64,000 nt of DNA, from NCBI GenBank assembly GCA_051251855.1, contig JBPOGI010000007.1, positions 1-64,000 of the forward strand. The letters are read 5' to 3'. Below, in pieces: positions 1-64,000 of the stretch. Both the position numbers and the translations under genes were made by a program. The notes under the pieces were generated by a model, which was given only the letters and a program-made list of their open reading frames with translations, was not told the DNA's origin and searched no databases. Origin of the DNA: Roseibacillus sp. Lineage in GTDB: Bacteria > Verrucomicrobiota > Verrucomicrobiia > Verrucomicrobiales > Akkermansiaceae. Every line of letters starts with the position of its first letter. Within the stretch, counting starts at the first letter, position 1.

Positions 1-78
1 TGGTAGATTGAGTCTGTAGCGTGAGAGCCATCGCCTGCACAATTCAAAGTGTTGCGTTTAGTCTGTAACTTCCAAATA

Positions 79-207
79 GTCGAACAAGACGCAGCACCAT
101 AAATCTGACCGCGCTGGTGGGTCGGATGCTTGACTGGCGGAGGGAACTTGGTAGAAGTAGTGAAAGTGCGCTGATTCGGTTGGATTGGGTGTGCTGAAAC
201 GTTCGCC
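79..207 (+). repeat. attC-like recombination site 1 (integron cassette array)
   Basis: 129 bp running from GTCGAAC (R''-like) to GTTCGCC (R'-like). Inner CAGCAC/GTGCTG inverted boxes and an imperfect palindrome. Near copy at 658-786. Confidence 0.75.
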
Positions 208-211
208 CGAA

Positions 212-634
212 ATGAAGACTCTAAAATGGGTAACTCCGGTAGTATTGCTTCTAATAGTCCTAGCGTTTCTTCTTATGCGAAACGGACCGGACAAACGGTC
301 AGATGCTAAAGTGAATGTGCTCAAGCTTGGAGAGGTCGAAGGAATTCGACTAATTGAGAATAACGAGTGGTCTGGGGATCGTGTGATGGGAGGTTCGTTT
401 GAGCAGAAGATTAGAAGTATGCTGAGGTCTAAACAACGGGAGATTCCGTTTGAGATGGAGCAACATCATTTTGAGGATTCGAAAGGAGAATTCTTTATTC
501 AGATTTGGGATAGTGAGGGCGAGATATTTGAAGTTACGGTTCGCTCTAAGCCTTCGCCATCTGAGCCCACAGAAGAGACAATGACCTTACTGAAGGAGAT
601 GTTTTCGGGGGCAGATTTTGAGATGGGAACATAG
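212..634 (+). CDS. Hypothetical membrane-anchored protein (gene cassette)
   Basis: ATG at 212 lies just after the R'-like box; N-terminal hydrophobic helix; flanked by attC-like sites. Confidence 0.7.
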   Translation: MKTLKWVTPVVLLLIVLAFLLMRNGPDKRSDAKVNVLKLGEVEGIRLIENNEWSGDRVMGGSFEQKIRSMLRSKQREIPFEMEQHHFEDSKGEFFIQIWDSEGEIFEVTVRSKPSPSEPTEETMTLLKEMFSGADFEMGT

Positions 635-657
635 CTCTCCCTACCTCGCCGAACGAA

Positions 658-786
658 GTCGAACAAGACGTAGCACCATAAATCCGACCGCGCTGGCGGG
701 TCGGAAACTTGACTAAAAGAGGGAGCGTGATAGAAGTAGGGAAAGTGCACTGATCTAGTTAGATTAGGTGGACTGAAACGTTCGCC
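658..786 (+). repeat. attC-like recombination site 2
   Basis: 129 bp; ungapped alignment to 79-207 (~84% identity by manual count) with the same GTCGAAC...GTTCGCC ends. Confidence 0.75.
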
Positions 787-791
787 TTAAA

Positions 792-1292
792 ATGAAAGCT
801 GCTATTATTCTTCTACTCTTCATTTCTCCAGTGCTTTTGGGAGACAACTTCACAAATTGGTTTTTTGCCTATCACAGTGAACCTCGAGTGATTTCTGGGA
901 AGATGTATTCTGCAGACAACAAGGAGTTTGGCAAATTTACGGGCACTTCTTCGGGACAGCTCGATTCTAAGACTCAGAAGTTTACAGAGGAGTTCGAATA
1001 TCAATACGCTCCAATGAATCACACGACAGAATATGTGATGGTTTGGACCAAAGGGAAAGACGGTGTTTACCGAGGCAAAGGAGAAGACTCGAAAGGAAAC
1101 AAATCTTCTTCAGTGCTTACTGTTGAATCTGAAACGGTCTACAAATTAAAATCAACCCTTCCTGATGGCTCTATAGTTGAAACAGAAGGACGACTGGCAG
1201 ACGGGATGGTAGTTCATTCAGTTGATACTGCGAGAAATAGCAAAGGCGAGTTAATCGGGGTGATGAAATACACGCAATCGCCAACGAAATAA
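792..1292 (+). CDS. Hypothetical secreted beta-rich protein (gene cassette)
   Basis: Signal peptide MKAAIILLLFISPVLLG; ORF fills the space between attC-like sites 2 and 3. Confidence 0.75.
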   Translation: MKAAIILLLFISPVLLGDNFTNWFFAYHSEPRVISGKMYSADNKEFGKFTGTSSGQLDSKTQKFTEEFEYQYAPMNHTTEYVMVWTKGKDGVYRGKGEDSKGNKSSSVLTVESETVYKLKSTLPDGSIVETEGRLADGMVVHSVDTARNSKGELIGVMKYTQSPTK

Positions 1293-1293
1293 C

Positions 1294-1404
1294 GGCTAAC
1301 AAAACGCAAAACAAAAATACGGCACGCCAATCGAGGGTTGACGGGAGTGAGGTAAGCGGCGGAAGCGCTAAATCATTCGGATTGAGTGTATCGAATCGTT
1401 AAGA
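1294..1404 (+). repeat. Degenerate attC-like site 3
   Basis: GGCTAAC...GTTAAGA ends; both flanks align with sites 1 and 2 (aacaaaacgc; cggattgagtgtatcgaatcgtt). Confidence 0.6.
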
Positions 1405-1405
1405 T

Positions 1406-2008
1406 ATGAGTATGAAGCTAAATTCGGTGGCTGTCTATTGCGGCTCAAGTCCTGGTTCCCTTCCAATTTACGAGTCGAGCGCCTACCAATTTGGACAACA
1501 AATTGCCGAACAGGGCCTAAGATTGGTCTACGGTGGTGGCAACGTTGGACTCATGGGCGCAGTGGCAGACGGAGCCCTCTCAAGAAATGGCGTCGTAGTG
1601 GGAGTCATACCCCGAAAACTGGTAGAAAAAGAAGTGTCGCACCTCGGCCTCACGGAGCTCATTGAGGTTGAATCCATGCACGAACGTAAGATGAAGATGG
1701 CCGACTTGTCAGATGCCTTCGTTGCTTTGCCCGGGGGAATTGGCACGCTTGAGGAGATTCTGGAAGTCATGACCTGGACTCAGTTGGGATTTCATGAAAA
1801 GCCCTGTGGTCTACTGGATATTTCGAACTATTACTCGTCACTCATATCCTTTTTCAAAAACGTCGTTGAACAGCGCTTCATGAAAGCCGACCACCTCGAT
1901 GCCCTGCTCGTCGAAGTGGATGGCCGAGAGTTACTGCAGAAATTTCGCAACTACGAGCATGTGGCCGTGGAGAAATGGATCGACCGAGAATCGAAAGATT
2001 CAAATTGA
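1406..2008 (+). CDS. LOG family nucleotide monophosphate phosphoribohydrolase (TIGR00730-like)
   Basis: VYCGS, LVYGGGNVGLMG, MHERK and PGGIGTLEE motifs. Confidence 0.92.
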   Translation: MSMKLNSVAVYCGSSPGSLPIYESSAYQFGQQIAEQGLRLVYGGGNVGLMGAVADGALSRNGVVVGVIPRKLVEKEVSHLGLTELIEVESMHERKMKMADLSDAFVALPGGIGTLEEILEVMTWTQLGFHEKPCGLLDISNYYSSLISFFKNVVEQRFMKADHLDALLVEVDGRELLQKFRNYEHVAVEKWIDRESKDSN

Positions 2009-2071
2009 AACGCAGCGCCACGAAACACCATCATTGCCCCCACTTCGAAAATTCGATAATCTCCCTGCGTC

Positions 2072-2719
2072 TTGGCTGACGAACTCCGCACCCGCGAAAC
2101 CCTCTTGCTGCGTTTGCGCCGCCCGGAGGACCAAGAATCTTGGGCGGAATTCACCGAAATCTACACTCCCCTTCTCTACGGCTACTGCCAAAAGCGCGAA
2201 ATCAGCCACGCCGATACCGCCGATATCATCCAAGACGTGATGCGTTCCGTTTCCATCGCGATGGAAAAATTCGAATACGATCCCGCACGTGGAAAGTTTA
2301 AGGGCTGGCTCTTCACCGCCGTCCGTCACGCCGTCGGCAAACACTTCCGCAAAGCTTCCCGCCGCCCCCTCTCGATCGCCGAGACTGCAATGCTGCAATC
2401 TCTCGACGAGCGCGTTGACAACTCCCAAGAGGAAGAGTGGGAGACTGACTACCAGCGTCAACTTCTCTCTTGGGCAGTCGAAAAGGTGAAACCCGAATTC
2501 AATCCCCGTATCTGGCAAGCCTTCGAAGCCACTGCCCTCAACGAGCGCCCACCCGACGAAGTCGCCGCCGAAATGGGCATGACCAAAAACGCCATCGCCG
2601 TCGCCAAATCACGAGTCCTGCAACGATTGCGCGAGAAAGTGCAATCAGTCGACGCCGAACAGTGGGAGCAGGAAATGATAGAAAATCAAAATCTTCCGAA
2701 ATCCGATCGCTCTCCCTGA
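2072..2719 (+). CDS. ECF RNA polymerase sigma-70 factor (kinase-associated type)
   Basis: TRETLLLRL...W.EF..IY.P, YDPARGKFKGWL and a region 4 HTH (VAAEMGMTKNAIAVAKSR); TTG start. Confidence 0.9.
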   Translation: MADELRTRETLLLRLRRPEDQESWAEFTEIYTPLLYGYCQKREISHADTADIIQDVMRSVSIAMEKFEYDPARGKFKGWLFTAVRHAVGKHFRKASRRPLSIAETAMLQSLDERVDNSQEEEWETDYQRQLLSWAVEKVKPEFNPRIWQAFEATALNERPPDEVAAEMGMTKNAIAVAKSRVLQRLREKVQSVDAEQWEQEMIENQNLPKSDRSP

Positions 2720-2726
2720 CTAGAGA
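2698..2726 (+). promoter_or_regulatory. Candidate ECF promoter GAAATCC-N13-GACTAGAGA upstream of the kinase gene
   Basis: Same bipartite motif with identical spacing recurs at 5140-5168. Confidence 0.45.
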
Positions 2727-2743
2727 GAGTTGTCCCCTGTCTC

Positions 2744-4972
2744 ATGCCCGAACCCGACTACTCCCCCGACGAATCCACCATCGATGCCTGGCTCTCGGGT
2801 AATCTTTCCCACGCCGAGGCCGCTGGTCTTGAACAATACTTTAGTCAAAATCCTCCCACTCAAGAAAAGGTCCCCTCCGCCCTCAGAGCTGCCGCCAACA
2901 ACGAGCCGCCCCAAGACAAAGTCACCCATCTTGTCAAACTGCTCAGCACCATCGGCACCATGCCGCTGCCTCCTGTCCGCCCTGATGCATGGCAAGACAT
3001 CCTCACCCCCAGTGAAACCGAAGACATTCTCGGTACCCTCGCCCACTACGAAGTCCTCGAGGTGATTGCCTCTGGAGGCATGGGCATCGTCTTTCGTGCG
3101 CGCGACCCCGAACTCGAGCGCCTCGTTGCCATCAAGGCCCTTTCGCCTGACCTCGCAAGCAACAGCACCGCGCGCATCCGCTTCCTTCGCGAGGCCAAAG
3201 CCGCTGCTGCTCTCGAGCACGACAACATCCTCCCTCTCTACAGCGTCCACAACGACCCTAGCCCCTGGTTCGCGATGCGCTACGTGGACGGAGGAACCCT
3301 CCAAGACGCTCTTGATTCTGGTAAAAAACTCCCTCTCTCCCGCCTCAAAAGTATCGCCCTCCAAACAGCTTCCGCCCTCGCCGCCGCCCACCAAGCAGGC
3401 ATCGTCCACCGCGATATCAAGCCCGCCAACATCATGCTTGAGAAAGATAGCGACCGCATCTGGGTGTGCGACTTTGGCATCGCGCGTAGCATCACCGACC
3501 CCTCCCTTACCTACGCAGGTAACGTCGCAGGAACTCCCCTTTACATGTCTCCCGAACAAGCCTCTGGAGTCTTACTAGACGGACGGAGTGACCTCTTCTC
3601 CCTCGGGTCCGTTCTCTACCATTGCGCCACCGGTCAATTCCCTTTCGCAGGAGAGACCAGCGCCGCGGTCCTCAAGAACGTGTCCAAAAGCGAACCCGCC
3701 AAACCACGCTCCCTCAACGGAGAACTCCCTACTTGGTTCGAACGCCTCCTCGAGAAGCTCCTCCAAAAAGACCCCGCCCAACGCTACCCCGACGCCGCTG
3801 CTCTCATCGAAACCCTCGAAAGTGAAAAAGCTCCTCTCTCACCAGAAAAACGCCTTCGCCGAACTATATTCTGCACCCTGCTTCTGACATCCCTTCTCAT
3901 TATCGCCCTCTTGCAATGGGCCCCCGCTCGCAACCTCACAAATCAAGGTCTCCTCGCCATCACCGGCCACAGCTACAGCATCAAAGACCGGCTGGGCACC
4001 TTCAACGACCTCGCTGCCGTCATCGAAACCGCGCAGGCTAAGGACACCGTCGTCCTCCACCGCAGCGAAGTCATCCCCATTGACATAGTCACCATCCCCA
4101 AGAACAAACCCCTCACCTTTCGCGCCGCCAAGGGAGCCTCCCCCGTCCTCGCCAACACTGGCCCCAACGCCCACATCAAATCTTTCGCCTCCATTCGCCT
4201 GATTGGCCTCACCTTTCGACCCCACGAGTTCAGCAAAAACTCCCCTGGCTGCCTCCACCTTTCCGGAGAGACCAACCTCATTCGAGACTGTCTCTTTGAA
4301 GGCAATTCCACCCCCCTCAATTCCAACACCCCGGGCCGCCCTTCCATCATTAGCCTTGGTAACCACTCCAGCGCACGCATCGAAGACTGCCGCTTTCACC
4401 TCAGCGAAGTCGCTGTCGTCTCCGCTTGGGACCGCCGCCCCGAGCAAGAAGGGTTGACCCCCAACCGAATCGATTTCAAGCGCTCACTCCTCACCGGTTC
4501 ACGCTCAGTAACCATCATCCGCGTAGACTCCTCTGTGGGCCTAAGAATCTCCTACCAAGACTGCCTCGTCGCCACCGATTGCGTGGTCATGGACTACTGG
4601 AACATGAAGTTAAAGCCCCTTTCCATTCGCTCTCAAAACACCATCTTTGCCCCCCAACACGCCTTCCTCTGGGCCTCTGGCGAATCCGCCAAAACCGCAG
4701 TCTCTCTCATCAAGTGGCAGAGCGAGAACGATGTCTACCGCATCGGAGCCCCCTTCTACTCCAGCGCCACAATCCTCCCCAAACCCTCCAAGGGAAGCCT
4801 CGTCACCTTGCGCGCGATGTGGCTGCGCAACTCCAAAGGCAGTTTCCTCGGGAGTAAAGACCTCGAGTTCTCCTTTCCAGGCATCAAACCCGACCTCAGA
4901 TCTCTCCAAGAAGCACTCAGTGAAGAGGCACCTCCCGAGGCCCTCCAAACACTCGACCAGCTAAGCCGATAG
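2744..4972 (+). CDS. Membrane Ser/Thr protein kinase with C-terminal extracytoplasmic (beta-helix-like) domain
   Basis: GGMGIV, VAIK, HRDIKPAN, DFG and GTPLYMSPE motifs; TM segment IFCTLLLTSLLIIALL. Confidence 0.92.
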   Translation: MPEPDYSPDESTIDAWLSGNLSHAEAAGLEQYFSQNPPTQEKVPSALRAAANNEPPQDKVTHLVKLLSTIGTMPLPPVRPDAWQDILTPSETEDILGTLAHYEVLEVIASGGMGIVFRARDPELERLVAIKALSPDLASNSTARIRFLREAKAAAALEHDNILPLYSVHNDPSPWFAMRYVDGGTLQDALDSGKKLPLSRLKSIALQTASALAAAHQAGIVHRDIKPANIMLEKDSDRIWVCDFGIARSITDPSLTYAGNVAGTPLYMSPEQASGVLLDGRSDLFSLGSVLYHCATGQFPFAGETSAAVLKNVSKSEPAKPRSLNGELPTWFERLLEKLLQKDPAQRYPDAAALIETLESEKAPLSPEKRLRRTIFCTLLLTSLLIIALLQWAPARNLTNQGLLAITGHSYSIKDRLGTFNDLAAVIETAQAKDTVVLHRSEVIPIDIVTIPKNKPLTFRAAKGASPVLANTGPNAHIKSFASIRLIGLTFRPHEFSKNSPGCLHLSGETNLIRDCLFEGNSTPLNSNTPGRPSIISLGNHSSARIEDCRFHLSEVAVVSAWDRRPEQEGLTPNRIDFKRSLLTGSRSVTIIRVDSSVGLRISYQDCLVATDCVVMDYWNMKLKPLSIRSQNTIFAPQHAFLWASGESAKTAVSLIKWQSENDVYRIGAPFYSSATILPKPSKGSLVTLRAMWLRNSKGSFLGSKDLEFSFPGIKPDLRSLQEALSEEAPPEALQTLDQLSR

Positions 4973-5139
4973 CTCACTGAGGTTACCAATCTTCGGCCGG
5001 GTTCCCCCGACGCAATCGCGGCCCCAAAGGTCCCTCAATCCTTACCGCAGACTCTTTCAGGCAGAAAGACGGCGAAGAACTGGAGATAGGCCTGAGCGTC
5101 CCCGGCAGCCCGCCCCTTCAAAAAAAGATCCGAAATCCT

Positions 5140-5168
5140 GAAATCCTTCCCAAGTCGGCGTCTAGAGA
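5140..5168 (+). promoter_or_regulatory. Candidate ECF promoter GAAATCC-N13-GTCTAGAGA upstream of the surface protein gene
   Basis: Matches 2698-2726; resembles ECF -35 (GAA) and -10 (TCTA) elements. Confidence 0.45.
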
Positions 5169-5225
5169 AGGACAACATCTCTCCGTTTTCGCGGCGAGGT
5201 GGGGAATTGCCAAACCACAACAACC

Positions 5226-8200
5226 ATGAAAACGCTCGTCCAGTCCATCTGCCTTGTCCTCTTCGGACTCCTGTCCTTCCAAGCACACGCCGTGCAAGAC
5301 ATCCTCATCGAAGGAAGCGACGGCGTCAGTTGGCCCAACATCAGCGATAACGACCTCAACCCCAACCAAGTCGTCACCGACTTCGACAGCGAGTTCTGTA
5401 ACGAAACCAAAGACCGCACCTACCGTATGCGCAACACGGGCAATCAAACCCTCACCGTCTTCGTCAACTCGAACAGCCCCAGCAGCTCTTCATCGCAATT
5501 CACCTTTCCCGACTTCCCCACCAGTAACTTTACCATCGCTGCTGGAGCTAGTCGTAACTTCACCATTCGCTACCGGCCTGTCACATCCAGTCGTACCGCC
5601 ACGATGCGCATCGACAGTAACGACCCCGATGCCGAAAGCACCTACACCTTCGCTGTCGAAGGCGACGGCAGATGTGGCGAAGCTTCCGTCTACTACGTGC
5701 CGAGCACCGGCGGGGACGCCTTCATCGGCGATGGCGACACCACCCCCTCCACTGCCCAAGGAACCAACTTTGGTTCCCGCACGGTAGGTTCCCCACTCAC
5801 CCGAAACTTTTACATTCGCAACTCAAGCACCGCGCCCGACGTGTTGCGTATTCGCACCCCTCAAATCACCGGCACCGGAGCATCCCACTTCGAAATCCTC
5901 AGCCTCGGCACCTCAAATCTTGGAACAGGCAACAACCGAAACTTCCAAATCCGCTTTAACCCCACCAGCGCCGGCACAAAAACCGCCACCTTCACCTTCA
6001 ATAACAATGACGTGGATGAAAACCCATACAGCTTCACCCTCACTGGCGTAGGCACCGCCTTTCCCGAGATTTCTGTCGACGGCAAACAAGAGGCCTCGAC
6101 TGGCAATCCTTTTCCTTCCTACTCCCTCATCAACGATGGACAATCAGTGCCCAACACCGCCGACGGCACCCTCTTCAACAACACTTCGGTCGGCAGCTCC
6201 CGCGACTCCTTCATCCGTATCAACAATACCGGCAACGCCACTCTCACCCTGCAGAATCGCACCATCACGGGCACCGGTGCCCCCAGTTTTAACACCGTAG
6301 GATTCACGACCACCAGCATTGCCGCTGGAAGCTCGCGCGAATTCCGAATCCGCTTCACTCCCGTTTCCTCCGGAACCCAAACTGCCACCTTCTCCTTTGG
6401 CAACAACGATTCCAACGAAAACCCTTACAACTTCACCATTCGAGGTGTAGGCGAAGCCCCCGAGATTCGTATTTCTGGACGTCCCGTCGAAGGCTCGGGC
6501 GGCTATGACAACATCATAGATGGCGCCACCGGCACCAGCACCTCCGAAGGCACCAACTTCGGCGATGTCCGCGTCGGTTCAGGCCTCAACGAAAACGAGT
6601 TTAAAATCACTAACGACGGTAACGAGAGCCTCAACATCTCCAACGCACGCATCATCGGTAGTTCAGACTTCACCATTCGCAGTCTCAGCACGGTCACTAA
6701 CATCCTCGCCGGCAACGACCGCGAATTTCTCATTCGCTTCGACCCCAGTAGCCTCGGCGTCAAGACCGCCACCTTCTTTATCGACAACAACGATGCCGAC
6801 GAAGACCCTTACTCTTTTGCCCTCCGCGGCGTTGGCACGGGCTTCCCCGAAATCCGCGTCCAAGGCACCCGCCCCGGCGAACCTCTCGTCGAAATCTCTG
6901 ACGGCACCACCAGCACTCGTCAAGCCGAGGGAACCCTCTTTGCCGACACCACCGTCAGCAGCAATCGCACCTCCAACTTCCGCATCCACAATGATGGCGA
7001 TGCCCCCCTCACCTTCAGCGCCCCCACTCTCACCGGAACCGGAGCCAGTCACTTTACCATCCTCAATTTCTCCACCGCATCCCTCGCCGTCGGAGCCAGC
7101 CGTGACTTCAACGTCCGCTTTGCCCCCACTTCTTTTGGAACGAAAAGCGCCACCCTCTCCTTCGCCAACAACGATTCTAACGAAAACCCCTTCAATTTCG
7201 CTCTCTCCGGACTCGGCGAAGCTCCCGAGATTCAAGTCGCAGGTCATCTTCCCGGGGAACCTTTCCTCAACATCAATGATGGAGACACCTCCCCACGGGA
7301 AGACGATGGCACTGACTTTGGCGAAGCCAACGTCACTGGAACCGGCAACGAAGCCCAGCGCGAGTTCCGCATCACCAACTCCGGTAACGCCAATCTCAAT
7401 ATCGAAAGCGGCACCACCATCACCGGCCCCGCCGCCGCCGACTATGATATCTCCGGGTTGTTCGCCGGTAACCCCTTCGTCAATATCGGTGCGGGCAACA
7501 GTCAAACCTTCACCATCACCTTCGACCCCTCCACCACCGGAGTCCGCAACGCCACCGTTTCTATCGCTAACAACGACCCCAACGAAGACCCCTACACCTT
7601 CGCCCTCACTGGGATTGGCATCGGTGACCCCGACCTCCGCGTAAGAGGGCGACGTAACGTCACTGGAACTTTCCTCACCGAAATCGTGGATGGCGACACC
7701 ACCCCACGAAGCACCGACGGCACCCTCTTCGCCGACACCGATGTCGACGACACCTACGACATGCTGGTCGAACTCCGCAACTTAGGAGACGGCGTCCTCT
7801 CCTTCACTTCGACTCCCACCATCACCGGAACCAACGCCAATCAATTCTCCATCATTGGATTCAACTCCGCCGACATGGCCCCCAATGCCACCCGTACCTT
7901 CAACGTGCGTTTTTCACCAACGTCTTTTGGAACCAAAAACGCCACCGTCAACATTTTCAGCGACTCCCCCGGCGAGAACACCTTCAACTTCGCTATTCGC
8001 GGACTCGCCGAAGCCCCCGAAATCGCAGTATTGGGTCGTGGAAGCGCAAGCCAGTTCGGACTCATCGCTGATGGTGACACCACTCCCCGCGTGGCTGACG
8101 GCACCGACTCCAACGGCACTGGCGTCGGCTTCGACGAAACCTACCAGTTCCGCATCGACAATACTGGCAACAAGGTTCTCCGCATCACCAGTCGTCAATT

Positions 8201-9782
8201 CATCGGCGATACCGAAAACGAATTCTCGGTCAGCGGACTTCTCCCTATCACCGGCGTGCGCACCATCCAACCTGGCGAATCTCATCTCTTCGACATCACC
8301 TTCGAACCCGACAACGTCGGCGTTGAAAACGTCACCTTCGAGCTCCGCAACGACGACCCCAACGAAGACCCTTACACCTTCGCTTTACGCGGCGAAGGAC
8401 TCGGTGACCCAGAAATCCGGGTGCGCGGTCTCACTGGAGCCGGCATCCCCTTCGACATCAATGATGGCGACCTCAATCCCAATCAGGACGTCACCCAATT
8501 TGGAACCGTCACCCTTGGACAAAATGGCGACCGCACCTTTCGTATCGTCAACGATGGCACCGACACCCTCAACATCAGCTCCATCGCCAGCTCCGAGCCC
8601 GAATACACCTTCCTCGGCCTCGACACTTCCCTTGAAGTGGGACAAAGCGACAACTTTATCATCCGCTTCACCCCCACTTCCATCGAGGAAGTCGAAACCA
8701 TCATCACCATCCGCTCCAATGACCCCGGCGCAGGCGACCCTTACACCTTTGCTCTCATCGGTAGCGGCGAAGGCCCCGAAATGGAAGTCCGCGGCGGTGG
8801 CTCCACCTTCAGCGAAGTCATCAACGACGGAGACGCCACTCCTCGCAGTGCCGACGGCACCCTCTTTGGCGAAGTGAATCCCAACGGTGGCTCACTCACC
8901 GTCCCCTTCCGCATCTATAACACAGGCAACGACACCCTCACCATCGACGACAAGTCCGTCATCGGTGCCAACGCGGGCGACTTCACGATTCGCAGCCTCC
9001 CCACCAGTCCTCTCAATACAAATATCGGAGGAGGAAGTTTCACCGACTTCGAAGTCGAGTTCGATCCCACCGCCACCGGAACCCGCAACGCCACCATTGT
9101 CCTCAACAACAACGATGCCGATGAGGATCCCTACACTTTCGCCGTCCGCGGTATCGGACAAGACCCCGGGCTTCTTCCCGAAATTCGCGTCACCTCGAAT
9201 AGTGGCAACATTGCTATTAGCAACGGCGACCCCTCCCCACGAGTAGTCGATGGAACCGACTTCGGCACCCCCACCGTTGGTGACGCCAGCCTCATCCGCA
9301 CCTTCATCATCCACAATGATGGCGATGCCGACTTGGAAATATTTGGGCTAACTGTGAACAATGCGCTGTATCTTAACACCACCCCCTCGACTGTTCCAGC
9401 GGGTCAACAGCGTCCCTTCAACATCACCTTGAGCCCCGACGTCAGCGGCGTTCAGGACGGAGTGGTCTCCATCTTCAACAACGACACCACCGCCTCCTCC
9501 TACACCTTTGCTATCACCGCAGACATCCAACCCGCCACTGGAAGCCTCGCCATCACAGAGTTCGAGATTACCGGAAGCAATGCCAACGTCACCTTCACCT
9601 CCATACCGGGCTCAACTTATAGCATCAAGAAAAGTACCACTCTTGAAAGTGGGAGCTGGAACACCGTCCCAGGACAAGGAAACATCGTGGGTTCCGCCAC
9701 CCCCCAGACCATCAACTTGTTAAACGTTATCGATCCCATTGCCGACCCCAAAGCCTATTTCCGTCTCGAGAAGAACCCTTAA
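5226..9782 (+). CDS. Large secreted surface protein with ~11 tandem Ig-like (choice-of-anchor D / ASH-like) repeats
   Basis: Signal peptide from ATG 5226; repeat pattern PEI.V.G...I.DGDTTP...GT.FG...F.I.N.G...F.I.F.P...ND.DE.PY.F...G.G. Confidence 0.9.
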   Translation: MKTLVQSICLVLFGLLSFQAHAVQDILIEGSDGVSWPNISDNDLNPNQVVTDFDSEFCNETKDRTYRMRNTGNQTLTVFVNSNSPSSSSSQFTFPDFPTSNFTIAAGASRNFTIRYRPVTSSRTATMRIDSNDPDAESTYTFAVEGDGRCGEASVYYVPSTGGDAFIGDGDTTPSTAQGTNFGSRTVGSPLTRNFYIRNSSTAPDVLRIRTPQITGTGASHFEILSLGTSNLGTGNNRNFQIRFNPTSAGTKTATFTFNNNDVDENPYSFTLTGVGTAFPEISVDGKQEASTGNPFPSYSLINDGQSVPNTADGTLFNNTSVGSSRDSFIRINNTGNATLTLQNRTITGTGAPSFNTVGFTTTSIAAGSSREFRIRFTPVSSGTQTATFSFGNNDSNENPYNFTIRGVGEAPEIRISGRPVEGSGGYDNIIDGATGTSTSEGTNFGDVRVGSGLNENEFKITNDGNESLNISNARIIGSSDFTIRSLSTVTNILAGNDREFLIRFDPSSLGVKTATFFIDNNDADEDPYSFALRGVGTGFPEIRVQGTRPGEPLVEISDGTTSTRQAEGTLFADTTVSSNRTSNFRIHNDGDAPLTFSAPTLTGTGASHFTILNFSTASLAVGASRDFNVRFAPTSFGTKSATLSFANNDSNENPFNFALSGLGEAPEIQVAGHLPGEPFLNINDGDTSPREDDGTDFGEANVTGTGNEAQREFRITNSGNANLNIESGTTITGPAAADYDISGLFAGNPFVNIGAGNSQTFTITFDPSTTGVRNATVSIANNDPNEDPYTFALTGIGIGDPDLRVRGRRNVTGTFLTEIVDGDTTPRSTDGTLFADTDVDDTYDMLVELRNLGDGVLSFTSTPTITGTNANQFSIIGFNSADMAPNATRTFNVRFSPTSFGTKNATVNIFSDSPGENTFNFAIRGLAEAPEIAVLGRGSASQFGLIADGDTTPRVADGTDSNGTGVGFDETYQFRIDNTGNKVLRITSRQFIGDTENEFSVSGLLPITGVRTIQPGESHLFDITFEPDNVGVENVTFELRNDDPNEDPYTFALRGEGLGDPEIRVRGLTGAGIPFDINDGDLNPNQDVTQFGTVTLGQNGDRTFRIVNDGTDTLNISSIASSEPEYTFLGLDTSLEVGQSDNFIIRFTPTSIEEVETIITIRSNDPGAGDPYTFALIGSGEGPEMEVRGGGSTFSEVINDGDATPRSADGTLFGEVNPNGGSLTVPFRIYNTGNDTLTIDDKSVIGANAGDFTIRSLPTSPLNTNIGGGSFTDFEVEFDPTATGTRNATIVLNNNDADEDPYTFAVRGIGQDPGLLPEIRVTSNSGNIAISNGDPSPRVVDGTDFGTPTVGDASLIRTFIIHNDGDADLEIFGLTVNNALYLNTTPSTVPAGQQRPFNITLSPDVSGVQDGVVSIFNNDTTASSYTFAITADIQPATGSLAITEFEITGSNANVTFTSIPGSTYSIKKSTTLESGSWNTVPGQGNIVGSATPQTINLLNVIDPIADPKAYFRLEKNP

Positions 9783-9818
9783 CCAACGCACGTCCCCCCT
9801 TTCGCAGGCAATCCAAAC

Positions 9819-9850
9819 GCCGTCTCCGGGAAACCGGAGGCGGCTTTTTC
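9819..9850 (+). terminator. Rho-independent terminator
   Basis: gccgtctccgg-gaaa-ccggaggcggc hairpin followed by a T tract. Confidence 0.8.
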
Positions 9851-10011
9851 ATTTTAATTATTAGCGTATGACACCGCAACTGACTCCTAAGAATAAAAGC
9901 TTAAAAATTGGCATCCACCCTCGACGGACAAGCGTTCCTTTCCAAGAGGGCTATTCAAGAACCGTAAAACTGCAATTTTGATAGGACTCTCAACACAAAC
10001 TAATAATTAAA

Positions 10012-10869
10012 ATGAAAATATCCATGTTCTATACAACATCGATTCTTGGCTTGGCGCTGACAGGCGCAAGTTCGGGAGCAAGTCTCTTGGGACTCTTTGA
10101 TACCGGTGGAGGCTCCTACTCTCTCGGCGCCTTTGACTCGGGAAACACCTCTTCAGTCTCCTCGAATCCCGTTACTGGAATCGCCGCAGGTGAAACCTTA
10201 AACGGACTCGACTTCCGCCCAGCCAACAGCACAGTCTACGCTATTGGCTCAATGGGCAATGTCTACACACTCTCTCTTTCGGGTATCGCTACTAATATTG
10301 GTTCTTTTGCCTCGCCGGTCCCCGGTTCCTCTTACGGCTTTGATTTCAACCCCGCCTTTATGAGCGGCACCTTTGCTCGTATCATCAGCGACCTCGATGA
10401 CAACCGCGTGATTAGCGGCGAAGACGGAAGCTACTTGGGAGCTGACAAAACAGATGTCTTCTATGACGTTGGTGATGCCAACGAGGGAGCCAATCCCAAT
10501 ATCAATCACATCGGTTATACCAATAGCATCTTGGGTTCAACTGCGACCCAGCAATATGGAATCGACTCCACCCTTGATGTCCTCGTGACCGTCGCGAACA
10601 ATGCAGGAACCCTCGCAACTGTAGGTTCACTCGGAGTTGACGCTGGAGAACTCGGTGGCTTCGACATCGCAGGCACAACTGGCGAAGCGTTCTTGGGCTT
10701 CCAAGACGGAGTCGATTCGGAGCTATATTCCATCAATCTCATGGATGGCTCCGCCACTTCCTTGGGTAGCCTCGATGGAAACCTCATCGGACTCACTTCG
10801 ATTCCTGAGCCTTCGAGCGCGCTACTTCTCGGCCTTGCTGGGATCGGCTTCCTGCGTCGCCGCCGCTAA
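10012..10869 (+). CDS. PEP-CTERM protein with DUF4394-like domain
   Basis: Signal peptide; GLDFRPA and GFDFNPA motifs; C-terminal IPEPSSALLLGLAGIGFLRRRR. Confidence 0.88.
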   Translation: MKISMFYTTSILGLALTGASSGASLLGLFDTGGGSYSLGAFDSGNTSSVSSNPVTGIAAGETLNGLDFRPANSTVYAIGSMGNVYTLSLSGIATNIGSFASPVPGSSYGFDFNPAFMSGTFARIISDLDDNRVISGEDGSYLGADKTDVFYDVGDANEGANPNINHIGYTNSILGSTATQQYGIDSTLDVLVTVANNAGTLATVGSLGVDAGELGGFDIAGTTGEAFLGFQDGVDSELYSINLMDGSATSLGSLDGNLIGLTSIPEPSSALLLGLAGIGFLRRRR

Positions 10870-10890
10870 ATAACAACCTCCCCCCAAATT

Positions 10891-10926
10891 AGAACGCGGT
10901 GACCTAACGGTCGTCGCGTTCTTTTT
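10891..10926 (+). terminator. Rho-independent terminator
   Basis: agaacgcggtgacc-taac-ggtcgtcgcgttct hairpin followed by Ts. Confidence 0.7.
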
Positions 10927-10955
10927 GTGGAGAATCTAGAAGAGACGATTCCCCC

Positions 10956-12014
10956 TTAGCAATCACTCCCAGCCTTCATCCCTAGCATCTCGAAAAATAC
11001 TGGCCAAATCTTACGGAAAAGAGAGTTCTTCCCTCCTCGGGAGAGCTGCTCTGCAACCAATCCCACCTTATCGTCAGGATCCGCAGGAGTGACTTGCTTG
11101 ACCACGTGGCCAGGCGCTTTCAGCTCCAAGCTCAAGTGAGGGTCGTTCGCCTTACGGGTGACCTCTACTGAAGTTGTTCCGTCGCTCAATGAGACTAGGG
11201 AAAGAGGCGCACTTGCGTCATCCTCTTGCCAGTCTACCACTACTTCACGACCATCTTGAGTTACAAAGATGAACTGGTCCTTTTTACTCCCCTGAAAAGA
11301 CCACTCGGCCTGCGTCGCCAACCAAGCCATCATCATCCACGCACTTACCCAGTGACCTTGCTGCCCTGCAATTTTGACAGTCTTAACTTCACTCAACATC
11401 GCCTGTGCAATCGGATCATCGAACAATCCCGCAACACCTAATCGAAAGTGATAGGTCCGCGTCCACGCCAAATCCTGCACCGCCATTTGACAACGAGAAT
11501 CCGCCACTGCATCGCTCAATCGCATGAATCCAGCAGAAACATCCGACCATTCGGCGGAATCTACAATGAACCGATTGGTCAAACGATAGAGTCGCTCCTC
11601 AAACAGCTCCGAAAGCTCACCCTGCCACCAGAATACCAGAGGCAAATCACTATTGAGATTCGCAAAAAGAGTATTCCGCATTCGCCCAATCGCCTTCCCT
11701 TTCAGCCGAAAAGAAAGCTGCTCGCAACAGACCGTCTTGCGTCCGTGCGCCAAGTGGCAATGGGCCGTCACCCAAGCCTCCACCTGCGAAACTGGTGCAG
11801 TGCGCTGCATTTCCACCAAAATCGCCCGACAAGAATGCTCACGTGTCAGCTCAAAGATTGCCTCCGAGTTTTCCTCCAAAGCCCCTGCCTGCTCCGAGTA
11901 GACCGCGAAGTTCATCAACGACGCATTCGTCGCTGCTTCATCAGCTTCCCAAAGCTTCTTCAGCTCCTTACTAATGGCTCCGATCTCTACCGGTTGTCCT
12001 AGAATTGCGCTCAT
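10956..12014 (-). CDS. opcA: Glucose-6-phosphate dehydrogenase assembly protein OpcA
   Basis: Directly downstream of zwf; VCCEQ, DLPLVFWW and DLAWTR motifs. Confidence 0.88.
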   Translation of the reverse strand: MSAILGQPVEIGAISKELKKLWEADEAATNASLMNFAVYSEQAGALEENSEAIFELTREHSCRAILVEMQRTAPVSQVEAWVTAHCHLAHGRKTVCCEQLSFRLKGKAIGRMRNTLFANLNSDLPLVFWWQGELSELFEERLYRLTNRFIVDSAEWSDVSAGFMRLSDAVADSRCQMAVQDLAWTRTYHFRLGVAGLFDDPIAQAMLSEVKTVKIAGQQGHWVSAWMMMAWLATQAEWSFQGSKKDQFIFVTQDGREVVVDWQEDDASAPLSLVSLSDGTTSVEVTRKANDPHLSLELKAPGHVVKQVTPADPDDKVGLVAEQLSRGGKNSLFRKIWPVFFEMLGMKAGSDC

Positions 12015-12016
12015 CC

Positions 12017-13549
12017 TTAAAGCCTCCTCCATTCTCTGCCTTCTTTACCCAGCATCTCATCCGACTCCTTGGGTCCCCAGCTGCCAGCCGTAAACTCGGT
12101 CATCGGGGGCTTGTTGTCACTCTCGTGCCAAGCACGCTCAATGTGATCCACAAAGCGCCAAGCTTCTTCCACTTCATCACGCCGCGCAAAGAGAGTGGCA
12201 TCCCCCGCCATGGCATCTAACAAAAGACGTTCGTAAGCCTCGGGACTGCTCTTTCCAAAACTGGAAGAATAGCGGAAATCCATCTTCACTGGCTCCATCC
12301 GCACCGCCGCCCCAGGCAGTTTGGAGTTCATCCGCAGCGAAATCCCTTCGTCAGGCTGAATCCGAATCACCAGCACGTTCTCACCAGGGAGGCCCCCAGG
12401 CACCGCATTGAAAAGCACGCCCGGCACATCTTTAAAGTGAATCGAAATCTCGGTCGCCTTCTTCGGCAAACGCTTGCCCATCCGCACATAGAACGGCACC
12501 CCACTCCAGCGCCAGGTATCGATCATCACCTTCACCGCCACATAGGCCTCGGTCTCGCTCTCGGGATTCACCCGATCTTCCTCGCGATATCCCGGAACCT
12601 CTTCTCCATTGATAAAGCCCTTCACATACTGCCCACGCACCACGTTCTCGGCCACTTTCTCAGGTGTATCCCATGGACGCATCGAGCGGAAAACCTTCAC
12701 CTTCTCATCCCGCACTCCGTCCGCCGAAAGGTCAGTCGGCGCCTCCATCGCCACCAAACTGAGAAGCTGCAAAAGATGGTTTTGCACCATGTCACGCAAC
12801 GCTCCGGAGTTGTCGTAGTATCCACCCCGCCCCCCTTCCATCCCGAAGTGCTCGGCACAGGTGATCTGAATATGGTCCACATACTGAGAATTCCAAAGGG
12901 GCTCAAAAATCGCATTCGCAAAGCGCAAGACCATGATGTTCTGCGCGGTCTCTTTCCCCAAATAGTGGTCAATACGATAAGTATCCTTTTCCTGAAATGT
13001 CCGGTTCACCACCTCGTTGAGATGCTGAGCCGTCGCCAAATCCGTGCCAAAGGGCTTTTCTACGATCACCCGTGACCAGCCCCCTTCTTTTTCCTCATTG
13101 AGCCCCGCGCCCTTTAAGTGCTCGAGAATATCGTCAAAGAAATCAGGCGAACTCGCCACATAGAAGAGTCGATTCCCCTTCCCGCCGCGCTCGGCATCGA
13201 TTCCATCTAGGCGCTCTGCCAAAGACTTGTAACCCGCCTCATCCGTAAACTCGCTGCAGTGATACTCGATCGACTCTGCAAACTTGGACCAAACCTCATC
13301 ATCGTGCCCACTGCGCGACACCTCCTTGTTAATCTTCTCCAGACTCTCGCGGAAAAACTCATCCGACCAATCGCGCCGCGCAAATCCCACAATCCTTACC
13401 CCAGGAGGCAACTCACCATCAACCGCCAGATTATACAGCGCTGGAATGAGCTTTCGATGGTTCAAATCACCCGTCGCTCCAAAAATCACCACCGTACACG
13501 CATCGGCACGCAGTCTCGCCACTAAATCATCTCGAAAGGGATTACTCAC
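12017..13549 (-). CDS. zwf: Glucose-6-phosphate 1-dehydrogenase
   Basis: GATGDL, EKPFG, RIDHYLGKE and DMVQNH motifs; GTG start at 13549 inferred. Confidence 0.97.
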   Translation of the reverse strand: MSNPFRDDLVARLRADACTVVIFGATGDLNHRKLIPALYNLAVDGELPPGVRIVGFARRDWSDEFFRESLEKINKEVSRSGHDDEVWSKFAESIEYHCSEFTDEAGYKSLAERLDGIDAERGGKGNRLFYVASSPDFFDDILEHLKGAGLNEEKEGGWSRVIVEKPFGTDLATAQHLNEVVNRTFQEKDTYRIDHYLGKETAQNIMVLRFANAIFEPLWNSQYVDHIQITCAEHFGMEGGRGGYYDNSGALRDMVQNHLLQLLSLVAMEAPTDLSADGVRDEKVKVFRSMRPWDTPEKVAENVVRGQYVKGFINGEEVPGYREEDRVNPESETEAYVAVKVMIDTWRWSGVPFYVRMGKRLPKKATEISIHFKDVPGVLFNAVPGGLPGENVLVIRIQPDEGISLRMNSKLPGAAVRMEPVKMDFRYSSSFGKSSPEAYERLLLDAMAGDATLFARRDEVEEAWRFVDHIERAWHESDNKPPMTEFTAGSWGPKESDEMLGKEGREWRRL

Positions 13550-13706
13550 AGCCCCGTTCTTTCCATAAATCCCCCCGCAATCAAAACCCAAATCCATCAA
13601 TCCTCCCCCCATACGTCAGAAATCTTATTCATCCTTGTCAAAAGAGACCACAAGGCTCCCAATTCTCAGGAAAATGCCCTAGCCTGAACTCTCAGCCCTA
13701 ACTGAC

Positions 13707-15176
13707 ATGAAACTTCTTCTCTCTCTCTCCTTTGCTCTCTCCGCTTCCCTTTTCGCGGCCAAGCCACCCAACATCGTTCTCTTTCTCGCCGACGACCTCG
13801 GTTTTGGCGACCTCGCTTCTTACGGCAGCCCTATCATCCAAACCCCTCACCTCGACACCCTTGCCAAAGAAGGAGTCCGCCTCACCGATTGCCACTCCGC
13901 CGGAACTGTCTGTTCCCCCTCCCGCGCCAGTATCCTCACCGGACGCACTCCCTATCGCACCGGCTTCTACACCATCGCTGGCCCCGAAGGCAGCCACCTC
14001 CGCAAAGAAGAAATCACCCTCGCCACCCTTCTCCAGAAGCAAGGCTACGACACCTGCTTCGTCGGCAAGTGGCATCTCGGCAACTTTCAGACCCAACCCA
14101 ACCCCGGCGACCACGGCTTCGACCATTGGTTCGGCACCGCCGTTAACGCCTTCGACGGCCCCGAAGACACCGACCGCTGGGTTCGCAATGGCGAAAAAGT
14201 GGGGAAAGTCGGGCAATGGTATTGCGACGCCATCGTCGCAGAAGCCATCACTTGGATGGAAAACCGGCCCAACCCTGAGAAGCCCTACTTCATCTTCGTA
14301 TGCGCGCACGAACCCCACACCCCCGTCCACCCTCCCGAAAAATTCTCCCAACTCTACGACAACCTCGAAACCGACGCCCAAGAGTCCGCCCTCTCCTACG
14401 GACAAGTCCATCGCCCTCTCGAACGAAACATCGCACCTAACAAAAAATACTACTACGGCACCGTCACTCAACTCGACGCCGCCTTCGGCCGTCTCATCGA
14501 CTCCATCGATAAAGCAGGCGACCGCGAAGACAGCCTCGTCATCTTCACCAGCGACAATGGCCCCGAAACCCCCGTCACCGTCGAGGAATCTAACAACGAG
14601 TGGGAAGACCCCATCCGCGACCGCTGCTTCGGCACCCCCGGTCCTTGGCGCGGCATGAAACGCTTCGTCTTCGAGGGCGGCCACCGCGTCCCCGGCATCG
14701 TGCGCTGGCCCAACAAAGTCGAACCCGACACCCTCTCTACCGCGCTCATTAACGGCACTGATTGGTTCACCACCGCTTGCACCGCCGCTGGCGTCGAACT
14801 CCCCACCGACCGCACCATCGACGGCGTCGACATCCTCCCCGCCCTGCAAGGCAAAGAAGTCGCTCGCGATATCCCCGCTTGCTGGATGTTCCCCGTCGGT
14901 TACGACTCCCGCCTCCTCGCCAGCATGTCCATGCGGCAAGACAACCACGTCATGGTCGGCTGGTTCGACCCCAAAGGCATGGGCGATGGCAACTCGCAAT
15001 GGGTCCGCTCCACCCCTCTCATCAAATTCGAACTCTACGACCTCTCTCTCGACCGATCCCAGTCCTACGAGCTCAGCAAAACCCGCCCCGAAATCTTCTC
15101 CAAACTCCAAGGCCAAATGCAAACCCTCTGGAAAGACATCCAATCCGACGCCCCCGACTGGCCGAGTCTGAAGTAA
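13707..15176 (+). CDS. Sulfatase (formylglycine-dependent, S1)
   Basis: Signal peptide; PNIVLFLADDLG, CSPSRASILTGR, GKWHLG and SDNG motifs. Confidence 0.95.
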   Translation: MKLLLSLSFALSASLFAAKPPNIVLFLADDLGFGDLASYGSPIIQTPHLDTLAKEGVRLTDCHSAGTVCSPSRASILTGRTPYRTGFYTIAGPEGSHLRKEEITLATLLQKQGYDTCFVGKWHLGNFQTQPNPGDHGFDHWFGTAVNAFDGPEDTDRWVRNGEKVGKVGQWYCDAIVAEAITWMENRPNPEKPYFIFVCAHEPHTPVHPPEKFSQLYDNLETDAQESALSYGQVHRPLERNIAPNKKYYYGTVTQLDAAFGRLIDSIDKAGDREDSLVIFTSDNGPETPVTVEESNNEWEDPIRDRCFGTPGPWRGMKRFVFEGGHRVPGIVRWPNKVEPDTLSTALINGTDWFTTACTAAGVELPTDRTIDGVDILPALQGKEVARDIPACWMFPVGYDSRLLASMSMRQDNHVMVGWFDPKGMGDGNSQWVRSTPLIKFELYDLSLDRSQSYELSKTRPEIFSKLQGQMQTLWKDIQSDAPDWPSLK

Positions 15177-15291
15177 TTGAGCGCCGAATCCAACCATCGT
15201 AGCTGAGTTGGTAACAACTCGGGCGGCAAAGACGAGGAGTAGACCAGTCCAGCCCGCTTTGTCACCAAAGCGGCTCCGTAGCAGAGAATAC

Positions 15292-16779
15292 TCACTCCAC
15301 CGGAATCTCATTCAGCGTATAATACGCATCCCTATGCAACGGCTCCTCCCCTGTCGCCGAACGCAAGGCACTCACCTCGAACTCGTGCACATGTCCCTTC
15401 ACCATACCTGACACCGTCAGCTCCACCTGAAGACCATCCTCAGAAACCTTCGCTTCCGTCACCACCGGCACCGTCTGATCCACTTCCGGACTTCCATAAC
15501 CCGACTGATAAATATGAGTAAACGTTCCCAACTCATAACTCTCCGGATCACTCGCCTTCTCTACATCCACCGGCTTCGTAAAGGTTAACAAAAACCCCTT
15601 CGGCCGCGCATTGATCTCCTTCAGTTCAAACGGCGTCTTCCCCGTCCAATCTAACCGCTCTAACACATTCTCTTTCGAGCCCCTCACTGGCCACCCCCGA
15701 TTCGTCCCTCCCGTCAGCAACTGCCCCTCAGGAGTAAAGTGACAATTCAAAATCCCCGTCGAAAGCCCCTCCCGAAACGGATAACAAGCTCCCTGCCAAA
15801 CCCCATTCACCTCCTCCATCGTCGCCCTCATCACGAGGCTCAAGGTGTAATCCCCAATAAAAATCTGCCCCGCGAAAGGCCCGAACTTCCCCTCCGACTC
15901 ATCCACCACAAAGCCAGAAATCGACCTTCCCATCCTTCGAAACGGAAAAACCACCGCATAAGGCACCAACTCCTTCACGCGCTCGCGCTCCACCTCTAAC
16001 CGGGAAGGCGAATTCGGCTCCACCGGCGTCGGGCCCATATTCGGTGCAGACTCATACCAATTATAGCTCACCGGATGCCCCATAAATCCTCCCTGCTTCA
16101 GGTGCTTCAGCGAACACGAGCCATTCCAAGGCCCTTGACTCTCACAATAAATCATCTCGCCATGACCATTGTCCCCAATCCCCAACGGGCTGCGCAAACC
16201 ACTCGCCACCGGAATCGCCTTTCCCTCTGGAGTAATTTTAAGCGTCCAACCCCGAAAGAGAGCCCACGAATAATAAGACTTCGACAACCCCAGCGCCACC
16301 CAGAGATTCCCCTCGGCATCAAACTTCGATCCCATCGCAAACTCGTGGTAATTCGAAAATCCCCACGAAGCATTCACCGTCTCATAACGGTCCGCTCTCC
16401 CATCTTTATTCAAGTCCAATAAACGCGTCAACTCCGTCGCCTGCGTCGCATAAAGACCCCCCTCCTTCTCAGCCAAACCTAACAATTCGTCTAACCCAGC
16501 AGCATACTTATGGAAAGTCGGTCTTGGGTGCTTGTCCGTCAACCCATCCACCACAAAGACATCTCCTCTTCGCGTTCCCACCGCAATACGTCCATCCGCC
16601 AGTGTTTCAAAACACCCCGCCTCCACAAAATAGGGCTCCGGCACCGGAATCTCAACAATGCGATAATACTCCGCCTCTCGCTCCGCCGTCCCCCACTCCT
16701 CACCCAACGCCTCACCGCGAAGGCCGAGAGACGTCAGCAACAAAACCATCCCTGATGCTAAAACCGTAAAAATCTTCAT
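15292..16779 (-). CDS. Secreted beta-propeller protein (sorbosone-dehydrogenase-like, PVC type)
   Basis: Signal peptide; DLNKDGRAD and ASGLRSPLG motifs; overlaps the stop of the upstream cytochrome gene. Confidence 0.7.
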   Translation of the reverse strand: MKIFTVLASGMVLLLTSLGLRGEALGEEWGTAEREAEYYRIVEIPVPEPYFVEAGCFETLADGRIAVGTRRGDVFVVDGLTDKHPRPTFHKYAAGLDELLGLAEKEGGLYATQATELTRLLDLNKDGRADRYETVNASWGFSNYHEFAMGSKFDAEGNLWVALGLSKSYYSWALFRGWTLKITPEGKAIPVASGLRSPLGIGDNGHGEMIYCESQGPWNGSCSLKHLKQGGFMGHPVSYNWYESAPNMGPTPVEPNSPSRLEVERERVKELVPYAVVFPFRRMGRSISGFVVDESEGKFGPFAGQIFIGDYTLSLVMRATMEEVNGVWQGACYPFREGLSTGILNCHFTPEGQLLTGGTNRGWPVRGSKENVLERLDWTGKTPFELKEINARPKGFLLTFTKPVDVEKASDPESYELGTFTHIYQSGYGSPEVDQTVPVVTEAKVSEDGLQVELTVSGMVKGHVHEFEVSALRSATGEEPLHRDAYYTLNEIPVE

Positions 16780-18983
16780 GGTGTCGAATAGTGGTAAGTC
16801 AAAACAAGCTCGCTCAAGCCCTGCAATGAAAGTCGCAGCTCTTCACCTTCGTCAAAAGCTTGAACCTTCGCAGGAGCACTCACCTTTAAGAGCAATCCTT
16901 CAGCCAATTGCCAAGTATTCTCGGCACCCTCCAACAAAGCCAAACTCTCCCCCGCCGCCGCTCGCAAGAAGATATTCTCCGGAACAGCCTCACTAAACAA
17001 AAGCGTCCGCACCAATCGCGGCCCCTCCGCAAAATCCTCAAAGCGATCCTTCACCTCCAATTCCCCGAAACGATACTCAAAGGTCGGCCGCTGCTTCTCA
17101 TCCAGCGCATAACCCAAGAACTCAAAACCCTTCGCATCTTCATGCTCCGGCACCACCGGCCACGCCTCATCTGCAGACTCTAACAGCGCCATTCCCGGCC
17201 CCGGTGGAAAACGCACTAACCCTTCTCCCCCCTCCTTTACAAACCCCGAACCCTGCCCCCGCCAAACCGGCGACATCTCCGCGAAGTCCCCCTTCCAAAC
17301 CGAACCCAAGGCCATCTTCCCCGCATCAAAGGAAAGATTGATCCCCGATGGATATCCCACCCCAATTCCGCGCTTCCCGATCCCCGTGTATTGCCTGCGC
17401 AACATCACCGCCTCAGTTTCGCTAGGTCCAAACGGAATCGGTTCCGGCCGCACCCCCGCAGGGCGCCGCGCCTCCTGCCCCTTCGACAAATACTGCCAAA
17501 TGGCATCAATCTGCTGGTCCGCATCCCCTCCCAATATCTCCGGCCTCACCGACTTCCCGTTCGGCCAAAAGCTCGGCATGATCGTGGTAGGGTGAAACTC
17601 CTGCGGATTGAGTAAATAACGATGAAACCACCCCTCCTGCAACCGTTCCCACATCGTCGTCAGGTCCAACGCATCCAGCGTGGTCGTCTTTTCCCCAAAA
17701 AAGGTGTGGCAGGAATTACACGCCAAATTTTTCTCCCCCACCAACGCGTGCCCCGCCTTCATGATTTCTCCTCGGTCCTCTGATCGCGCAATCTCGAATG
17801 GCTCGGAATGGTCGACATCTCCCAGCCACTCCACCAACTCCTCGACATTCTCGGATCCAAAACGAGGCATGCGCGTCTTCATGTAAGGTCTCACAGAGCC
17901 ATCACTCATCAGAATCCGTCGCAGCGCCGCTGGCTTCAACTTCGCGCCCACTCCCGTCAAAGAAGGAGGAATCCTCGCCTGCTCCCCTAAGTTCAAATTC
18001 GTTGTCGTAAAGAAAGCATCACGCTCATCAGAAACCCCACCCAACTCATCACGCGAGTGACAAGCAAAGCAATTCAGCTGCGCCATCTTAAAGTGAACCC
18101 GCGCTTCTGGACTCATCTTCGCCGGCACCGTCTCAGTCTTCACCGCAGCCAATTCCTTCTGCTGCTCAGGCGACAAAGGATAACTCGCCGTCGTGCAATC
18201 CTTCGTCAAATCAAGCAACGCAAACGCCTCTGCAAAGTCACGCCGCGCCTTCTCGGGTTCATGACATTGCGCACATCCCAACTCTTTAAAAAACACCTCT
18301 CCCGCCTTCCGATTCTTCTCCGGCCGCACTACCGGCACCACCTCCTTCTGTTCCCGCAATAGGTAACTCGCCAACTCCTTCGCCTGCCAATGGTCCAAAC
18401 CCATATCCGGCATCCTGCCACTCGGCCGACTCTTCAACGGATCTTCCAAAAACGCGGTCAAACTCGCCACGCTATACTTCTCCTCCAAACGAACCAAAGG
18501 CGAAGACCCCACCAACACCTCCCCTTCTGGATCATGGCAAGCCACACAACCCACCTCATGAAACAGCGCCTTCCCTTTCTCCACCGACTCAGCCTCAATC
18601 GGCTCCAGCTCAATCTCCCCTTCCTCCCCCCACAGATAATCCGCTAGCGCAGAGGCCGCCCCCAATCGCTCCTCCTCCGGCAGAGACGCCAAGACATTCG
18701 GCATCGTCGTCCCAGGCTTCACCTTCTCAGGATTGAGAACAAAATTGATAAAATACGAGCGCTGAATGCGAGCGCCCACCTCCTCCAACCGAGGTCCCTG
18801 CTTCCACTCCCGCTCATCACCGTGACAAGCCACACATCCCAACTCACTCACCAACAACTCACCCCGAAAATCCAAAGCCATCTTCTCATCTCGAACCGTA
18901 ATCGGCGACTCAGCGCAAACATCTCCGGCCCCAAGGAACCAAAGGGCAAAAAGCCGACACCACGCAGAAGACAATAAAGACAT
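16776..18983 (-). CDS. Multiheme c-type cytochrome (5 CxxCH)
   Basis: CVACH twice, CAQCH, CFACH and CNSCH; PG..MP distal Met motifs. Confidence 0.88.
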   Translation of the reverse strand: MSLLSSAWCRLFALWFLGAGDVCAESPITVRDEKMALDFRGELLVSELGCVACHGDEREWKQGPRLEEVGARIQRSYFINFVLNPEKVKPGTTMPNVLASLPEEERLGAASALADYLWGEEGEIELEPIEAESVEKGKALFHEVGCVACHDPEGEVLVGSSPLVRLEEKYSVASLTAFLEDPLKSRPSGRMPDMGLDHWQAKELASYLLREQKEVVPVVRPEKNRKAGEVFFKELGCAQCHEPEKARRDFAEAFALLDLTKDCTTASYPLSPEQQKELAAVKTETVPAKMSPEARVHFKMAQLNCFACHSRDELGGVSDERDAFFTTTNLNLGEQARIPPSLTGVGAKLKPAALRRILMSDGSVRPYMKTRMPRFGSENVEELVEWLGDVDHSEPFEIARSEDRGEIMKAGHALVGEKNLACNSCHTFFGEKTTTLDALDLTTMWERLQEGWFHRYLLNPQEFHPTTIMPSFWPNGKSVRPEILGGDADQQIDAIWQYLSKGQEARRPAGVRPEPIPFGPSETEAVMLRRQYTGIGKRGIGVGYPSGINLSFDAGKMALGSVWKGDFAEMSPVWRGQGSGFVKEGGEGLVRFPPGPGMALLESADEAWPVVPEHEDAKGFEFLGYALDEKQRPTFEYRFGELEVKDRFEDFAEGPRLVRTLLFSEAVPENIFLRAAAGESLALLEGAENTWQLAEGLLLKVSAPAKVQAFDEGEELRLSLQGLSELVLTYHYSTP

Positions 18984-19054
18984 AACCTCGAAGAGAAATT
19001 CCTCTCGGCCTCACCTAAGCACTTCCACGAGCATTCGACGATCTCTCATCGCAT

Positions 19055-19089
19055 AAAAAATGCCCAAGGCTCGCAAGCCTCGGGCATTT
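19055..19089 (-). terminator. Rho-independent terminator after the DM13 gene
   Basis: aaatgccc..ggc / gcc..gggcattt hairpin with an A tract on the + strand. Confidence 0.7.
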
Positions 19090-19108
19090 CGAAAACTTCT
19101 GGCACTCT

Positions 19109-19504
19109 CTAGAGCTTACCCGCCCCCCAAAGCTTGGAATACTTCTCACAATGAATAATCACGCTCTTGTATTTCGAAAGGTCGATCCCAGCAGGCAAAG
19201 TGTAGGTCTGGTCGCCCTTACTAGACTTTAACTTCGCAACCAACACCGCACCCTTAGTAGCATTCTTCGAAGTCACTGCTGAAATCGAACTGGGCGATAG
19301 AAAAATCTTCAAGTCCGGAGCCGTCGCCGTCTTGAACCCTTTGAGCGAAATTTGCTTTTTACCCCCCTTGTCGGAAATCGTCCAAGTGCCATTGATCGTA
19401 TTCTCTTTCTTAGTCCAAGTCCCTGACTGACCGAATGCCGCCGAGGCACCAAAAAAGAGACTTAAGAAGAGAAGGGCGAGTGTGTGAATTGTTTTCGTTT
19501 TCAT
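19109..19504 (-). CDS. DM13 domain protein
   Basis: Signal peptide; APDLKIFLS and GDQTYTLP..IDL..Y.SVIIHC motifs. Confidence 0.88.
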   Translation of the reverse strand: MKTKTIHTLALLFLSLFFGASAAFGQSGTWTKKENTINGTWTISDKGGKKQISLKGFKTATAPDLKIFLSPSSISAVTSKNATKGAVLVAKLKSSKGDQTYTLPAGIDLSKYKSVIIHCEKYSKLWGAGKL

Positions 19505-19573
19505 GTTAATCCGTTTGTTTGACCCCCATAGGACGCCAGATATTCATCCCTATTCCCTCATTTTTCAAGCTCT

Positions 19574-20551
19574 TCACCGCGTCCCCTTCAAAACAGCCCG
19601 CAAAGGCCTAGGATAACCTTCCACTGTCTTGGACTCATCCGAGGAGTCCAAGAACTGAGGCAACGAATAAAAAGTCATCCACTCCGTCCCCCGCTGCTCA
19701 TCGGTCGTCGTCACCGAAACATCGAGCACCTCCACTTCCTTGAACCCCACCCGCTCCATCATTCTTACCAAAAGAGCCACACTCGGGAGAAACCACACAT
19801 TACGCATCTGGGCATAGCGCCCCTGTGGCAAAAGCACCGTATTCTCATCTCCTTCCACTACCAAAGTTTCCAGCACGACCTCCCCTCCTTTCGTCAAAGT
19901 ATCCCGCAAAGCCTCCAAATGCTCAACCGGCGACTTACGGTGATAGAGCACCCCCATCGAAAAGGTAGTGTCAAAGAACTCCCACTTCTCAGGCACATCC
20001 TCAATCCCCAACGGCAGCACCCCAATCGGTAATTCCTTTCCTGCAAAATGTTGCGCAGCCAAAAACTGACACCCGAACAGCATCGCCGGATCGATTCCCA
20101 AAGCAAGACGAGCTCCCTCATCAAGCATACGCCAAAGGTGATATCCATTACCACACCCCACATCGAGAATTCTCCGACCAACAACCGGCGAAATCTTCTC
20201 CCGCAATCGTTCCCACTTCCAATCCGAACGCCACTCCGTATCTACAAACACCTCCCCGAAGTGAAACGGACCCTTCCGCCACGGCGACAAGCCCAGCAAA
20301 ACTTCCTTTAATTCTCCTTCGCTTTGCCCCTCTAACAAGAAGTGCAAAGCACCACTCTCAACCTTCATCCCTCGCCCCTCAAATCCATCTCGCAACCGCT
20401 TCAGAACAGCCTCCCAACGCCCCAAATCACCATGTCCTTCTCCCGTATACTTCTGTCGCGTCTTTTCCTTCAGCTCCTCCACCAACGCCTCTTGCCCTGA
20501 AGTATCCAGCTCCTTCCATACCGATCTAAATTGAGAAGTAATATCCACCAC
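19574..20551 (-). CDS. cmoB: tRNA U34 carboxymethyltransferase CmoB
   Basis: [32 protein letters not shown] and TVEGYP.P motifs; start inferred. Confidence 0.93.
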
Positions 20552-20629
20552 GTTTGCGCCCGTTACCCTGCGATGGACCCCGTCCTTTTTCAATTCCAAA
20601 CAATGAGAACGCCTCAACCGAGTAACATT

Positions 20630-21646
20630 TCAGTAACCCCCATCTCCTCGACAGCGCAAGGTCGGACTCTCACCTAGAAGATACTCAAACTGCAGTTCAG
20701 CACCCGCAGTCAACTCACCCACTAATTTGAGCGTCTTGGGACAGGTTAACCCTGAGTCATAGTCCGCGAGTATATGCTCACCAAAAGTCGTAATCCGAGT
20801 GAACAAAAGAGGCTCTAAGGTTCCTACTCCTTCGTCGGGCAACCTCACCTTCAATCCAGCCAACACCTCCACTTCCTCATTTCCCCAACCCGCCAAAGTT
20901 TCACAATTGAGAGCGAACACTGTCCCCACCTCCACCCGCTCCAAGCCCCCCTCTTTTCCATCAAAGGAGAACTCCCGCCCAGGGTTCACAAGCTTCAATT
21001 CTACTCTCACCTCCGCAGGAACAAACAAAGCCTCAGGAACCTGCCGATAGAGATGTCGAAAAATCGCAACTTGAGATTCCGCATCCAAACAAGCCTGCAT
21101 CGTCTCAGACACAACAACATCCGGCACCCAACTACGAGAAACCCCGTAGTTCAACGCATCCCCCAATAGAAACTCCGCAACCGAATCCTCGAACCCTAAT
21201 TCGGCCACTAGCTGCTGAGCACCTTCCAAGGCCTTTGCGTGAATCTCCAAAAAGACAAACTCACACTCCTCAGGCGAAAACACCGCCATCAGCGGCACTG
21301 CCAGAGTTCCAAACGGACCGCACCCCGCATACAGCACCCTCACCGGTCGCTGCTTACAATTCGCCATCGCCTGCAAGACCGCCTCATTCACCCCTCGCAG
21401 AAAGACCACGGTCCTCGCATAATCCTCCACACACATCGCAGCCATTGCTGGCGAAACGGCCAACCCCTCCACCGTGCGCGACTCCCCAGCCCCCAAATCC
21501 TCCTTCCGCTCCCAGCCAGCCCCCGAATACAGCTCGAATAACTCAAGCATTTTCAAAACTTCGGGACGAAGCGTATGAACCGGGTTCTCTTTTGAAAGAA
21601 TGGCCTTCACACACCCCTTCATCTCTTCTCTTCTGCCTTCTTTCAT
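20630..21646 (-). CDS. Class I SAM-dependent methyltransferase, PRMT-like
   Basis: VLYAGCGP motif I; DVVVSETMQACLDAE resembles the PRMT double-E loop. Confidence 0.7.
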   Translation of the reverse strand: MKEGRREEMKGCVKAILSKENPVHTLRPEVLKMLELFELYSGAGWERKEDLGAGESRTVEGLAVSPAMAAMCVEDYARTVVFLRGVNEAVLQAMANCKQRPVRVLYAGCGPFGTLAVPLMAVFSPEECEFVFLEIHAKALEGAQQLVAELGFEDSVAEFLLGDALNYGVSRSWVPDVVVSETMQACLDAESQVAIFRHLYRQVPEALFVPAEVRVELKLVNPGREFSFDGKEGGLERVEVGTVFALNCETLAGWGNEEVEVLAGLKVRLPDEGVGTLEPLLFTRITTFGEHILADYDSGLTCPKTLKLVGELTAGAELQFEYLLGESPTLRCRGDGGY

Positions 21647-21775
21647 TTCGACTCCTCAGGCGAAGATGGCAGCCTTTCTGCAAGCCGACAATCCTCTTAC
21701 CCTTCCCTGGAGAAATGCTGATTCAAGAAAGAGCATACGGCTGCGATCCGTCCGAAAGTAAAAGCCGACACCAAC

Positions 21776-22486
21776 TCACTTCCGCGCCACCCAGCTCGCA
21801 AAATTCAAGCATTGCAACACCCGTGTTACCTGCGAAAAACCCACCCCTTTGAGACGTTCTTCGTGAGACTCTAACAGCTCAGGAATCAGAACCTCCTCCA
21901 GCGCCTCCCTCTTCCGTGCGATCTCCATCTCGGAATAACCTTGTTGCCGCTTGAACTCCCAATGCAACTCTCGCAGCCAGTCCTCATCCCCTTCATCGGG
22001 ACTCACAAATTTCTCCGAAAGAAAGAGCACCCCACCGGGCACAAGCGCCTCATAGCACCGTGCCAGCAGCGTCTCCCGCTCCGCCAAAGGCACAAACTGA
22101 AGCGTAAAGTTCAGCACAATCAACCCTGAGTTTGCCATCGGCCACGACACCGCATCTCCCTCGTGGAAAAAGACTTCAGGTAAATCTAACAATTCACGCG
22201 CCTTTGCCACCATCGGCCTCGAATCATCGATCCCATGCACCTCCACCCCCTTATCCCTCACTCCACGCCAAGCCGCTTCCACACTCGCTCCCAGCGAAGA
22301 GCCCAAATCATACACTCTGGTCCCCTCCTTCACCTCTCTTCCCGCCACCGCCTCGATCGCGGTCAAGGTCAGCCCGTATCCCGGAACCGACCGCCGAATC
22401 ATATCCTCGAACACACCCACCACCTTCTCCGAAAACTCAAATCGTTTTCGCTCCCCCTCCTCTACAAAAATCTCATCTCGGCTCAT
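21776..22486 (-). CDS. cmoA: Carboxy-SAM synthase CmoA
   Basis: F.F...V..VF.DMIRRSVPGY, YDLGSSLG, LNFTLQF and GYSE.EI..KR motifs. Confidence 0.93.
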   Translation of the reverse strand: MSRDEIFVEEGERKRFEFSEKVVGVFEDMIRRSVPGYGLTLTAIEAVAGREVKEGTRVYDLGSSLGASVEAAWRGVRDKGVEVHGIDDSRPMVAKARELLDLPEVFFHEGDAVSWPMANSGLIVLNFTLQFVPLAERETLLARCYEALVPGGVLFLSEKFVSPDEGDEDWLRELHWEFKRQQGYSEMEIARKREALEEVLIPELLESHEERLKGVGFSQVTRVLQCLNFASWVARK

Positions 22487-22734
22487 GCTCGCAGACTAAC
22501 GGTAGGGAGTCTCGCCTGTCCCCTCTAAAAAACGGGAGGAAATCCCCATTAACACCCTAAAAATAGGTCAAAATTGCCCGTAGAGGCCCAAATCAACGAA
22601 AATATGTCCAATTCTCAGTCGTCCTTGACCATTCTCCAAAAGAATTCCACGCGCGAACATTGACATTAGGGCCTTTTTTTCGGGAGTCTCCCCCCTCCCT
22701 TGCCCCCAAGGCATTGGCACTCACCCAATAGACT

Positions 22735-24009
22735 ATGGATACACTACTCGTTCACGGAGGCACTCGCTTGCAGGGCGCCATCAATATCTCAGGCTCAAAG
22801 AACGCTTCTCTCCCCATTCTGGCCGCTACTCTCCTCACCGAGGAAACCGTGATCATCAGCCGGGTGCCCGACGTCTCTGACACCAACTACATGTTGCAAA
22901 TTCTCTCCGCACTCGGTGCTGAGGTCGAGCGCTCTTCTGGCACTGTCCGGATCAAGTGCGCCAACATCAGCCCAGACGCACCTTATGAACTTGTCCGTCG
23001 CATGCGCGCCTCCATCTGCGTGATGGGCCCGCTCTTGGCTCGCTTAAACCGTGCCACGGTCTCTCTCCCTGGTGGCTGTGTCATTGGTGACCGTCCAGTC
23101 GACCTTCACATCAAAGGCCTCGCAGCCTTGGGCGCTGATTGCGATGTCGAAGGCGGAAATATGGATCTCAAGGGACCCAAAGGTGGCCTCGTCGGTTGCG
23201 AGCTCGACCTTCGTGGCAAGCATGGTCCTACCGTTCTTGGTACCGACAACATCATGATGGCCGCCTGTTTAGCCAAAGGCACCACTATCATCGAATCCGC
23301 CGCGTGCGAGCCAGAGGTGGTAGACCTCGCCAATTTCCTCATTTCCATGGGAGCAAAAATCGAAGGTGCTGGCACCCGACGCATCACCATCGAAGGGGTT
23401 GAAAAACTCGGAGGTACTGAACACACCGTGATTGCCGACCGCATCGAAGCCGGAACCTTTATGGCCGGAGCCGCCGCCTATTCAGAAGGCGTCACCCTCA
23501 ACCGCATCGTTAAAGAAGACCTCGCCGCGGCGACCAAAGTTCTTCGCGAATGCGGCCATAGTGTCGAGTTCAGCAAAAACGACACCTCGGTCACGGTAAC
23601 TCCTGGCGACAATCCTGTCGGAGCCCAAATCACCACCGCGCCTTACCCCGGTTTCCCCACCGACATGCAGGCTCAGTTCAGCGCGCTCTTTGCCACCACT
23701 GCCGGAATCTCCGTCATTGAAGACACCATTTTCCCACAGCGCTTCATGCACTGTGCCGAACTTTCTCGCATGGGAGCCAACATCAACGTCGACAACGGTC
23801 GCGCCGTCGTCACCGGCGTAGAGCAACTCTCAGGAGCACCCGTGATGGCCTCCGACTTACGCGCTTCCGCAGCCCTCGTTCTCGCCGCCCTTTCCGCGAA
23901 AGGCACCACCGCTATCCACCGTCTTTACCATATCGACCGTGGCTACGAGCATATTGACGAAAAGCTTCTTCTTCTCGGGGCCAACGTCGAGCGCGTGCGC
24001 GAAAAGTAA
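22735..24009 (+). CDS. murA: UDP-N-acetylglucosamine 1-carboxyvinyltransferase
   Basis: SGSKNA, MRAS, PGGCVIGDRPVD (catalytic Cys), PGFPTDMQ and DLRA motifs. Confidence 0.97.
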   Translation: MDTLLVHGGTRLQGAINISGSKNASLPILAATLLTEETVIISRVPDVSDTNYMLQILSALGAEVERSSGTVRIKCANISPDAPYELVRRMRASICVMGPLLARLNRATVSLPGGCVIGDRPVDLHIKGLAALGADCDVEGGNMDLKGPKGGLVGCELDLRGKHGPTVLGTDNIMMAACLAKGTTIIESAACEPEVVDLANFLISMGAKIEGAGTRRITIEGVEKLGGTEHTVIADRIEAGTFMAGAAAYSEGVTLNRIVKEDLAAATKVLRECGHSVEFSKNDTSVTVTPGDNPVGAQITTAPYPGFPTDMQAQFSALFATTAGISVIEDTIFPQRFMHCAELSRMGANINVDNGRAVVTGVEQLSGAPVMASDLRASAALVLAALSAKGTTAIHRLYHIDRGYEHIDEKLLLLGANVERVREK

Positions 24010-24090
24010 TCTCATGAGACACCCATAGACTGAGGCGAAAAAAGGGCCAAAAACTCGACACCTCGTCCATTTTCACGCAATTTATCAGGC

Positions 24091-25125
24091 GTGAAACAGC
24101 CACTTGCTCTCCTTTTGGTCACTTCTTTCGCTTCTGCGGAGCTAGTCGACATCACCTTGACGCTGACTCCCGTCACCGCCTCCGAGAACAAACTCGCCCT
24201 CACCCTCCAAGTCCCCATTCTAGGAAACGATAGCGACACTTCTGATGTCTCGGGGACGATTGCCGCGCGTATTGATATCGATCCCGGTTCCGGAACAATT
24301 TCTACTCTCGAGCTCCTTTCAGGTGACATCGACGGGACTGCAGTGAGTTTTTCACAGTCCAGTATCTTTGGTAATTATAACATATCCACGAGCGCCATCG
24401 GGGGAACCGTCGACACCCCCGCCCCTCCTGCCCCTGTTTCCAGCAGCCAATCCGCCGCCGAATTGCACGAATTCACGATCAATGCCGGTACTTTGACTGG
24501 TTCTGTCACTCCGTTGTTTTCAGCCACCACCAACATTGCCGAAGACTTCTCCCTTAGCCCTGTCACCGGCCCAGGAACGGCGGGCGACTTCGTCAATCTT
24601 TCTTCAACCGCCAATGCAGGAGCGTCCTCACCCACTCTTGCCGTTTACGATCTCGACTTCGATTACCCCATTGATATCACGCAAGAAGTTGATGTTGGAG
24701 TGACGGTCACTTTCCTCGCCTCGGGCACCATGCGAGCAACTGGTCAAGTGTCCATTCCAGTAATACCACCGAACCCCTTCCTCACTTGGGCCACTTCTAA
24801 CGGCGATGCCTCTGCCTCATTCGAGGGCAACGACTTCTCGCCACTGCTTCCCAACGGCTTGCTCTGGGCTCTCGGCTACAATGCTGGCGAAACCCCTCGC
24901 CATTTGGAGCCTATCGCAAGTAATTCTAGCAGCTTCAACGTCACTCCTCCTGTAGGCGGGACCATTACTGACATTGCAGTTCAACTCTCCTTCGACCTCT
25001 CGGACCCCAATGCTTGGAACACCATCTCAACCATTCCTGCGGGAACCACTACCGCACAAGGTCCCTTCGGCGGCGGCACAGGCACCGCCTTCCTCCGCCT
25101 CTCTGCAGAGGAGCCTTCCAACTAG
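24091..25125 (+). CDS. Hypothetical secreted protein with a conserved C-terminal module
   Basis: Signal peptide; C-terminus FLTWA...NGLLWALG...SFDL...W...AFLRL. Confidence 0.75.
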   Translation: MKQPLALLLVTSFASAELVDITLTLTPVTASENKLALTLQVPILGNDSDTSDVSGTIAARIDIDPGSGTISTLELLSGDIDGTAVSFSQSSIFGNYNISTSAIGGTVDTPAPPAPVSSSQSAAELHEFTINAGTLTGSVTPLFSATTNIAEDFSLSPVTGPGTAGDFVNLSSTANAGASSPTLAVYDLDFDYPIDITQEVDVGVTVTFLASGTMRATGQVSIPVIPPNPFLTWATSNGDASASFEGNDFSPLLPNGLLWALGYNAGETPRHLEPIASNSSSFNVTPPVGGTITDIAVQLSFDLSDPNAWNTISTIPAGTTTAQGPFGGGTGTAFLRLSAEEPSN

Positions 25126-25191
25126 GGCTACCCTTCCCAGCAACGTTGAAGAACTTTCCCAAACGTTCCAAGCAAGCGAACATCTTCGACC

Positions 25192-26274
25192 TTGCCTTCA
25201 TCTCATGAGGCTAACAAACTTCTCCCCCCTTTGAGAACAATTCCATCCAGCGACGTTTCCAAGCTCCTGCTATTTTTGCTCGCCACTTTTCTTCTCGCCG
25301 CCCTGCTCGTGCCTCATGTCTACAATGCGGGACAGTTCACGGCCGAAATCACTTCGAACAAAACGATCAACCCTCTTGTCGACTATCTAGGCACCCACGC
25401 CCGCAAGGCTGACTACGCCCGCTTCTTCAATCGCTCACTCTATCTCGCGTCCCTCATCCTCCTTCCGTTTCTTCTCTTCTCCTTGGGCGCCAAGAAGACC
25501 ATCGCCAAGACCCCAGGCCCTTGGTCATTCGCCTTACCCGCTCGGTCTATCGCCCCCAATCGAGGGCAGCCTCTGGTGCGCCCTCCTCATCCCATCCGGC
25601 AGATCATCGGCGGATTTCTCATGGGTACCGTTTTCCTACTAGCCGCTGGAGCGTTGGCCATGCTCATTGGTTTTTTCCAATGGAAGGGCCAGCCCATCGC
25701 CCCCGCCGTCCCTGGTGCGCTTACTACCGCCGCAATTGTTGCAATCTTAGAAGAATTCATCTTTCGGGGCATCATACTCGGCATTTTCCTCCGCTCCTTT
25801 CGCCCTTCCATCGCCATCGTCCTCGTTGCCTTTCTATTTGGAGCCCTTCATTTCATCCGCCCTCCAGAGGGCGCCATTGTGGCCAATCCTGAGGGAGCCT
25901 TAGCCGGATTCGCCTTTCTCGAACTCACCGCGAGCCGACTTTTGGATGGTCACCTGATTCTGCAACAGTTCGCCCCTCTCTTTCTCGTAGGTGTTCTTCT
26001 GGGAGTTACCCGCTACCTCACCTCCTCCCTATGGCTCCCGATCGGACTCCATACCGGCTGGGTCTTCGCCTTCACCCTCTTCGGCGACCTCACCATCCCC
26101 ATCGGCAATAACCCCGAGTGGATGAGCCTCATGATTGGCTCAAACCTCGCGCAAGGACTGCTCCCTCTCGGCGCTCTTTTTGTCAGCGGCCTCATCATCT
26201 GGGTCGTCTACCGTGAGCCCGATTACTACGAATCCCCCTCTCCCGATAGCCCCCTCGACCCGGCCCCCTTGTAA
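25192..26274 (+). CDS. CPBP (CAAX-protease-like) intramembrane metalloprotease
   Basis: EEFIFRG, FGALH and IGLHTGW motifs; multiple TM segments; start uncertain. Confidence 0.85.
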   Translation: MPSSHEANKLLPPLRTIPSSDVSKLLLFLLATFLLAALLVPHVYNAGQFTAEITSNKTINPLVDYLGTHARKADYARFFNRSLYLASLILLPFLLFSLGAKKTIAKTPGPWSFALPARSIAPNRGQPLVRPPHPIRQIIGGFLMGTVFLLAAGALAMLIGFFQWKGQPIAPAVPGALTTAAIVAILEEFIFRGIILGIFLRSFRPSIAIVLVAFLFGALHFIRPPEGAIVANPEGALAGFAFLELTASRLLDGHLILQQFAPLFLVGVLLGVTRYLTSSLWLPIGLHTGWVFAFTLFGDLTIPIGNNPEWMSLMIGSNLAQGLLPLGALFVSGLIIWVVYREPDYYESPSPDSPLDPAPL

Positions 26275-26289
26275 AACTCCCCCTTCCCC

Positions 26290-27012
26290 ATGCCCCTCTT
26301 TTCCACGAGCCCTCTTTTGGATTGGCTCTACCCTCCGATCTGCTCCCTCTGCCAAGTCCCCCTTCGAAAGGGTCGAAATATTTGCGGACCTTGCAGCATC
26401 AAGCTCCCCCTCCTCACTCCGCACCGATGCCTCAAATGCGGACAAGAATTCGACGGCAAGATCGCGCCTCCCCAAGGCTGCCCCAATTGCCTGACCATGA
26501 AACCAGCTTTTGATTTTGCCACCGCAGCCCTTAAGGCCACAGACGACAGCATCAACCTCATTCATCAGCTCAAGCTCCTCAAACGCCCTGAACTCGGGAG
26601 CGACCTCGCCCAACTCGCCTCTAAATCCTTCACGCAAGAACCGAGGTTGAGCCGTCTCGCCGACCCAATCCTCATTCCCGTCCCCCTCCATGGCAAGCGG
26701 CTACGCTCTCGTAGATTCAACCAAGCCGAGGTCATCGCCCAGTCTCTTGCCGAACAACTCAACCTCGAGCTCCTTTCGGCTCTCAAGCGCATCCGCCCCA
26801 CCGAACGGCAGGCCACTCTTTCCCGAAAAGAGCGCCTCAAAAATCTTCGTAAAGCCTTCCAGCTCTGCACCTCGGAGCAAAAGATAGCGAGCCGTCATCT
26901 CGTTCTCATTGACGACGTTTTCACCACGGGCTCCACCGCTCAGGAATGCGCACGAGTCCTCCGAACCGCCAACCCCGCCTCCATCGCGGTTTTCACCATC
27001 TTGAGAGCCTGA
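26290..27012 (+). CDS. comF: ComF family protein (double zinc ribbon + PRTase)
   Basis: CxxC pairs; PVPLH..R..R.FNQA and LIDDVFTTGST motifs. Confidence 0.9.
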   Translation: MPLFSTSPLLDWLYPPICSLCQVPLRKGRNICGPCSIKLPLLTPHRCLKCGQEFDGKIAPPQGCPNCLTMKPAFDFATAALKATDDSINLIHQLKLLKRPELGSDLAQLASKSFTQEPRLSRLADPILIPVPLHGKRLRSRRFNQAEVIAQSLAEQLNLELLSALKRIRPTERQATLSRKERLKNLRKAFQLCTSEQKIASRHLVLIDDVFTTGSTAQECARVLRTANPASIAVFTILRA

Positions 27013-27076
27013 CACTTAGCCACAATCTGCCATTGTAGCCCCCCCAAACAGCCACTATCGTTCTTCTCGAAACATC

Positions 27077-27910
27077 ATGGGTATTTTTAAAAAACCACCA
27101 TTGCGAGGCGGCAAACGCAACCAAGGCCTCCCCGATGATCTTTGGACCAAGTGCCATCAATGCGACGAGCTCATTCACACCCTTGACCTCAAGCAGCACA
27201 ACCATGTTTGCCCTCATTGCAGCAATCATTTCCTCCTTCCTTCGCGCGCCCGTATCGAGCTCCTTGCTGACTCGGGTTCCTTCGAAGAAATGGACCACGC
27301 CCTCTTCTCCGCCAATCCTCTCGGCTTCAACAATTACCCCGAGAAGATCGAGTCCATGCGAGAGAAAACAGAGCTCAATGATGCCGTCGTCACTGGCCGA
27401 GCAACCATCGATGGCTTCCCAGTCACTCTCGCCGTGATGGACTTCAAGTTTTTTGCCGGTTCTATGGGCTCCGTTGTTGGTGAAAAAATCACCCGCGCCA
27501 TCGAGACCGCAACCGCAGAAAAACGCGCGGTCATCATCGTCTCAGCATCGTCGGGAGCACGCATGCAAGAAGGGATGCTCTCCCTCATGCAAATGGCCAA
27601 AACCTGCGGCGCTCTATCCCGCCATCAAGAAGCATCTCTTCCCTACTTCTCCATCCTCACCCACCCCACCACGGGCGGAGTTACCGCATCCTTCGCCACC
27701 ATCGGCGACATCAACATAGCAGAACCCGGCTGCATGATCGGTTTTGCCGGTCCTCGCGTGATTAAGGAAACCACTCACCAAGACCTCCCCAAAGGATTCC
27801 AAACCGCCGAGTTCATGCTTCAGCACGGCCTCGTAGACGCCATCGTCCCCCGCAAAGAACTCCGCCCCAAAATTGCCGAAATTCTCGCCTACCTCATGCC
27901 TCGCTCATAG
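27077..27910 (+). CDS. accD: Acetyl-CoA carboxylase carboxyltransferase beta subunit
   Basis: LWTKC..C...CPHC zinc finger; GSMGSVVGEK, GARMQEG and PTTGGV motifs. Confidence 0.97.
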   Translation: MGIFKKPPLRGGKRNQGLPDDLWTKCHQCDELIHTLDLKQHNHVCPHCSNHFLLPSRARIELLADSGSFEEMDHALFSANPLGFNNYPEKIESMREKTELNDAVVTGRATIDGFPVTLAVMDFKFFAGSMGSVVGEKITRAIETATAEKRAVIIVSASSGARMQEGMLSLMQMAKTCGALSRHQEASLPYFSILTHPTTGGVTASFATIGDINIAEPGCMIGFAGPRVIKETTHQDLPKGFQTAEFMLQHGLVDAIVPRKELRPKIAEILAYLMPRS

Positions 27911-27941
27911 GCCAGCTCGGTGGTATTTCGGCCCCATCTTC

Positions 27942-30386
27942 ATGCGCACCAGCACTCTCATCATCGCCGTTGGCCTTCTTCTTGCAAGAGGCCTGCAATC
28001 TCAACCGACTCTCGATTCCGCGCAGAATGCTCTTGCCGAGTCACTCCCCGAGGTCGCAGTCGCGCGAACAGAACGCTATCTCGCCTCCAACCCAAATATA
28101 GAGGGAGAGGAGAAGACGGCAGCCCTTCTTCTCTTGGGAGAATCCTACCTTCGCACAAACCAATCCGCGAAAGCGCTCGAGACCTTGGGCAAAGTTCCTG
28201 ACAGTGCAGCCTCGGCACGTAACTACTGGCAAGGCATGGCTCTGGCACATCAAAAGGAGTATCAAGAATCCTTAGAGAAACTCTCCTCGGTTGAAAGTAG
28301 GCACCCTCTCTACAGCCACGCACTCTTCAATTCTCTCGAGTTACGTATCAGTCAAAATGAGAGCGCCCTCGCATTCGACCTCCTCACTAAACTGCGAACC
28401 TCTCACCCCGAATTCCTCCCCTCCCAGCTCACCTTGTTAGAGGCACAGCTCTACCTCACCATTGGCGAACCAAACAAAGCACGCACAACACTACTCACTC
28501 TCGAAAAAGAAGCCCCCCCCTCTCCTGCCCGCAAACTACTCGCTGGTAAAATCGAACTTGCAGCCCTTCAACCTGAATCAGCCCTCAAAGCCTTCGACGA
28601 AGCCCTTACCCCCGAAGCCCCTGCCAGAGTGAAAATCCTCGCACTCTTGGGAAAGTGCGACGCCCAACTCCAAACCTCTGCCTTTGAAGACGCTCTCGAT
28701 TCCATTCTTCTCCTGCTGAAGACAGACGAAAGCGAGAACCTGCAAAGCCTTGCCGCCAACCGCCTCGAACTACTCGTCAAAACAGCAACCTCCAAAGAAA
28801 ACTTAGTCGCTCCCCTCACTACTTTCGCAAAGCCAAGCACTCTCGGAGAAGACGGCAACCTCCTTTCCCCCCAAAAGCTCCTCGCCTGCTACGCTCTCTC
28901 TCGCATTTCGGAACCCGCCCGTTCAAGGGAACTCCTGCAACTCATCACCACCCTTTCTCCCGAAGGCGAACTCTCTGCCCAAGCCCATCTACAACTGGGA
29001 AAACTCGCTTGGGAAAACGGAGACTCCAACGGCGCGTTAGCCTCGCTGCAAGATGCCCAAAATGCGGCCCCAGGCTCCCCGTTTGCATTGAAGGCCCTCG
29101 ATCTCTCCGCCCGAATTAAAACCAAAGCAGGTGACCTCACCTCAGCCCTTGCACTCTTTGAAGAGGCGTCCCAGCACCCCAACCCTCGCTTTGCAGAACA
29201 AGCCCTCCTCAATCAAGCCCTCCTCACTCTCGCGACCACTCCGGACGCCCCCTTGTTGGCGGTAGTATCTCAACTTGAATCCGAAGAAGCCAAAGTCTCC
29301 CTCGAACTCGAACGTGCTCTTGCCTTGGCCCACGAAAAAAAAACCTCCGCGCGAGTCGCGCTCCAAGATTTCCTCTTCCAGCACCCCGATCATCCTCGCA
29401 CCGCCCAAGCCCGCCTCGCCCTCACCGACATCCTCCTTTCAGAACAACAACCCGACTTTGACCTGATTGATATTCAGTTAGCTTCCCTCCCCCAGGGACT
29501 GGAACGCTCTCTTTCTCGACAGCGATTTCGCATTCACCACGAGCTCGGAACCATTACCGGCGACTGGACCCAGGCAAAATCCAACGGAGAGAGACATCGC
29601 AAAGACTTTCCCCAAGCCGAAGACGATCCTTACTTCTTGCTCCGCCTCGGCGAAAGTTACTACCGAAACGGCGACTTCAACCAATCGCGCATTCTCTATT
29701 CAAAAGTCGCCTCTCTCCCCGATGCAGGCGAACTCGTTGAACTCGCCCTCTATTACTACGCCCTCTCAAACCTCGAAATACCCACTCCAGCGGCTACTAC
29801 CCAAGCCCTTGATACCCTTGATGATCTCATCAAAAGAGCGGGCCCCCTCGCCTCTTGGGCACGCCTCACCAAGGCTCGCACTCAACTCAAAGACCTCGGC
29901 AGAGCGCAAGAATGCCTCGAAACACTGGAGGGGATCCCAGGAGATCCTGGCGACCAACCCGAACCAGCGCTCCTTTCCGCACAAGCCTACCGAGACCTCG
30001 CCGCAGGTGACCCTGAGCTCGCTCAAAAAGCAGTCTCCATCTATCGCCGCCTGCTCGACGACCCCCGAACCAGCTACCCTCTTTCCAACCAAATCCATTA
30101 CCAGCTCTCGCGCACTTATTCGGAAAGCGGCCAACCTAACCTCGCCATCGACCCCTGCCTCAGTGTCGTTGATCTCGAAAACCGAGCTCCTGACGAAACC
30201 GAAGTCGAGTGGGAGTATTACTATCGCTGCGGATTCGAAGCCATCGATATTCTCCTCGAAGCCCAACACAATCGCGCGGCTCTCCTTCTTGCTCGAAAAC
30301 TTGCTCAAACCAAAGGACCTAGCGCCGATGAAGCGAAGGAGCGCGCACGACAAATTCAATTAGAGCATCAACTTTTTGAGGACTAA
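27942..30386 (+). CDS. Secreted tetratricopeptide repeat protein
   Basis: Signal peptide from ATG 27942; repeated helical TPR-like motifs (LGESY..). Confidence 0.8.
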   Translation: MRTSTLIIAVGLLLARGLQSQPTLDSAQNALAESLPEVAVARTERYLASNPNIEGEEKTAALLLLGESYLRTNQSAKALETLGKVPDSAASARNYWQGMALAHQKEYQESLEKLSSVESRHPLYSHALFNSLELRISQNESALAFDLLTKLRTSHPEFLPSQLTLLEAQLYLTIGEPNKARTTLLTLEKEAPPSPARKLLAGKIELAALQPESALKAFDEALTPEAPARVKILALLGKCDAQLQTSAFEDALDSILLLLKTDESENLQSLAANRLELLVKTATSKENLVAPLTTFAKPSTLGEDGNLLSPQKLLACYALSRISEPARSRELLQLITTLSPEGELSAQAHLQLGKLAWENGDSNGALASLQDAQNAAPGSPFALKALDLSARIKTKAGDLTSALALFEEASQHPNPRFAEQALLNQALLTLATTPDAPLLAVVSQLESEEAKVSLELERALALAHEKKTSARVALQDFLFQHPDHPRTAQARLALTDILLSEQQPDFDLIDIQLASLPQGLERSLSRQRFRIHHELGTITGDWTQAKSNGERHRKDFPQAEDDPYFLLRLGESYYRNGDFNQSRILYSKVASLPDAGELVELALYYYALSNLEIPTPAATTQALDTLDDLIKRAGPLASWARLTKARTQLKDLGRAQECLETLEGIPGDPGDQPEPALLSAQAYRDLAAGDPELAQKAVSIYRRLLDDPRTSYPLSNQIHYQLSRTYSESGQPNLAIDPCLSVVDLENRAPDETEVEWEYYYRCGFEAIDILLEAQHNRAALLLARKLAQTKGPSADEAKERARQIQLEHQLFED

Positions 30387-30422
30387 GCCCTATAAAGGCT
30401 CACCCACCGGCAAAGACGTGCG

Positions 30423-31367
30423 CTAGGCCTTCAAGTAAGGTGAAAGAACTCCCTCAAATTCCGAGTCAGCGATGACTTCCTTCAGGAGCTTCACCGCCGT
30501 AGGAATATGAGGCCGATACCATTCATTGTGGAAATTCTCGACGATATTTCCGTAAGCACCCAGCGCTTGCATCAGACGCTGAATCGCACAATCACGGAGT
30601 AACTGCGGGATCGGACGCTCCTCGGTAATGTCCTCCCATAGGTCCAGCAACCGTTCGCGATCCTCTGGGCTATGGTCCATGTAAGGATCATAGATGAAGG
30701 AAGCGAGGTCATACTCTTGATGGCCCCAGCGCATCCCTTGGAAGTCGATCAGAAAAGCCTGACCATCATGGAGAATAATGTTCTGAGATTGCAAATCACG
30801 ATGCACCAGATGGCGATGACTCTTACCCAGACGAGTGCTCAAGGCACTGAGAGCCTCATGGTCACGAAGCTCTCCACCATCCATCCCCAAATGGTCTCCC
30901 ACAAAGTGATCGATGAAGTAGTTCTGCTCCCACTCATAAGTCTCGGTAGTGAACGGAGGCATCATTTCCAAATCCTTCGGCACCTTGGTGTAAGCCAACT
31001 TGTCCAGCTGAGAAAAAACAGAACGGTAATAGGGCTCACGCGTCTCATAGGATTCATTCTTCAATGATAACAAATCCGCCTCCCCCAAGTCTTCGACAAT
31101 TGCCAGGCCCTTGGGCTGATTGTCATAGAGCACGATCGGAACATTGAGCTTTGCTGACTTCAAGAACGCCGCAATTGGAAGGAAATACCCGTTGTCCTTG
31201 CGCTCATCGGTATAGTGCAACCCGATGAAGGTGGGGTGACCGTCAGGCTTCAGGCGGGCCAAAGTCCGTCCCGAGGCTCCGCTCGTGATGGGCTCAAGAA
31301 TCACCTTGTGCGTTGGGTAAAGATTAAGGTGCTGTCGAATTGCAGTCAGGAGGAGGTCGGCGGCCAT
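30423..31367 (-). CDS. Aminoglycoside phosphotransferase family kinase (AmgK-like)
   Basis: GASGR, EDLG, HRDLQSQN, IDFQG and QRLMQALGAY motifs. Confidence 0.85.
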   Translation of the reverse strand: MAADLLLTAIRQHLNLYPTHKVILEPITSGASGRTLARLKPDGHPTFIGLHYTDERKDNGYFLPIAAFLKSAKLNVPIVLYDNQPKGLAIVEDLGEADLLSLKNESYETREPYYRSVFSQLDKLAYTKVPKDLEMMPPFTTETYEWEQNYFIDHFVGDHLGMDGGELRDHEALSALSTRLGKSHRHLVHRDLQSQNIILHDGQAFLIDFQGMRWGHQEYDLASFIYDPYMDHSPEDRERLLDLWEDITEERPIPQLLRDCAIQRLMQALGAYGNIVENFHNEWYRPHIPTAVKLLKEVIADSEFEGVLSPYLKA

Positions 31368-31450
31368 GAGTCAAAGGTGTGAAGGCGATGATGAAAGGCA
31401 GTGCAGGGATTTTGTCAATCGTGGGAAGCTACTTTGTCCCTTCATAAAAC

Positions 31451-31479
31451 AAAAAAGACCCGACAAAGCGGGTCTTTTT
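31451..31479 (-). terminator. Rho-independent (bidirectional-looking) terminator
   Basis: aaaaaagacccg-acaaag-cgggtcttttt. Confidence 0.75.
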
Positions 31480-31508
31480 CTAAAAATCGAGGCAATAGCT
31501 ACTGAGGC

Positions 31509-32117
31509 TTAGAACCAAGAATAGACGTTATCTTGGTTCACTCCGTTCTTAGGATTAGAGCGGTTCCAATCCCCATCCTTACCACTAGACCAAGCAATTG
31601 CACGGCGAGCCACAATACGACCAGCATTGAAGGGGTCATCGAGCTTATCATCGTAGCCGTAGTCCAAGTAGAGGATGTAACCACGATTTTTACCCTTTTT
31701 CCTCCAAGGATCGTAGAGAGCCGCAGAGTTGTTATCTAGCCAGAGACCGTTGTAAGCCGTGTTCCTAGACTTTCCCTTTGCTTGCTCACCATTGTAGAAG
31801 GTTGTCTCCTTCTTGTTCATATTGTCCTCATTGATTCCTGCCAAGACAGACATGATGGGCTCAGTGGTCTCGACCTGATCATCTTCAGATGGAGCCGACT
31901 TCGAGTTTGCGGGAAGAATGTTGTAGGTATTGTAATAGGCGTCTACCGCACTAACCAAGCTGGTTAAGGCATTCTTAGCTTTCAGCTTAACAGCCTTTTT
32001 TTGAACGGAGCCCACAACGGGAACGAGAATCGCCATTAAGGTGACAATAATAGTGATGACAACGAGGAGTTCTACCAAAGTAAAACCCTTGCGGTGAGGA
32101 ACGGGACAATTTTTCAT
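31509..32117 (-). CDS. Prepilin-type N-terminal methylation (pseudopilin) protein
   Basis: KGFTLVELLVVITII class III signal after ATG 32117; DPW motif. Confidence 0.88.
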   Translation of the reverse strand: MKNCPVPHRKGFTLVELLVVITIIVTLMAILVPVVGSVQKKAVKLKAKNALTSLVSAVDAYYNTYNILPANSKSAPSEDDQVETTEPIMSVLAGINEDNMNKKETTFYNGEQAKGKSRNTAYNGLWLDNNSAALYDPWRKKGKNRGYILYLDYGYDDKLDDPFNAGRIVARRAIAWSSGKDGDWNRSNPKNGVNQDNVYSWF

Positions 32118-32397
32118 AAAGTTTTTAAGTGTGGTTGCGTGAACACTCAAATTACGAAAGAAAACACCGACTTGTCCATCCAGACTTTTGCTGCTTTCCA
32201 TTCTGAAACCCATTCCAGCTCTATGAAAGCCAATCGAGTTCTTGCCAACAAGCGAGGCCCAGACACGAAAAAAGCCCCGAAAAACGGGGCTTAGAGGAGT
32301 AAGCGAAGCCATGGGAGCAACTGCGAAAATTCGCATTCTCGCCTAATCCGGCAGGATGAATAGATTCCTCCAGCAAACCTCTCGCGAGGCTTTAAGG

Positions 32398-32628
32398 CTA
32401 CTGCTTGAGGCGAATCACGTTCTCTCCTGAAGAGTTATCCACCTGCAATCGGAGGCGTTTGATATCACCAGGCGTATCGTTGATAGCTTGGAACATCTCG
32501 TTCTCTTTTTCTGTGATAACGATCTCTGCTTGTGCTTCCTGCCCCTTGGTAATGACAGACTTGCAAATCAAGACGGTGTTGAGGACACAGTGAAGTGCGA
32601 ACCCTATGAAGATAACTTTGAATTCCAT
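32398..32628 (-). CDS. Small hypothetical protein (76 aa)
   Basis: ATG-started ORF with hydrophobic N-terminus, downstream of an AT-rich region. Confidence 0.4.
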   Translation of the reverse strand: MEFKVIFIGFALHCVLNTVLICKSVITKGQEAQAEIVITEKENEMFQAINDTPGDIKRLRLQVDNSSGENVIRLKQ

Positions 32629-32876
32629 GACGCCGAATTATTAACCTAATCACTCCCGATAGGCAACATTTTTTTATAATCTCATTCTCAAAAAAGTTAA
32701 ACTTGAACGGTATTTTTGTATTAATTGAATTCTCAACAACCTTAAAACAAGCCAGTTACGGGAAACAGGACCTTAAACTTAAACTTGTCGTATTTTTTAA
32801 TAAAAATTAATTTTCCGGAGAAGTTTTACCGAAAAGGACCTCACAACTTGCAGAATAGGGGTGCCAAGGTATCACT

Positions 32877-33524
32877 TTGGCGGTGTTTCCCCTCTGTCAA
32901 AAAGTCCTGCTTGGCCTCATTTGCCTCATCTTTGTGGTCTTCTTAGGGCAAATCTTCGTTCCTGAGCTCTTTGACGACCAAACCTCTGTTCCCCGAGATC
33001 TCGCCGAAGCTTGGAATCAGCTCATCTCTGGCAACACCGACGCCCAAGTATTCCAAACCCTATCCACCACCCTTTCAGCGACCCTCATGCATGGAAGCTG
33101 GGACCATATTATCTACAATATGCTCTTTCTCTGGGTCTTTGCAGGACTGGTAGGCGAACTCCTAGGAACCCGCTGGATGCTTGCCATCTTCCTTTTTACC
33201 GCAATTGCAGGTTATGTCGGCGACGCCATTCTACGCTCAGGAAGCGTGGTCCCAGCCCTTGGTGCCTCAGGGGCCGTGATGGGCTTCGAGGGAGCCTATT
33301 TAGGTTTGGCCGTCCGCTGGTCGCTACCGAAACCGAAGATTTGGCCCATTGCACACCCCATTCCTCCTCTTCGCTTGGTGATTCTTGCGGGAGTTGGTTT
33401 CGCACTCGATATCTCAGGAGCCGTCGGAGGAAGTTCCGGCATCGCCCATGGAGCTCACTTAGGAGGATTCTTGGGTGGGCTCTTCCTGACTTCCTTCGTA
33501 GTTCGCTCTCCTCGGCTAAATTAG
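32877..33524 (+). CDS. Rhomboid intramembrane serine protease
   Basis: H..WDHIIYNM, GASGA and AHLGG motifs. Confidence 0.9.
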   Translation: MAVFPLCQKVLLGLICLIFVVFLGQIFVPELFDDQTSVPRDLAEAWNQLISGNTDAQVFQTLSTTLSATLMHGSWDHIIYNMLFLWVFAGLVGELLGTRWMLAIFLFTAIAGYVGDAILRSGSVVPALGASGAVMGFEGAYLGLAVRWSLPKPKIWPIAHPIPPLRLVILAGVGFALDISGAVGGSSGIAHGAHLGGFLGGLFLTSFVVRSPRLN

Positions 33525-33609
33525 GGTTTACTCAGAAAGGGTCCGGAAAGCCTCTCTTTTCTTAATCTCGAAAAATCAGACCGTCCTTCGAGGCTTTTCC
33601 GAACACACA

Positions 33610-35514
33610 CTAATCTTTCGCCGAAAATTCAAGCTCCTTGAAGAGGTCGCGCACAAGCTTCGGCTTGTATTCGTGCGAATACATTCCCATCCCGCTCCAC
33701 CCATTCGCTCGTCGATTGCCGGTATAGGTTTTGCGAGAGCGATAATCCTTGAGAATCCAGTAAGTGTAACCAGCGAGAGGTGGCGTATGCTGACGGAGAA
33801 CCTCCCATTGTCGTCTCAGCAGGTCTGCCTGCCAATCTTCGGTTCCCCTCTGGTCACTCTTTCCTCGCTTTCCGAGTTCGGACCACGCGCCGTTCTCCAA
33901 AATAACGATAGGCTTTCCTGGATTCAGCTCCCGCACCTTCCTCATATCTGGGTCCAGCTTCTCAAAGGGATCCATCGCTCCTCTGTATTCGTTAAATCCA
34001 ACCACATCGGCCCACTGGAAATGCGGCTCGCCAAAGTGCGGATGCCAGGCCGCCCAAGTCACCGGCAGGAGCCCTTCATCGATCTCACGCACAAGTGTAC
34101 GATTCATTTTCACAAAAGGTTCATACTCGGGGCAGAATTGGTGGCACTCATTATTCGTACACCACAAAACCACTGAGGGTCGGTTCATCAGATCCCAAAC
34201 CGCTACCCGTCCCATGGACTGGAACACCGACTGAGTATCCTCGGTCTGGGCCCCCATCGCCTTTTCCTTATACCAAAAACCGCCCCACTCCCCTGTCAGC
34301 ATCAACCCCATCTCGTCGGCTAATTGATAGACGATCGGATCGCGTTGCCGGACAGGAAGGCGGACAAAGTTGGCCCCCGCTTCTTTAGCGAGCGAGAGTA
34401 TCCGCCGGTGTTCTTCCCGCGTAATCGCCACCCCGCGCTCCGTCTCACTGTAGGCCGCCACTCCTTTTAAGAAGACCGGAACGCCATTTAGCAAAAGGCG
34501 TCCCCCGTCCACAACGAACTCCCTTAATCCAAACCGGAGTTCACAACCATCCACCGCTTTCTCTCCAATTCCCAATTGTGCTGACAACTGATGAAGGGTC
34601 GGAGTCTCAGGGCTCCAGCGAGCAGCGTCTTTACGAAGCTCCATCTCAAAGGTGACCACTCGGCTTTCGCCCTTCGCAATCGCCAGCTCTTTCGTGACCA
34701 ACAGCCCCTCCATGACAAGACTCTTCAAGCGAAGCTCACCTACAAAGTCTTTATCGGAAGCGTTCGTCACATAGGCCCGCACTTGGAGCCTTTCCCCCAT
34801 CGGCCGAACCTGTAATTTGCGGATCGTGGTTGCCCCCTCTTGCCACAGCACCACTGATCCCGTGATGCCGGCATAAGGCCAATAGTCGGGAGCTTTGGGA
34901 TAGGGAGTATGAACGGACTCGATCTCGTCCCAACCTCCATCCTCTCGCTTACGATGACTCGCCAAGCGAAGAACCTTCACCCTGAGCTCGTTTTCCCCAG
35001 ACATGAGCTTCTCAGTGACATCAATCGAAAACGGAGCTCCCAACCCTTCATGCATCGCCACTTGCTTCTCATTCAGCCACACCCGCGCACGCTCCCTCAC
35101 CCCTCGAAATTCCAGTCGATAGCGTTTTCCGGGCTCCTTCTGCACATCCAGAGTTCGACGATACCAACCTGCGCCATCGAAGCGCGCTGGATTCGCGGGC
35201 GAAACATCGTTCTTGTCCCAGAACTTACTCCCCTCCATGCCCTCCCAAGAATGCGGGACGTTCACCTCTCGATAAGCCTTCTCACCCTCGAATCGAAACT
35301 CCCATACCCCATCCAACGAAGTCCGCTGGCGCCAGCCATTGCCCTCAAGAGCCTCGAAGTCCGGTCGTATTTCCCCGTATTGAAATATAGTCGCAACCCC
35401 GTCCACCTGCCTCGTCTCCACCATCATTGCGTGCGAAAACTCAGCATGATCTCCCAAATCTGGGTCAGCAGCCAAAACGAGTGAAGAAACCAAAAAGAAA
35501 ATTCCTACTCCCAA
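33610..35514 (-). CDS. Glycoside hydrolase family 2
   Basis: SLDGVWEF, GWYRR, WSPETP.L, NRPSVVLW...NE (acid/base) and ILENG (nucleophile); TTG start at 35514 inferred from the upstream AGGAAGAG. Confidence 0.9.
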   Translation of the reverse strand: MGVGIFFLVSSLVLAADPDLGDHAEFSHAMMVETRQVDGVATIFQYGEIRPDFEALEGNGWRQRTSLDGVWEFRFEGEKAYREVNVPHSWEGMEGSKFWDKNDVSPANPARFDGAGWYRRTLDVQKEPGKRYRLEFRGVRERARVWLNEKQVAMHEGLGAPFSIDVTEKLMSGENELRVKVLRLASHRKREDGGWDEIESVHTPYPKAPDYWPYAGITGSVVLWQEGATTIRKLQVRPMGERLQVRAYVTNASDKDFVGELRLKSLVMEGLLVTKELAIAKGESRVVTFEMELRKDAARWSPETPTLHQLSAQLGIGEKAVDGCELRFGLREFVVDGGRLLLNGVPVFLKGVAAYSETERGVAITREEHRRILSLAKEAGANFVRLPVRQRDPIVYQLADEMGLMLTGEWGGFWYKEKAMGAQTEDTQSVFQSMGRVAVWDLMNRPSVVLWCTNNECHQFCPEYEPFVKMNRTLVREIDEGLLPVTWAAWHPHFGEPHFQWADVVGFNEYRGAMDPFEKLDPDMRKVRELNPGKPIVILENGAWSELGKRGKSDQRGTEDWQADLLRRQWEVLRQHTPPLAGYTYWILKDYRSRKTYTGNRRANGWSGMGMYSHEYKPKLVRDLFKELEFSAKD

Positions 35515-35584
35515 TCTCTTCCTAAAAGTCGCTCTCCCAAAGTGAGAGGTTGCTCCCTCATCGATCGAGGCGCATATTTGCCAC

Positions 35585-35974
35585 ATGAGAAAAGTATTCC
35601 TCCCTCTCTTCATCGTCTTCCTCCTTTGGTCCAAAACATTTGCAGCAGAGGAAACGACAGCTCCTGCCGGAGTCTTGCGACATATTGTCATGGTTCAGTT
35701 CAAAAAGGAGACCACTCCTGAGACTGTGAAAGCACTCGAACTCCAATTCGCCAGCCTCGAGAAGTCGATCGATACCATCATCGACTTTGAATGGGGATTG
35801 GCCTCGACGGTCGAAAAAGGCATGGACCAAGGCTTCACCCACTGCTTCGTGGTCACCTTCAAGGATAAGGCCGGCCTCGAGGTCTATCTCCCCCACGAAG
35901 CCCACCTCGCTTTTGTGGAAGTCTTCAAGCCCGAAATCGAAAAGGTTCTCGTCCTCGACTATGTAGCGCAATAG
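35585..35974 (+). CDS. Dabb (stress-responsive A/B barrel) family protein
   Basis: LRHIVMVQFK, GFTHCFVVTF and YLPH.AH motifs. Confidence 0.9.
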   Translation: MRKVFLPLFIVFLLWSKTFAAEETTAPAGVLRHIVMVQFKKETTPETVKALELQFASLEKSIDTIIDFEWGLASTVEKGMDQGFTHCFVVTFKDKAGLEVYLPHEAHLAFVEVFKPEIEKVLVLDYVAQ

Positions 35975-36001
35975 GCCTGGAACAAGCTTACCCCTTCCCC
36001 A

Positions 36002-38578
36002 ATGAAGCCGCTCCACATCCCCTTCCAGCTCCTTGCCATTCTCCTATTAATGGCTGCGGGAGCGCAAGCAGCCCCCCTTCGAGTCGCCACTTTTAATATC
36101 GAAGGAGAGTTCTTCAACAGCCAGCGCCAGTTTTCCCTCACCGCACCGGGCACCTCCGACTACGACAGTATTCGAGATATTCTCGCTCGCATTGACGCCG
36201 ACGTCGTCTGCCTGCAAGAGGTCTACCCCAGCGACTACGACAACGGGAGCAGTCAGCACTTCGCCAGCCTCGCCAGCGAACTCGGATATAGCCACACAGT
36301 CCTTTCCACCCGCTCCAACTCTTTCGACTTTCAACTCAGAAACGCCATCCTCTCCCGATATCCTTTCGAGGACCTCGAAGAGATCGGGTCCGCTGACTAC
36401 TGCGACGACCGAGGCCTTGTGGGCACGAACGGTAGTCGAGCGAAAGAACTGACTCGGACCCAACCTGCCATCGTCATCGATGTTCCTGGCGCTGCCAAAC
36501 CCACCACCATCATCACCCTCCACAACAAGGCCCTCTCTAGCCCTGTCACCGACGACAAGTTTCGCCAAGCGATCGAGTTAGCGAGGATGAGAGAATACCT
36601 GTTAGACTCCGGCCTCGATAACACTGATAACATTATCATTCTAGGAGACTTCAATCTCGGCGGCTCTTCGGTCACCTTCACCGCCGAGCCCACCACCCTT
36701 CCCTCTACCTACAATCGCGGAACCGACATCCCACTCCCCATCTCCTACGAAGAAGACCCCGACTTCTACTTCCCAACCCCTTTTCAAATGACCGCGCTCG
36801 ACGCCCGCGCAGTCAACAACAACGATGCCACCACCTTTAGTGGTTCCACTCTCGACTTCATCCTCGCCACCCCAGCCATGACCCTCCTTGGGTCGGAAAT
36901 CTATCGCTCTACTCTCGACACCTCCAACGCCCAAGGCCTCACCAAAGCCGGAGACCCGCTGCCCTCGAACACCTCCGCCGAGGCCTCCGATCACTACGCC
37001 GTCTTTGCCGACTTCGAACTAGAAGACGACATCCCTGCGCCCTCTTCCTACTCCCTCACCGACGCGGCCCCAAAAATCTCCGAAACCTTCGACAGCTTCA
37101 CAGGCACAGCTCCTCCTGCTCTTTGGACTTCTAGCAATAGCGACTGGCAAGGCTTTTACTCCAACCAAACTTTGCAAGCCAACTACGGGTTCGATAGTAG
37201 CGGAGACCGCTCCGTTGGATTGGTAGCAAGCGCTACCCCCTCCACCTTTTCGGCAACCTTCGACAACGACACCAGCGGCACCATTGAAGGGCTCGACTTC
37301 TCTTACCTTGCGCAACAATTTACCGCCAACGACCCAGGAACAGACGACACATTCACCGCCAGTCTCACCATAGCAGGAGGAAGCCCCGTCTCTCTACCAG
37401 ACCTCAACTTTACGGCAGACTCCAGCAACAGCCTTCCTTTTTCAGAAGGCCTCTCCACCACACTCCAGGGACTATCCATCGCTCCCGGCTCCTCCTTCAC
37501 ACTGACTCTGACCGCCACCCAAGGGCCCGATTCCGGCGGACCAGTCTCATCCGAAGTGTTTATTAACGAGTTCCACTATGACAACACCTCCACCGATACG
37601 GGAGAGTTTGTCGAAGTCGTTGTCGCTCCCGGCTTTACGACCTCGGGAGGCAACCTCGCCCAGATCGAAGTCATCCTTTACAACGGCAATTCTGGGCAAG
37701 CTCCCTACGACACCATTCCACTCACCGACTTTGACAACTTCTCTGCCCCCACTGTCAGCAACGGTTATCAAATATTTACCCACAATGTCGTCCTACAGAA
37801 CGGCCCTGATGGAATCGCGATTGCCAACGATGGAGTTGTCACTCAGTTCATCTCTTACGAAGGCACTCTCGATGCTCTTGCTGGCCCTGCAACCGGCCAA
37901 CAATCGGTAGATATCGGAGAAGAACAAGACCCCCAGTTTTCCGCAGGGGTCGCCTCCATTGGTCTCACCGGCGCAGGTGCGGATTCAGGGAGCATGAGCT
38001 GGACGCGCTTCGGCAACACCGTCGCCCACACTCCTGGCCAACTCAACCCAGGCCAGACCTTCACAGGTTCCTCTCCTTCCGCCTCTCAGGCATTTTCCTT
38101 TGATAATGTGACTGTATGTATAGCAGCCCCACCTGACAACGACATGGATGGCGACCCCGACTCCACTGACCCCGATGATGACAACGATCAACTTCCTGAC
38201 TTGTTAGAAGCGCTTCTCGGTCTCGACCCTTTGCTCGCAGACAGCGACAACAATGGCACCAGCGATGGAGACGAAGATAGCGATGGCGACGGTCAAAGCA
38301 ACCTCGCTGAACTGCTCATCACTCTCACGGACCCAGCCGACTCTGGCAGTAGCTTTACCGCTTGCTTGGAGGAACACCCTACCAATCCTAACCAGCTTGC
38401 GCTCATCTTCCCGACCCTCCTAGGACGCAACTACCAGATCCTCAGTAGCCAAGATCCGACCGCGCTCACTCTTCTCGCCAACTATACAGGCACGGGCAAT
38501 GAATTCATTTTCACCATCGTGCCCAATCAACCGCAGGCAACCTTTTTTGCTGTCGGAGTGAGCCTCGCGGAAGAATAA
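36002..38578 (+). CDS. Secreted endonuclease/exonuclease/phosphatase family protein with lamin-tail-like domain and Asp-rich repeats
   Basis: VATFN, DVVCLQEV, GDFN and SDH motifs; VFINEFHYDN...GEFVE; DxDxDG repeats. Confidence 0.88.
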   Translation: MKPLHIPFQLLAILLLMAAGAQAAPLRVATFNIEGEFFNSQRQFSLTAPGTSDYDSIRDILARIDADVVCLQEVYPSDYDNGSSQHFASLASELGYSHTVLSTRSNSFDFQLRNAILSRYPFEDLEEIGSADYCDDRGLVGTNGSRAKELTRTQPAIVIDVPGAAKPTTIITLHNKALSSPVTDDKFRQAIELARMREYLLDSGLDNTDNIIILGDFNLGGSSVTFTAEPTTLPSTYNRGTDIPLPISYEEDPDFYFPTPFQMTALDARAVNNNDATTFSGSTLDFILATPAMTLLGSEIYRSTLDTSNAQGLTKAGDPLPSNTSAEASDHYAVFADFELEDDIPAPSSYSLTDAAPKISETFDSFTGTAPPALWTSSNSDWQGFYSNQTLQANYGFDSSGDRSVGLVASATPSTFSATFDNDTSGTIEGLDFSYLAQQFTANDPGTDDTFTASLTIAGGSPVSLPDLNFTADSSNSLPFSEGLSTTLQGLSIAPGSSFTLTLTATQGPDSGGPVSSEVFINEFHYDNTSTDTGEFVEVVVAPGFTTSGGNLAQIEVILYNGNSGQAPYDTIPLTDFDNFSAPTVSNGYQIFTHNVVLQNGPDGIAIANDGVVTQFISYEGTLDALAGPATGQQSVDIGEEQDPQFSAGVASIGLTGAGADSGSMSWTRFGNTVAHTPGQLNPGQTFTGSSPSASQAFSFDNVTVCIAAPPDNDMDGDPDSTDPDDDNDQLPDLLEALLGLDPLLADSDNNGTSDGDEDSDGDGQSNLAELLITLTDPADSGSSFTACLEEHPTNPNQLALIFPTLLGRNYQILSSQDPTALTLLANYTGTGNEFIFTIVPNQPQATFFAVGVSLAEE

Positions 38579-38627
38579 GTCATTTACTCGAAAAGCTCTC
38601 CTTCAAACCCTCGTAAAAAACCATCCA

Positions 38628-39776
38628 ATGAAACGCCTCACCCTTCCTCTTCTGCTCTGTCCCCTCATTCTCAATGCGGAACCTAGCATCAAACAAATTG
38701 GCGGAGACTTCAAGCGCCCCATTCATGTCACCTCGCGTCCCAATGATGCCAACCTGCTCTTCGTCGTCGAACAAGCCGGCAAAGTCATCCTCCACGACCA
38801 AGCAAAGAACAAAACGCTCAACACCCCTTTCCTCGACATCACCGCCGACGTCTCTCGTAAACACAATGAGGAAGGCCTTCTCGGCTTCACCCTCTCTCCC
38901 GACTACGCGCAATCGGGGCGTGTCTACGCCAATTTCTCCAACGCAAAACGCACCAACGAAATCGTCCGCTACACCGTCAAGAACCCAGCAGAAGACCTCG
39001 TCTGCGACCCAGACACCAAGGAAATCCTCCTCACCTACAAACAACCCCACGGCAACCATAATGGTGGCTATCTCGAATTCGGGCCCGACGGGCTCCTCTA
39101 CATCGGCACCGGCGACGGAGGCTCAGCTAACGACCCTGGAGACAACGCGCAAGACCTCACCAACCTGCTAGGTAAGATTCTCCGGATTGATGTCTCACCT
39201 TCCGAAGGCTACCTCATCCCCGAAGACAATCCTTTCGCCGAAAGCGAGAGTCCCGAAATTCTCGCCTACGGACTTCGTAACCCCTGGCGCTGCTGCTGGG
39301 ATGGAGACCACTTCTACATCGCCGACGTCGGCCAAAACGCCTGGGAAGAAGTCAACGTCGTCACCTCCAAACAACTCAATGGAGCCAACTTCGGATGGCG
39401 CCCCCGCGAAGGATTCCATGAGACCCCGAAAAAAGGAGTTGGCGGCCCCATGAAGAGCGAATACACCGACCCTGTTGTTGAATACAAACACAACATGGAA
39501 AGCGATGGCGGACTCTCCATCAATGGAGGCTATGTTTACCGCGGTTCGGTTAAGGAGCTGCAAGGAAAATACCTTTACAGCGACCATGTGAACCCCCGCA
39601 TTTGGTCCTTCGAATTCGCCGGTGGCAAGGCAACCAACCAGCAAGACCTCTCCGAGATCCTCTCTCGCCCGGATGACTTGGAGTTCCGACAACTCTCCGC
39701 CTTCGGTCAAGACGCCGACAAAGAGGTCTACATCATCGAGATGGGCGACGGAGCCATTTGGAAAATCTTGGAGTAA
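38628..39776 (+). CDS. PQQ-dependent sugar dehydrogenase (GSDH family)
   Basis: EEGLLG, NHNGG..FGPDG.LYI..GDGG and GLRNPWR motifs. Confidence 0.92.
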   Translation: MKRLTLPLLLCPLILNAEPSIKQIGGDFKRPIHVTSRPNDANLLFVVEQAGKVILHDQAKNKTLNTPFLDITADVSRKHNEEGLLGFTLSPDYAQSGRVYANFSNAKRTNEIVRYTVKNPAEDLVCDPDTKEILLTYKQPHGNHNGGYLEFGPDGLLYIGTGDGGSANDPGDNAQDLTNLLGKILRIDVSPSEGYLIPEDNPFAESESPEILAYGLRNPWRCCWDGDHFYIADVGQNAWEEVNVVTSKQLNGANFGWRPREGFHETPKKGVGGPMKSEYTDPVVEYKHNMESDGGLSINGGYVYRGSVKELQGKYLYSDHVNPRIWSFEFAGGKATNQQDLSEILSRPDDLEFRQLSAFGQDADKEVYIIEMGDGAIWKILE

Positions 39777-39882
39777 AGGCCCTCTTGTGCCGTGGGTCTC
39801 CCGCATCGGCCCAGACAACCTTCGTCAAAGAGAGCCAAAAACTCCTCGACTGTTTTTCATCACGGTCCACCTTGGGAAAGTT

Positions 39883-40761
39883 ATGTATCGTTCTGCTCTC
39901 ATCTCTGCTGCTTGCGCCACTCTCGCTCCCCTTGCTCACGCTCAGCTCGCTCCGGCACCTTTCCTTTTGGGAGGTGAGTATCAACTCTCATCCGACATCG
40001 ATGGCGGTGGCAGCTTCTCTCGCTCCGTGGCGCGGACCCGCATCAGTGCACCCCTCTTTCTGGGCGAAGACACCATCATCGGTCTGAGCGCTGGCTATCA
40101 ATACGAATCCTTTCAATTCGACGACCTTCTCTCCGATCCTTGGGGTGAAATCCACCGCAATCGAATTGGAATCGCCGCCAAAGGAGATCTCGCCAACGGC
40201 TGGTCTTGGCTCGCGCTGCCTTGGCTAGCCTCTAACGGCGAGAGCGGAGCTGACTGGGGTGAATCCCTGACTTTTGGAGGAATTGGTGCTGCGTGGTACA
40301 AAGTCAACGACACCCTATCGTTAGGAGTGGGTGCCGGATTCGGCACTCAACTCGAGGACGACACCTCCGTCTTTCCCATTTTGGTTATCGACTGGCAATT
40401 TGCCGAGAACTGGACCCTATCAACCCTGCCACCAGAAGGTTTTCGCATTGGACCAGGGGCAAGCATCCGTTGGGACGCCCGCGAAGACTTAAGCCTCTCC
40501 TTCATTTACCAATACCAGAGTGACCAACATCGCCTTGACCAAGATTCGACCACCGCAGCCAATGGCCTCGGAGAGCTTCGTCAACATCGAGTCGCTCTCG
40601 CTGCCACTTATCGCTTCAATGATAATCTCAGCCTCACGGGACACGCAGGTCTCACCTTCGGCGGCGAAATCGAGCTCCAAAACAGCTCCGGAAACACTCT
40701 CGGGGAGAACGACTTCGATTCCAGCCTCGTCTTCGGTCTCGAGGGTTCTTGGCGCTTTTGA
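39883..40761 (+). CDS. Outer-membrane beta-barrel protein (DUF6268-like)
   Basis: Signal peptide from ATG 39883; amphipathic strands; C-terminal WRF. Confidence 0.75.
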   Translation: MYRSALISAACATLAPLAHAQLAPAPFLLGGEYQLSSDIDGGGSFSRSVARTRISAPLFLGEDTIIGLSAGYQYESFQFDDLLSDPWGEIHRNRIGIAAKGDLANGWSWLALPWLASNGESGADWGESLTFGGIGAAWYKVNDTLSLGVGAGFGTQLEDDTSVFPILVIDWQFAENWTLSTLPPEGFRIGPGASIRWDAREDLSLSFIYQYQSDQHRLDQDSTTAANGLGELRQHRVALAATYRFNDNLSLTGHAGLTFGGEIELQNSSGNTLGENDFDSSLVFGLEGSWRF

Positions 40762-40797
40762 CTTTTCCTCGGCTCCTGAAAACGAGAGAAAAGAGGG

Positions 40798-41376
40798 GTG
40801 AATAAATACAGGCTTGAGCCCGTTTCAACAATCGTGTCCGCCTTCCGCGCCCTTCCTCTTCTGCTATTGCCTCTGCTACTCGGCAGTTGCTCGACCTCTC
40901 GACTCGTCGATTCCGATCGGGTCCTTGACCCAGGGCCACACACGATCCGCTCCATCATCGATAGCGATATCCTGATTCCTGCCGACAGCTCTCTCCACGT
41001 CGATTATGCCGCCGGAAACCGCTTCTTCGTCCAATCCGGAGGGACCCTTACCGGCCTTTCCAAAGGAGTCCAGAGTTCAACCATCTACGGCGAAGAGGGA
41101 GCTCTCATCCCAACTCGCAGCAAAAAATCGACTCTTAAAATCGTCAACGTAAGCGACGCCGAACAAAGCTTCCGCGACCGCTTCAAAACTCTCTTGCCCG
41201 CCAATGCCACGCCCAATCGCTCCTCCTCAGGTACAGGGGTCGTTGTGGGCGGAGCCTTCTATGGAGGCGGCTATTATGGTCACGGGCATCGTTACCATCG
41301 AGCCAGGCGCCAGTCGTCCTCCTCTCGCTCGGTCTCAGTGAAACCCGACTCCTATCGCACCCGCACCCGCAACTAA
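40798..41376 (+). CDS. Hypothetical lipoprotein
   Basis: Lipobox LLGSC; Gly/Tyr/Arg-rich tail; start uncertain. Confidence 0.7.
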   Translation: MNKYRLEPVSTIVSAFRALPLLLLPLLLGSCSTSRLVDSDRVLDPGPHTIRSIIDSDILIPADSSLHVDYAAGNRFFVQSGGTLTGLSKGVQSSTIYGEEGALIPTRSKKSTLKIVNVSDAEQSFRDRFKTLLPANATPNRSSSGTGVVVGGAFYGGGYYGHGHRYHRARRQSSSSRSVSVKPDSYRTRTRN

Positions 41377-41398
41377 ACAACACTACAAAAACAACACT

Positions 41399-41977
41399 AT
41401 GAAAACCATCCTCATCTCATCATTAGCTAGCCTCATCGCGCTGGCCTGCTCAGCTCAAGCCCAATTCGCAAACACCTCTGGCGGCGTGATGCTCGGCGGC
41501 GGATATCTCGAAAACCCCGAAAAGGGCTACGCCTTCGGCCAGCTTCGCGGCACTTTTTACGAAGACGACAGCTTCTCCCACACCGCTTTCCTTGAAATTC
41601 TTGGGCATGCCGATGATGCCGAGCTCACCTTCACGAAGGGAGGAGTGAGTTCCACCGAAGACGGCGACATCACCTTCGTCAACATCACCGCCAACTACGA
41701 ACTCGAAGCTAAGCTCTTTGGTCCCATTTCAGCCTATGCAGGTGGGGGCATCGGGGTGGAGATTGTCTCTGTTGACGACCGCTTCGACATCGTGCTCGAT
41801 TCCGACGCCAACTTTGTGGCTCAAGTCTTCATGGGGCTCCGCGCGGACTTCGGCAACGGCTTTCTCCTACAAGCGGGAGCCCGCTACCTGATGCGGGAAG
41901 ACTCCGAGGTTCTCGACAAACAATTCATCACTGAAGACAGCTGGGCCTTCGAAATCGGAGCTGGCTTTCAGTTCTAA
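41399..41977 (+). CDS. Small outer-membrane beta-barrel protein
   Basis: Signal peptide; YAGGGIG motif; C-terminal GAGFQF. Confidence 0.8.
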   Translation: MKTILISSLASLIALACSAQAQFANTSGGVMLGGGYLENPEKGYAFGQLRGTFYEDDSFSHTAFLEILGHADDAELTFTKGGVSSTEDGDITFVNITANYELEAKLFGPISAYAGGGIGVEIVSVDDRFDIVLDSDANFVAQVFMGLRADFGNGFLLQAGARYLMREDSEVLDKQFITEDSWAFEIGAGFQF

Positions 41978-42055
41978 GGCCTGAGAACATTGCTTCCCTT
42001 CTGAGCAGAACTTTTTCGAACGAGTCTCCTGCTTTAACCCGTTTAAACTAACGAT

Positions 42056-42763
42056 ATGAAACTCAAATATCTCCTCACTGGCTGCCTCTTGGCAAGCTTG
42101 GCCTGGGCTCCAGCCCGGACCTGGACCAGTTCGGATGGCGCGAAAACTTTTGAGGGTGACCTCAGGGAATTCGATGATGCCTCCGGCAAAGTCACCGTTC
42201 TCGTCAACGGCAAACAATTGGTCTTCACAAAAGACAAGCTCTCCGAGGATGACCAATCCTTCCTCGCTGAGTGGAAAGCCGAAGCCGACAAGCCGGATGC
42301 AACCGAAGTCCTCGAATCTCAAACAATCGGCAAAGAACTAACCGACAAAGTGCTCAGTCGCTTGGACGGCAAGAAGTTCAAAAAGGCCTCCATGGAAAAG
42401 GCCCCAGAGTATTACCTTCTCTACTTTTCAGCCTCTTGGTGACCCCCTTGTCGCGCAGGAGCTCCACAGTTAGTGGAGAAATATAACAAGCATATCGCCG
42501 AAGTTCCTAACGTCGAATTCGTTCACGTCTCACTCGACCGCGACGAAGACGCCGCTGAAGAATGGGCTGCCAAGGAACAATTCCCTTGGCTCACCATCAT
42601 GCCTGATAAAGTCGATCGCAGCGGCTTGCGGGATTACAAAACCACCAACGCAGTGCCTGAGTATCATCTCGTCGATGGCGAAGGTAATACCATCGTGAAA
42701 GGCACTTCTTCGGGAGCCGCCGCGTTTGCCAAAATCGACGAACTCGCTAAAGAGAGCAAATAA
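42056..42763 (+). CDS. Secreted thioredoxin-like selenoprotein (SHD1-like + nucleoredoxin/TlpA-like); TGA at 42440-42442 read as Sec
   Basis: Two in-frame ORFs join as LLYFSASW-U-PPCR; SECIS-like hairpin downstream; N-terminal RTWTSSDG..FEG motif. Confidence 0.85.
42462..42478 (+). promoter_or_regulatory. Bacterial SECIS-like hairpin
   Basis: CTCCAC-AGTTA-GTGGAG; loop starts 25 nt after the UGA and has G at loop position 2. Confidence 0.6.
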
Positions 42764-42784
42764 ACGAAACCCCTTCCATTTCAC

Positions 42785-42818
42785 GAACGGGCCTCCTGCA
42801 AAGGGTGCCCGTTTTTTT
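42785..42818 (+). terminator. Rho-independent terminator
   Basis: aacgggc...gcccgtt hairpin followed by a T tract. Confidence 0.75.
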
Positions 42819-42948
42819 GGATCATTTGATCGGAGGTCGGCTTCAGCCGTCCAAAACGAGTCAATAGAATAGAAACCAGAACACTTTTCAGCATTTCGCT
42901 TAACAAGAGTGTCGACGACTAAAGAAGGTTCCGCTCCTCCTGTAACGA

Positions 42949-43326
42949 TTACTCCGAGTCGCTCTCCTCAGCCCAAGAGACTTCCTTGGCATCACCCCAA
43001 AGTTCTTCCAACGCGTAGGTTTCACGCATTTCTTGGTGAAGGATATGCACCATCACGTCAAAGTAATCCAAAACTACCCAGCGAGTGACAGCCTTACCCT
43101 CAGTATGAGAGGGACTATCCCCTGTTCGCTCGGCGACACCTTTGTTCACCTCACGCAGAATCGCCTTCAAATGAGGCATGGAACTCCCCGAACAAACGAC
43201 CATGAAATCGGTCAAGGTCGAGAGCCCTCGAAGATCGAGGATACGAACATCTTCTGCTTGAATTTCGGCGGCGGCCTTCGCGCATTCGATAGCGAGAGAG
43301 AGCCCTTTGACTTCGGTAGTTTTCAC
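42949..43326 (-). CDS. rsfS: Ribosome silencing factor RsfS
   Basis: D.MVVCSG.S..H, EG....WVVLDY.DVMVH and Y.LE.LW motifs; GTG start inferred. Confidence 0.92.
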   Translation of the reverse strand: MKTTEVKGLSLAIECAKAAAEIQAEDVRILDLRGLSTLTDFMVVCSGSSMPHLKAILREVNKGVAERTGDSPSHTEGKAVTRWVVLDYFDVMVHILHQEMRETYALEELWGDAKEVSWAEESDSE

Positions 43327-43383
43327 TTGTGGGAGCGAGTTTGCCACAAGAACCCACTTTCCCGAAAAACAGTTTCGAAAAAG

Positions 43384-43456
43384 TGGAGCATAGCGGATTC
43401 GAACCGCTGACCCCCTGCATGCCATGCAGGTGCTCTACCAACTGAGCTAATGCCCC
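43384..43456 (-). tRNA. tRNA-Ala (GGC)
   Basis: GGGGCATTAGCTCAGTTGGTAGAGCACCTGCATGGCATGCAGGGGGTCAGCGGTTCGAATCCGCTATGCTCCA; CCA not encoded. Confidence 0.97.
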
Positions 43457-43575
43457 TTACTTGCGGGCGCAGAGCGTTACCCGAGAGCAGGGAGCGGTGC
43501 AAGCCTTGTTTTTATCTAGTTGTCAGATTTCATCAGCCCGTCCTCATCGTGCTCTCTAGTGGAAATCGAGAAGAC

Positions 43576-44055
43576 TTAAGGGACGCGAAACCGCTTGGCC
43601 TTCGATAGGTCAGGCGTCCCATCCTTATTTTTCATTTGTTTCCCCGTTTCCGGATCAATGGGAATGGTAGAAGGGTCAATGAGTTCATCATCCGATTCCA
43701 TACCAGTGGTATCGAGAATGCTGTAGGGAGGATAAGGAGAAATCACCGTATTTGGCTTAATTGAAGAGGTTGCCATCGGAAACGCGGATGCAGCCTCATC
43801 CACCACTTTTCTCTCAAAGGACTTGGACTTGGCAGCCTTCTGATTGAGCGCGCTCTCTTTGACTTCCTGATTACTCATTCTCGATTTCTCTTCAAGTGAA
43901 GCAAAGTTCTCAGACTCCCCCCTAGCCCCTTCACTTCGCCCCGCTTCCTCTCCTTGACCCTTAAGCCCGCTTACCAACAGCCAAAGTGCTAGCCCTAGAA
44001 GCAAAATGCTGATCCCAGCTCCTAACATTCTCTTCGAGCGATCATCTTTACTCAT
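43576..44055 (-). CDS. Hypothetical single-pass membrane protein
   Basis: N-terminal TM; C-terminal KPN.VISPY...D..G...DP...FRVP. Confidence 0.7.
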   Translation of the reverse strand: MSKDDRSKRMLGAGISILLLGLALWLLVSGLKGQGEEAGRSEGARGESENFASLEEKSRMSNQEVKESALNQKAAKSKSFERKVVDEAASAFPMATSSIKPNTVISPYPPYSILDTTGMESDDELIDPSTIPIDPETGKQMKNKDGTPDLSKAKRFRVP

Positions 44056-44193
44056 CCTCATAATTTAATCGTTTCGCTATCCTCATCGCAATCCCATTCT
44101 TCGCTGATCGCCTCCTCCAATGCCCCCAGTAATACAACCTGCTCTTTCATTATTCGCTGGCGTTTCTTCCGTCTCCATGGAGACTTTTTCTCA

Positions 44194-44877
44194 ATGAAAC
44201 TCCTTCTCCCCATCCTGCTTCTAACCGCTCCTCTTTGGGCTGAGCCCGCTACCAATCAATTGACTACAGCTGAAAAAGAGGCTGGCTGGACCTTGCTCTT
44301 TGATGGTCAATCCATCGAACATTTTCGCAACTACCAGAAGGAGGACTTAAGCAAAATTTGGGAAGTGAAAGACGGGGCCATCACCCTCACAAAAAAAGGA
44401 GGGGGCGACCTCGTCACCAAGAAGCAATATGGCGCCTTCGAATTCACTCTCGACTATAAGATTTCCAAAGGAGGTAACTCCGGAGTGATGATCCATGTTC
44501 AAGAGAGCGAGCCAAAACCTTGGCACACCGGTGCCGAAATCCAAATTCAAGACAACGTCGATGGGCGCGACCCTCAGAAAGCAGGCTGGCTGTATCAACT
44601 CTACAAACCTGAGCCCATGAAAGACGCCACCAACCCTGCCGGCGAGTGGAACACTCTCCGCATTCTCATCACCCCAGAAAAGTGCGTCCACTGGATGAAC
44701 GGTGAAAAGTATTTCGAATACGTCAAAGGCTCCGACGACTGGAACGAGCGTGTTGCGGCCTCCAAATTTTCAGATAAGCCTCTTTTTGGCAAAGCCAGCG
44801 AAGGCCACATTTGCCTACAAGACCACGGCAATATCGTCTCTTTCCGAAACATCAAAATTCGCGAGATCTCAAAATAA
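44194..44877 (+). CDS. DUF1080 (3-keto-disaccharide hydrolase) protein
   Basis: GWTLLFDG, GNSGV, EIQIQD, GEWN and GHICLQDHG..VSFRNIKI motifs. Confidence 0.92.
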   Translation: MKLLLPILLLTAPLWAEPATNQLTTAEKEAGWTLLFDGQSIEHFRNYQKEDLSKIWEVKDGAITLTKKGGGDLVTKKQYGAFEFTLDYKISKGGNSGVMIHVQESEPKPWHTGAEIQIQDNVDGRDPQKAGWLYQLYKPEPMKDATNPAGEWNTLRILITPEKCVHWMNGEKYFEYVKGSDDWNERVAASKFSDKPLFGKASEGHICLQDHGNIVSFRNIKIREISK

Positions 44878-44904
44878 AGCAACGCCCTCCCCCCTGCTCC
44901 TCTC

Positions 44905-46281
44905 ATGAAATCACTCATCCTCCTCACGCTCGGCCTAGCCTCCTCCCTCGCCTTCTCCGAAACAAAACCGAACATCCTCTTCATCTTTGCGGATGACTGG
45001 GGTTGGGGCGACCTCAGCTGCCACGACCACCCCTACGTCAAGACGCCGAATATCGATCGCTTGGCAGAAGAAGGCACCGACTTTCATCGCTTTAGCGTCG
45101 CCAGCGGAGTCTGTTCACCTAGCCGCACCGCAGTAATGACGGGCCACTTTCCCGCCCGCTATCACATTGACGGGCACTTTGCCTGGGTGCCTAACAATGC
45201 CAAGAGAGGCATGCCAGATTGGCTGAGTCCCCAAGCCCCCCTATTGCCACGCTTCCTACAAACTGCTGGCTATGCCACTGCCCACTTTGGCAAATGGCAT
45301 CTCTCTAACAATATGATCCCCGACTCCCCTCTCCCCAGTGAATACGGCTACGACACCTACGGCGCCTTCAATTGCGCGGGTGAGCAGATGCCGGTTCACG
45401 AGGACTCCAAGCACACCATCGACTTCATCGAAAAGAGCCACAGCGAAGGAAAACCCTTTTTTGTGAACCTTTGGATCCACGAACCGCACACCCCCTTTCA
45501 CACCGTCCCAAAGTATCGCTGGCGCTTCCCTGACCTCGATGAGCCCGATAACATCTACGCCTCTGTCCTTTCCCACGCCGACGACCGTATTGGCGAGGTG
45601 CTGGATGCTCTCGATAGACTTGAGCTCACCGAAAACACCCTCGTCATCTTCAGCTCTGACAATGGCCCTGCCCGAGGAAAAGCCGGAAGCAAGCCAGAGC
45701 TCATGCACGATACTGCCACTGGGGCCGGCTTTGGAATCGGAGCTGCCAAAGGAATCACCGGCGGCCGCAAAGGCTACAAGGGCGCGCTCTTCGAAGGCGG
45801 CGTGGGAGTGCCCTTCATTGCCCGCTGGCCCGGAAAAATTGCCGCTGGCGAAGTTAATGCCTCCACCCTCATCTCAGCAGTCGATCTTCTCCCCACTTTC
45901 TGCAACCTCGCAGGAGCCCAACTGCCATCAAATTACATCCCAGATGGAATCAACCAGACCAATGCCCTTATCGGAGACTCCGCACCGGAGCGCGAAAAGC
46001 CACTCTTCTGGCGGACGAGCTCAGCCCGCGCATACTCTCCTAAGGACAATTACCATTGGGTGCTCTACTCCATCGTCGACAAGGACATGAAGTTGATGAC
46101 CGACAAAAACTTCACTCACATGGAGCTCTACGACCTCTCGACCGATCCCCTTGAGAAAAACGACTTAAGCGAAGAACAACCCGAAGTCACCCAAACTCTC
46201 CTCGCGAAAATTAAGATTTGGAAAGAGTCCCTTCCTAAAGGACCAGACCCTACTTGCTTTTCCGAGGAACGCTCGAAGTAA
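44905..46281 (+). CDS. Sulfatase (S1)
   Basis: PNILFIFADDWG, CSPSRTAVMTG, GKWHL and SDNG motifs. Confidence 0.95.
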   Translation: MKSLILLTLGLASSLAFSETKPNILFIFADDWGWGDLSCHDHPYVKTPNIDRLAEEGTDFHRFSVASGVCSPSRTAVMTGHFPARYHIDGHFAWVPNNAKRGMPDWLSPQAPLLPRFLQTAGYATAHFGKWHLSNNMIPDSPLPSEYGYDTYGAFNCAGEQMPVHEDSKHTIDFIEKSHSEGKPFFVNLWIHEPHTPFHTVPKYRWRFPDLDEPDNIYASVLSHADDRIGEVLDALDRLELTENTLVIFSSDNGPARGKAGSKPELMHDTATGAGFGIGAAKGITGGRKGYKGALFEGGVGVPFIARWPGKIAAGEVNASTLISAVDLLPTFCNLAGAQLPSNYIPDGINQTNALIGDSAPEREKPLFWRTSSARAYSPKDNYHWVLYSIVDKDMKLMTDKNFTHMELYDLSTDPLEKNDLSEEQPEVTQTLLAKIKIWKESLPKGPDPTCFSEERSK

Positions 46282-46390
46282 CAGCCTTCAAAGTTCTGCC
46301 ATTAGCTACCCCGATGCCGCACAAGAATTCTCTTCTGCAAATTGTGAGCATTCTGGTGCCTGAAACAAATCCGGCAGGTAAAACGCAAGC

Positions 46391-47206
46391 TCACTTCTGA
46401 AGAACCACCTTCTCGCCAGCAGTCTCACTAATCTCCTTACAGAGCTCTCTCACCTGCTCCTCAAAACTCTCCCAATCCGCGGTCATCTTCCAATCACTGG
46501 CTGACCTCTCGCCTCCTTTCCCTTCCAATCGATAGAAGGCCAACTCGCGATCCGCTTTTAGGGGACCGCCCGTCTTCATCAGGCCACGGCTCCCTTGTCC
46601 AAGGCCCGACACATGGAAATGAATCTCATCTTCATCCTGCGAGAGATTGGAAGTCACCCCTGGCAGTCCCTCTTCATCTTTCAGGAAAGCGACCCTCACT
46701 TGCCGCTCGAACACCCGCCCTCGCAACCATTCAGCTACACTCAGGAGAGCCGCCACCGAGGCGGAGTTCTGTTCATCACTATACTCGCACCACACCAGCA
46801 CAGCGCCATCATCCCCCTTCTCAGTGCTATCCACCCAGTAGCTTTTCCAAATACGGCCTCCCGTAGTCATTCCTTCATCACTCTGCACCTTGTAACCCAG
46901 ATTAATCGAAGACAAAGAACCCGTGATAAACGAGATCATCTGCTGCATCGTTATCTGTCCCTCGGGAGTCTCAAAATCTCTCTTACCAATTGAATTCTCT
47001 GCCTTGTTAGCTGCATCACGTAGATTAGAAGCCGAAAACTCAGTCGCCGAATAGGTCACCCCCTCCATTCCGGTCTTAGCACCCTGACTTATTTTTAAAC
47101 CCACCGCAATTGCTGCCGACAAAGCTAAGCCAACAGGCAAAGCCACAATCGCGGCCTTCCAGATCCACGGGCTTTTAGCATCATTCTGTTCTTCATTATT
47201 GCTCAT
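46391..47206 (-). CDS. Membrane-anchored hypothetical protein with degenerate M28 peptidase-like segment
   Basis: TM helix; DEQNSASVAALLSVAEWL...R.VRVAF resembles the M28 DDNASG motif. Confidence 0.55.
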   Translation of the reverse strand: MSNNEEQNDAKSPWIWKAAIVALPVGLALSAAIAVGLKISQGAKTGMEGVTYSATEFSASNLRDAANKAENSIGKRDFETPEGQITMQQMISFITGSLSSINLGYKVQSDEGMTTGGRIWKSYWVDSTEKGDDGAVLVWCEYSDEQNSASVAALLSVAEWLRGRVFERQVRVAFLKDEEGLPGVTSNLSQDEDEIHFHVSGLGQGSRGLMKTGGPLKADRELAFYRLEGKGGERSASDWKMTADWESFEEQVRELCKEISETAGEKVVLQK

Positions 47207-47207
47207 A

Positions 47208-48317
47208 TTACGACTCTTCTAGTAATTCTTCGACCGCTTGGGCCACTCGTTCATGCACTCCGCCCTCGCCCAACTCGGCCGCAATCGCAAGTAGTTCTTG
47301 CTTGAGGTTTTCACGCTCCTCCTTGTGTTCCAATTGCCCTTCCACCCAGTCGGCAAGCCGCGCAGGTTCCACGTCGTTCTGCAAAAACTCTGGCACCACC
47401 TCGCGGCCAGCCAAAATATTCACAATCCCCGCATACTCCACCTTCACCACCATCTTCGCCACCCGCCAAGTCAAAGGAGCCATCTTGTAAACGAGACAAT
47501 ACGGCAAACCGAACCACGCCGCTTCCAGCGTTGCGGTCCCACTCGCCATCACGGCGCAAGTCGCCCGCTGCATCAAATTCTGACTGGAGCCCACCTTAAT
47601 CACAATCTCATCCTCAGCCGACAACATCGCCCGCATCGAATCGGCCAATTTTTCCGAGATAGCAGGCACCTCAAACGTCAACTCTGGTCGCTCCCTTTTT
47701 AAGATTCGACTTGTCTCGAGCAAAGGTGGGAAGAGGCGGTCCACTTCCCTGCCACGGCTTCCCGGAAATAGCCCCACCAAGTTTTCCTCCCGAGAGACCT
47801 CTTCTTTTTTCTCCCGAAGCTCATCCACAATCGGATGCCCCAGATACAACCCCGGACAGCCCCCTTTGGCCAATACATCTACCTCGAATGGAAAAAGACA
47901 CACCACTTGGTCCAGCCATTTTGCCATTTTAGGGATTCGGCTCTGCTTCCAAGCCCAAACCTGCGGGCAGACATACTGCAAAATCTTCACCTCTGGAAAT
48001 TGCGCCCGCACCGCCTTCGCTAGACGGAGATTGAAGCCTGGGTAATCAATCAAAACCAAGACATCCGGTTTCAACTCAGCAATCTCAGCCATCGTCTCGT
48101 GAAACCGCTCCTTGAACCAAGAATACTGCTTCAGAACATCCCAAATGCCCATCACCCCCGCTTTTTCCACCCAATCACGTGTCCCACCCGCCTCGGCCAT
48201 GTGAGGGCCTCCCCAGCCACCAAAGCCATGCTCACCCGTTTTTTTCAACGCCGAAATGAGCTCCGCGCCATGCAAATCACCGCTCACTTCCCCCGCAACC
48301 AGATAAATCAACGCCAT
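47208..48317 (-). CDS. lpxB: Lipid-A-disaccharide synthase
   Basis: AGEVSGD, IDYPGFN, PQVWAWK, FPFE, PGSR and SGTATLE motifs; ATG at 48317. Confidence 0.95.
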   Translation of the reverse strand: MALIYLVAGEVSGDLHGAELISALKKTGEHGFGGWGGPHMAEAGGTRDWVEKAGVMGIWDVLKQYSWFKERFHETMAEIAELKPDVLVLIDYPGFNLRLAKAVRAQFPEVKILQYVCPQVWAWKQSRIPKMAKWLDQVVCLFPFEVDVLAKGGCPGLYLGHPIVDELREKKEEVSREENLVGLFPGSRGREVDRLFPPLLETSRILKRERPELTFEVPAISEKLADSMRAMLSAEDEIVIKVGSSQNLMQRATCAVMASGTATLEAAWFGLPYCLVYKMAPLTWRVAKMVVKVEYAGIVNILAGREVVPEFLQNDVEPARLADWVEGQLEHKEERENLKQELLAIAAELGEGGVHERVAQAVEELLEES

Positions 48318-48396
48318 TCGGCGCAAGCATAACGTCGAATCTGGCAGCGACAAGAGCTTGCGTCCTGTCCTCTGACACGTTAATTCCCTCCTTCGC

Positions 48397-49371
48397 ATGT
48401 CGGAAGAATCTAAGTCCAGCACACCAGCCGCTCCAGCGCCTCTCGGCGAGATCGAGCACGGTCCCTCCAAATTCGATGAATTCATGGAGAAAAACGTGAA
48501 GAAACTCATTCTTCTCGCCCTTCTTATCGTGATCGGTGTCGCCGCCGTCGTCATCATGAGCCAGCTGGCCGACGCCAAGCAACGCGAAGCAGGGAACGCC
48601 CTTCTGGCTGCGGAAAGCCCCGACGACTATCGCAAAGTCAGTGCAGACTTCCCCGATTCGGGTGCCGCAGGCTCTGCGCAACTTCTTCTTGCCGGTCAAC
48701 TTTGGGATGAAGGAAAAGAAAGCGAAGCCATCGAGACTCTCCAAGCCCTCATCAGCAAGAGCGACAACCTTGCCGCTGCACAAGCCAAGTTCTCTCTCGC
48801 GGGCATGCTACTAAAGCAAGGCAAGACTGACGAAGCGAAGGCCAACTACGAGGCCCTTCTGTCCAACAGTGAGGCCAAATATCTCCAGCCGATGAGCTTG
48901 GTAGCCCTCGGAGACATTGCCCAAGCTGCCGGCGATGAGGAAAAGGCCAAAGAATACTACCAGCGCAAGTTGGACGAATTCACCGCCTATGGGGACCAGA
49001 ACTTGGCCGTCACCCGCCTCAACCTTGTCGGCGTTGATTCACCCGAAAAGGTTTCTCCTCCTCCCGCCCCAGAGCCTGCCGCCAACCCAAACCAAGGCAT
49101 CCCCTCTTCTTTCACCACCCCGATTCCAAACCCAAGCAATCCCGGCGCGCCTGGAATCACAATCGAGTCACCCACTCCAGCCATCGAAGTCGCCCCAGCC
49201 CCTATTGAAACACCCGCTGTTGAAGCACCTGAAGCAGAGGCAGAAATGGCTCCTGCAGCAGAGGAAGAGCAACCTGAAGAATCCGCTGAAGAATCAACCC
49301 CCGGTTCGGACGACTCCTCAGACGGGGAGACTCCTACTTTTCAAGAGGCTACTGCCGAAGAAGAAGAGTAA
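48397..49371 (+). CDS. YfgM-like membrane-anchored TPR protein
   Basis: N-terminal TM, TPR-like helices and a Pro/Glu-rich tail. Confidence 0.75.
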   Translation: MSEESKSSTPAAPAPLGEIEHGPSKFDEFMEKNVKKLILLALLIVIGVAAVVIMSQLADAKQREAGNALLAAESPDDYRKVSADFPDSGAAGSAQLLLAGQLWDEGKESEAIETLQALISKSDNLAAAQAKFSLAGMLLKQGKTDEAKANYEALLSNSEAKYLQPMSLVALGDIAQAAGDEEKAKEYYQRKLDEFTAYGDQNLAVTRLNLVGVDSPEKVSPPPAPEPAANPNQGIPSSFTTPIPNPSNPGAPGITIESPTPAIEVAPAPIETPAVEAPEAEAEMAPAAEEEQPEESAEESTPGSDDSSDGETPTFQEATAEEEE

Positions 49372-49495
49372 AAATAGTTGCTCTTTTTCACTCGTCGGCG
49401 ACGTTCTTGAACTACGCCCTATCTTCCCGAAAATTACCGTGCTCTCGACGAGTAATTCGTTGACAGCTCACCTCTAAATTAATTCACTTACGCAA

Positions 49496-50047
49496 ATGTT
49501 TCAAAAGATCATTAATAACGACGAAGCGGCCGCAGGCAAAGCTCCACACGTCGCCAATTCCCCCCAAGCTTCTCAACCCGCAGCAGCTCCTTCTCAGCCA
49601 TCAGCAACTCCTCAACCACAGGCCGCTGGCGGACACCGCAACCGACTTTCTTCTGATGTTGAAATCAAAGGAACCATCCGTTTCCAAGACGAATTGATCG
49701 TCGATGGTAAGGTCGAAGGCGAAATTACCTCTACAGGCGCCCTTGCCATCCAAGAGAACGCACGCATCCGCGCCGAGATCAAGGTAGGATCCGTGGTCAT
49801 TCAAGGCAAGGTCCATGGCAACATCACTGCCTCGCAAACTATTGAGCTTCGCGCAGGTTCCGAGGTCGTTGGCGACATCAAAGCTGCCGTTCTCACCATG
49901 GAAGCTGGCGCGGTCTTCGTCGGTCGTTCCGAGGTTGGAGCTCCTAGCAGCCAGCCTGCTTCAAAGCCTGCTCAAAACAAATCTCAGCAAGGTGGCTCGA
50001 AGCCCCAGCAAAGTGGTCAGAAGAAGGAAGTTGCTAAAGCCTCCTAA
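49496..50047 (+). CDS. Bactofilin (polymer-forming cytoskeletal protein)
   Basis: VEIKGTI.F...LIVDGKVEGEI...V.G.I.A...IEL...V.GDI...L.ME.GA.F.G. Confidence 0.92.
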   Translation: MFQKIINNDEAAAGKAPHVANSPQASQPAAAPSQPSATPQPQAAGGHRNRLSSDVEIKGTIRFQDELIVDGKVEGEITSTGALAIQENARIRAEIKVGSVVIQGKVHGNITASQTIELRAGSEVVGDIKAAVLTMEAGAVFVGRSEVGAPSSQPASKPAQNKSQQGGSKPQQSGQKKEVAKAS

Positions 50048-50100
50048 TCAGACCTCCGCGAGGCAATCCAGCCCGCTCAACATCCCATCTCTTCACCTCT

Positions 50101-51276
50101 CTGTTCGGTAAACGTCGAGCTCCTGAATTCGTTGATCTCAGCTGTCCCCTTTGTGGGCATACACAGCGGGAGTCTTCACTTGCAATGTCGACAAACTGTC
50201 GCAGCTGCCAGACCTATTACAAAATTGAAGACGGGGTCGCTGTTCCTCCCGTCAAATTCGACGACAATCCACGTTATCAGGCTAGCGCGGACGAGCCAGA
50301 AGCAGACTCGGAGCCAGAGTCCACCGTCACACCGGTCCAGCCAGTCAAAGCGCCCGAGCAAAAGAAAAGCATCGAGCCCCTCCCCTCAGCCCCCGCTCAA
50401 GAGACCCGCCCCACTTCTAAGGTATCGTCGCCAACACCACCTGTCCCTGCGGAAATCCCGCTTGAGGACACTCCTCCAGCAGCTTCGGTTCCCAGCACTC
50501 AGCCACGAAACCCTCTCCCTAAAAAGGCGATGAAGCCCAAAGCTCCTCCACCGCCGCCCAAACCCGAGGCCGCCCCAACCGCCCCAGCCGAAGAAGTCTT
50601 AGTCAACACCCCATCCAAAAAAGCTCCGGAGGCAACTATACCCAAACCTTCTGAGCCAGATGTGACCCAAGCATCTCCCGAGCGCTATCGTCCTCCCTCT
50701 TCAGCAACATCCGAAACGAGTAAGCCCAAAATTGCGCCTCTTATCAATCGTGAGAAGAAGCGCGACGTCAAATGCTTCGAGTGTAACGAATCTCATGAAA
50801 TCCTCGCCGACTCAACTTCCGCCATGTGCCCTCATTGCGGAGCCTACATTGGCCTCAAAGACTACGACATCCGCGAGCAAGAGAACTCCCGTATCCAGAC
50901 CCGCGGTAACGTTTTCATTCACAAAAAGGGCTACGTAACGGGCATCACTATCCATGCTCACAATCTCATTATTGAAGGCGAAATCCAAGGTGGTGCCGAA
51001 TGCACTGGCGACTTCGTTGTTCGTAAAAACGGTAAGATCAACGGAGCCGTCACCAGTGACCGAGTCATCATTGAGCGCCGAGCCGAAGTCGACTTCCTCA
51101 GCACCGTAGAAGCTCGCGAAGTCATTATCGATGGCCACGTCACCGGATCCGTTGCCTGTAAAAAGCTGGTTCTTAAAAAGCGCGCCACTCTTGATGGCGA
51201 CCTCACCGTCGCCTCCCTCTCTGTAGAAGAAGGAGCCAAACACACTGGTAAAATTCAAATGACAGGACTCTTATAG
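50101..51276 (+). CDS. Zinc-ribbon-containing bactofilin (probable CTG start at 50101; first ATG at 50185)
   Basis: CPLC...CRSC and CFEC...CPHC ribbons, Pro-rich linker and C-terminal bactofilin repeats. Confidence 0.8.
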   Translation: MFGKRRAPEFVDLSCPLCGHTQRESSLAMSTNCRSCQTYYKIEDGVAVPPVKFDDNPRYQASADEPEADSEPESTVTPVQPVKAPEQKKSIEPLPSAPAQETRPTSKVSSPTPPVPAEIPLEDTPPAASVPSTQPRNPLPKKAMKPKAPPPPPKPEAAPTAPAEEVLVNTPSKKAPEATIPKPSEPDVTQASPERYRPPSSATSETSKPKIAPLINREKKRDVKCFECNESHEILADSTSAMCPHCGAYIGLKDYDIREQENSRIQTRGNVFIHKKGYVTGITIHAHNLIIEGEIQGGAECTGDFVVRKNGKINGAVTSDRVIIERRAEVDFLSTVEAREVIIDGHVTGSVACKKLVLKKRATLDGDLTVASLSVEEGAKHTGKIQMTGLL

Positions 51277-51295
51277 ATCTCCTGATTCCTTCGCT

Positions 51296-52234
51296 ATGTC
51301 TAGCCATCTCACTCTCGGAACACGCGGCAGCGCCCTCGCCCTTTGCCAGGCCGAAATGACCGAAGCCGCCCTTGCCTCCTTTTGCCAGCTCACCCGCCAA
51401 GTCATCGTCACCACCGGTGACAAGCGCACCGACGTCCCTCTCGCCGCTGTGGCTGCGGCCTCCGGAGTCGTCGACAAAGGCGTCTTCATCAAAGAACTAG
51501 AAGTCGCCCTATTGGATGGCGAAATCGATTTCGCCGTCCACTCGCTCAAGGATGTTCCCACCATCCTCGAACCCGAGTTCGAGGTCTGCGCCGTCCTTCC
51601 CCGCGCCCCCACCGGTGATGTCCTCATCACAAGCGGCCCTTCTCTCGGCGAACTACCCGCAGGAGCCACTATCGGAACCTCATCCGTCCGTCGTAAGCTG
51701 CAACTCCTCCACCTTCGCCCTGACCTCAATGTCGTCGACATCCGAGGCAACGTTCCCACCCGTTTACAAAAGGTTGTCGACCAACCCGAACTCGACGGCA
51801 CTATCCTTGCCGAAGCTGGTCTCGTCCGCCTCGGCTACGAAACGAATGGCGCTCTCACCACCGAAGCTGGAGACCCCCTCGCGGCCCACCTTCTCGACGC
51901 TACCGAATTCCTTCCCGCCGCCGGCCAAGGTGCGGTCGCAATGGAAATTCTCAAAAGCAACGATGCCGCCCGAGAAATCCTCCAAAACATCAATCACGAG
52001 GAAACCATGGCGCGCATCACAGCCGAGCGCCACTTCCTCGCCCTCCTCCAAGCCGGCTGCGACACCCCCGTCGGGGTACAATCTTCAGTCACTGGTGACT
52101 CTCTCCAAATGGAAGCTCGAGTTTTCGAAGAGGACGGCAGCCTCCGAGCTAGCAAAGCCATCGGCTCCCTCGGCACTCCAGAGATATTGGCAGATAACCT
52201 CTTCCGATCTCTGGCAAATATCTCTCCCCAATAA
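51296..52234 (+). CDS. hemC: Hydroxymethylbilane synthase
   Basis: GTRGS.LA, KGVFIKELE, AVHSLKD, GTSS.RR, RGNV.TR and GC..P motifs. Confidence 0.96.
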   Translation: MSSHLTLGTRGSALALCQAEMTEAALASFCQLTRQVIVTTGDKRTDVPLAAVAAASGVVDKGVFIKELEVALLDGEIDFAVHSLKDVPTILEPEFEVCAVLPRAPTGDVLITSGPSLGELPAGATIGTSSVRRKLQLLHLRPDLNVVDIRGNVPTRLQKVVDQPELDGTILAEAGLVRLGYETNGALTTEAGDPLAAHLLDATEFLPAAGQGAVAMEILKSNDAAREILQNINHEETMARITAERHFLALLQAGCDTPVGVQSSVTGDSLQMEARVFEEDGSLRASKAIGSLGTPEILADNLFRSLANISPQ

Positions 52235-52459
52235 CTGGCACGCTAACCACCACAGGGAAACGCTCAAACTACTAAATTCAAGCACTTTACGCTCGTCTCA
52301 CTCACGAAGTGACGCCCATGACAGCAAGAGAAACTTGATGATAAATGTAGAACCCCGCCGGAAACCGCTTTATGTTAGATAACTGGCGAAGTTTCCTTAT
52401 GAAGATTCGTTCTCAAAAGACTGTTAAGATATTCGATTCCAAAACGTTAGTAATTGATA

Positions 52460-55400
52460 ATGAATAAAGCCTTTCTCCCCCATCCCAAACGGCTTGCTTC
52501 CTCTCTGGGCTGCTTCCTTCTATGCCTGTGTTCCGCCTCCGGCGACACTACCATCAATGTTTGGGGCCTGGACCGAGATTCTTTTGGCTCAAACGTGGGC
52601 TCTCAAGGAGCCATTACAACGACAACAGCCGGAAATCGACAAACAGTGACCTACAACGTCACAAATCTGGACCTTGCCGAGGATGGATCGGCCAACGACA
52701 CCCTCACGTTCTCGATCGAAGTAGCGGCTGATGGAGGTACCGTTTCAGGCTATTCGAATGCCGATGGCGACCCTTGGGGCGTCAGCAGCGCTGCTGGCGA
52801 TGCCATCCGCTTAGGGGAAGGTCTTAACTTCAGCCTCCTTTCTTCCGACATCACCTTTGGAACTCAAGGATCAGAAGCAGGACTCGCATTCGTCGGCTTT
52901 ACTGGGGTGAATTCTTGGTTCTCAAATGGCGATGTAGGAAGAATCGCTGGAGCCACTTCCACCGTATCAGGAGACGATTTTGGGACTTCTATCGTGTCAG
53001 GAGGGTCAAACGTCGGAACGGACTTTCAGGAACCAGTCGACCAATTTTTCATTCGTTCCGAAGGACCCGCAGCCAACGGCTTTCATCTCGGAAAACTGAG
53101 ATTAACGTTCAAAGCTTCCCCCTTGAGCACCTTGTCAGGGGTATTGGACCAAATGGAGGCTCACTTGAATGGTTCAAGCACTCTCAATGCTGGGCAGATT
53201 CAGACTCTCAGCACGAATCTGCGAAACAACATCGATATGCTCGGTGCCAGCGAGGACATTTTAGAGCAAGCCATCGCGGTGGTGGAACTCTATGAGGACG
53301 TGCGTGGGAGTATCTTTAGCGGCGGTCAATTCAACCGCGATCAATTCAACAACGTCAATAATGCCCTCAGACAGACTTCATTGGACTTGCAGCAGGGGTT
53401 GATTCTCCATGGTTGGACCCCTCAGAACGTGCAACGCTTTCGAAGCTCTCTGGAGGACAAGCCTTTCTTATCTGCCAACTTCTTCCCGGGAGCAGTAGCC
53501 CCACCAGCGAATCCAAGCGCAGTCTATCAAGTCCAAATCAACGCCGATGTGCCTCGACAATTTGGGTTTCCTCACTTGTTCAAATGGGATGCCACCCGTC
53601 GCCCCACCGGAGCTTATCTCGCCCCAGGGAGCATCGCGGTGGTGACTGTCCCCCCTGAATTGGTCGATAAGGGCTATCAAATTCGAGTCAATGCACACGT
53701 GCACGAACTTGAGCGTTTGTCTTGGTATCGACGAATGGACTACATTTCAAAGGTCTACCCCATTACTTCCGAAACGGTCGAAATTGCCAGTCCCGTCGGA
53801 GGAGGAATTTACATCGATGTCCCCTATGGCTCGGAACATGGCCTTCAGACCATTCAATTCCAGAACATTGTCCGGGCCCCCTTCTATTCGAATACCGTGG
53901 CACGCCAAACGTCCCTTCAAGATTGGTTGGATACCGAGCGGCATCACCCCGCTCCTTGGGCCGACTTTGAGTCCGACGTCTACATGATGACTCTCCCCCG
54001 AGATTGGGTCTACGCTTGGGGGGTGAATAGCGGCGACGACAATCCCGCTTTCTCGATGGACCAGTGGGACGACACCATGGACGTGATCAATCACCTCTAC
54101 GGTTATAAAGAAAAACGTTCCAAGACCACGCTCTATCTCATTGTTGATGTCGCCATCCGAGCGAATGTGTTTTCGCCGGGCTACCCTCAGTCCAACAGCT
54201 CCTTCAATCCAGCGAGTGCCTCCCAAAACGGACGTTCAAGTAACGAAATCCTTAATGGACCCAAATTCTTAGGCTCCGAACAATTGCACGAGCTAGGGCA
54301 TGCCGAGTACTTCACCAAGTTTAATGGAGAAGTCGAAGCGGCAGTCAACATTCCCTACGTGATGGCTCATTACTTTGCCCTGAATGTCTCGATTGACCAA
54401 TCACTGGGACGGTCGGTAGGAGATGCTTCACGAAACGGATGGAGCCGAGACCAGTCGGCCATCCATTGGATGGTCACCGAAGATTTTCGAGAAGGAGTTT
54501 GGAACATGACCAGCCAACAGATGCAGTATCAGCAGCGCGGCTATGCGGACTACGCTGATCTTGCCTACATGTATGGTTTGAACTCGCTACACCGGTTTTG
54601 GTACGGCGACCACGTCGACTACGAAAATGGAATTTCTTATCTACGCAACAGTGACGAGTCCTACAGCCGCATCCAGCGAATGTCGAAAGCTGCTGGCATT
54701 GATCTGAATCCTCTCATGCACTTCTGGGGGAATGCTGCTGGGAGCCACAACAACATGCAGTCTTGGATGGATACGAATAACATCCCCGACTCCCGCCTCA
54801 TTTATGATCGGTTAAAGCACTACCAATCTGTTATTCCCAGCAATCTCACTCAGTTCCGGACTCACAGTAATATCTTCTATTCGCACCTCAATGCGACCGA
54901 CAAAGCCTACTACGACACCATGCGGGCCAATGGCGGATGGGGTCAGGAAGAGCACGATGAGGTCGATGCGCGAGTGCAGTGGATCATCGACCGCTTTTTC
55001 CCGAATGGGCGTCCCAAAATCACAAGCTATCCCCACGTCGCGAACTTCGACGACAATTACAACGAGTGGGGGCACCAAGAAAATGACGATTGGGATTGGC
55101 GCCTACACACCGGCCCCTCCGAGTCTACAACTGCGGGCTCCCTCGGTGCTCCCGATAACTCGCAGTATCTCCTGTTAGAAGGACACGATACCAGTAGCGG
55201 AGAGAAAAAATCGCACATGGATTGTGTCTACGACATGCGTGGCTTGTCAGGTGCGAAACTGACCTTCGACTACCACATGTGTGGTCCGTATGTCGACTCG
55301 CTCTCGGTGGACGTTCATGATGGCACGCAATGGCATGCCGATGTCTGGATCAAAGAAGGTCCCCAACAGCCGACTCCCAGCGATCCGTGGGAATCAGCAA

Positions 55401-56434
55401 CTGTTTCTTTGAGTGCTTTTGTCGGTAACGAACAAGTCGTAGTGCGGTTTCGGGGACAGAAAGCGTTTTGGAACGCCGGCGACATCTCTCTCGATAACGT
55501 TGTCGTTGATGAGGCCGTGAACTATCTCACTCTCCCCTACTCCGAGAGTTTTGAATCTGGTCTCGGCTCTTGGAAACAGGCTACAGGCGAAAACGTGAAT
55601 GGCGAGATGGATTGGACCCGTCACAGTGGCCCCACCGACACAGGGGCAACGGGCCCTTCGCAGGCCTCCGACGGCAGCTGGTTCATTTACTTCGAGGGTC
55701 ATGACAACGGCATTCAGTTTAAAACTGCCTCCATCGACAACTTTTTTGATTTCACCGGAAACTCAAATCCCCAGCTGAAGTTCGACTATCACATGTTCGG
55801 CCCCTACATCGATTTCCTAGCCGTTGATATTCATGATGGAACTGCTTGGACCGATGAAGTCTGGAAGAAAACAGGAGCCCAGCATGGAGCGAGTGAGGAC
55901 GCATGGAGCACGGCTACGGTTGATCTTTCGACTCAGGCAAACCTTCCCAATGTCACTATCCGCTTCCGCGCCAAACAGCAGCGATGGCACGCCGCAGATA
56001 TGGCGGTGGATAACATCTTCGTCGAGAATGTGGATCTCGCTACTCCCTACAGTCTGTGGGCCGCGGTAGCTCTTGCAGGAGCGACTCCAGGCACTGATAT
56101 CACCGAAAGCGGCAATGCCGATGGCGACCGCTATACCAACGTAGAAGAATGGATCTTACTCCTCGATCCCCTCGTTGCCGATCATCCTGTTTTAACAACA
56201 ATGACTACAGCGGGAGGCTTTTCAGTCACCTATGATCGACGCAATGTCGAAAACCCTCAGGTTCGCGCCGCTTGGTCGCGTGACTTACAACCAGGGAGTT
56301 GGAAGTATCATGGAGACGGATTAACAGAGACTCTTCTCCAGACGAACGGAGACGTCGAAACGGTCTCAGCTATTGTCCCCTTCGACGAAGAGAAAAAGTT
56401 CATCCGGCTCGAAGTCTGGACTTCGGCAAACTAA
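52460..56434 (+). CDS. Secreted M60-like metallopeptidase with unrecognised N-terminal domain and two MAM domains
   Basis: PTGAYLAPG, GG.IY, APWA.FE and HELGH...GEVE motifs; two MAM-like units (W..H.GP...GP..., L.FDYHM.G); start at 52454 or 52460. Confidence 0.85.
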   Translation: MNKAFLPHPKRLASSLGCFLLCLCSASGDTTINVWGLDRDSFGSNVGSQGAITTTTAGNRQTVTYNVTNLDLAEDGSANDTLTFSIEVAADGGTVSGYSNADGDPWGVSSAAGDAIRLGEGLNFSLLSSDITFGTQGSEAGLAFVGFTGVNSWFSNGDVGRIAGATSTVSGDDFGTSIVSGGSNVGTDFQEPVDQFFIRSEGPAANGFHLGKLRLTFKASPLSTLSGVLDQMEAHLNGSSTLNAGQIQTLSTNLRNNIDMLGASEDILEQAIAVVELYEDVRGSIFSGGQFNRDQFNNVNNALRQTSLDLQQGLILHGWTPQNVQRFRSSLEDKPFLSANFFPGAVAPPANPSAVYQVQINADVPRQFGFPHLFKWDATRRPTGAYLAPGSIAVVTVPPELVDKGYQIRVNAHVHELERLSWYRRMDYISKVYPITSETVEIASPVGGGIYIDVPYGSEHGLQTIQFQNIVRAPFYSNTVARQTSLQDWLDTERHHPAPWADFESDVYMMTLPRDWVYAWGVNSGDDNPAFSMDQWDDTMDVINHLYGYKEKRSKTTLYLIVDVAIRANVFSPGYPQSNSSFNPASASQNGRSSNEILNGPKFLGSEQLHELGHAEYFTKFNGEVEAAVNIPYVMAHYFALNVSIDQSLGRSVGDASRNGWSRDQSAIHWMVTEDFREGVWNMTSQQMQYQQRGYADYADLAYMYGLNSLHRFWYGDHVDYENGISYLRNSDESYSRIQRMSKAAGIDLNPLMHFWGNAAGSHNNMQSWMDTNNIPDSRLIYDRLKHYQSVIPSNLTQFRTHSNIFYSHLNATDKAYYDTMRANGGWGQEEHDEVDARVQWIIDRFFPNGRPKITSYPHVANFDDNYNEWGHQENDDWDWRLHTGPSESTTAGSLGAPDNSQYLLLEGHDTSSGEKKSHMDCVYDMRGLSGAKLTFDYHMCGPYVDSLSVDVHDGTQWHADVWIKEGPQQPTPSDPWESATVSLSAFVGNEQVVVRFRGQKAFWNAGDISLDNVVVDEAVNYLTLPYSESFESGLGSWKQATGENVNGEMDWTRHSGPTDTGATGPSQASDGSWFIYFEGHDNGIQFKTASIDNFFDFTGNSNPQLKFDYHMFGPYIDFLAVDIHDGTAWTDEVWKKTGAQHGASEDAWSTATVDLSTQANLPNVTIRFRAKQQRWHAADMAVDNIFVENVDLATPYSLWAAVALAGATPGTDITESGNADGDRYTNVEEWILLLDPLVADHPVLTTMTTAGGFSVTYDRRNVENPQVRAAWSRDLQPGSWKYHGDGLTETLLQTNGDVETVSAIVPFDEEKKFIRLEVWTSAN

Positions 56435-56449
56435 AGAAAGTAGCTGAGA

Positions 56450-57658
56450 ATGACTCATCTGCGCTCGCTCGCATCTCTTTTGGTAGGGTTCTTATGGGTA
56501 AGCATCCTTCCAATAGCGCAAGGTCATATCATTGATCAGGTCTACGCAGAGCTGAGAACCCAAGGAACAGGCTTCGAAGTCAAAATGGTGATCGACGCCG
56601 GCTATTGCCTTCCTGAATACCGAGGGGACAAGAACGAAAAAGCTCCAGACTCGGCTTGGATTAATGGACTCGACGAAGAAGAGCACGCCAGACTCAGAAG
56701 AGAGGCCGAGAGCTATCTCCGCAAGACGCTCACCTTCTTTCAAAACTCGGAAGAGGTCGCCTACGAGATTACCTTCGAAGACTACGCACAGGAGCCTTAC
56801 AAATTCTATGAATCCATGTTCGGCGCCCCCACACTTCGATTGAATCTGAAGGCTGAATTTCTTCCTGCAGGTGGTGAGCTGCGAGCAAGTTGGCAAGATC
56901 CCTACGAAGCTATCCTTCTCTTCGTCGTGAAGATAAGAACAGAAGAACGAAGAGAAAACATCTCCATCCCCATAGAACCTAAAACGGAAAAGAAGCTGGG
57001 AATTCATGTGGAGCCCTTCCTTGCCCCCGATAATTCGTCCTCGGAAGTGTTAGAAGGCCGAGCAACCAATCCCCTTTCGAAGCGTACGGTCACCACGACC
57101 TCGAAGCCTCTCGGCTGGCTGGACTTCGTGAAGCTCGGCTTTCGCCATGTCATCCCGCAAGGTCTGGATCATATTTTGTTTGTTGTCGGGCTTTTTCTCT
57201 TCAGTCCTAAGTGGCGCCCTCTCCTCCATCAATCTTTAGCCTTCACGGTAGCCCACTCGGTGACCCTTGCCCTCTCGCTTACCGGCCTCGTTGGTTTCTC
57301 AGGCAAGTGGGTCGAAGCCTTGATAGCCTTGTCGATCGTTTATGTGGCGGTCGAAAATCTGCGGACTCAAGAAGAGGAGAAAGTCGAGTGGCCGCGATTG
57401 TTTCTCATCTTTGGCTTTGGGCTCCTCCATGGTCTCGGTTTTGGAGCCATGCTGCGTTTCTTCATGCCCAGCCAAGACGTGATCGCCCCCGTCATTGGAT
57501 TCAACGTCGGAGTTGAATTGGGCCAAATTGCCGTCCTGGCCGTCTGTTTTCTCCTCTTCGGGTGGTTTACCAAGCAATTCAAGTGGATCCGCATTCCAGG
57601 CTCTGTCGTGATCGGCTTAGCTGGACTGATATGGTTCTTTGAACGTGCCTTAGCATGA
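56450..57658 (+). CDS. HupE/UreJ family membrane protein with N-terminal periplasmic domain
   Basis: G..H...GLDHILF, AFTVAHSVTL, FGLLHGLGF and FNVGVELGQ motifs. Confidence 0.88.
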   Translation: MTHLRSLASLLVGFLWVSILPIAQGHIIDQVYAELRTQGTGFEVKMVIDAGYCLPEYRGDKNEKAPDSAWINGLDEEEHARLRREAESYLRKTLTFFQNSEEVAYEITFEDYAQEPYKFYESMFGAPTLRLNLKAEFLPAGGELRASWQDPYEAILLFVVKIRTEERRENISIPIEPKTEKKLGIHVEPFLAPDNSSSEVLEGRATNPLSKRTVTTTSKPLGWLDFVKLGFRHVIPQGLDHILFVVGLFLFSPKWRPLLHQSLAFTVAHSVTLALSLTGLVGFSGKWVEALIALSIVYVAVENLRTQEEEKVEWPRLFLIFGFGLLHGLGFGAMLRFFMPSQDVIAPVIGFNVGVELGQIAVLAVCFLLFGWFTKQFKWIRIPGSVVIGLAGLIWFFERALA

Positions 57659-57746
57659 CCACGCAAGATTCTTGAAAATGCTAAAGTCCGGATAGACGCT
57701 CTAAAACCGAATCTGTTGCTCTCTCTATCAGTGTCCACCTTTCTCC

Positions 57747-60575
57747 CTAAGGAAAAGTCTGTCCGGCGGGAACGAGAATGTAGAAACGCTTTGCGTCCGC
57801 CACATCATCTTCCACAAACGGAGAAGCGGAAACATCTTCCGCAATCGGAGTTCCGAAATTCACGAGGTCTGAAGAGGCATAGACATCAACATCTCCTGAC
57901 GAAGCGAATGAAACGCTGAACATCAATCCAGAATTCGTTCCAGGGGCGCTGCTACAATCAGTGATGACGATACCATCTGTGGCGCGAGGTGGCTCGACGG
58001 CATTGGGGTCAATCACGATGCTCCCCTCATCTTCTTGGGTGTCTACTGTGACATTTCCGGAGAGAGTTAGAACACCCGCTCCCTTTTTCAAAAGAGTGTA
58101 GGGTCCGACAAAGTCGCCTGAAATCACGACATCTTCCCCATTGGTATCAATCACTAGGAAGGAAGTTCCACCACCATCCCAAACGACGTCAGAAGAAATC
58201 GCAGCAAAGTCATCACCTGTCGCGTTGGAAGGTCCCGCAATCGCGCCAAAGCCTGCATTCGCGGAAACGCTTACGAGTGTGAGATCGGGAGTAATGGAAG
58301 CAAGACCATCAATAATGAGGCAACCTTCAGAAACCACAGTAGGCCCATAACTTTCAGGCGCGGTGCCAGCGACTCCAGCCGTGCCAGAGAAACGAAGAAC
58401 TCCCCCTCCCGTTTTGGTAACGGTCTTGGTTGCTGCTCCTTGGTTAACAAGGTCTGCAGAAACAAGAAGGTCAGTGGCTGCGGCTCCATCCTCGACATCA
58501 AAGGTAAAACTCGAACGAATGGTGACGCGACCAGCAATCGTGGACGAATCAGCGCTTGCCTCACTATTGACCGCGGTGCCAATCGCGAATGCAAATTGAC
58601 CAGCTCCACTGGTTTGAATGGTGCTGCCTCGAAGATTGTATTCAATGGCAAATCCATTGTCCCCTCCCGCAAGGTGGTCCACCACTCCGCCATCAAAGAC
58701 GTTCAGCACATCAACCCTCCGGGCCGCATTAAATCCTAGCGCATTTCCGACATTCAAATTGAGAACGCCAGGCCCCGTCACGGTCACCTCTCCCACCAGC
58801 GTGGGAATTGGACCCGCTCCTTGGGCTAACTCAAGCACCCCATCATTAACAAAGGTTCCACCGGTAAAAGTATTGCCCGCTTCAAGAATGACGGTCCCCT
58901 CTCCATTTTTAATCAAACTGGTGGAGCCAACGATACCCGCATCAACGTTAGGAACGAGGGTGTAGTCATTCCCAAGACTGTTGTTAAAAGTGACTGCAGC
59001 TGGCTCAAGTGGCCCAACAAAGTTGTCCAGGGTGACGATTCCTGCCGCCGTATCGGTAAAGGTCACGCTATCATCAGCGAAGAAAAAATCATTGCTACCG
59101 GCATTGTCCCAATTCTGATCCGCCGCAAAGTCATCGCCTACAGACCAGAAGCCGCTACTTCCAAAATTGCTCCATACTAAATCAGCTGCGGCAGCATCTT
59201 GAATCACGAGAGCTGAGCCAGTATCAACTACTTGACCGCGTCCCGTATAGACAAGGTCACTCAAATCTCCCAAGACACTTCCGGTGTAAGTTAAGAGGGT
59301 CAAATCCCCAGTAGGCGTTTCATTCAGATTCAACTCTATCGGCCCCGAAATAATGACATCACCAGAAACCGAAAGAGCACCAGCTGTGACAGTATCGATA
59401 CTAAGCGTCGCATCCGATTCGAGAATCAGATCACCAGTAATCGAACCTTCCCCCGCCAAGGTGCTTTCAACGGTAACTGTTGAACCAAAATCAGACTGCA
59501 AATCAACGGTCCCAGTCGTTATCGTGAGACCGCCGGTAGCACCACCATTGCTTCCGCTCAAGGTCAAGGTTGCGCTCCCTGATTTATTGAGGGGTGCGAT
59601 ACCTACCAAATCCGACGAAATAGTCGCGTCGGCACTCGTCAAAATCTCAGGCGAACTTCCACCCATTGTCAGCGTATCCCCGGCGATTTCGTACCCAGCG
59701 ATTTCGTACGTCAGCGCGTTCGCGGTCACCGGTTCTGCAAGAGTCACTGTTCCCGAGGCACTACCACCAAAGACTGCGCTAGCACCATTCACCCATAGAG
59801 AATCGGCTCCACCTGCGCTGGCATCATCCCAATTGTTAGTGGTTGCTAAATCCCAGCTTCCACTGCCACCGTTGGCATCACTGTCGATATCTGTTCCATC
59901 CCAAAAGAGACTTTGCTCGGCAGTTGTGGACAAGGTGAAGGTCGCCGAAAGGTTATCGACCCCAAAACCATTTCCGCCGTCGGAGATGACTTTGAAGTCC
60001 GGCTGTGGGCTAACAAAGTCGTAAGGATCGTTAGGACCGCCATCGGGGCTTGAGGTAATGCTAATCGGGTTATCATCAATAGTGGTCAAATTGACGGTAT
60101 CCCCACCACCCGGAAAACGGCTGAAGAATCCAGTGAAACCAGAAGAAACAATGACCAGCGACTCACTCGTAGCATCTCCAAAAATAGTCGTTGCTGTTAG
60201 ATTGCTAAAGGTCACTCCCTCGTCTAAGTCGATTTCATTATCGGCAGGATCAGCTGCCCCGTCGACGCCGTATGAATACGCAGCACCAGCCAAAGGGGCT
60301 AGATTGCCATTGATCGAGGTCACGTCGTAGGAAAAGGTCACCTCATCGTTCGCGGTCCCATCCTCAGCAATGTCCAATCCGCTGACCGTGAAAGTATGGG
60401 TCGCGCTCGCCGTCGTTCCGTCTGCCGGAGCAACTACCGCCCCGACTGTGCCAACACTAGAGGTAAAAGCCGCGTTCAGGTCCAGTCCGCTAAGATTGAC
60501 GACCTCTGTTGCGAGCGCCGTGTTTGTAAACACCGGAACAGCCAGTGACAGTAAGAGAGATTTGTTTGGTTTCAT
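57747..60575 (-). CDS. Secreted adhesin-like protein with autotransporter-associated beta-strand repeats
   Basis: Signal peptide; K.G.G(T/V)L.L.G.N..TGG repeats; shared N-terminal domain. Confidence 0.85.
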   Translation of the reverse strand: MKPNKSLLLSLAVPVFTNTALATEVVNLSGLDLNAAFTSSVGTVGAVVAPADGTTASATHTFTVSGLDIAEDGTANDEVTFSYDVTSINGNLAPLAGAAYSYGVDGAADPADNEIDLDEGVTFSNLTATTIFGDATSESLVIVSSGFTGFFSRFPGGGDTVNLTTIDDNPISITSSPDGGPNDPYDFVSPQPDFKVISDGGNGFGVDNLSATFTLSTTAEQSLFWDGTDIDSDANGGSGSWDLATTNNWDDASAGGADSLWVNGASAVFGGSASGTVTLAEPVTANALTYEIAGYEIAGDTLTMGGSSPEILTSADATISSDLVGIAPLNKSGSATLTLSGSNGGATGGLTITTGTVDLQSDFGSTVTVESTLAGEGSITGDLILESDATLSIDTVTAGALSVSGDVIISGPIELNLNETPTGDLTLLTYTGSVLGDLSDLVYTGRGQVVDTGSALVIQDAAAADLVWSNFGSSGFWSVGDDFAADQNWDNAGSNDFFFADDSVTFTDTAAGIVTLDNFVGPLEPAAVTFNNSLGNDYTLVPNVDAGIVGSTSLIKNGEGTVILEAGNTFTGGTFVNDGVLELAQGAGPIPTLVGEVTVTGPGVLNLNVGNALGFNAARRVDVLNVFDGGVVDHLAGGDNGFAIEYNLRGSTIQTSGAGQFAFAIGTAVNSEASADSSTIAGRVTIRSSFTFDVEDGAAATDLLVSADLVNQGAATKTVTKTGGGVLRFSGTAGVAGTAPESYGPTVVSEGCLIIDGLASITPDLTLVSVSANAGFGAIAGPSNATGDDFAAISSDVVWDGGGTSFLVIDTNGEDVVISGDFVGPYTLLKKGAGVLTLSGNVTVDTQEDEGSIVIDPNAVEPPRATDGIVITDCSSAPGTNSGLMFSVSFASSGDVDVYASSDLVNFGTPIAEDVSASPFVEDDVADAKRFYILVPAGQTFP

Positions 60576-60797
60576 TTTTTAGTTTTTTTAGTTTGTTCGA
60601 CGGTCGGGAAAAGGGTTCAGCTCCGAGAAGGAGGGCAAATTTCGCAAAGCATTGGTCCAGTGGATTTTGCAGCGATAGAAAAACTATGAATCCATTTTCA
60701 CCTCAATAGACTTGAGAAAAATGAGCCGAACACCGAAATGAACCTCTCATACAGTTCTCAGGAGACGCTGCTTTCCCGCCCATCAACGCCCCCCACG

Positions 60798-60830
60798 AAA
60801 AGGCTGTTCCTTGCGAAAGGAACGACTTTT
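60798..60830 (-). terminator. Probable terminator hairpin after the PEP-CTERM gene
   Basis: aaaag..gttcctt-gcga-aaggaac..ctttt. Confidence 0.55.
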
Positions 60831-60844
60831 GAAAAGGCAGTCTT

Positions 60845-61579
60845 CTATTTACGGCGACGAAGCAGACCGAGGAGGCCAAGACCGCCTAAAAGTGCTGCAG
60901 ATGGCTCAGGGATTGGAGTTGCCGTGAGCTGAAAATCGAGATGGCCCAGGTAATAACCATTTCCGGCAGTAGGGTCGCTATCTACGGAAAATGAGGGAGC
61001 TAAAGCATCAAAGTTACTGGTGGCGTTTCCTCCGTTGCCATGCAAAATAGCCCCTCCCTTGGGAGTGTTTCCGTTGGTTCCAGGCGCGATCGTGGCACCG
61101 GTAATTGTGGGAACATCGCCCCCTCCAGTATACCAACTTGAAAGCCCGGTGAAGCCATCGAAGGTGATTGTGGCCGCTCCAGGAGCATCGCCAAAAGCAA
61201 CAGCAAAAGAATCAAGGGCGAACGAAAGCCCCTCGCCTGGGTCAATCTCAGCATCGACCCAGCCAGTAACTCCCCATTCCCCGCCAGCAGCATTGATGTC
61301 GTCGATCACGTTTCCACCCGTAGCAGAGATGAGGATGGAGACAGTAAGAGTATCATTGGCGCTCATGTCCTCAGCCAAGTCCAAGCCGGAGATTTGATAG
61401 GTCACTAACTGAGTCGTCGATTGCGCTCCAGCGGTAGTCGCGCCTGCAGTTCCCACGGAAGTGGCAAAAGAATCAGTACCTGCGTCTGTTACGGCCACAA
61501 CAGTAACCGCATTCGCCTGCATACAAGGAAGGCACGCCACGGCAGCTAGAATAAAGAAAGGGTTTGGTTTAGCTTTCAT
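60845..61579 (-). CDS. PEP-CTERM protein consisting of the shared unrecognised domain
   Basis: Signal peptide; C-terminal IPEPSAALLGGLGLLGLLRRRK. Confidence 0.9.
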   Translation of the reverse strand: MKAKPNPFFILAAVACLPCMQANAVTVVAVTDAGTDSFATSVGTAGATTAGAQSTTQLVTYQISGLDLAEDMSANDTLTVSILISATGGNVIDDINAAGGEWGVTGWVDAEIDPGEGLSFALDSFAVAFGDAPGAATITFDGFTGLSSWYTGGGDVPTITGATIAPGTNGNTPKGGAILHGNGGNATSNFDALAPSFSVDSDPTAGNGYYLGHLDFQLTATPIPEPSAALLGGLGLLGLLRRRK

Positions 61580-61733
61580 AGATTTTTTTAGTGGAAGTTG
61601 AGTTTTGAATTTTATTTGAAGGAAGAGAGCCAGACCCTTCCATTTAATAGAACGAGAGCGATCTGATAAACTTTAACGCGTTTATGGAATTTTTTCTATT
61701 CATCAAAGATTGATTATTTATCACACCCAAGAG

Positions 61734-63770
61734 CTATTTCTCCACAAGCTCCACCGCAGAAGAAAGACTCTCCGAGAGAACCGTGGTCACCTGCTCGGAA
61801 GTCACAATCACCCTTCGCAGACTCCTCATTTCCTGCAAGGGTTCAAGCGATTGAATCTTCGTGTTTCGAATATCAATCTCTCTTAAACGAAGTCCCTGAA
61901 GGTCACTCAAATTAGTAATCCTCGTCCCACTGAGATCCAGCCGCTCAAGATCCAAAAAACGCAGGAGGCTACGAGATGTTGGCGACCGCACTAATCGACC
62001 CAACCCTGGCCCACCTATCTTCAAAGCACGGGCTTCCGGTTGATAGTGAAACTGCTTTGAGTCCCAATCGGGATTCGCGACCGCGAGGACTTCTCGCACG
62101 CAAGCCGCTCTCGTCGAGTTCGACCTTTCATTCCGAGCATCATATTCCAGCATTTTTTCCGCCAGAGCAGAACGACTCCGTAGGTCGGGAGAATTCAGCT
62201 CCTGCAATAACTCTAGAAAGTCATCGTCAGAAAGGCTCTCACGTTGGTGCTTTTTAAGCGCATACTTGCGAGCAAGAGGAACAAGATCCGGGAAGACATA
62301 CTTACCCTCTTCCGTAATTCCGACTGCTTTCTCAAATTGCTGAGTGAGAAAATACATCCAGAATTTCTGATTCCAAATGTAGTGTCCAGGGGGCGGATTC
62401 TCCTCCGTAACAGCCTCAAGCCCCTTCAGATTAGAATCGAGGAAATCGGCGAAGCTGAAATCTCTCTTAAAAAAAAGATCGACGAGTTGGGATGAAGCCG
62501 TCCACGACAAGCGCGCTTCCCGTTGCAAACGAGCTTCCGAAACTTCCTTCTCCTCCTGTAACTCCTCAAGCGCTTTCAGCGTCCGAATCTTTGCTCGCTC
62601 TTCATCCGCCTGTGCGATCGTCGCTTGGCTCATGGCTTTCTCAGCCGCGTCCCGTGCTCGATTCGCCTCGTTTCGGCTGCTCTGTAGATTGGCAATGAAG
62701 AGGCTCGTGGCGGCAAACAAGATGAGCAACGAACCCAAGATAATATTCGAGACCTGACGGTTCCGCCGGTAAAACAGAGCGATTTCTCTTCGCGCCGTTT
62801 TCTTCTCTACGGAAGTTCGAAACCCTCCCAGATAGCGCTCCAAATCAAGCTGCATTTCCTCCACGGTCCGGTAACGCATCTCAGGCTCATTGGCCTTGGC
62901 CTTGCTCACGATAGCTTCCAAACCAGCATCTGCTTCCTGCTCTTCCTCCCCCACGGAGCCAGCAGATGCCGGAACGAGCAATTCCTCCATGATACAGCCC
63001 AGCGCGTAGATGTCCATTTGAGGGGTTTTGAGAACCCTCGGGTCAAAGAGCTCGGGAGCCATGTAGTTAGTCGTGCCCTTCACCGCCTGTTGCATGGAGC
63101 CATAGAGATCAGGATCCAGTAGAACGTCCGAGGTCTTGTCCTCTTCTGTTTGCACGACCACGCCTAGACCCCAATCGCAAATTTGAACCTCTCCAAAAGC
63201 TCCCACTTGAATATTGGCTGGCTTGAGGTCGAGATGAAGAACCCGCCGCGAATGCGCGTAAGAAACACCCTCAAAAATTTTCTGTAGAATACCCAACCGG
63301 CGAAGCAGAGGCCAATCCTCCTCCCCTCTTGCTTCTCGAAAATCAGCAAGAAGCGCCTTGAGTGAGCGGCCACGCTTAAACTCCATCGTAAAGAAGGGAC
63401 GCTCCTTCTCATCCACCCCCATCCCAAAAAGGTTGATAATGCAAGGGTGCTCCAAACGAGCTGTAATATGAGCCTCGCGCAGGAAAGAGTCGTAAAAATC
63501 TCTCCCCAACTTTTGCAAAGGTTTGGCCAAGGCCACTTGACGAGAAGTCCTGCGATCATACACCAAGTAGACTTCTTTCATTCCGCCCGTTGCGATCAGC
63601 TTTTTTTCGACATAGCGATCGTCTTCAGCTCTGAGAGAATCATAAAGAGGGGTTTGCAAATCCACCTCCTCCTCGCTCAGGCTCATCGGATCACCCTCCT
63701 CATAGAGCGAGTCCGCGAAAGACTCTAATCCGGAGAGGCTAGCCTTCTTCTTTTCCTCACTTTTGATCAT
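61734..63770 (-). CDS. Membrane Ser/Thr kinase with C-terminal leucine-rich repeats
   Basis: GGMKEV, HLDLKPAN, DWG and GT..YMAPE motifs; TM; LERLDLSGTRITNLSDL LRRs. Confidence 0.9.
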   Translation of the reverse strand: MIKSEEKKKASLSGLESFADSLYEEGDPMSLSEEEVDLQTPLYDSLRAEDDRYVEKKLIATGGMKEVYLVYDRRTSRQVALAKPLQKLGRDFYDSFLREAHITARLEHPCIINLFGMGVDEKERPFFTMEFKRGRSLKALLADFREARGEEDWPLLRRLGILQKIFEGVSYAHSRRVLHLDLKPANIQVGAFGEVQICDWGLGVVVQTEEDKTSDVLLDPDLYGSMQQAVKGTTNYMAPELFDPRVLKTPQMDIYALGCIMEELLVPASAGSVGEEEQEADAGLEAIVSKAKANEPEMRYRTVEEMQLDLERYLGGFRTSVEKKTARREIALFYRRNRQVSNIILGSLLILFAATSLFIANLQSSRNEANRARDAAEKAMSQATIAQADEERAKIRTLKALEELQEEKEVSEARLQREARLSWTASSQLVDLFFKRDFSFADFLDSNLKGLEAVTEENPPPGHYIWNQKFWMYFLTQQFEKAVGITEEGKYVFPDLVPLARKYALKKHQRESLSDDDFLELLQELNSPDLRSRSALAEKMLEYDARNERSNSTRAACVREVLAVANPDWDSKQFHYQPEARALKIGGPGLGRLVRSPTSRSLLRFLDLERLDLSGTRITNLSDLQGLRLREIDIRNTKIQSLEPLQEMRSLRRVIVTSEQVTTVLSESLSSAVELVEK

Positions 63771-63999
63771 AGAGGCTTTCCTGTTCGAGTCTGATTTGAG
63801 CAATCTCTTGCTGCACCCGTTTTTTCACGCGGCTCTTGAGGACATAAACACTCTGTGATCGAATCGACAATCTCTCCCCGACTTCTTCCGCAGAGACCCC
63901 TTCGAGAGACAATCGGAGAACCTCGAATGCATTGCTCGAAAATACCGGCTTGAGTCGCTCCAAAGCTGTCGCAACCACATGGCGCTGCCATTCTCGCTC
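63757..63999 (-). CDS. ECF sigma factor, C-terminal part (truncated by the window edge)
   Basis: EREWQRH...ALERLK...AEEVGERL.I...SVYVLKSRVKKR region 4; overlaps the kinase start. Confidence 0.82.
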   Translation of the reverse strand, partial: EREWQRHVVATALERLKPVFSSNAFEVLRLSLEGVSAEEVGERLSIRSQSVYVLKSRVKKRVQQEIAQIRLEQESLYDQK

Positions 64000-64000
64000 A

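Follow-up and report, generated by a model that had tools for sequence, protein, structure and literature searches.

Domain shared by three neighboring secreted proteins

What do three different secreted proteins encoded side by side have in common, and does the common part join them into one surface system or serve each separately? We addressed this question in a 64,000-nucleotide stretch of a Roseibacillus genome (the window). The three neighboring secreted proteins belong to a marine bacterium. The relevant features are as follows.

52454..56434, forward strand: secreted M60-like metallopeptidase, 1326 aa; probable start codon, ATG at 52460
52544..53125, forward strand: shared domain copy 1, in the M60 protein; alignment and predicted jelly-roll beta-sandwich, pLDDT 90.6
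56450..57658, forward strand: 402-aa protein with a C-terminal HupE/UreJ_2 membrane domain, lacking the shared domain
57747..60575, reverse strand: secreted PATR-repeat protein, 942 aa, with autotransporter-type beta-strand repeats and a KRFYILV-type C-terminal tail
59922..60509, reverse strand: shared domain copy 2, in the PATR protein; of a sub-clade other than that of copies 1 and 3
60845..61579, reverse strand: PEP-CTERM protein, 244 aa; shared domain, PEP motif, hydrophobic helix, and basic tail
60914..61507, reverse strand: shared domain copy 3, in the PEP-CTERM protein; predicted jelly-roll beta-sandwich, pLDDT 89.7, pTM 0.87
61734..63803, reverse strand: Ser/Thr protein kinase with C-terminal LRR; Pkinase and LRR_4 matches, frame intact
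63757..64000, reverse strand: 3' part of an ECF sigma gene, which runs beyond the window to contig position 64374

The M60 peptidase, PATR protein, and PEP-CTERM protein have a common N-terminal domain of ~195 aa. The three segments could be aligned over their full length, with pairwise identities of 67/185, 81/193, and 70/188 (36%–42%). Smith-Waterman scores for the copy pairs were 225, 333, and 232, compared with means of 50–53 and maxima of 88–114 in 500 shuffles per pair. An earlier sequence-only reading of the locus had proposed a common domain of ~190 aa and listed its shared motif blocks; the scores and the positions of the open reading frames bear this out, and every block was found in the copies.

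The proteins differ in what follows their signal peptides (assigned by eye) and this domain. The M60 protein continues with M60-like_N (aa 361–463), Peptidase_M60 (aa 473–758), two MAM domains, and a tail with a KKFIRLEV-type ending; its HELGH motif lies at 54287–54301, and the downstream Glu is also present. The PATR protein had no autotransporter barrel match among Pfam and NCBIfam models. We consider the tails of these two proteins alike by motif only, because BLASTP of their C-terminal ends gave no alignment. The third protein is, as had been suggested, little more than the domain itself, laid out as a signal-like N-terminus, the domain, and a PEP-CTERM segment that matches PF07589 (23.8 bits against a cut-off of 20.7). 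It has the marks of an exosortase substrate, namely, a PEP motif (60902–60910), a transmembrane helix, and a basic tail, in a genome with two exosortase genes (PF09721 matches above cut-off).

The earlier impression that the domain fits no known family also held. Pfam and NCBIfam models gave no match on it in the three window proteins, nor did Pfam across 102 family members or a sequence search of the PDB. The ESM Atlas returned a best value of 0.86 and clusters without a name, which we treat as a lead only. A literature search, covering few subscription journals, found no paper on the domain.

Predicted fold

AlphaFold2 models of copies 1 and 3 are all-beta jelly-roll beta-sandwiches with pLDDT of ~90. 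For both, the best structural match was 9q5u_A, which is a putative CBM from an adhesin of Aeromonas salmonicida; copy 3 gave Z 9.0 with an rmsd of 3.5 over 132 aligned residues, and copy 1 gave Z 8.6 with an rmsd of 3.1 over 123. Next came CBM8, 22, 29, 6, 15, 35, and 36 and esterase-attached sandwiches at Z 6–7.5. Toxin receptor-binding, MAM, and reelin domains in the match lists also have this fold, and Foldseek against the PDB gave no match at E ≤ 0.001. The predicted fold resembles the beta-sandwich of known CBMs, which is weak as a guide to function because this fold is common. Z scores of 6–9 are near the level that a common beta-sandwich reaches by itself, and even the top match is no more than a putative CBM. 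The suggestion of a surface module with a lectin-like fold finds support in these two models.

Family breadth, partners, and anchors

The domain family comprised 152 representative proteins (E ≤ 0.001). Long matches were present in 132 stored proteins, of which 92 have a PEP-CTERM end and 24 are long non-PEP proteins; 91 of the 132 are no longer than 330 aa and consist of the domain alone on an anchor. Tails were varied, with PEP-CTERM in 75 and Dockerin_1 in 2 of 102 members, along with F-[YI]-R-type ends. As a non-catalytic module, the domain is contiguous with carbohydrate-active enzymes, including sulfatases, SASA esterases, a GH30-like protein, and beta-helix/GH141-like proteins, and it is also fused to CBM96 and M60 domains. 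Certain fusion partners, such as a DUF1800 protein, fall outside the glycan enzymes. The domain may be N-terminal, internal, or C-terminal, and two to three tandem copies occur in proteins without an enzyme.

From the predicted fold, the breadth of the family, and its varied partners and anchors, we infer that the domain binds glycans, and the best reading is a CBM-like module of the choice-of-anchor type. We consider it reasonably probable that this is an uncatalogued CBM-like jelly-roll domain, likely a binder of surface glycans, that different proteins reuse as a plug-in module. Its role would vary with its carrier: a cell-surface lectin when it is attached to a PEP-CTERM anchor and nothing else, the adhesin tip of the PATR stalk, and a device that directs the M60 peptidase to its substrate.

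Conserved residues

Conservation across the family was concentrated in Gly, core hydrophobic residues, and an acidic loop, with D52 in 100 of 101 rows and E92 in 76 of 102. The best-conserved aromatics (Y37, F116, F119, and F166) are on strands and may be core residues; an invariant exposed Trp was sought in the family, and none was found. Arg186 occurs in 63 of 98 rows and is missing from all three window copies. The acidic loop reads DLAEDG, DIAEDG, or DLAEDM in the window copies, the first differing from the family consensus, DLDGDG. Dx[DN]xDG is a calcium-binding loop motif. The canonical Dx[DN]x[DN]G spacing was found in 16 of 160 domain rows under the strict pattern, and a looser acidic-loop pattern was found in 103 of 160. 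The conserved D-x-x-x-x-G-x-x-N-D loop could be read, from its sequence, as a possible calcium site, in keeping with the earlier proposal that the module might bind calcium.

This pattern would also suit a spacer or stabilizer, structural or calcium-binding, that has no specific ligand and whose clustering is a by-product of local recombination among secreted-protein genes. A conserved sugar platform is not evident, and presence is patchy (hits to the narrow profile in 0 of 8 same-genus genomes; 25 of 400 family genomes). We nevertheless judge this explanation unlikely, since a mere spacer leaves unexplained why the majority of members carry nothing but the domain and an anchor, and the domain sits at the N-terminal tip of stalked proteins.

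Adjoining kinase and ECF sigma genes

The kinase gene and the PEP-CTERM gene downstream of it are 154 bp apart, and the kinase gene adjoins the ECF sigma gene. This pairing had been described correctly from the sequence, but the ECF gene is broken: of its 205 codons, codon 16 is an in-frame TAG and codon 46 a TGA, both in the N-terminal part beyond the window. The two stops recur in contigs from runs X1 and X4, possibly the source of the present DNA. We rejected recoding because the stops are of two kinds. The ECF gene is probably a pseudogene, and the pair, a cassette header of a type common in this genome, is probably inactive at the present locus. A promoter and terminator scan gave chance levels, and visual inspection established no common ECF promoter motif. 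Given the two stops and a Ser/Thr kinase in 0 of 37 related domain-bearing loci, the suggested control of the domain genes by this pair was not upheld.

Phylogeny and local sharing of the domain

In the domain tree, the PEP-CTERM copy is placed as sister to M60 copies (96/89), and the PATR copy falls with proteins of other organisms, apart from its neighbors. Recent local triplication was rejected (p-AU 3.5e-5 for uniting the three window copies and their close orthologs in one clade, a group picked after the tree was seen). Across the 37 related loci, 4 of 12 multi-domain copies had a PEP-CTERM copy in the same locus and 4 of 29 PEP-CTERM copies had a multi-domain copy nearby; these counts cover fetched stretches, some ending at contig ends, and partners may lie elsewhere in the genomes. 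Within the fetched stretches, anchor and partner do not show the obligate co-occurrence expected of cohesin-dockerin-like scaffolds. Because a search of genome and metagenome contigs with the three-sequence alignment gave no relative, the neighborhoods of the closest homologs (P0005, P0014–P0016, and P0021) are outside the contigs covered. The dedicated M60, adhesin, and scaffold system envisaged earlier is not supported by the 37 related loci, none of which has a Ser/Thr kinase, by the interrupted ECF gene, or by the tree position of the PATR copy.

Within the genome, local sharing was pronounced. A pattern search found ~86 PEP-CTERM-tagged open reading frames, and for 25 of the 86 the genome also encodes a non-PEP homolog; for 14 of these 25 it lies within 20 kb, each pair with a different domain, compared with a mean of 0.42 and a maximum of 4 in 5000 permutations. 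In relatives' loci, the figure for such co-location was 4 of 4. The genome has a second pair of the present family (C11:282097/283326), and PEP-CTERM and sulfatase members are adjacent in loci L039 and L040. Our literature search, with the same limited coverage of subscription journals, found no paper on local domain sharing between PEP-CTERM proteins and enzymes.

This clustering, together with the sister position of the PEP-CTERM and M60 copies, could reflect homotypic docking, in which a PEP-CTERM copy is a membrane hook for the like domain on neighboring enzymes or adhesins, with a separate family for each cassette. TraA offers a precedent, as outlined in PMC3325183: its lectin-fold domain is borne by a sortase-type tag, and it is required in both partner cells. 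However, 25 of 29 PEP-CTERM copies have no multi-domain neighbor in the fetched stretches, the enzymes have a C-terminal tail module of their own, tandem and internal copies better suit avidity, and same-locus copies are only 36%–42% identical, with the PATR copy from another sub-clade. We regard docking as rather improbable. The same doubt attaches to the wider idea that verrucomicrobial PEP-CTERM genes encode anchored twins of neighboring enzymes, with a cassette-specific lectin-fold domain carried once by an exosortase anchor and again by enzymes and adhesins, and that twin-twin binding, direct or via a shared glycan and Ca2+, builds locus-specific degradation complexes at the cell surface; if true, this would be cellulosome-like logic without cohesins and would give a role to many orphan PEP-CTERM proteins. 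Under the preferred glycan-binding reading, clustering may arise from modules copied between neighboring genes, from same-substrate genes being kept together, or both.

Least probable is a protein or peptide binder of adhesin or receptor-binding type, recognizing, for example, the polypeptide of a substrate glycoprotein or a host surface protein: toxin receptor-binding, MAM, neuropilin, and gingipain adhesin domains match at Z 5.5–7.6 and the local fusion partner is a peptidase, but catalytic partners mostly act on glycans or glycan substituents and CBMs dominate the structural match lists.

Comparison with known systems

The shared domain has the same predicted beta-sandwich class as jelly-roll CBMs (CBM6, 8, 15, 22, 29, 32, 35, and 36; galactose-binding-domain-like; Z 6–7.3), and, like them, it is appended to secreted enzymes and occurs in tandem. 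The M60 peptidase ZmpB, for example, carries CBM32 (7jfs, a weak Foldseek row). Unlike these CBMs, the domain is without a sequence match, is longer than most at ~195 aa, and is mostly found alone on a PEP-CTERM anchor. Its best structural match, the A. salmonicida adhesin CBM (9q5u), is 14%–17% identical. In contrast to the RTX adhesin CBM and split-domain modules, as far as they are outlined in bioRxiv 10.1101/2025.09.30.679566, the domain is not in a split Ig and shows no RTX/T1SS signal.

Choice-of-anchor domains likewise combine one passenger with several C-terminal anchors, in the outline given in bioRxiv 10.1101/2023.03.06.531300, and the shared domain has PEP-CTERM, dockerin-like, and F-[YI]-R-type tails. 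Existing NCBIfam choice-of-anchor models gave no match on the domain; choice_anch_D sits elsewhere in two members. In kinase-associated ECF groups (ECF43, 59–62, 217, 267, and 283, as summarized in PMC7826278), the ECF gene is directly upstream of a Ser/Thr kinase, as it is here, where likewise no anti-sigma gene was seen; by comparison, the local ECF gene has two premature stops, and the pairing is not conserved with the domain family. Myxobacterial TraA also joins a lectin-fold N-terminal domain to a sortase-type tag, although none of the features outlined for it (PA14 family, Cys repeats, and TraB partner; PMC3325183) was seen at the window locus.

Marine Verrucomicrobiota encode dozens of PEP-CTERM proteins without assigned function, and one passenger family now has a predicted fold and a profile. 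Such passengers were described as mostly lacking homologs in the account given by Haft 2006 (PMC1569441); unlike that picture, 25 of 86 here have a same-genome non-PEP homolog, 14 of them close by, and the permutation test shows that adjoining large secreted enzymes systematically reuse them. If they bind each other, these twins would represent a new way to build surface enzyme complexes; if they are glycan binders, PEP-CTERM passengers would be a source of new CBM families, with neighboring enzymes hinting at their ligands.

A common N-terminal domain in three exported proteins

Three open reading frames of the window can be aligned over about 195 residues after a hydrophobic N-terminus, with pairwise identities of 36–42% and alignment scores of 225–333 against shuffled maxima of 88–114. 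These frames and the adjoining regulatory genes are:

52454–56434, + strand: M60 peptidase (Pfam: M60-like_N, Peptidase_M60, two MAM)
57747–60575, − strand: PATR protein (Pfam: PATR repeats)
60845–61579, − strand: PEP-CTERM protein (Pfam: PEP-CTERM)
contig 64374–63757 (C11:63757–64374; L002:1758–2375): ECF sigma gene, interrupted by two in-frame stops
beside the ECF gene: its kinase gene, intact (Pfam: Pkinase + LRR_4)

The sequence-only reading had described an unrecognised domain common to three neighbouring exported proteins, and both points hold. Identities and scores are far above shuffled expectation, a Pfam scan of the three frames placed no model over the segment, Pfam and NCBIfam gave no model describing the domain in 102 family members, and PDB chains gave no sequence match. 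The M60 peptidase carries HELGH and a downstream Glu-containing motif, which we take to be the M60/gluzincin pattern, and judged by these motifs it is therefore likely active.

The source genome is 4.96 Mb, and its DNA is present in sequencing runs that are seawater metagenomes. Its gene content and an ESM Atlas lead point to Verrucomicrobiota. The gene directly behind the M60 gene, between it and the PATR gene (56450–57658), encodes a HupE/UreJ_2 membrane protein whose N-terminal extension is long. The cassette is flanked by hemC (51296–52234) and a gene resembling cobA/hemD by eye (L002:2671–4167), which suggests that it was inserted between two paired tetrapyrrole genes; its GC content is 51.6% versus 54.3% in the rest of the window. 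Two adjacent bactofilin-domain genes occupy 49496–51276; the second of them also encodes zinc-ribbon-like motifs and a linker rich in Pro.

Family size, architecture and distribution

A profile built from seven domain copies and searched against 1.84 billion entries returned 152 representatives at E≤0.001, a few of which are repeat-driven noise matching only short stretches (e.g. P0045, P0054, P0127, P0137). Matches spanning 120 positions or more were available for 132 stored proteins, counted with a profile built from many of those same rows: 92 have a PEP-CTERM end, and the remainder divide into 24 long and 16 short non-PEP proteins, some of the short ones being fragments. Partners in the 25 long proteins scanned were sulfatase, SASA esterase, GH30-like, beta-helix/GH141-like, CBM96, Ig-like and M60 domains, the last turning up only in the close homologs P0016 and P0021, and two of the 102 members carry a C-terminal Dockerin_1.

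Some stand-alone copies (L040:6622–7422, L042:7777–8544, L043:9103–9903; P0059, P0099) have a short conserved tail like LLGVGGITLIL or LISIGGISIIL in place of PEP-CTERM, possibly another sorting tag. The source genome also fuses the domain to a DUF1800 protein (locus L110, C11:283326–287108); proteins of two relatives (L080, L087) share its C-terminal motif and are probably orthologs.

The distribution is patchy. The domain was found in 2 of 60 relatives with a narrow profile, in 25 of 400 genomes from the same taxonomic family, and in 14 of 400 phylum-wide at E≤1e-8, where the profile included the PEP tail and some matches were tail-only. The nearest members' tail styles hint at other PVC lineages too.

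Predicted fold and conserved positions

Structure prediction and structural searching pointed to a fold like that of known carbohydrate-binding modules. AlphaFold2 gave confident all-beta models for the PEP-CTERM copy (pLDDT 89.7) and the M60 copy (90.6), and both best match 9q5u_A, a putative CBM (Z 9.0 and 8.6), followed by Vip1 (Z 7.5–7.6) and by jelly-roll CBMs and esterase-attached sandwiches (Z 6–7.3). Foldseek returned no match at E≤0.001, with CBM32s among its weak rows. Such scores assign the models to a fold class and do not by themselves demonstrate function.

The positions kept across the family comprise G19, Y37, an L-D-x-D-G-x-G-x-x-N-D loop, G91-E92, G118-F119 and R186. Within the loop, D52 is conserved in 100 of 101 rows, and a calcium site is plausible; R186 occurs in 63 of 98 rows and is missing from the window copies. 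That the domain is an inert spacer seems improbable to us; among the alternatives to glycan binding it fares best.

Regulation and history of the cassette

Control of the cassette by the adjacent ECF sigma/kinase pair had been proposed; the adjacency stands and ancestral control is plausible, but the sigma gene is interrupted. It aligns at 35–39% with two intact paralogs across both stops (TAG, codon 16; TGA, codon 46), and contigs from two runs, X1 at depth 28 and X4 at depth ~4480, both of which may be the source of the same DNA, are identical there. Translation initiating past the stops would yield a product missing the beginning of region 2; the local sigma factor is therefore probably dead. 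The genome has six ECF-kinase pairs among nine ECF matches; a PEP-CTERM gene lies within 3 kb of the local pair only, and the two closest paralog pairs lie directly upstream of large secreted proteins. ECFs under phosphorylation control are known (PMC7826278).

We compared 39 relatives' loci chosen from family-level and phylum-level genome searches, 37 of which hold the domain and about ten of which are cut by contig ends. A Ser/Thr kinase was found in none of the 37. An ECF was found in eight, by a profile that may miss other types, and in the loci inspected it belonged to the type that precedes a ~500-aa anti-sigma-like gene. Twelve loci hold a multi-domain copy, with a PEP-CTERM copy in the same stretch in four; 29 hold a PEP-CTERM copy, with a multi-domain copy alongside in four. 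The evidence gives no support to the idea of a specific regulated surface system: the kinase is absent from all 37 loci, and M60 fusions came to light in close homologs alone. At L050, a relative's locus, a PEP-CTERM passenger of another family (11651–12373) shares 28% identity with a segment of that cassette's ~480–500-aa anti-sigma-like protein (14200–15699), hinting that sensor and surface protein might bind the same ligand.

In a 37-row tree, the PEP-CTERM copy is sister to M60 copies (96/89) and the PATR copy falls among PEP- and dockerin-tailed proteins of other sources (99/96); a grouping of all three window copies was rejected by a tree test. (A 160-row quick tree lacked P0001, removed by de-duplication.) The trio is therefore an assembly of old paralogs, with probable sharing between PEP-CTERM and M60 genes.

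Co-located homologs of PEP-CTERM passengers

PEP-CTERM passengers mostly lack homologs, according to Haft 2006 (PMC1569441). A pattern search defined 86 PEP-CTERM frames in the genome. For 25 of these the passenger has a non-PEP homolog, within 20 kb in 14 (window's case counted); 5000 permutations of PEP gene positions averaged 0.42 such cases and never exceeded 4. Each such cassette shares a different domain (examples: C1:565729/566722; C1:276915/271903; C8:347954/344994/341813/332492; C8:238203/240204). A broader profile added a second adjacent pair of the window's family on C11, the window's contig (282097/283326), and a tandem-copy protein on contig C7. Of the 31 other PEP proteins in relatives' loci, four have a homolog that is not a PEP protein, each within its own locus.

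The 17 partner or neighbouring proteins scanned comprised four sulfatases, one each of SASA esterase, GSDH, PATR, DUF1800 and Ig-like, and eight without any Pfam match; an F-[YFI]-R-type tail ends most of them. This F-[YFI]-R-[VL]-type tail, without Pfam or NCBIfam match, recurs in P0001, P0002 and most partners, where the twins have PEP-CTERM.

Local module copying, selection for a common substrate and docking would each fit co-location. The data fit the first two alike and weigh against obligate docking, and we regard docking of the domain copies with each other as a shade less probable even than a spacer.

Proposed role and comparison with known domains

On balance we lean towards a domain that binds glycan and serves three roles in the cassette. 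The PEP-CTERM copy would be an anchored lectin, the PATR copy an adhesin tip, and the M60 copy the targeting module of a glycoprotein peptidase. Protein binding is the least probable alternative. The domain is CBM-like and of choice-of-anchor type, and NCBIfam-style family notes may bear on its novelty. It resembles choice-of-anchor domains in that members carry PEP-CTERM and Dockerin_1 tails, and the best fold match of both models is the putative CBM of an Aeromonas salmonicida adhesin.
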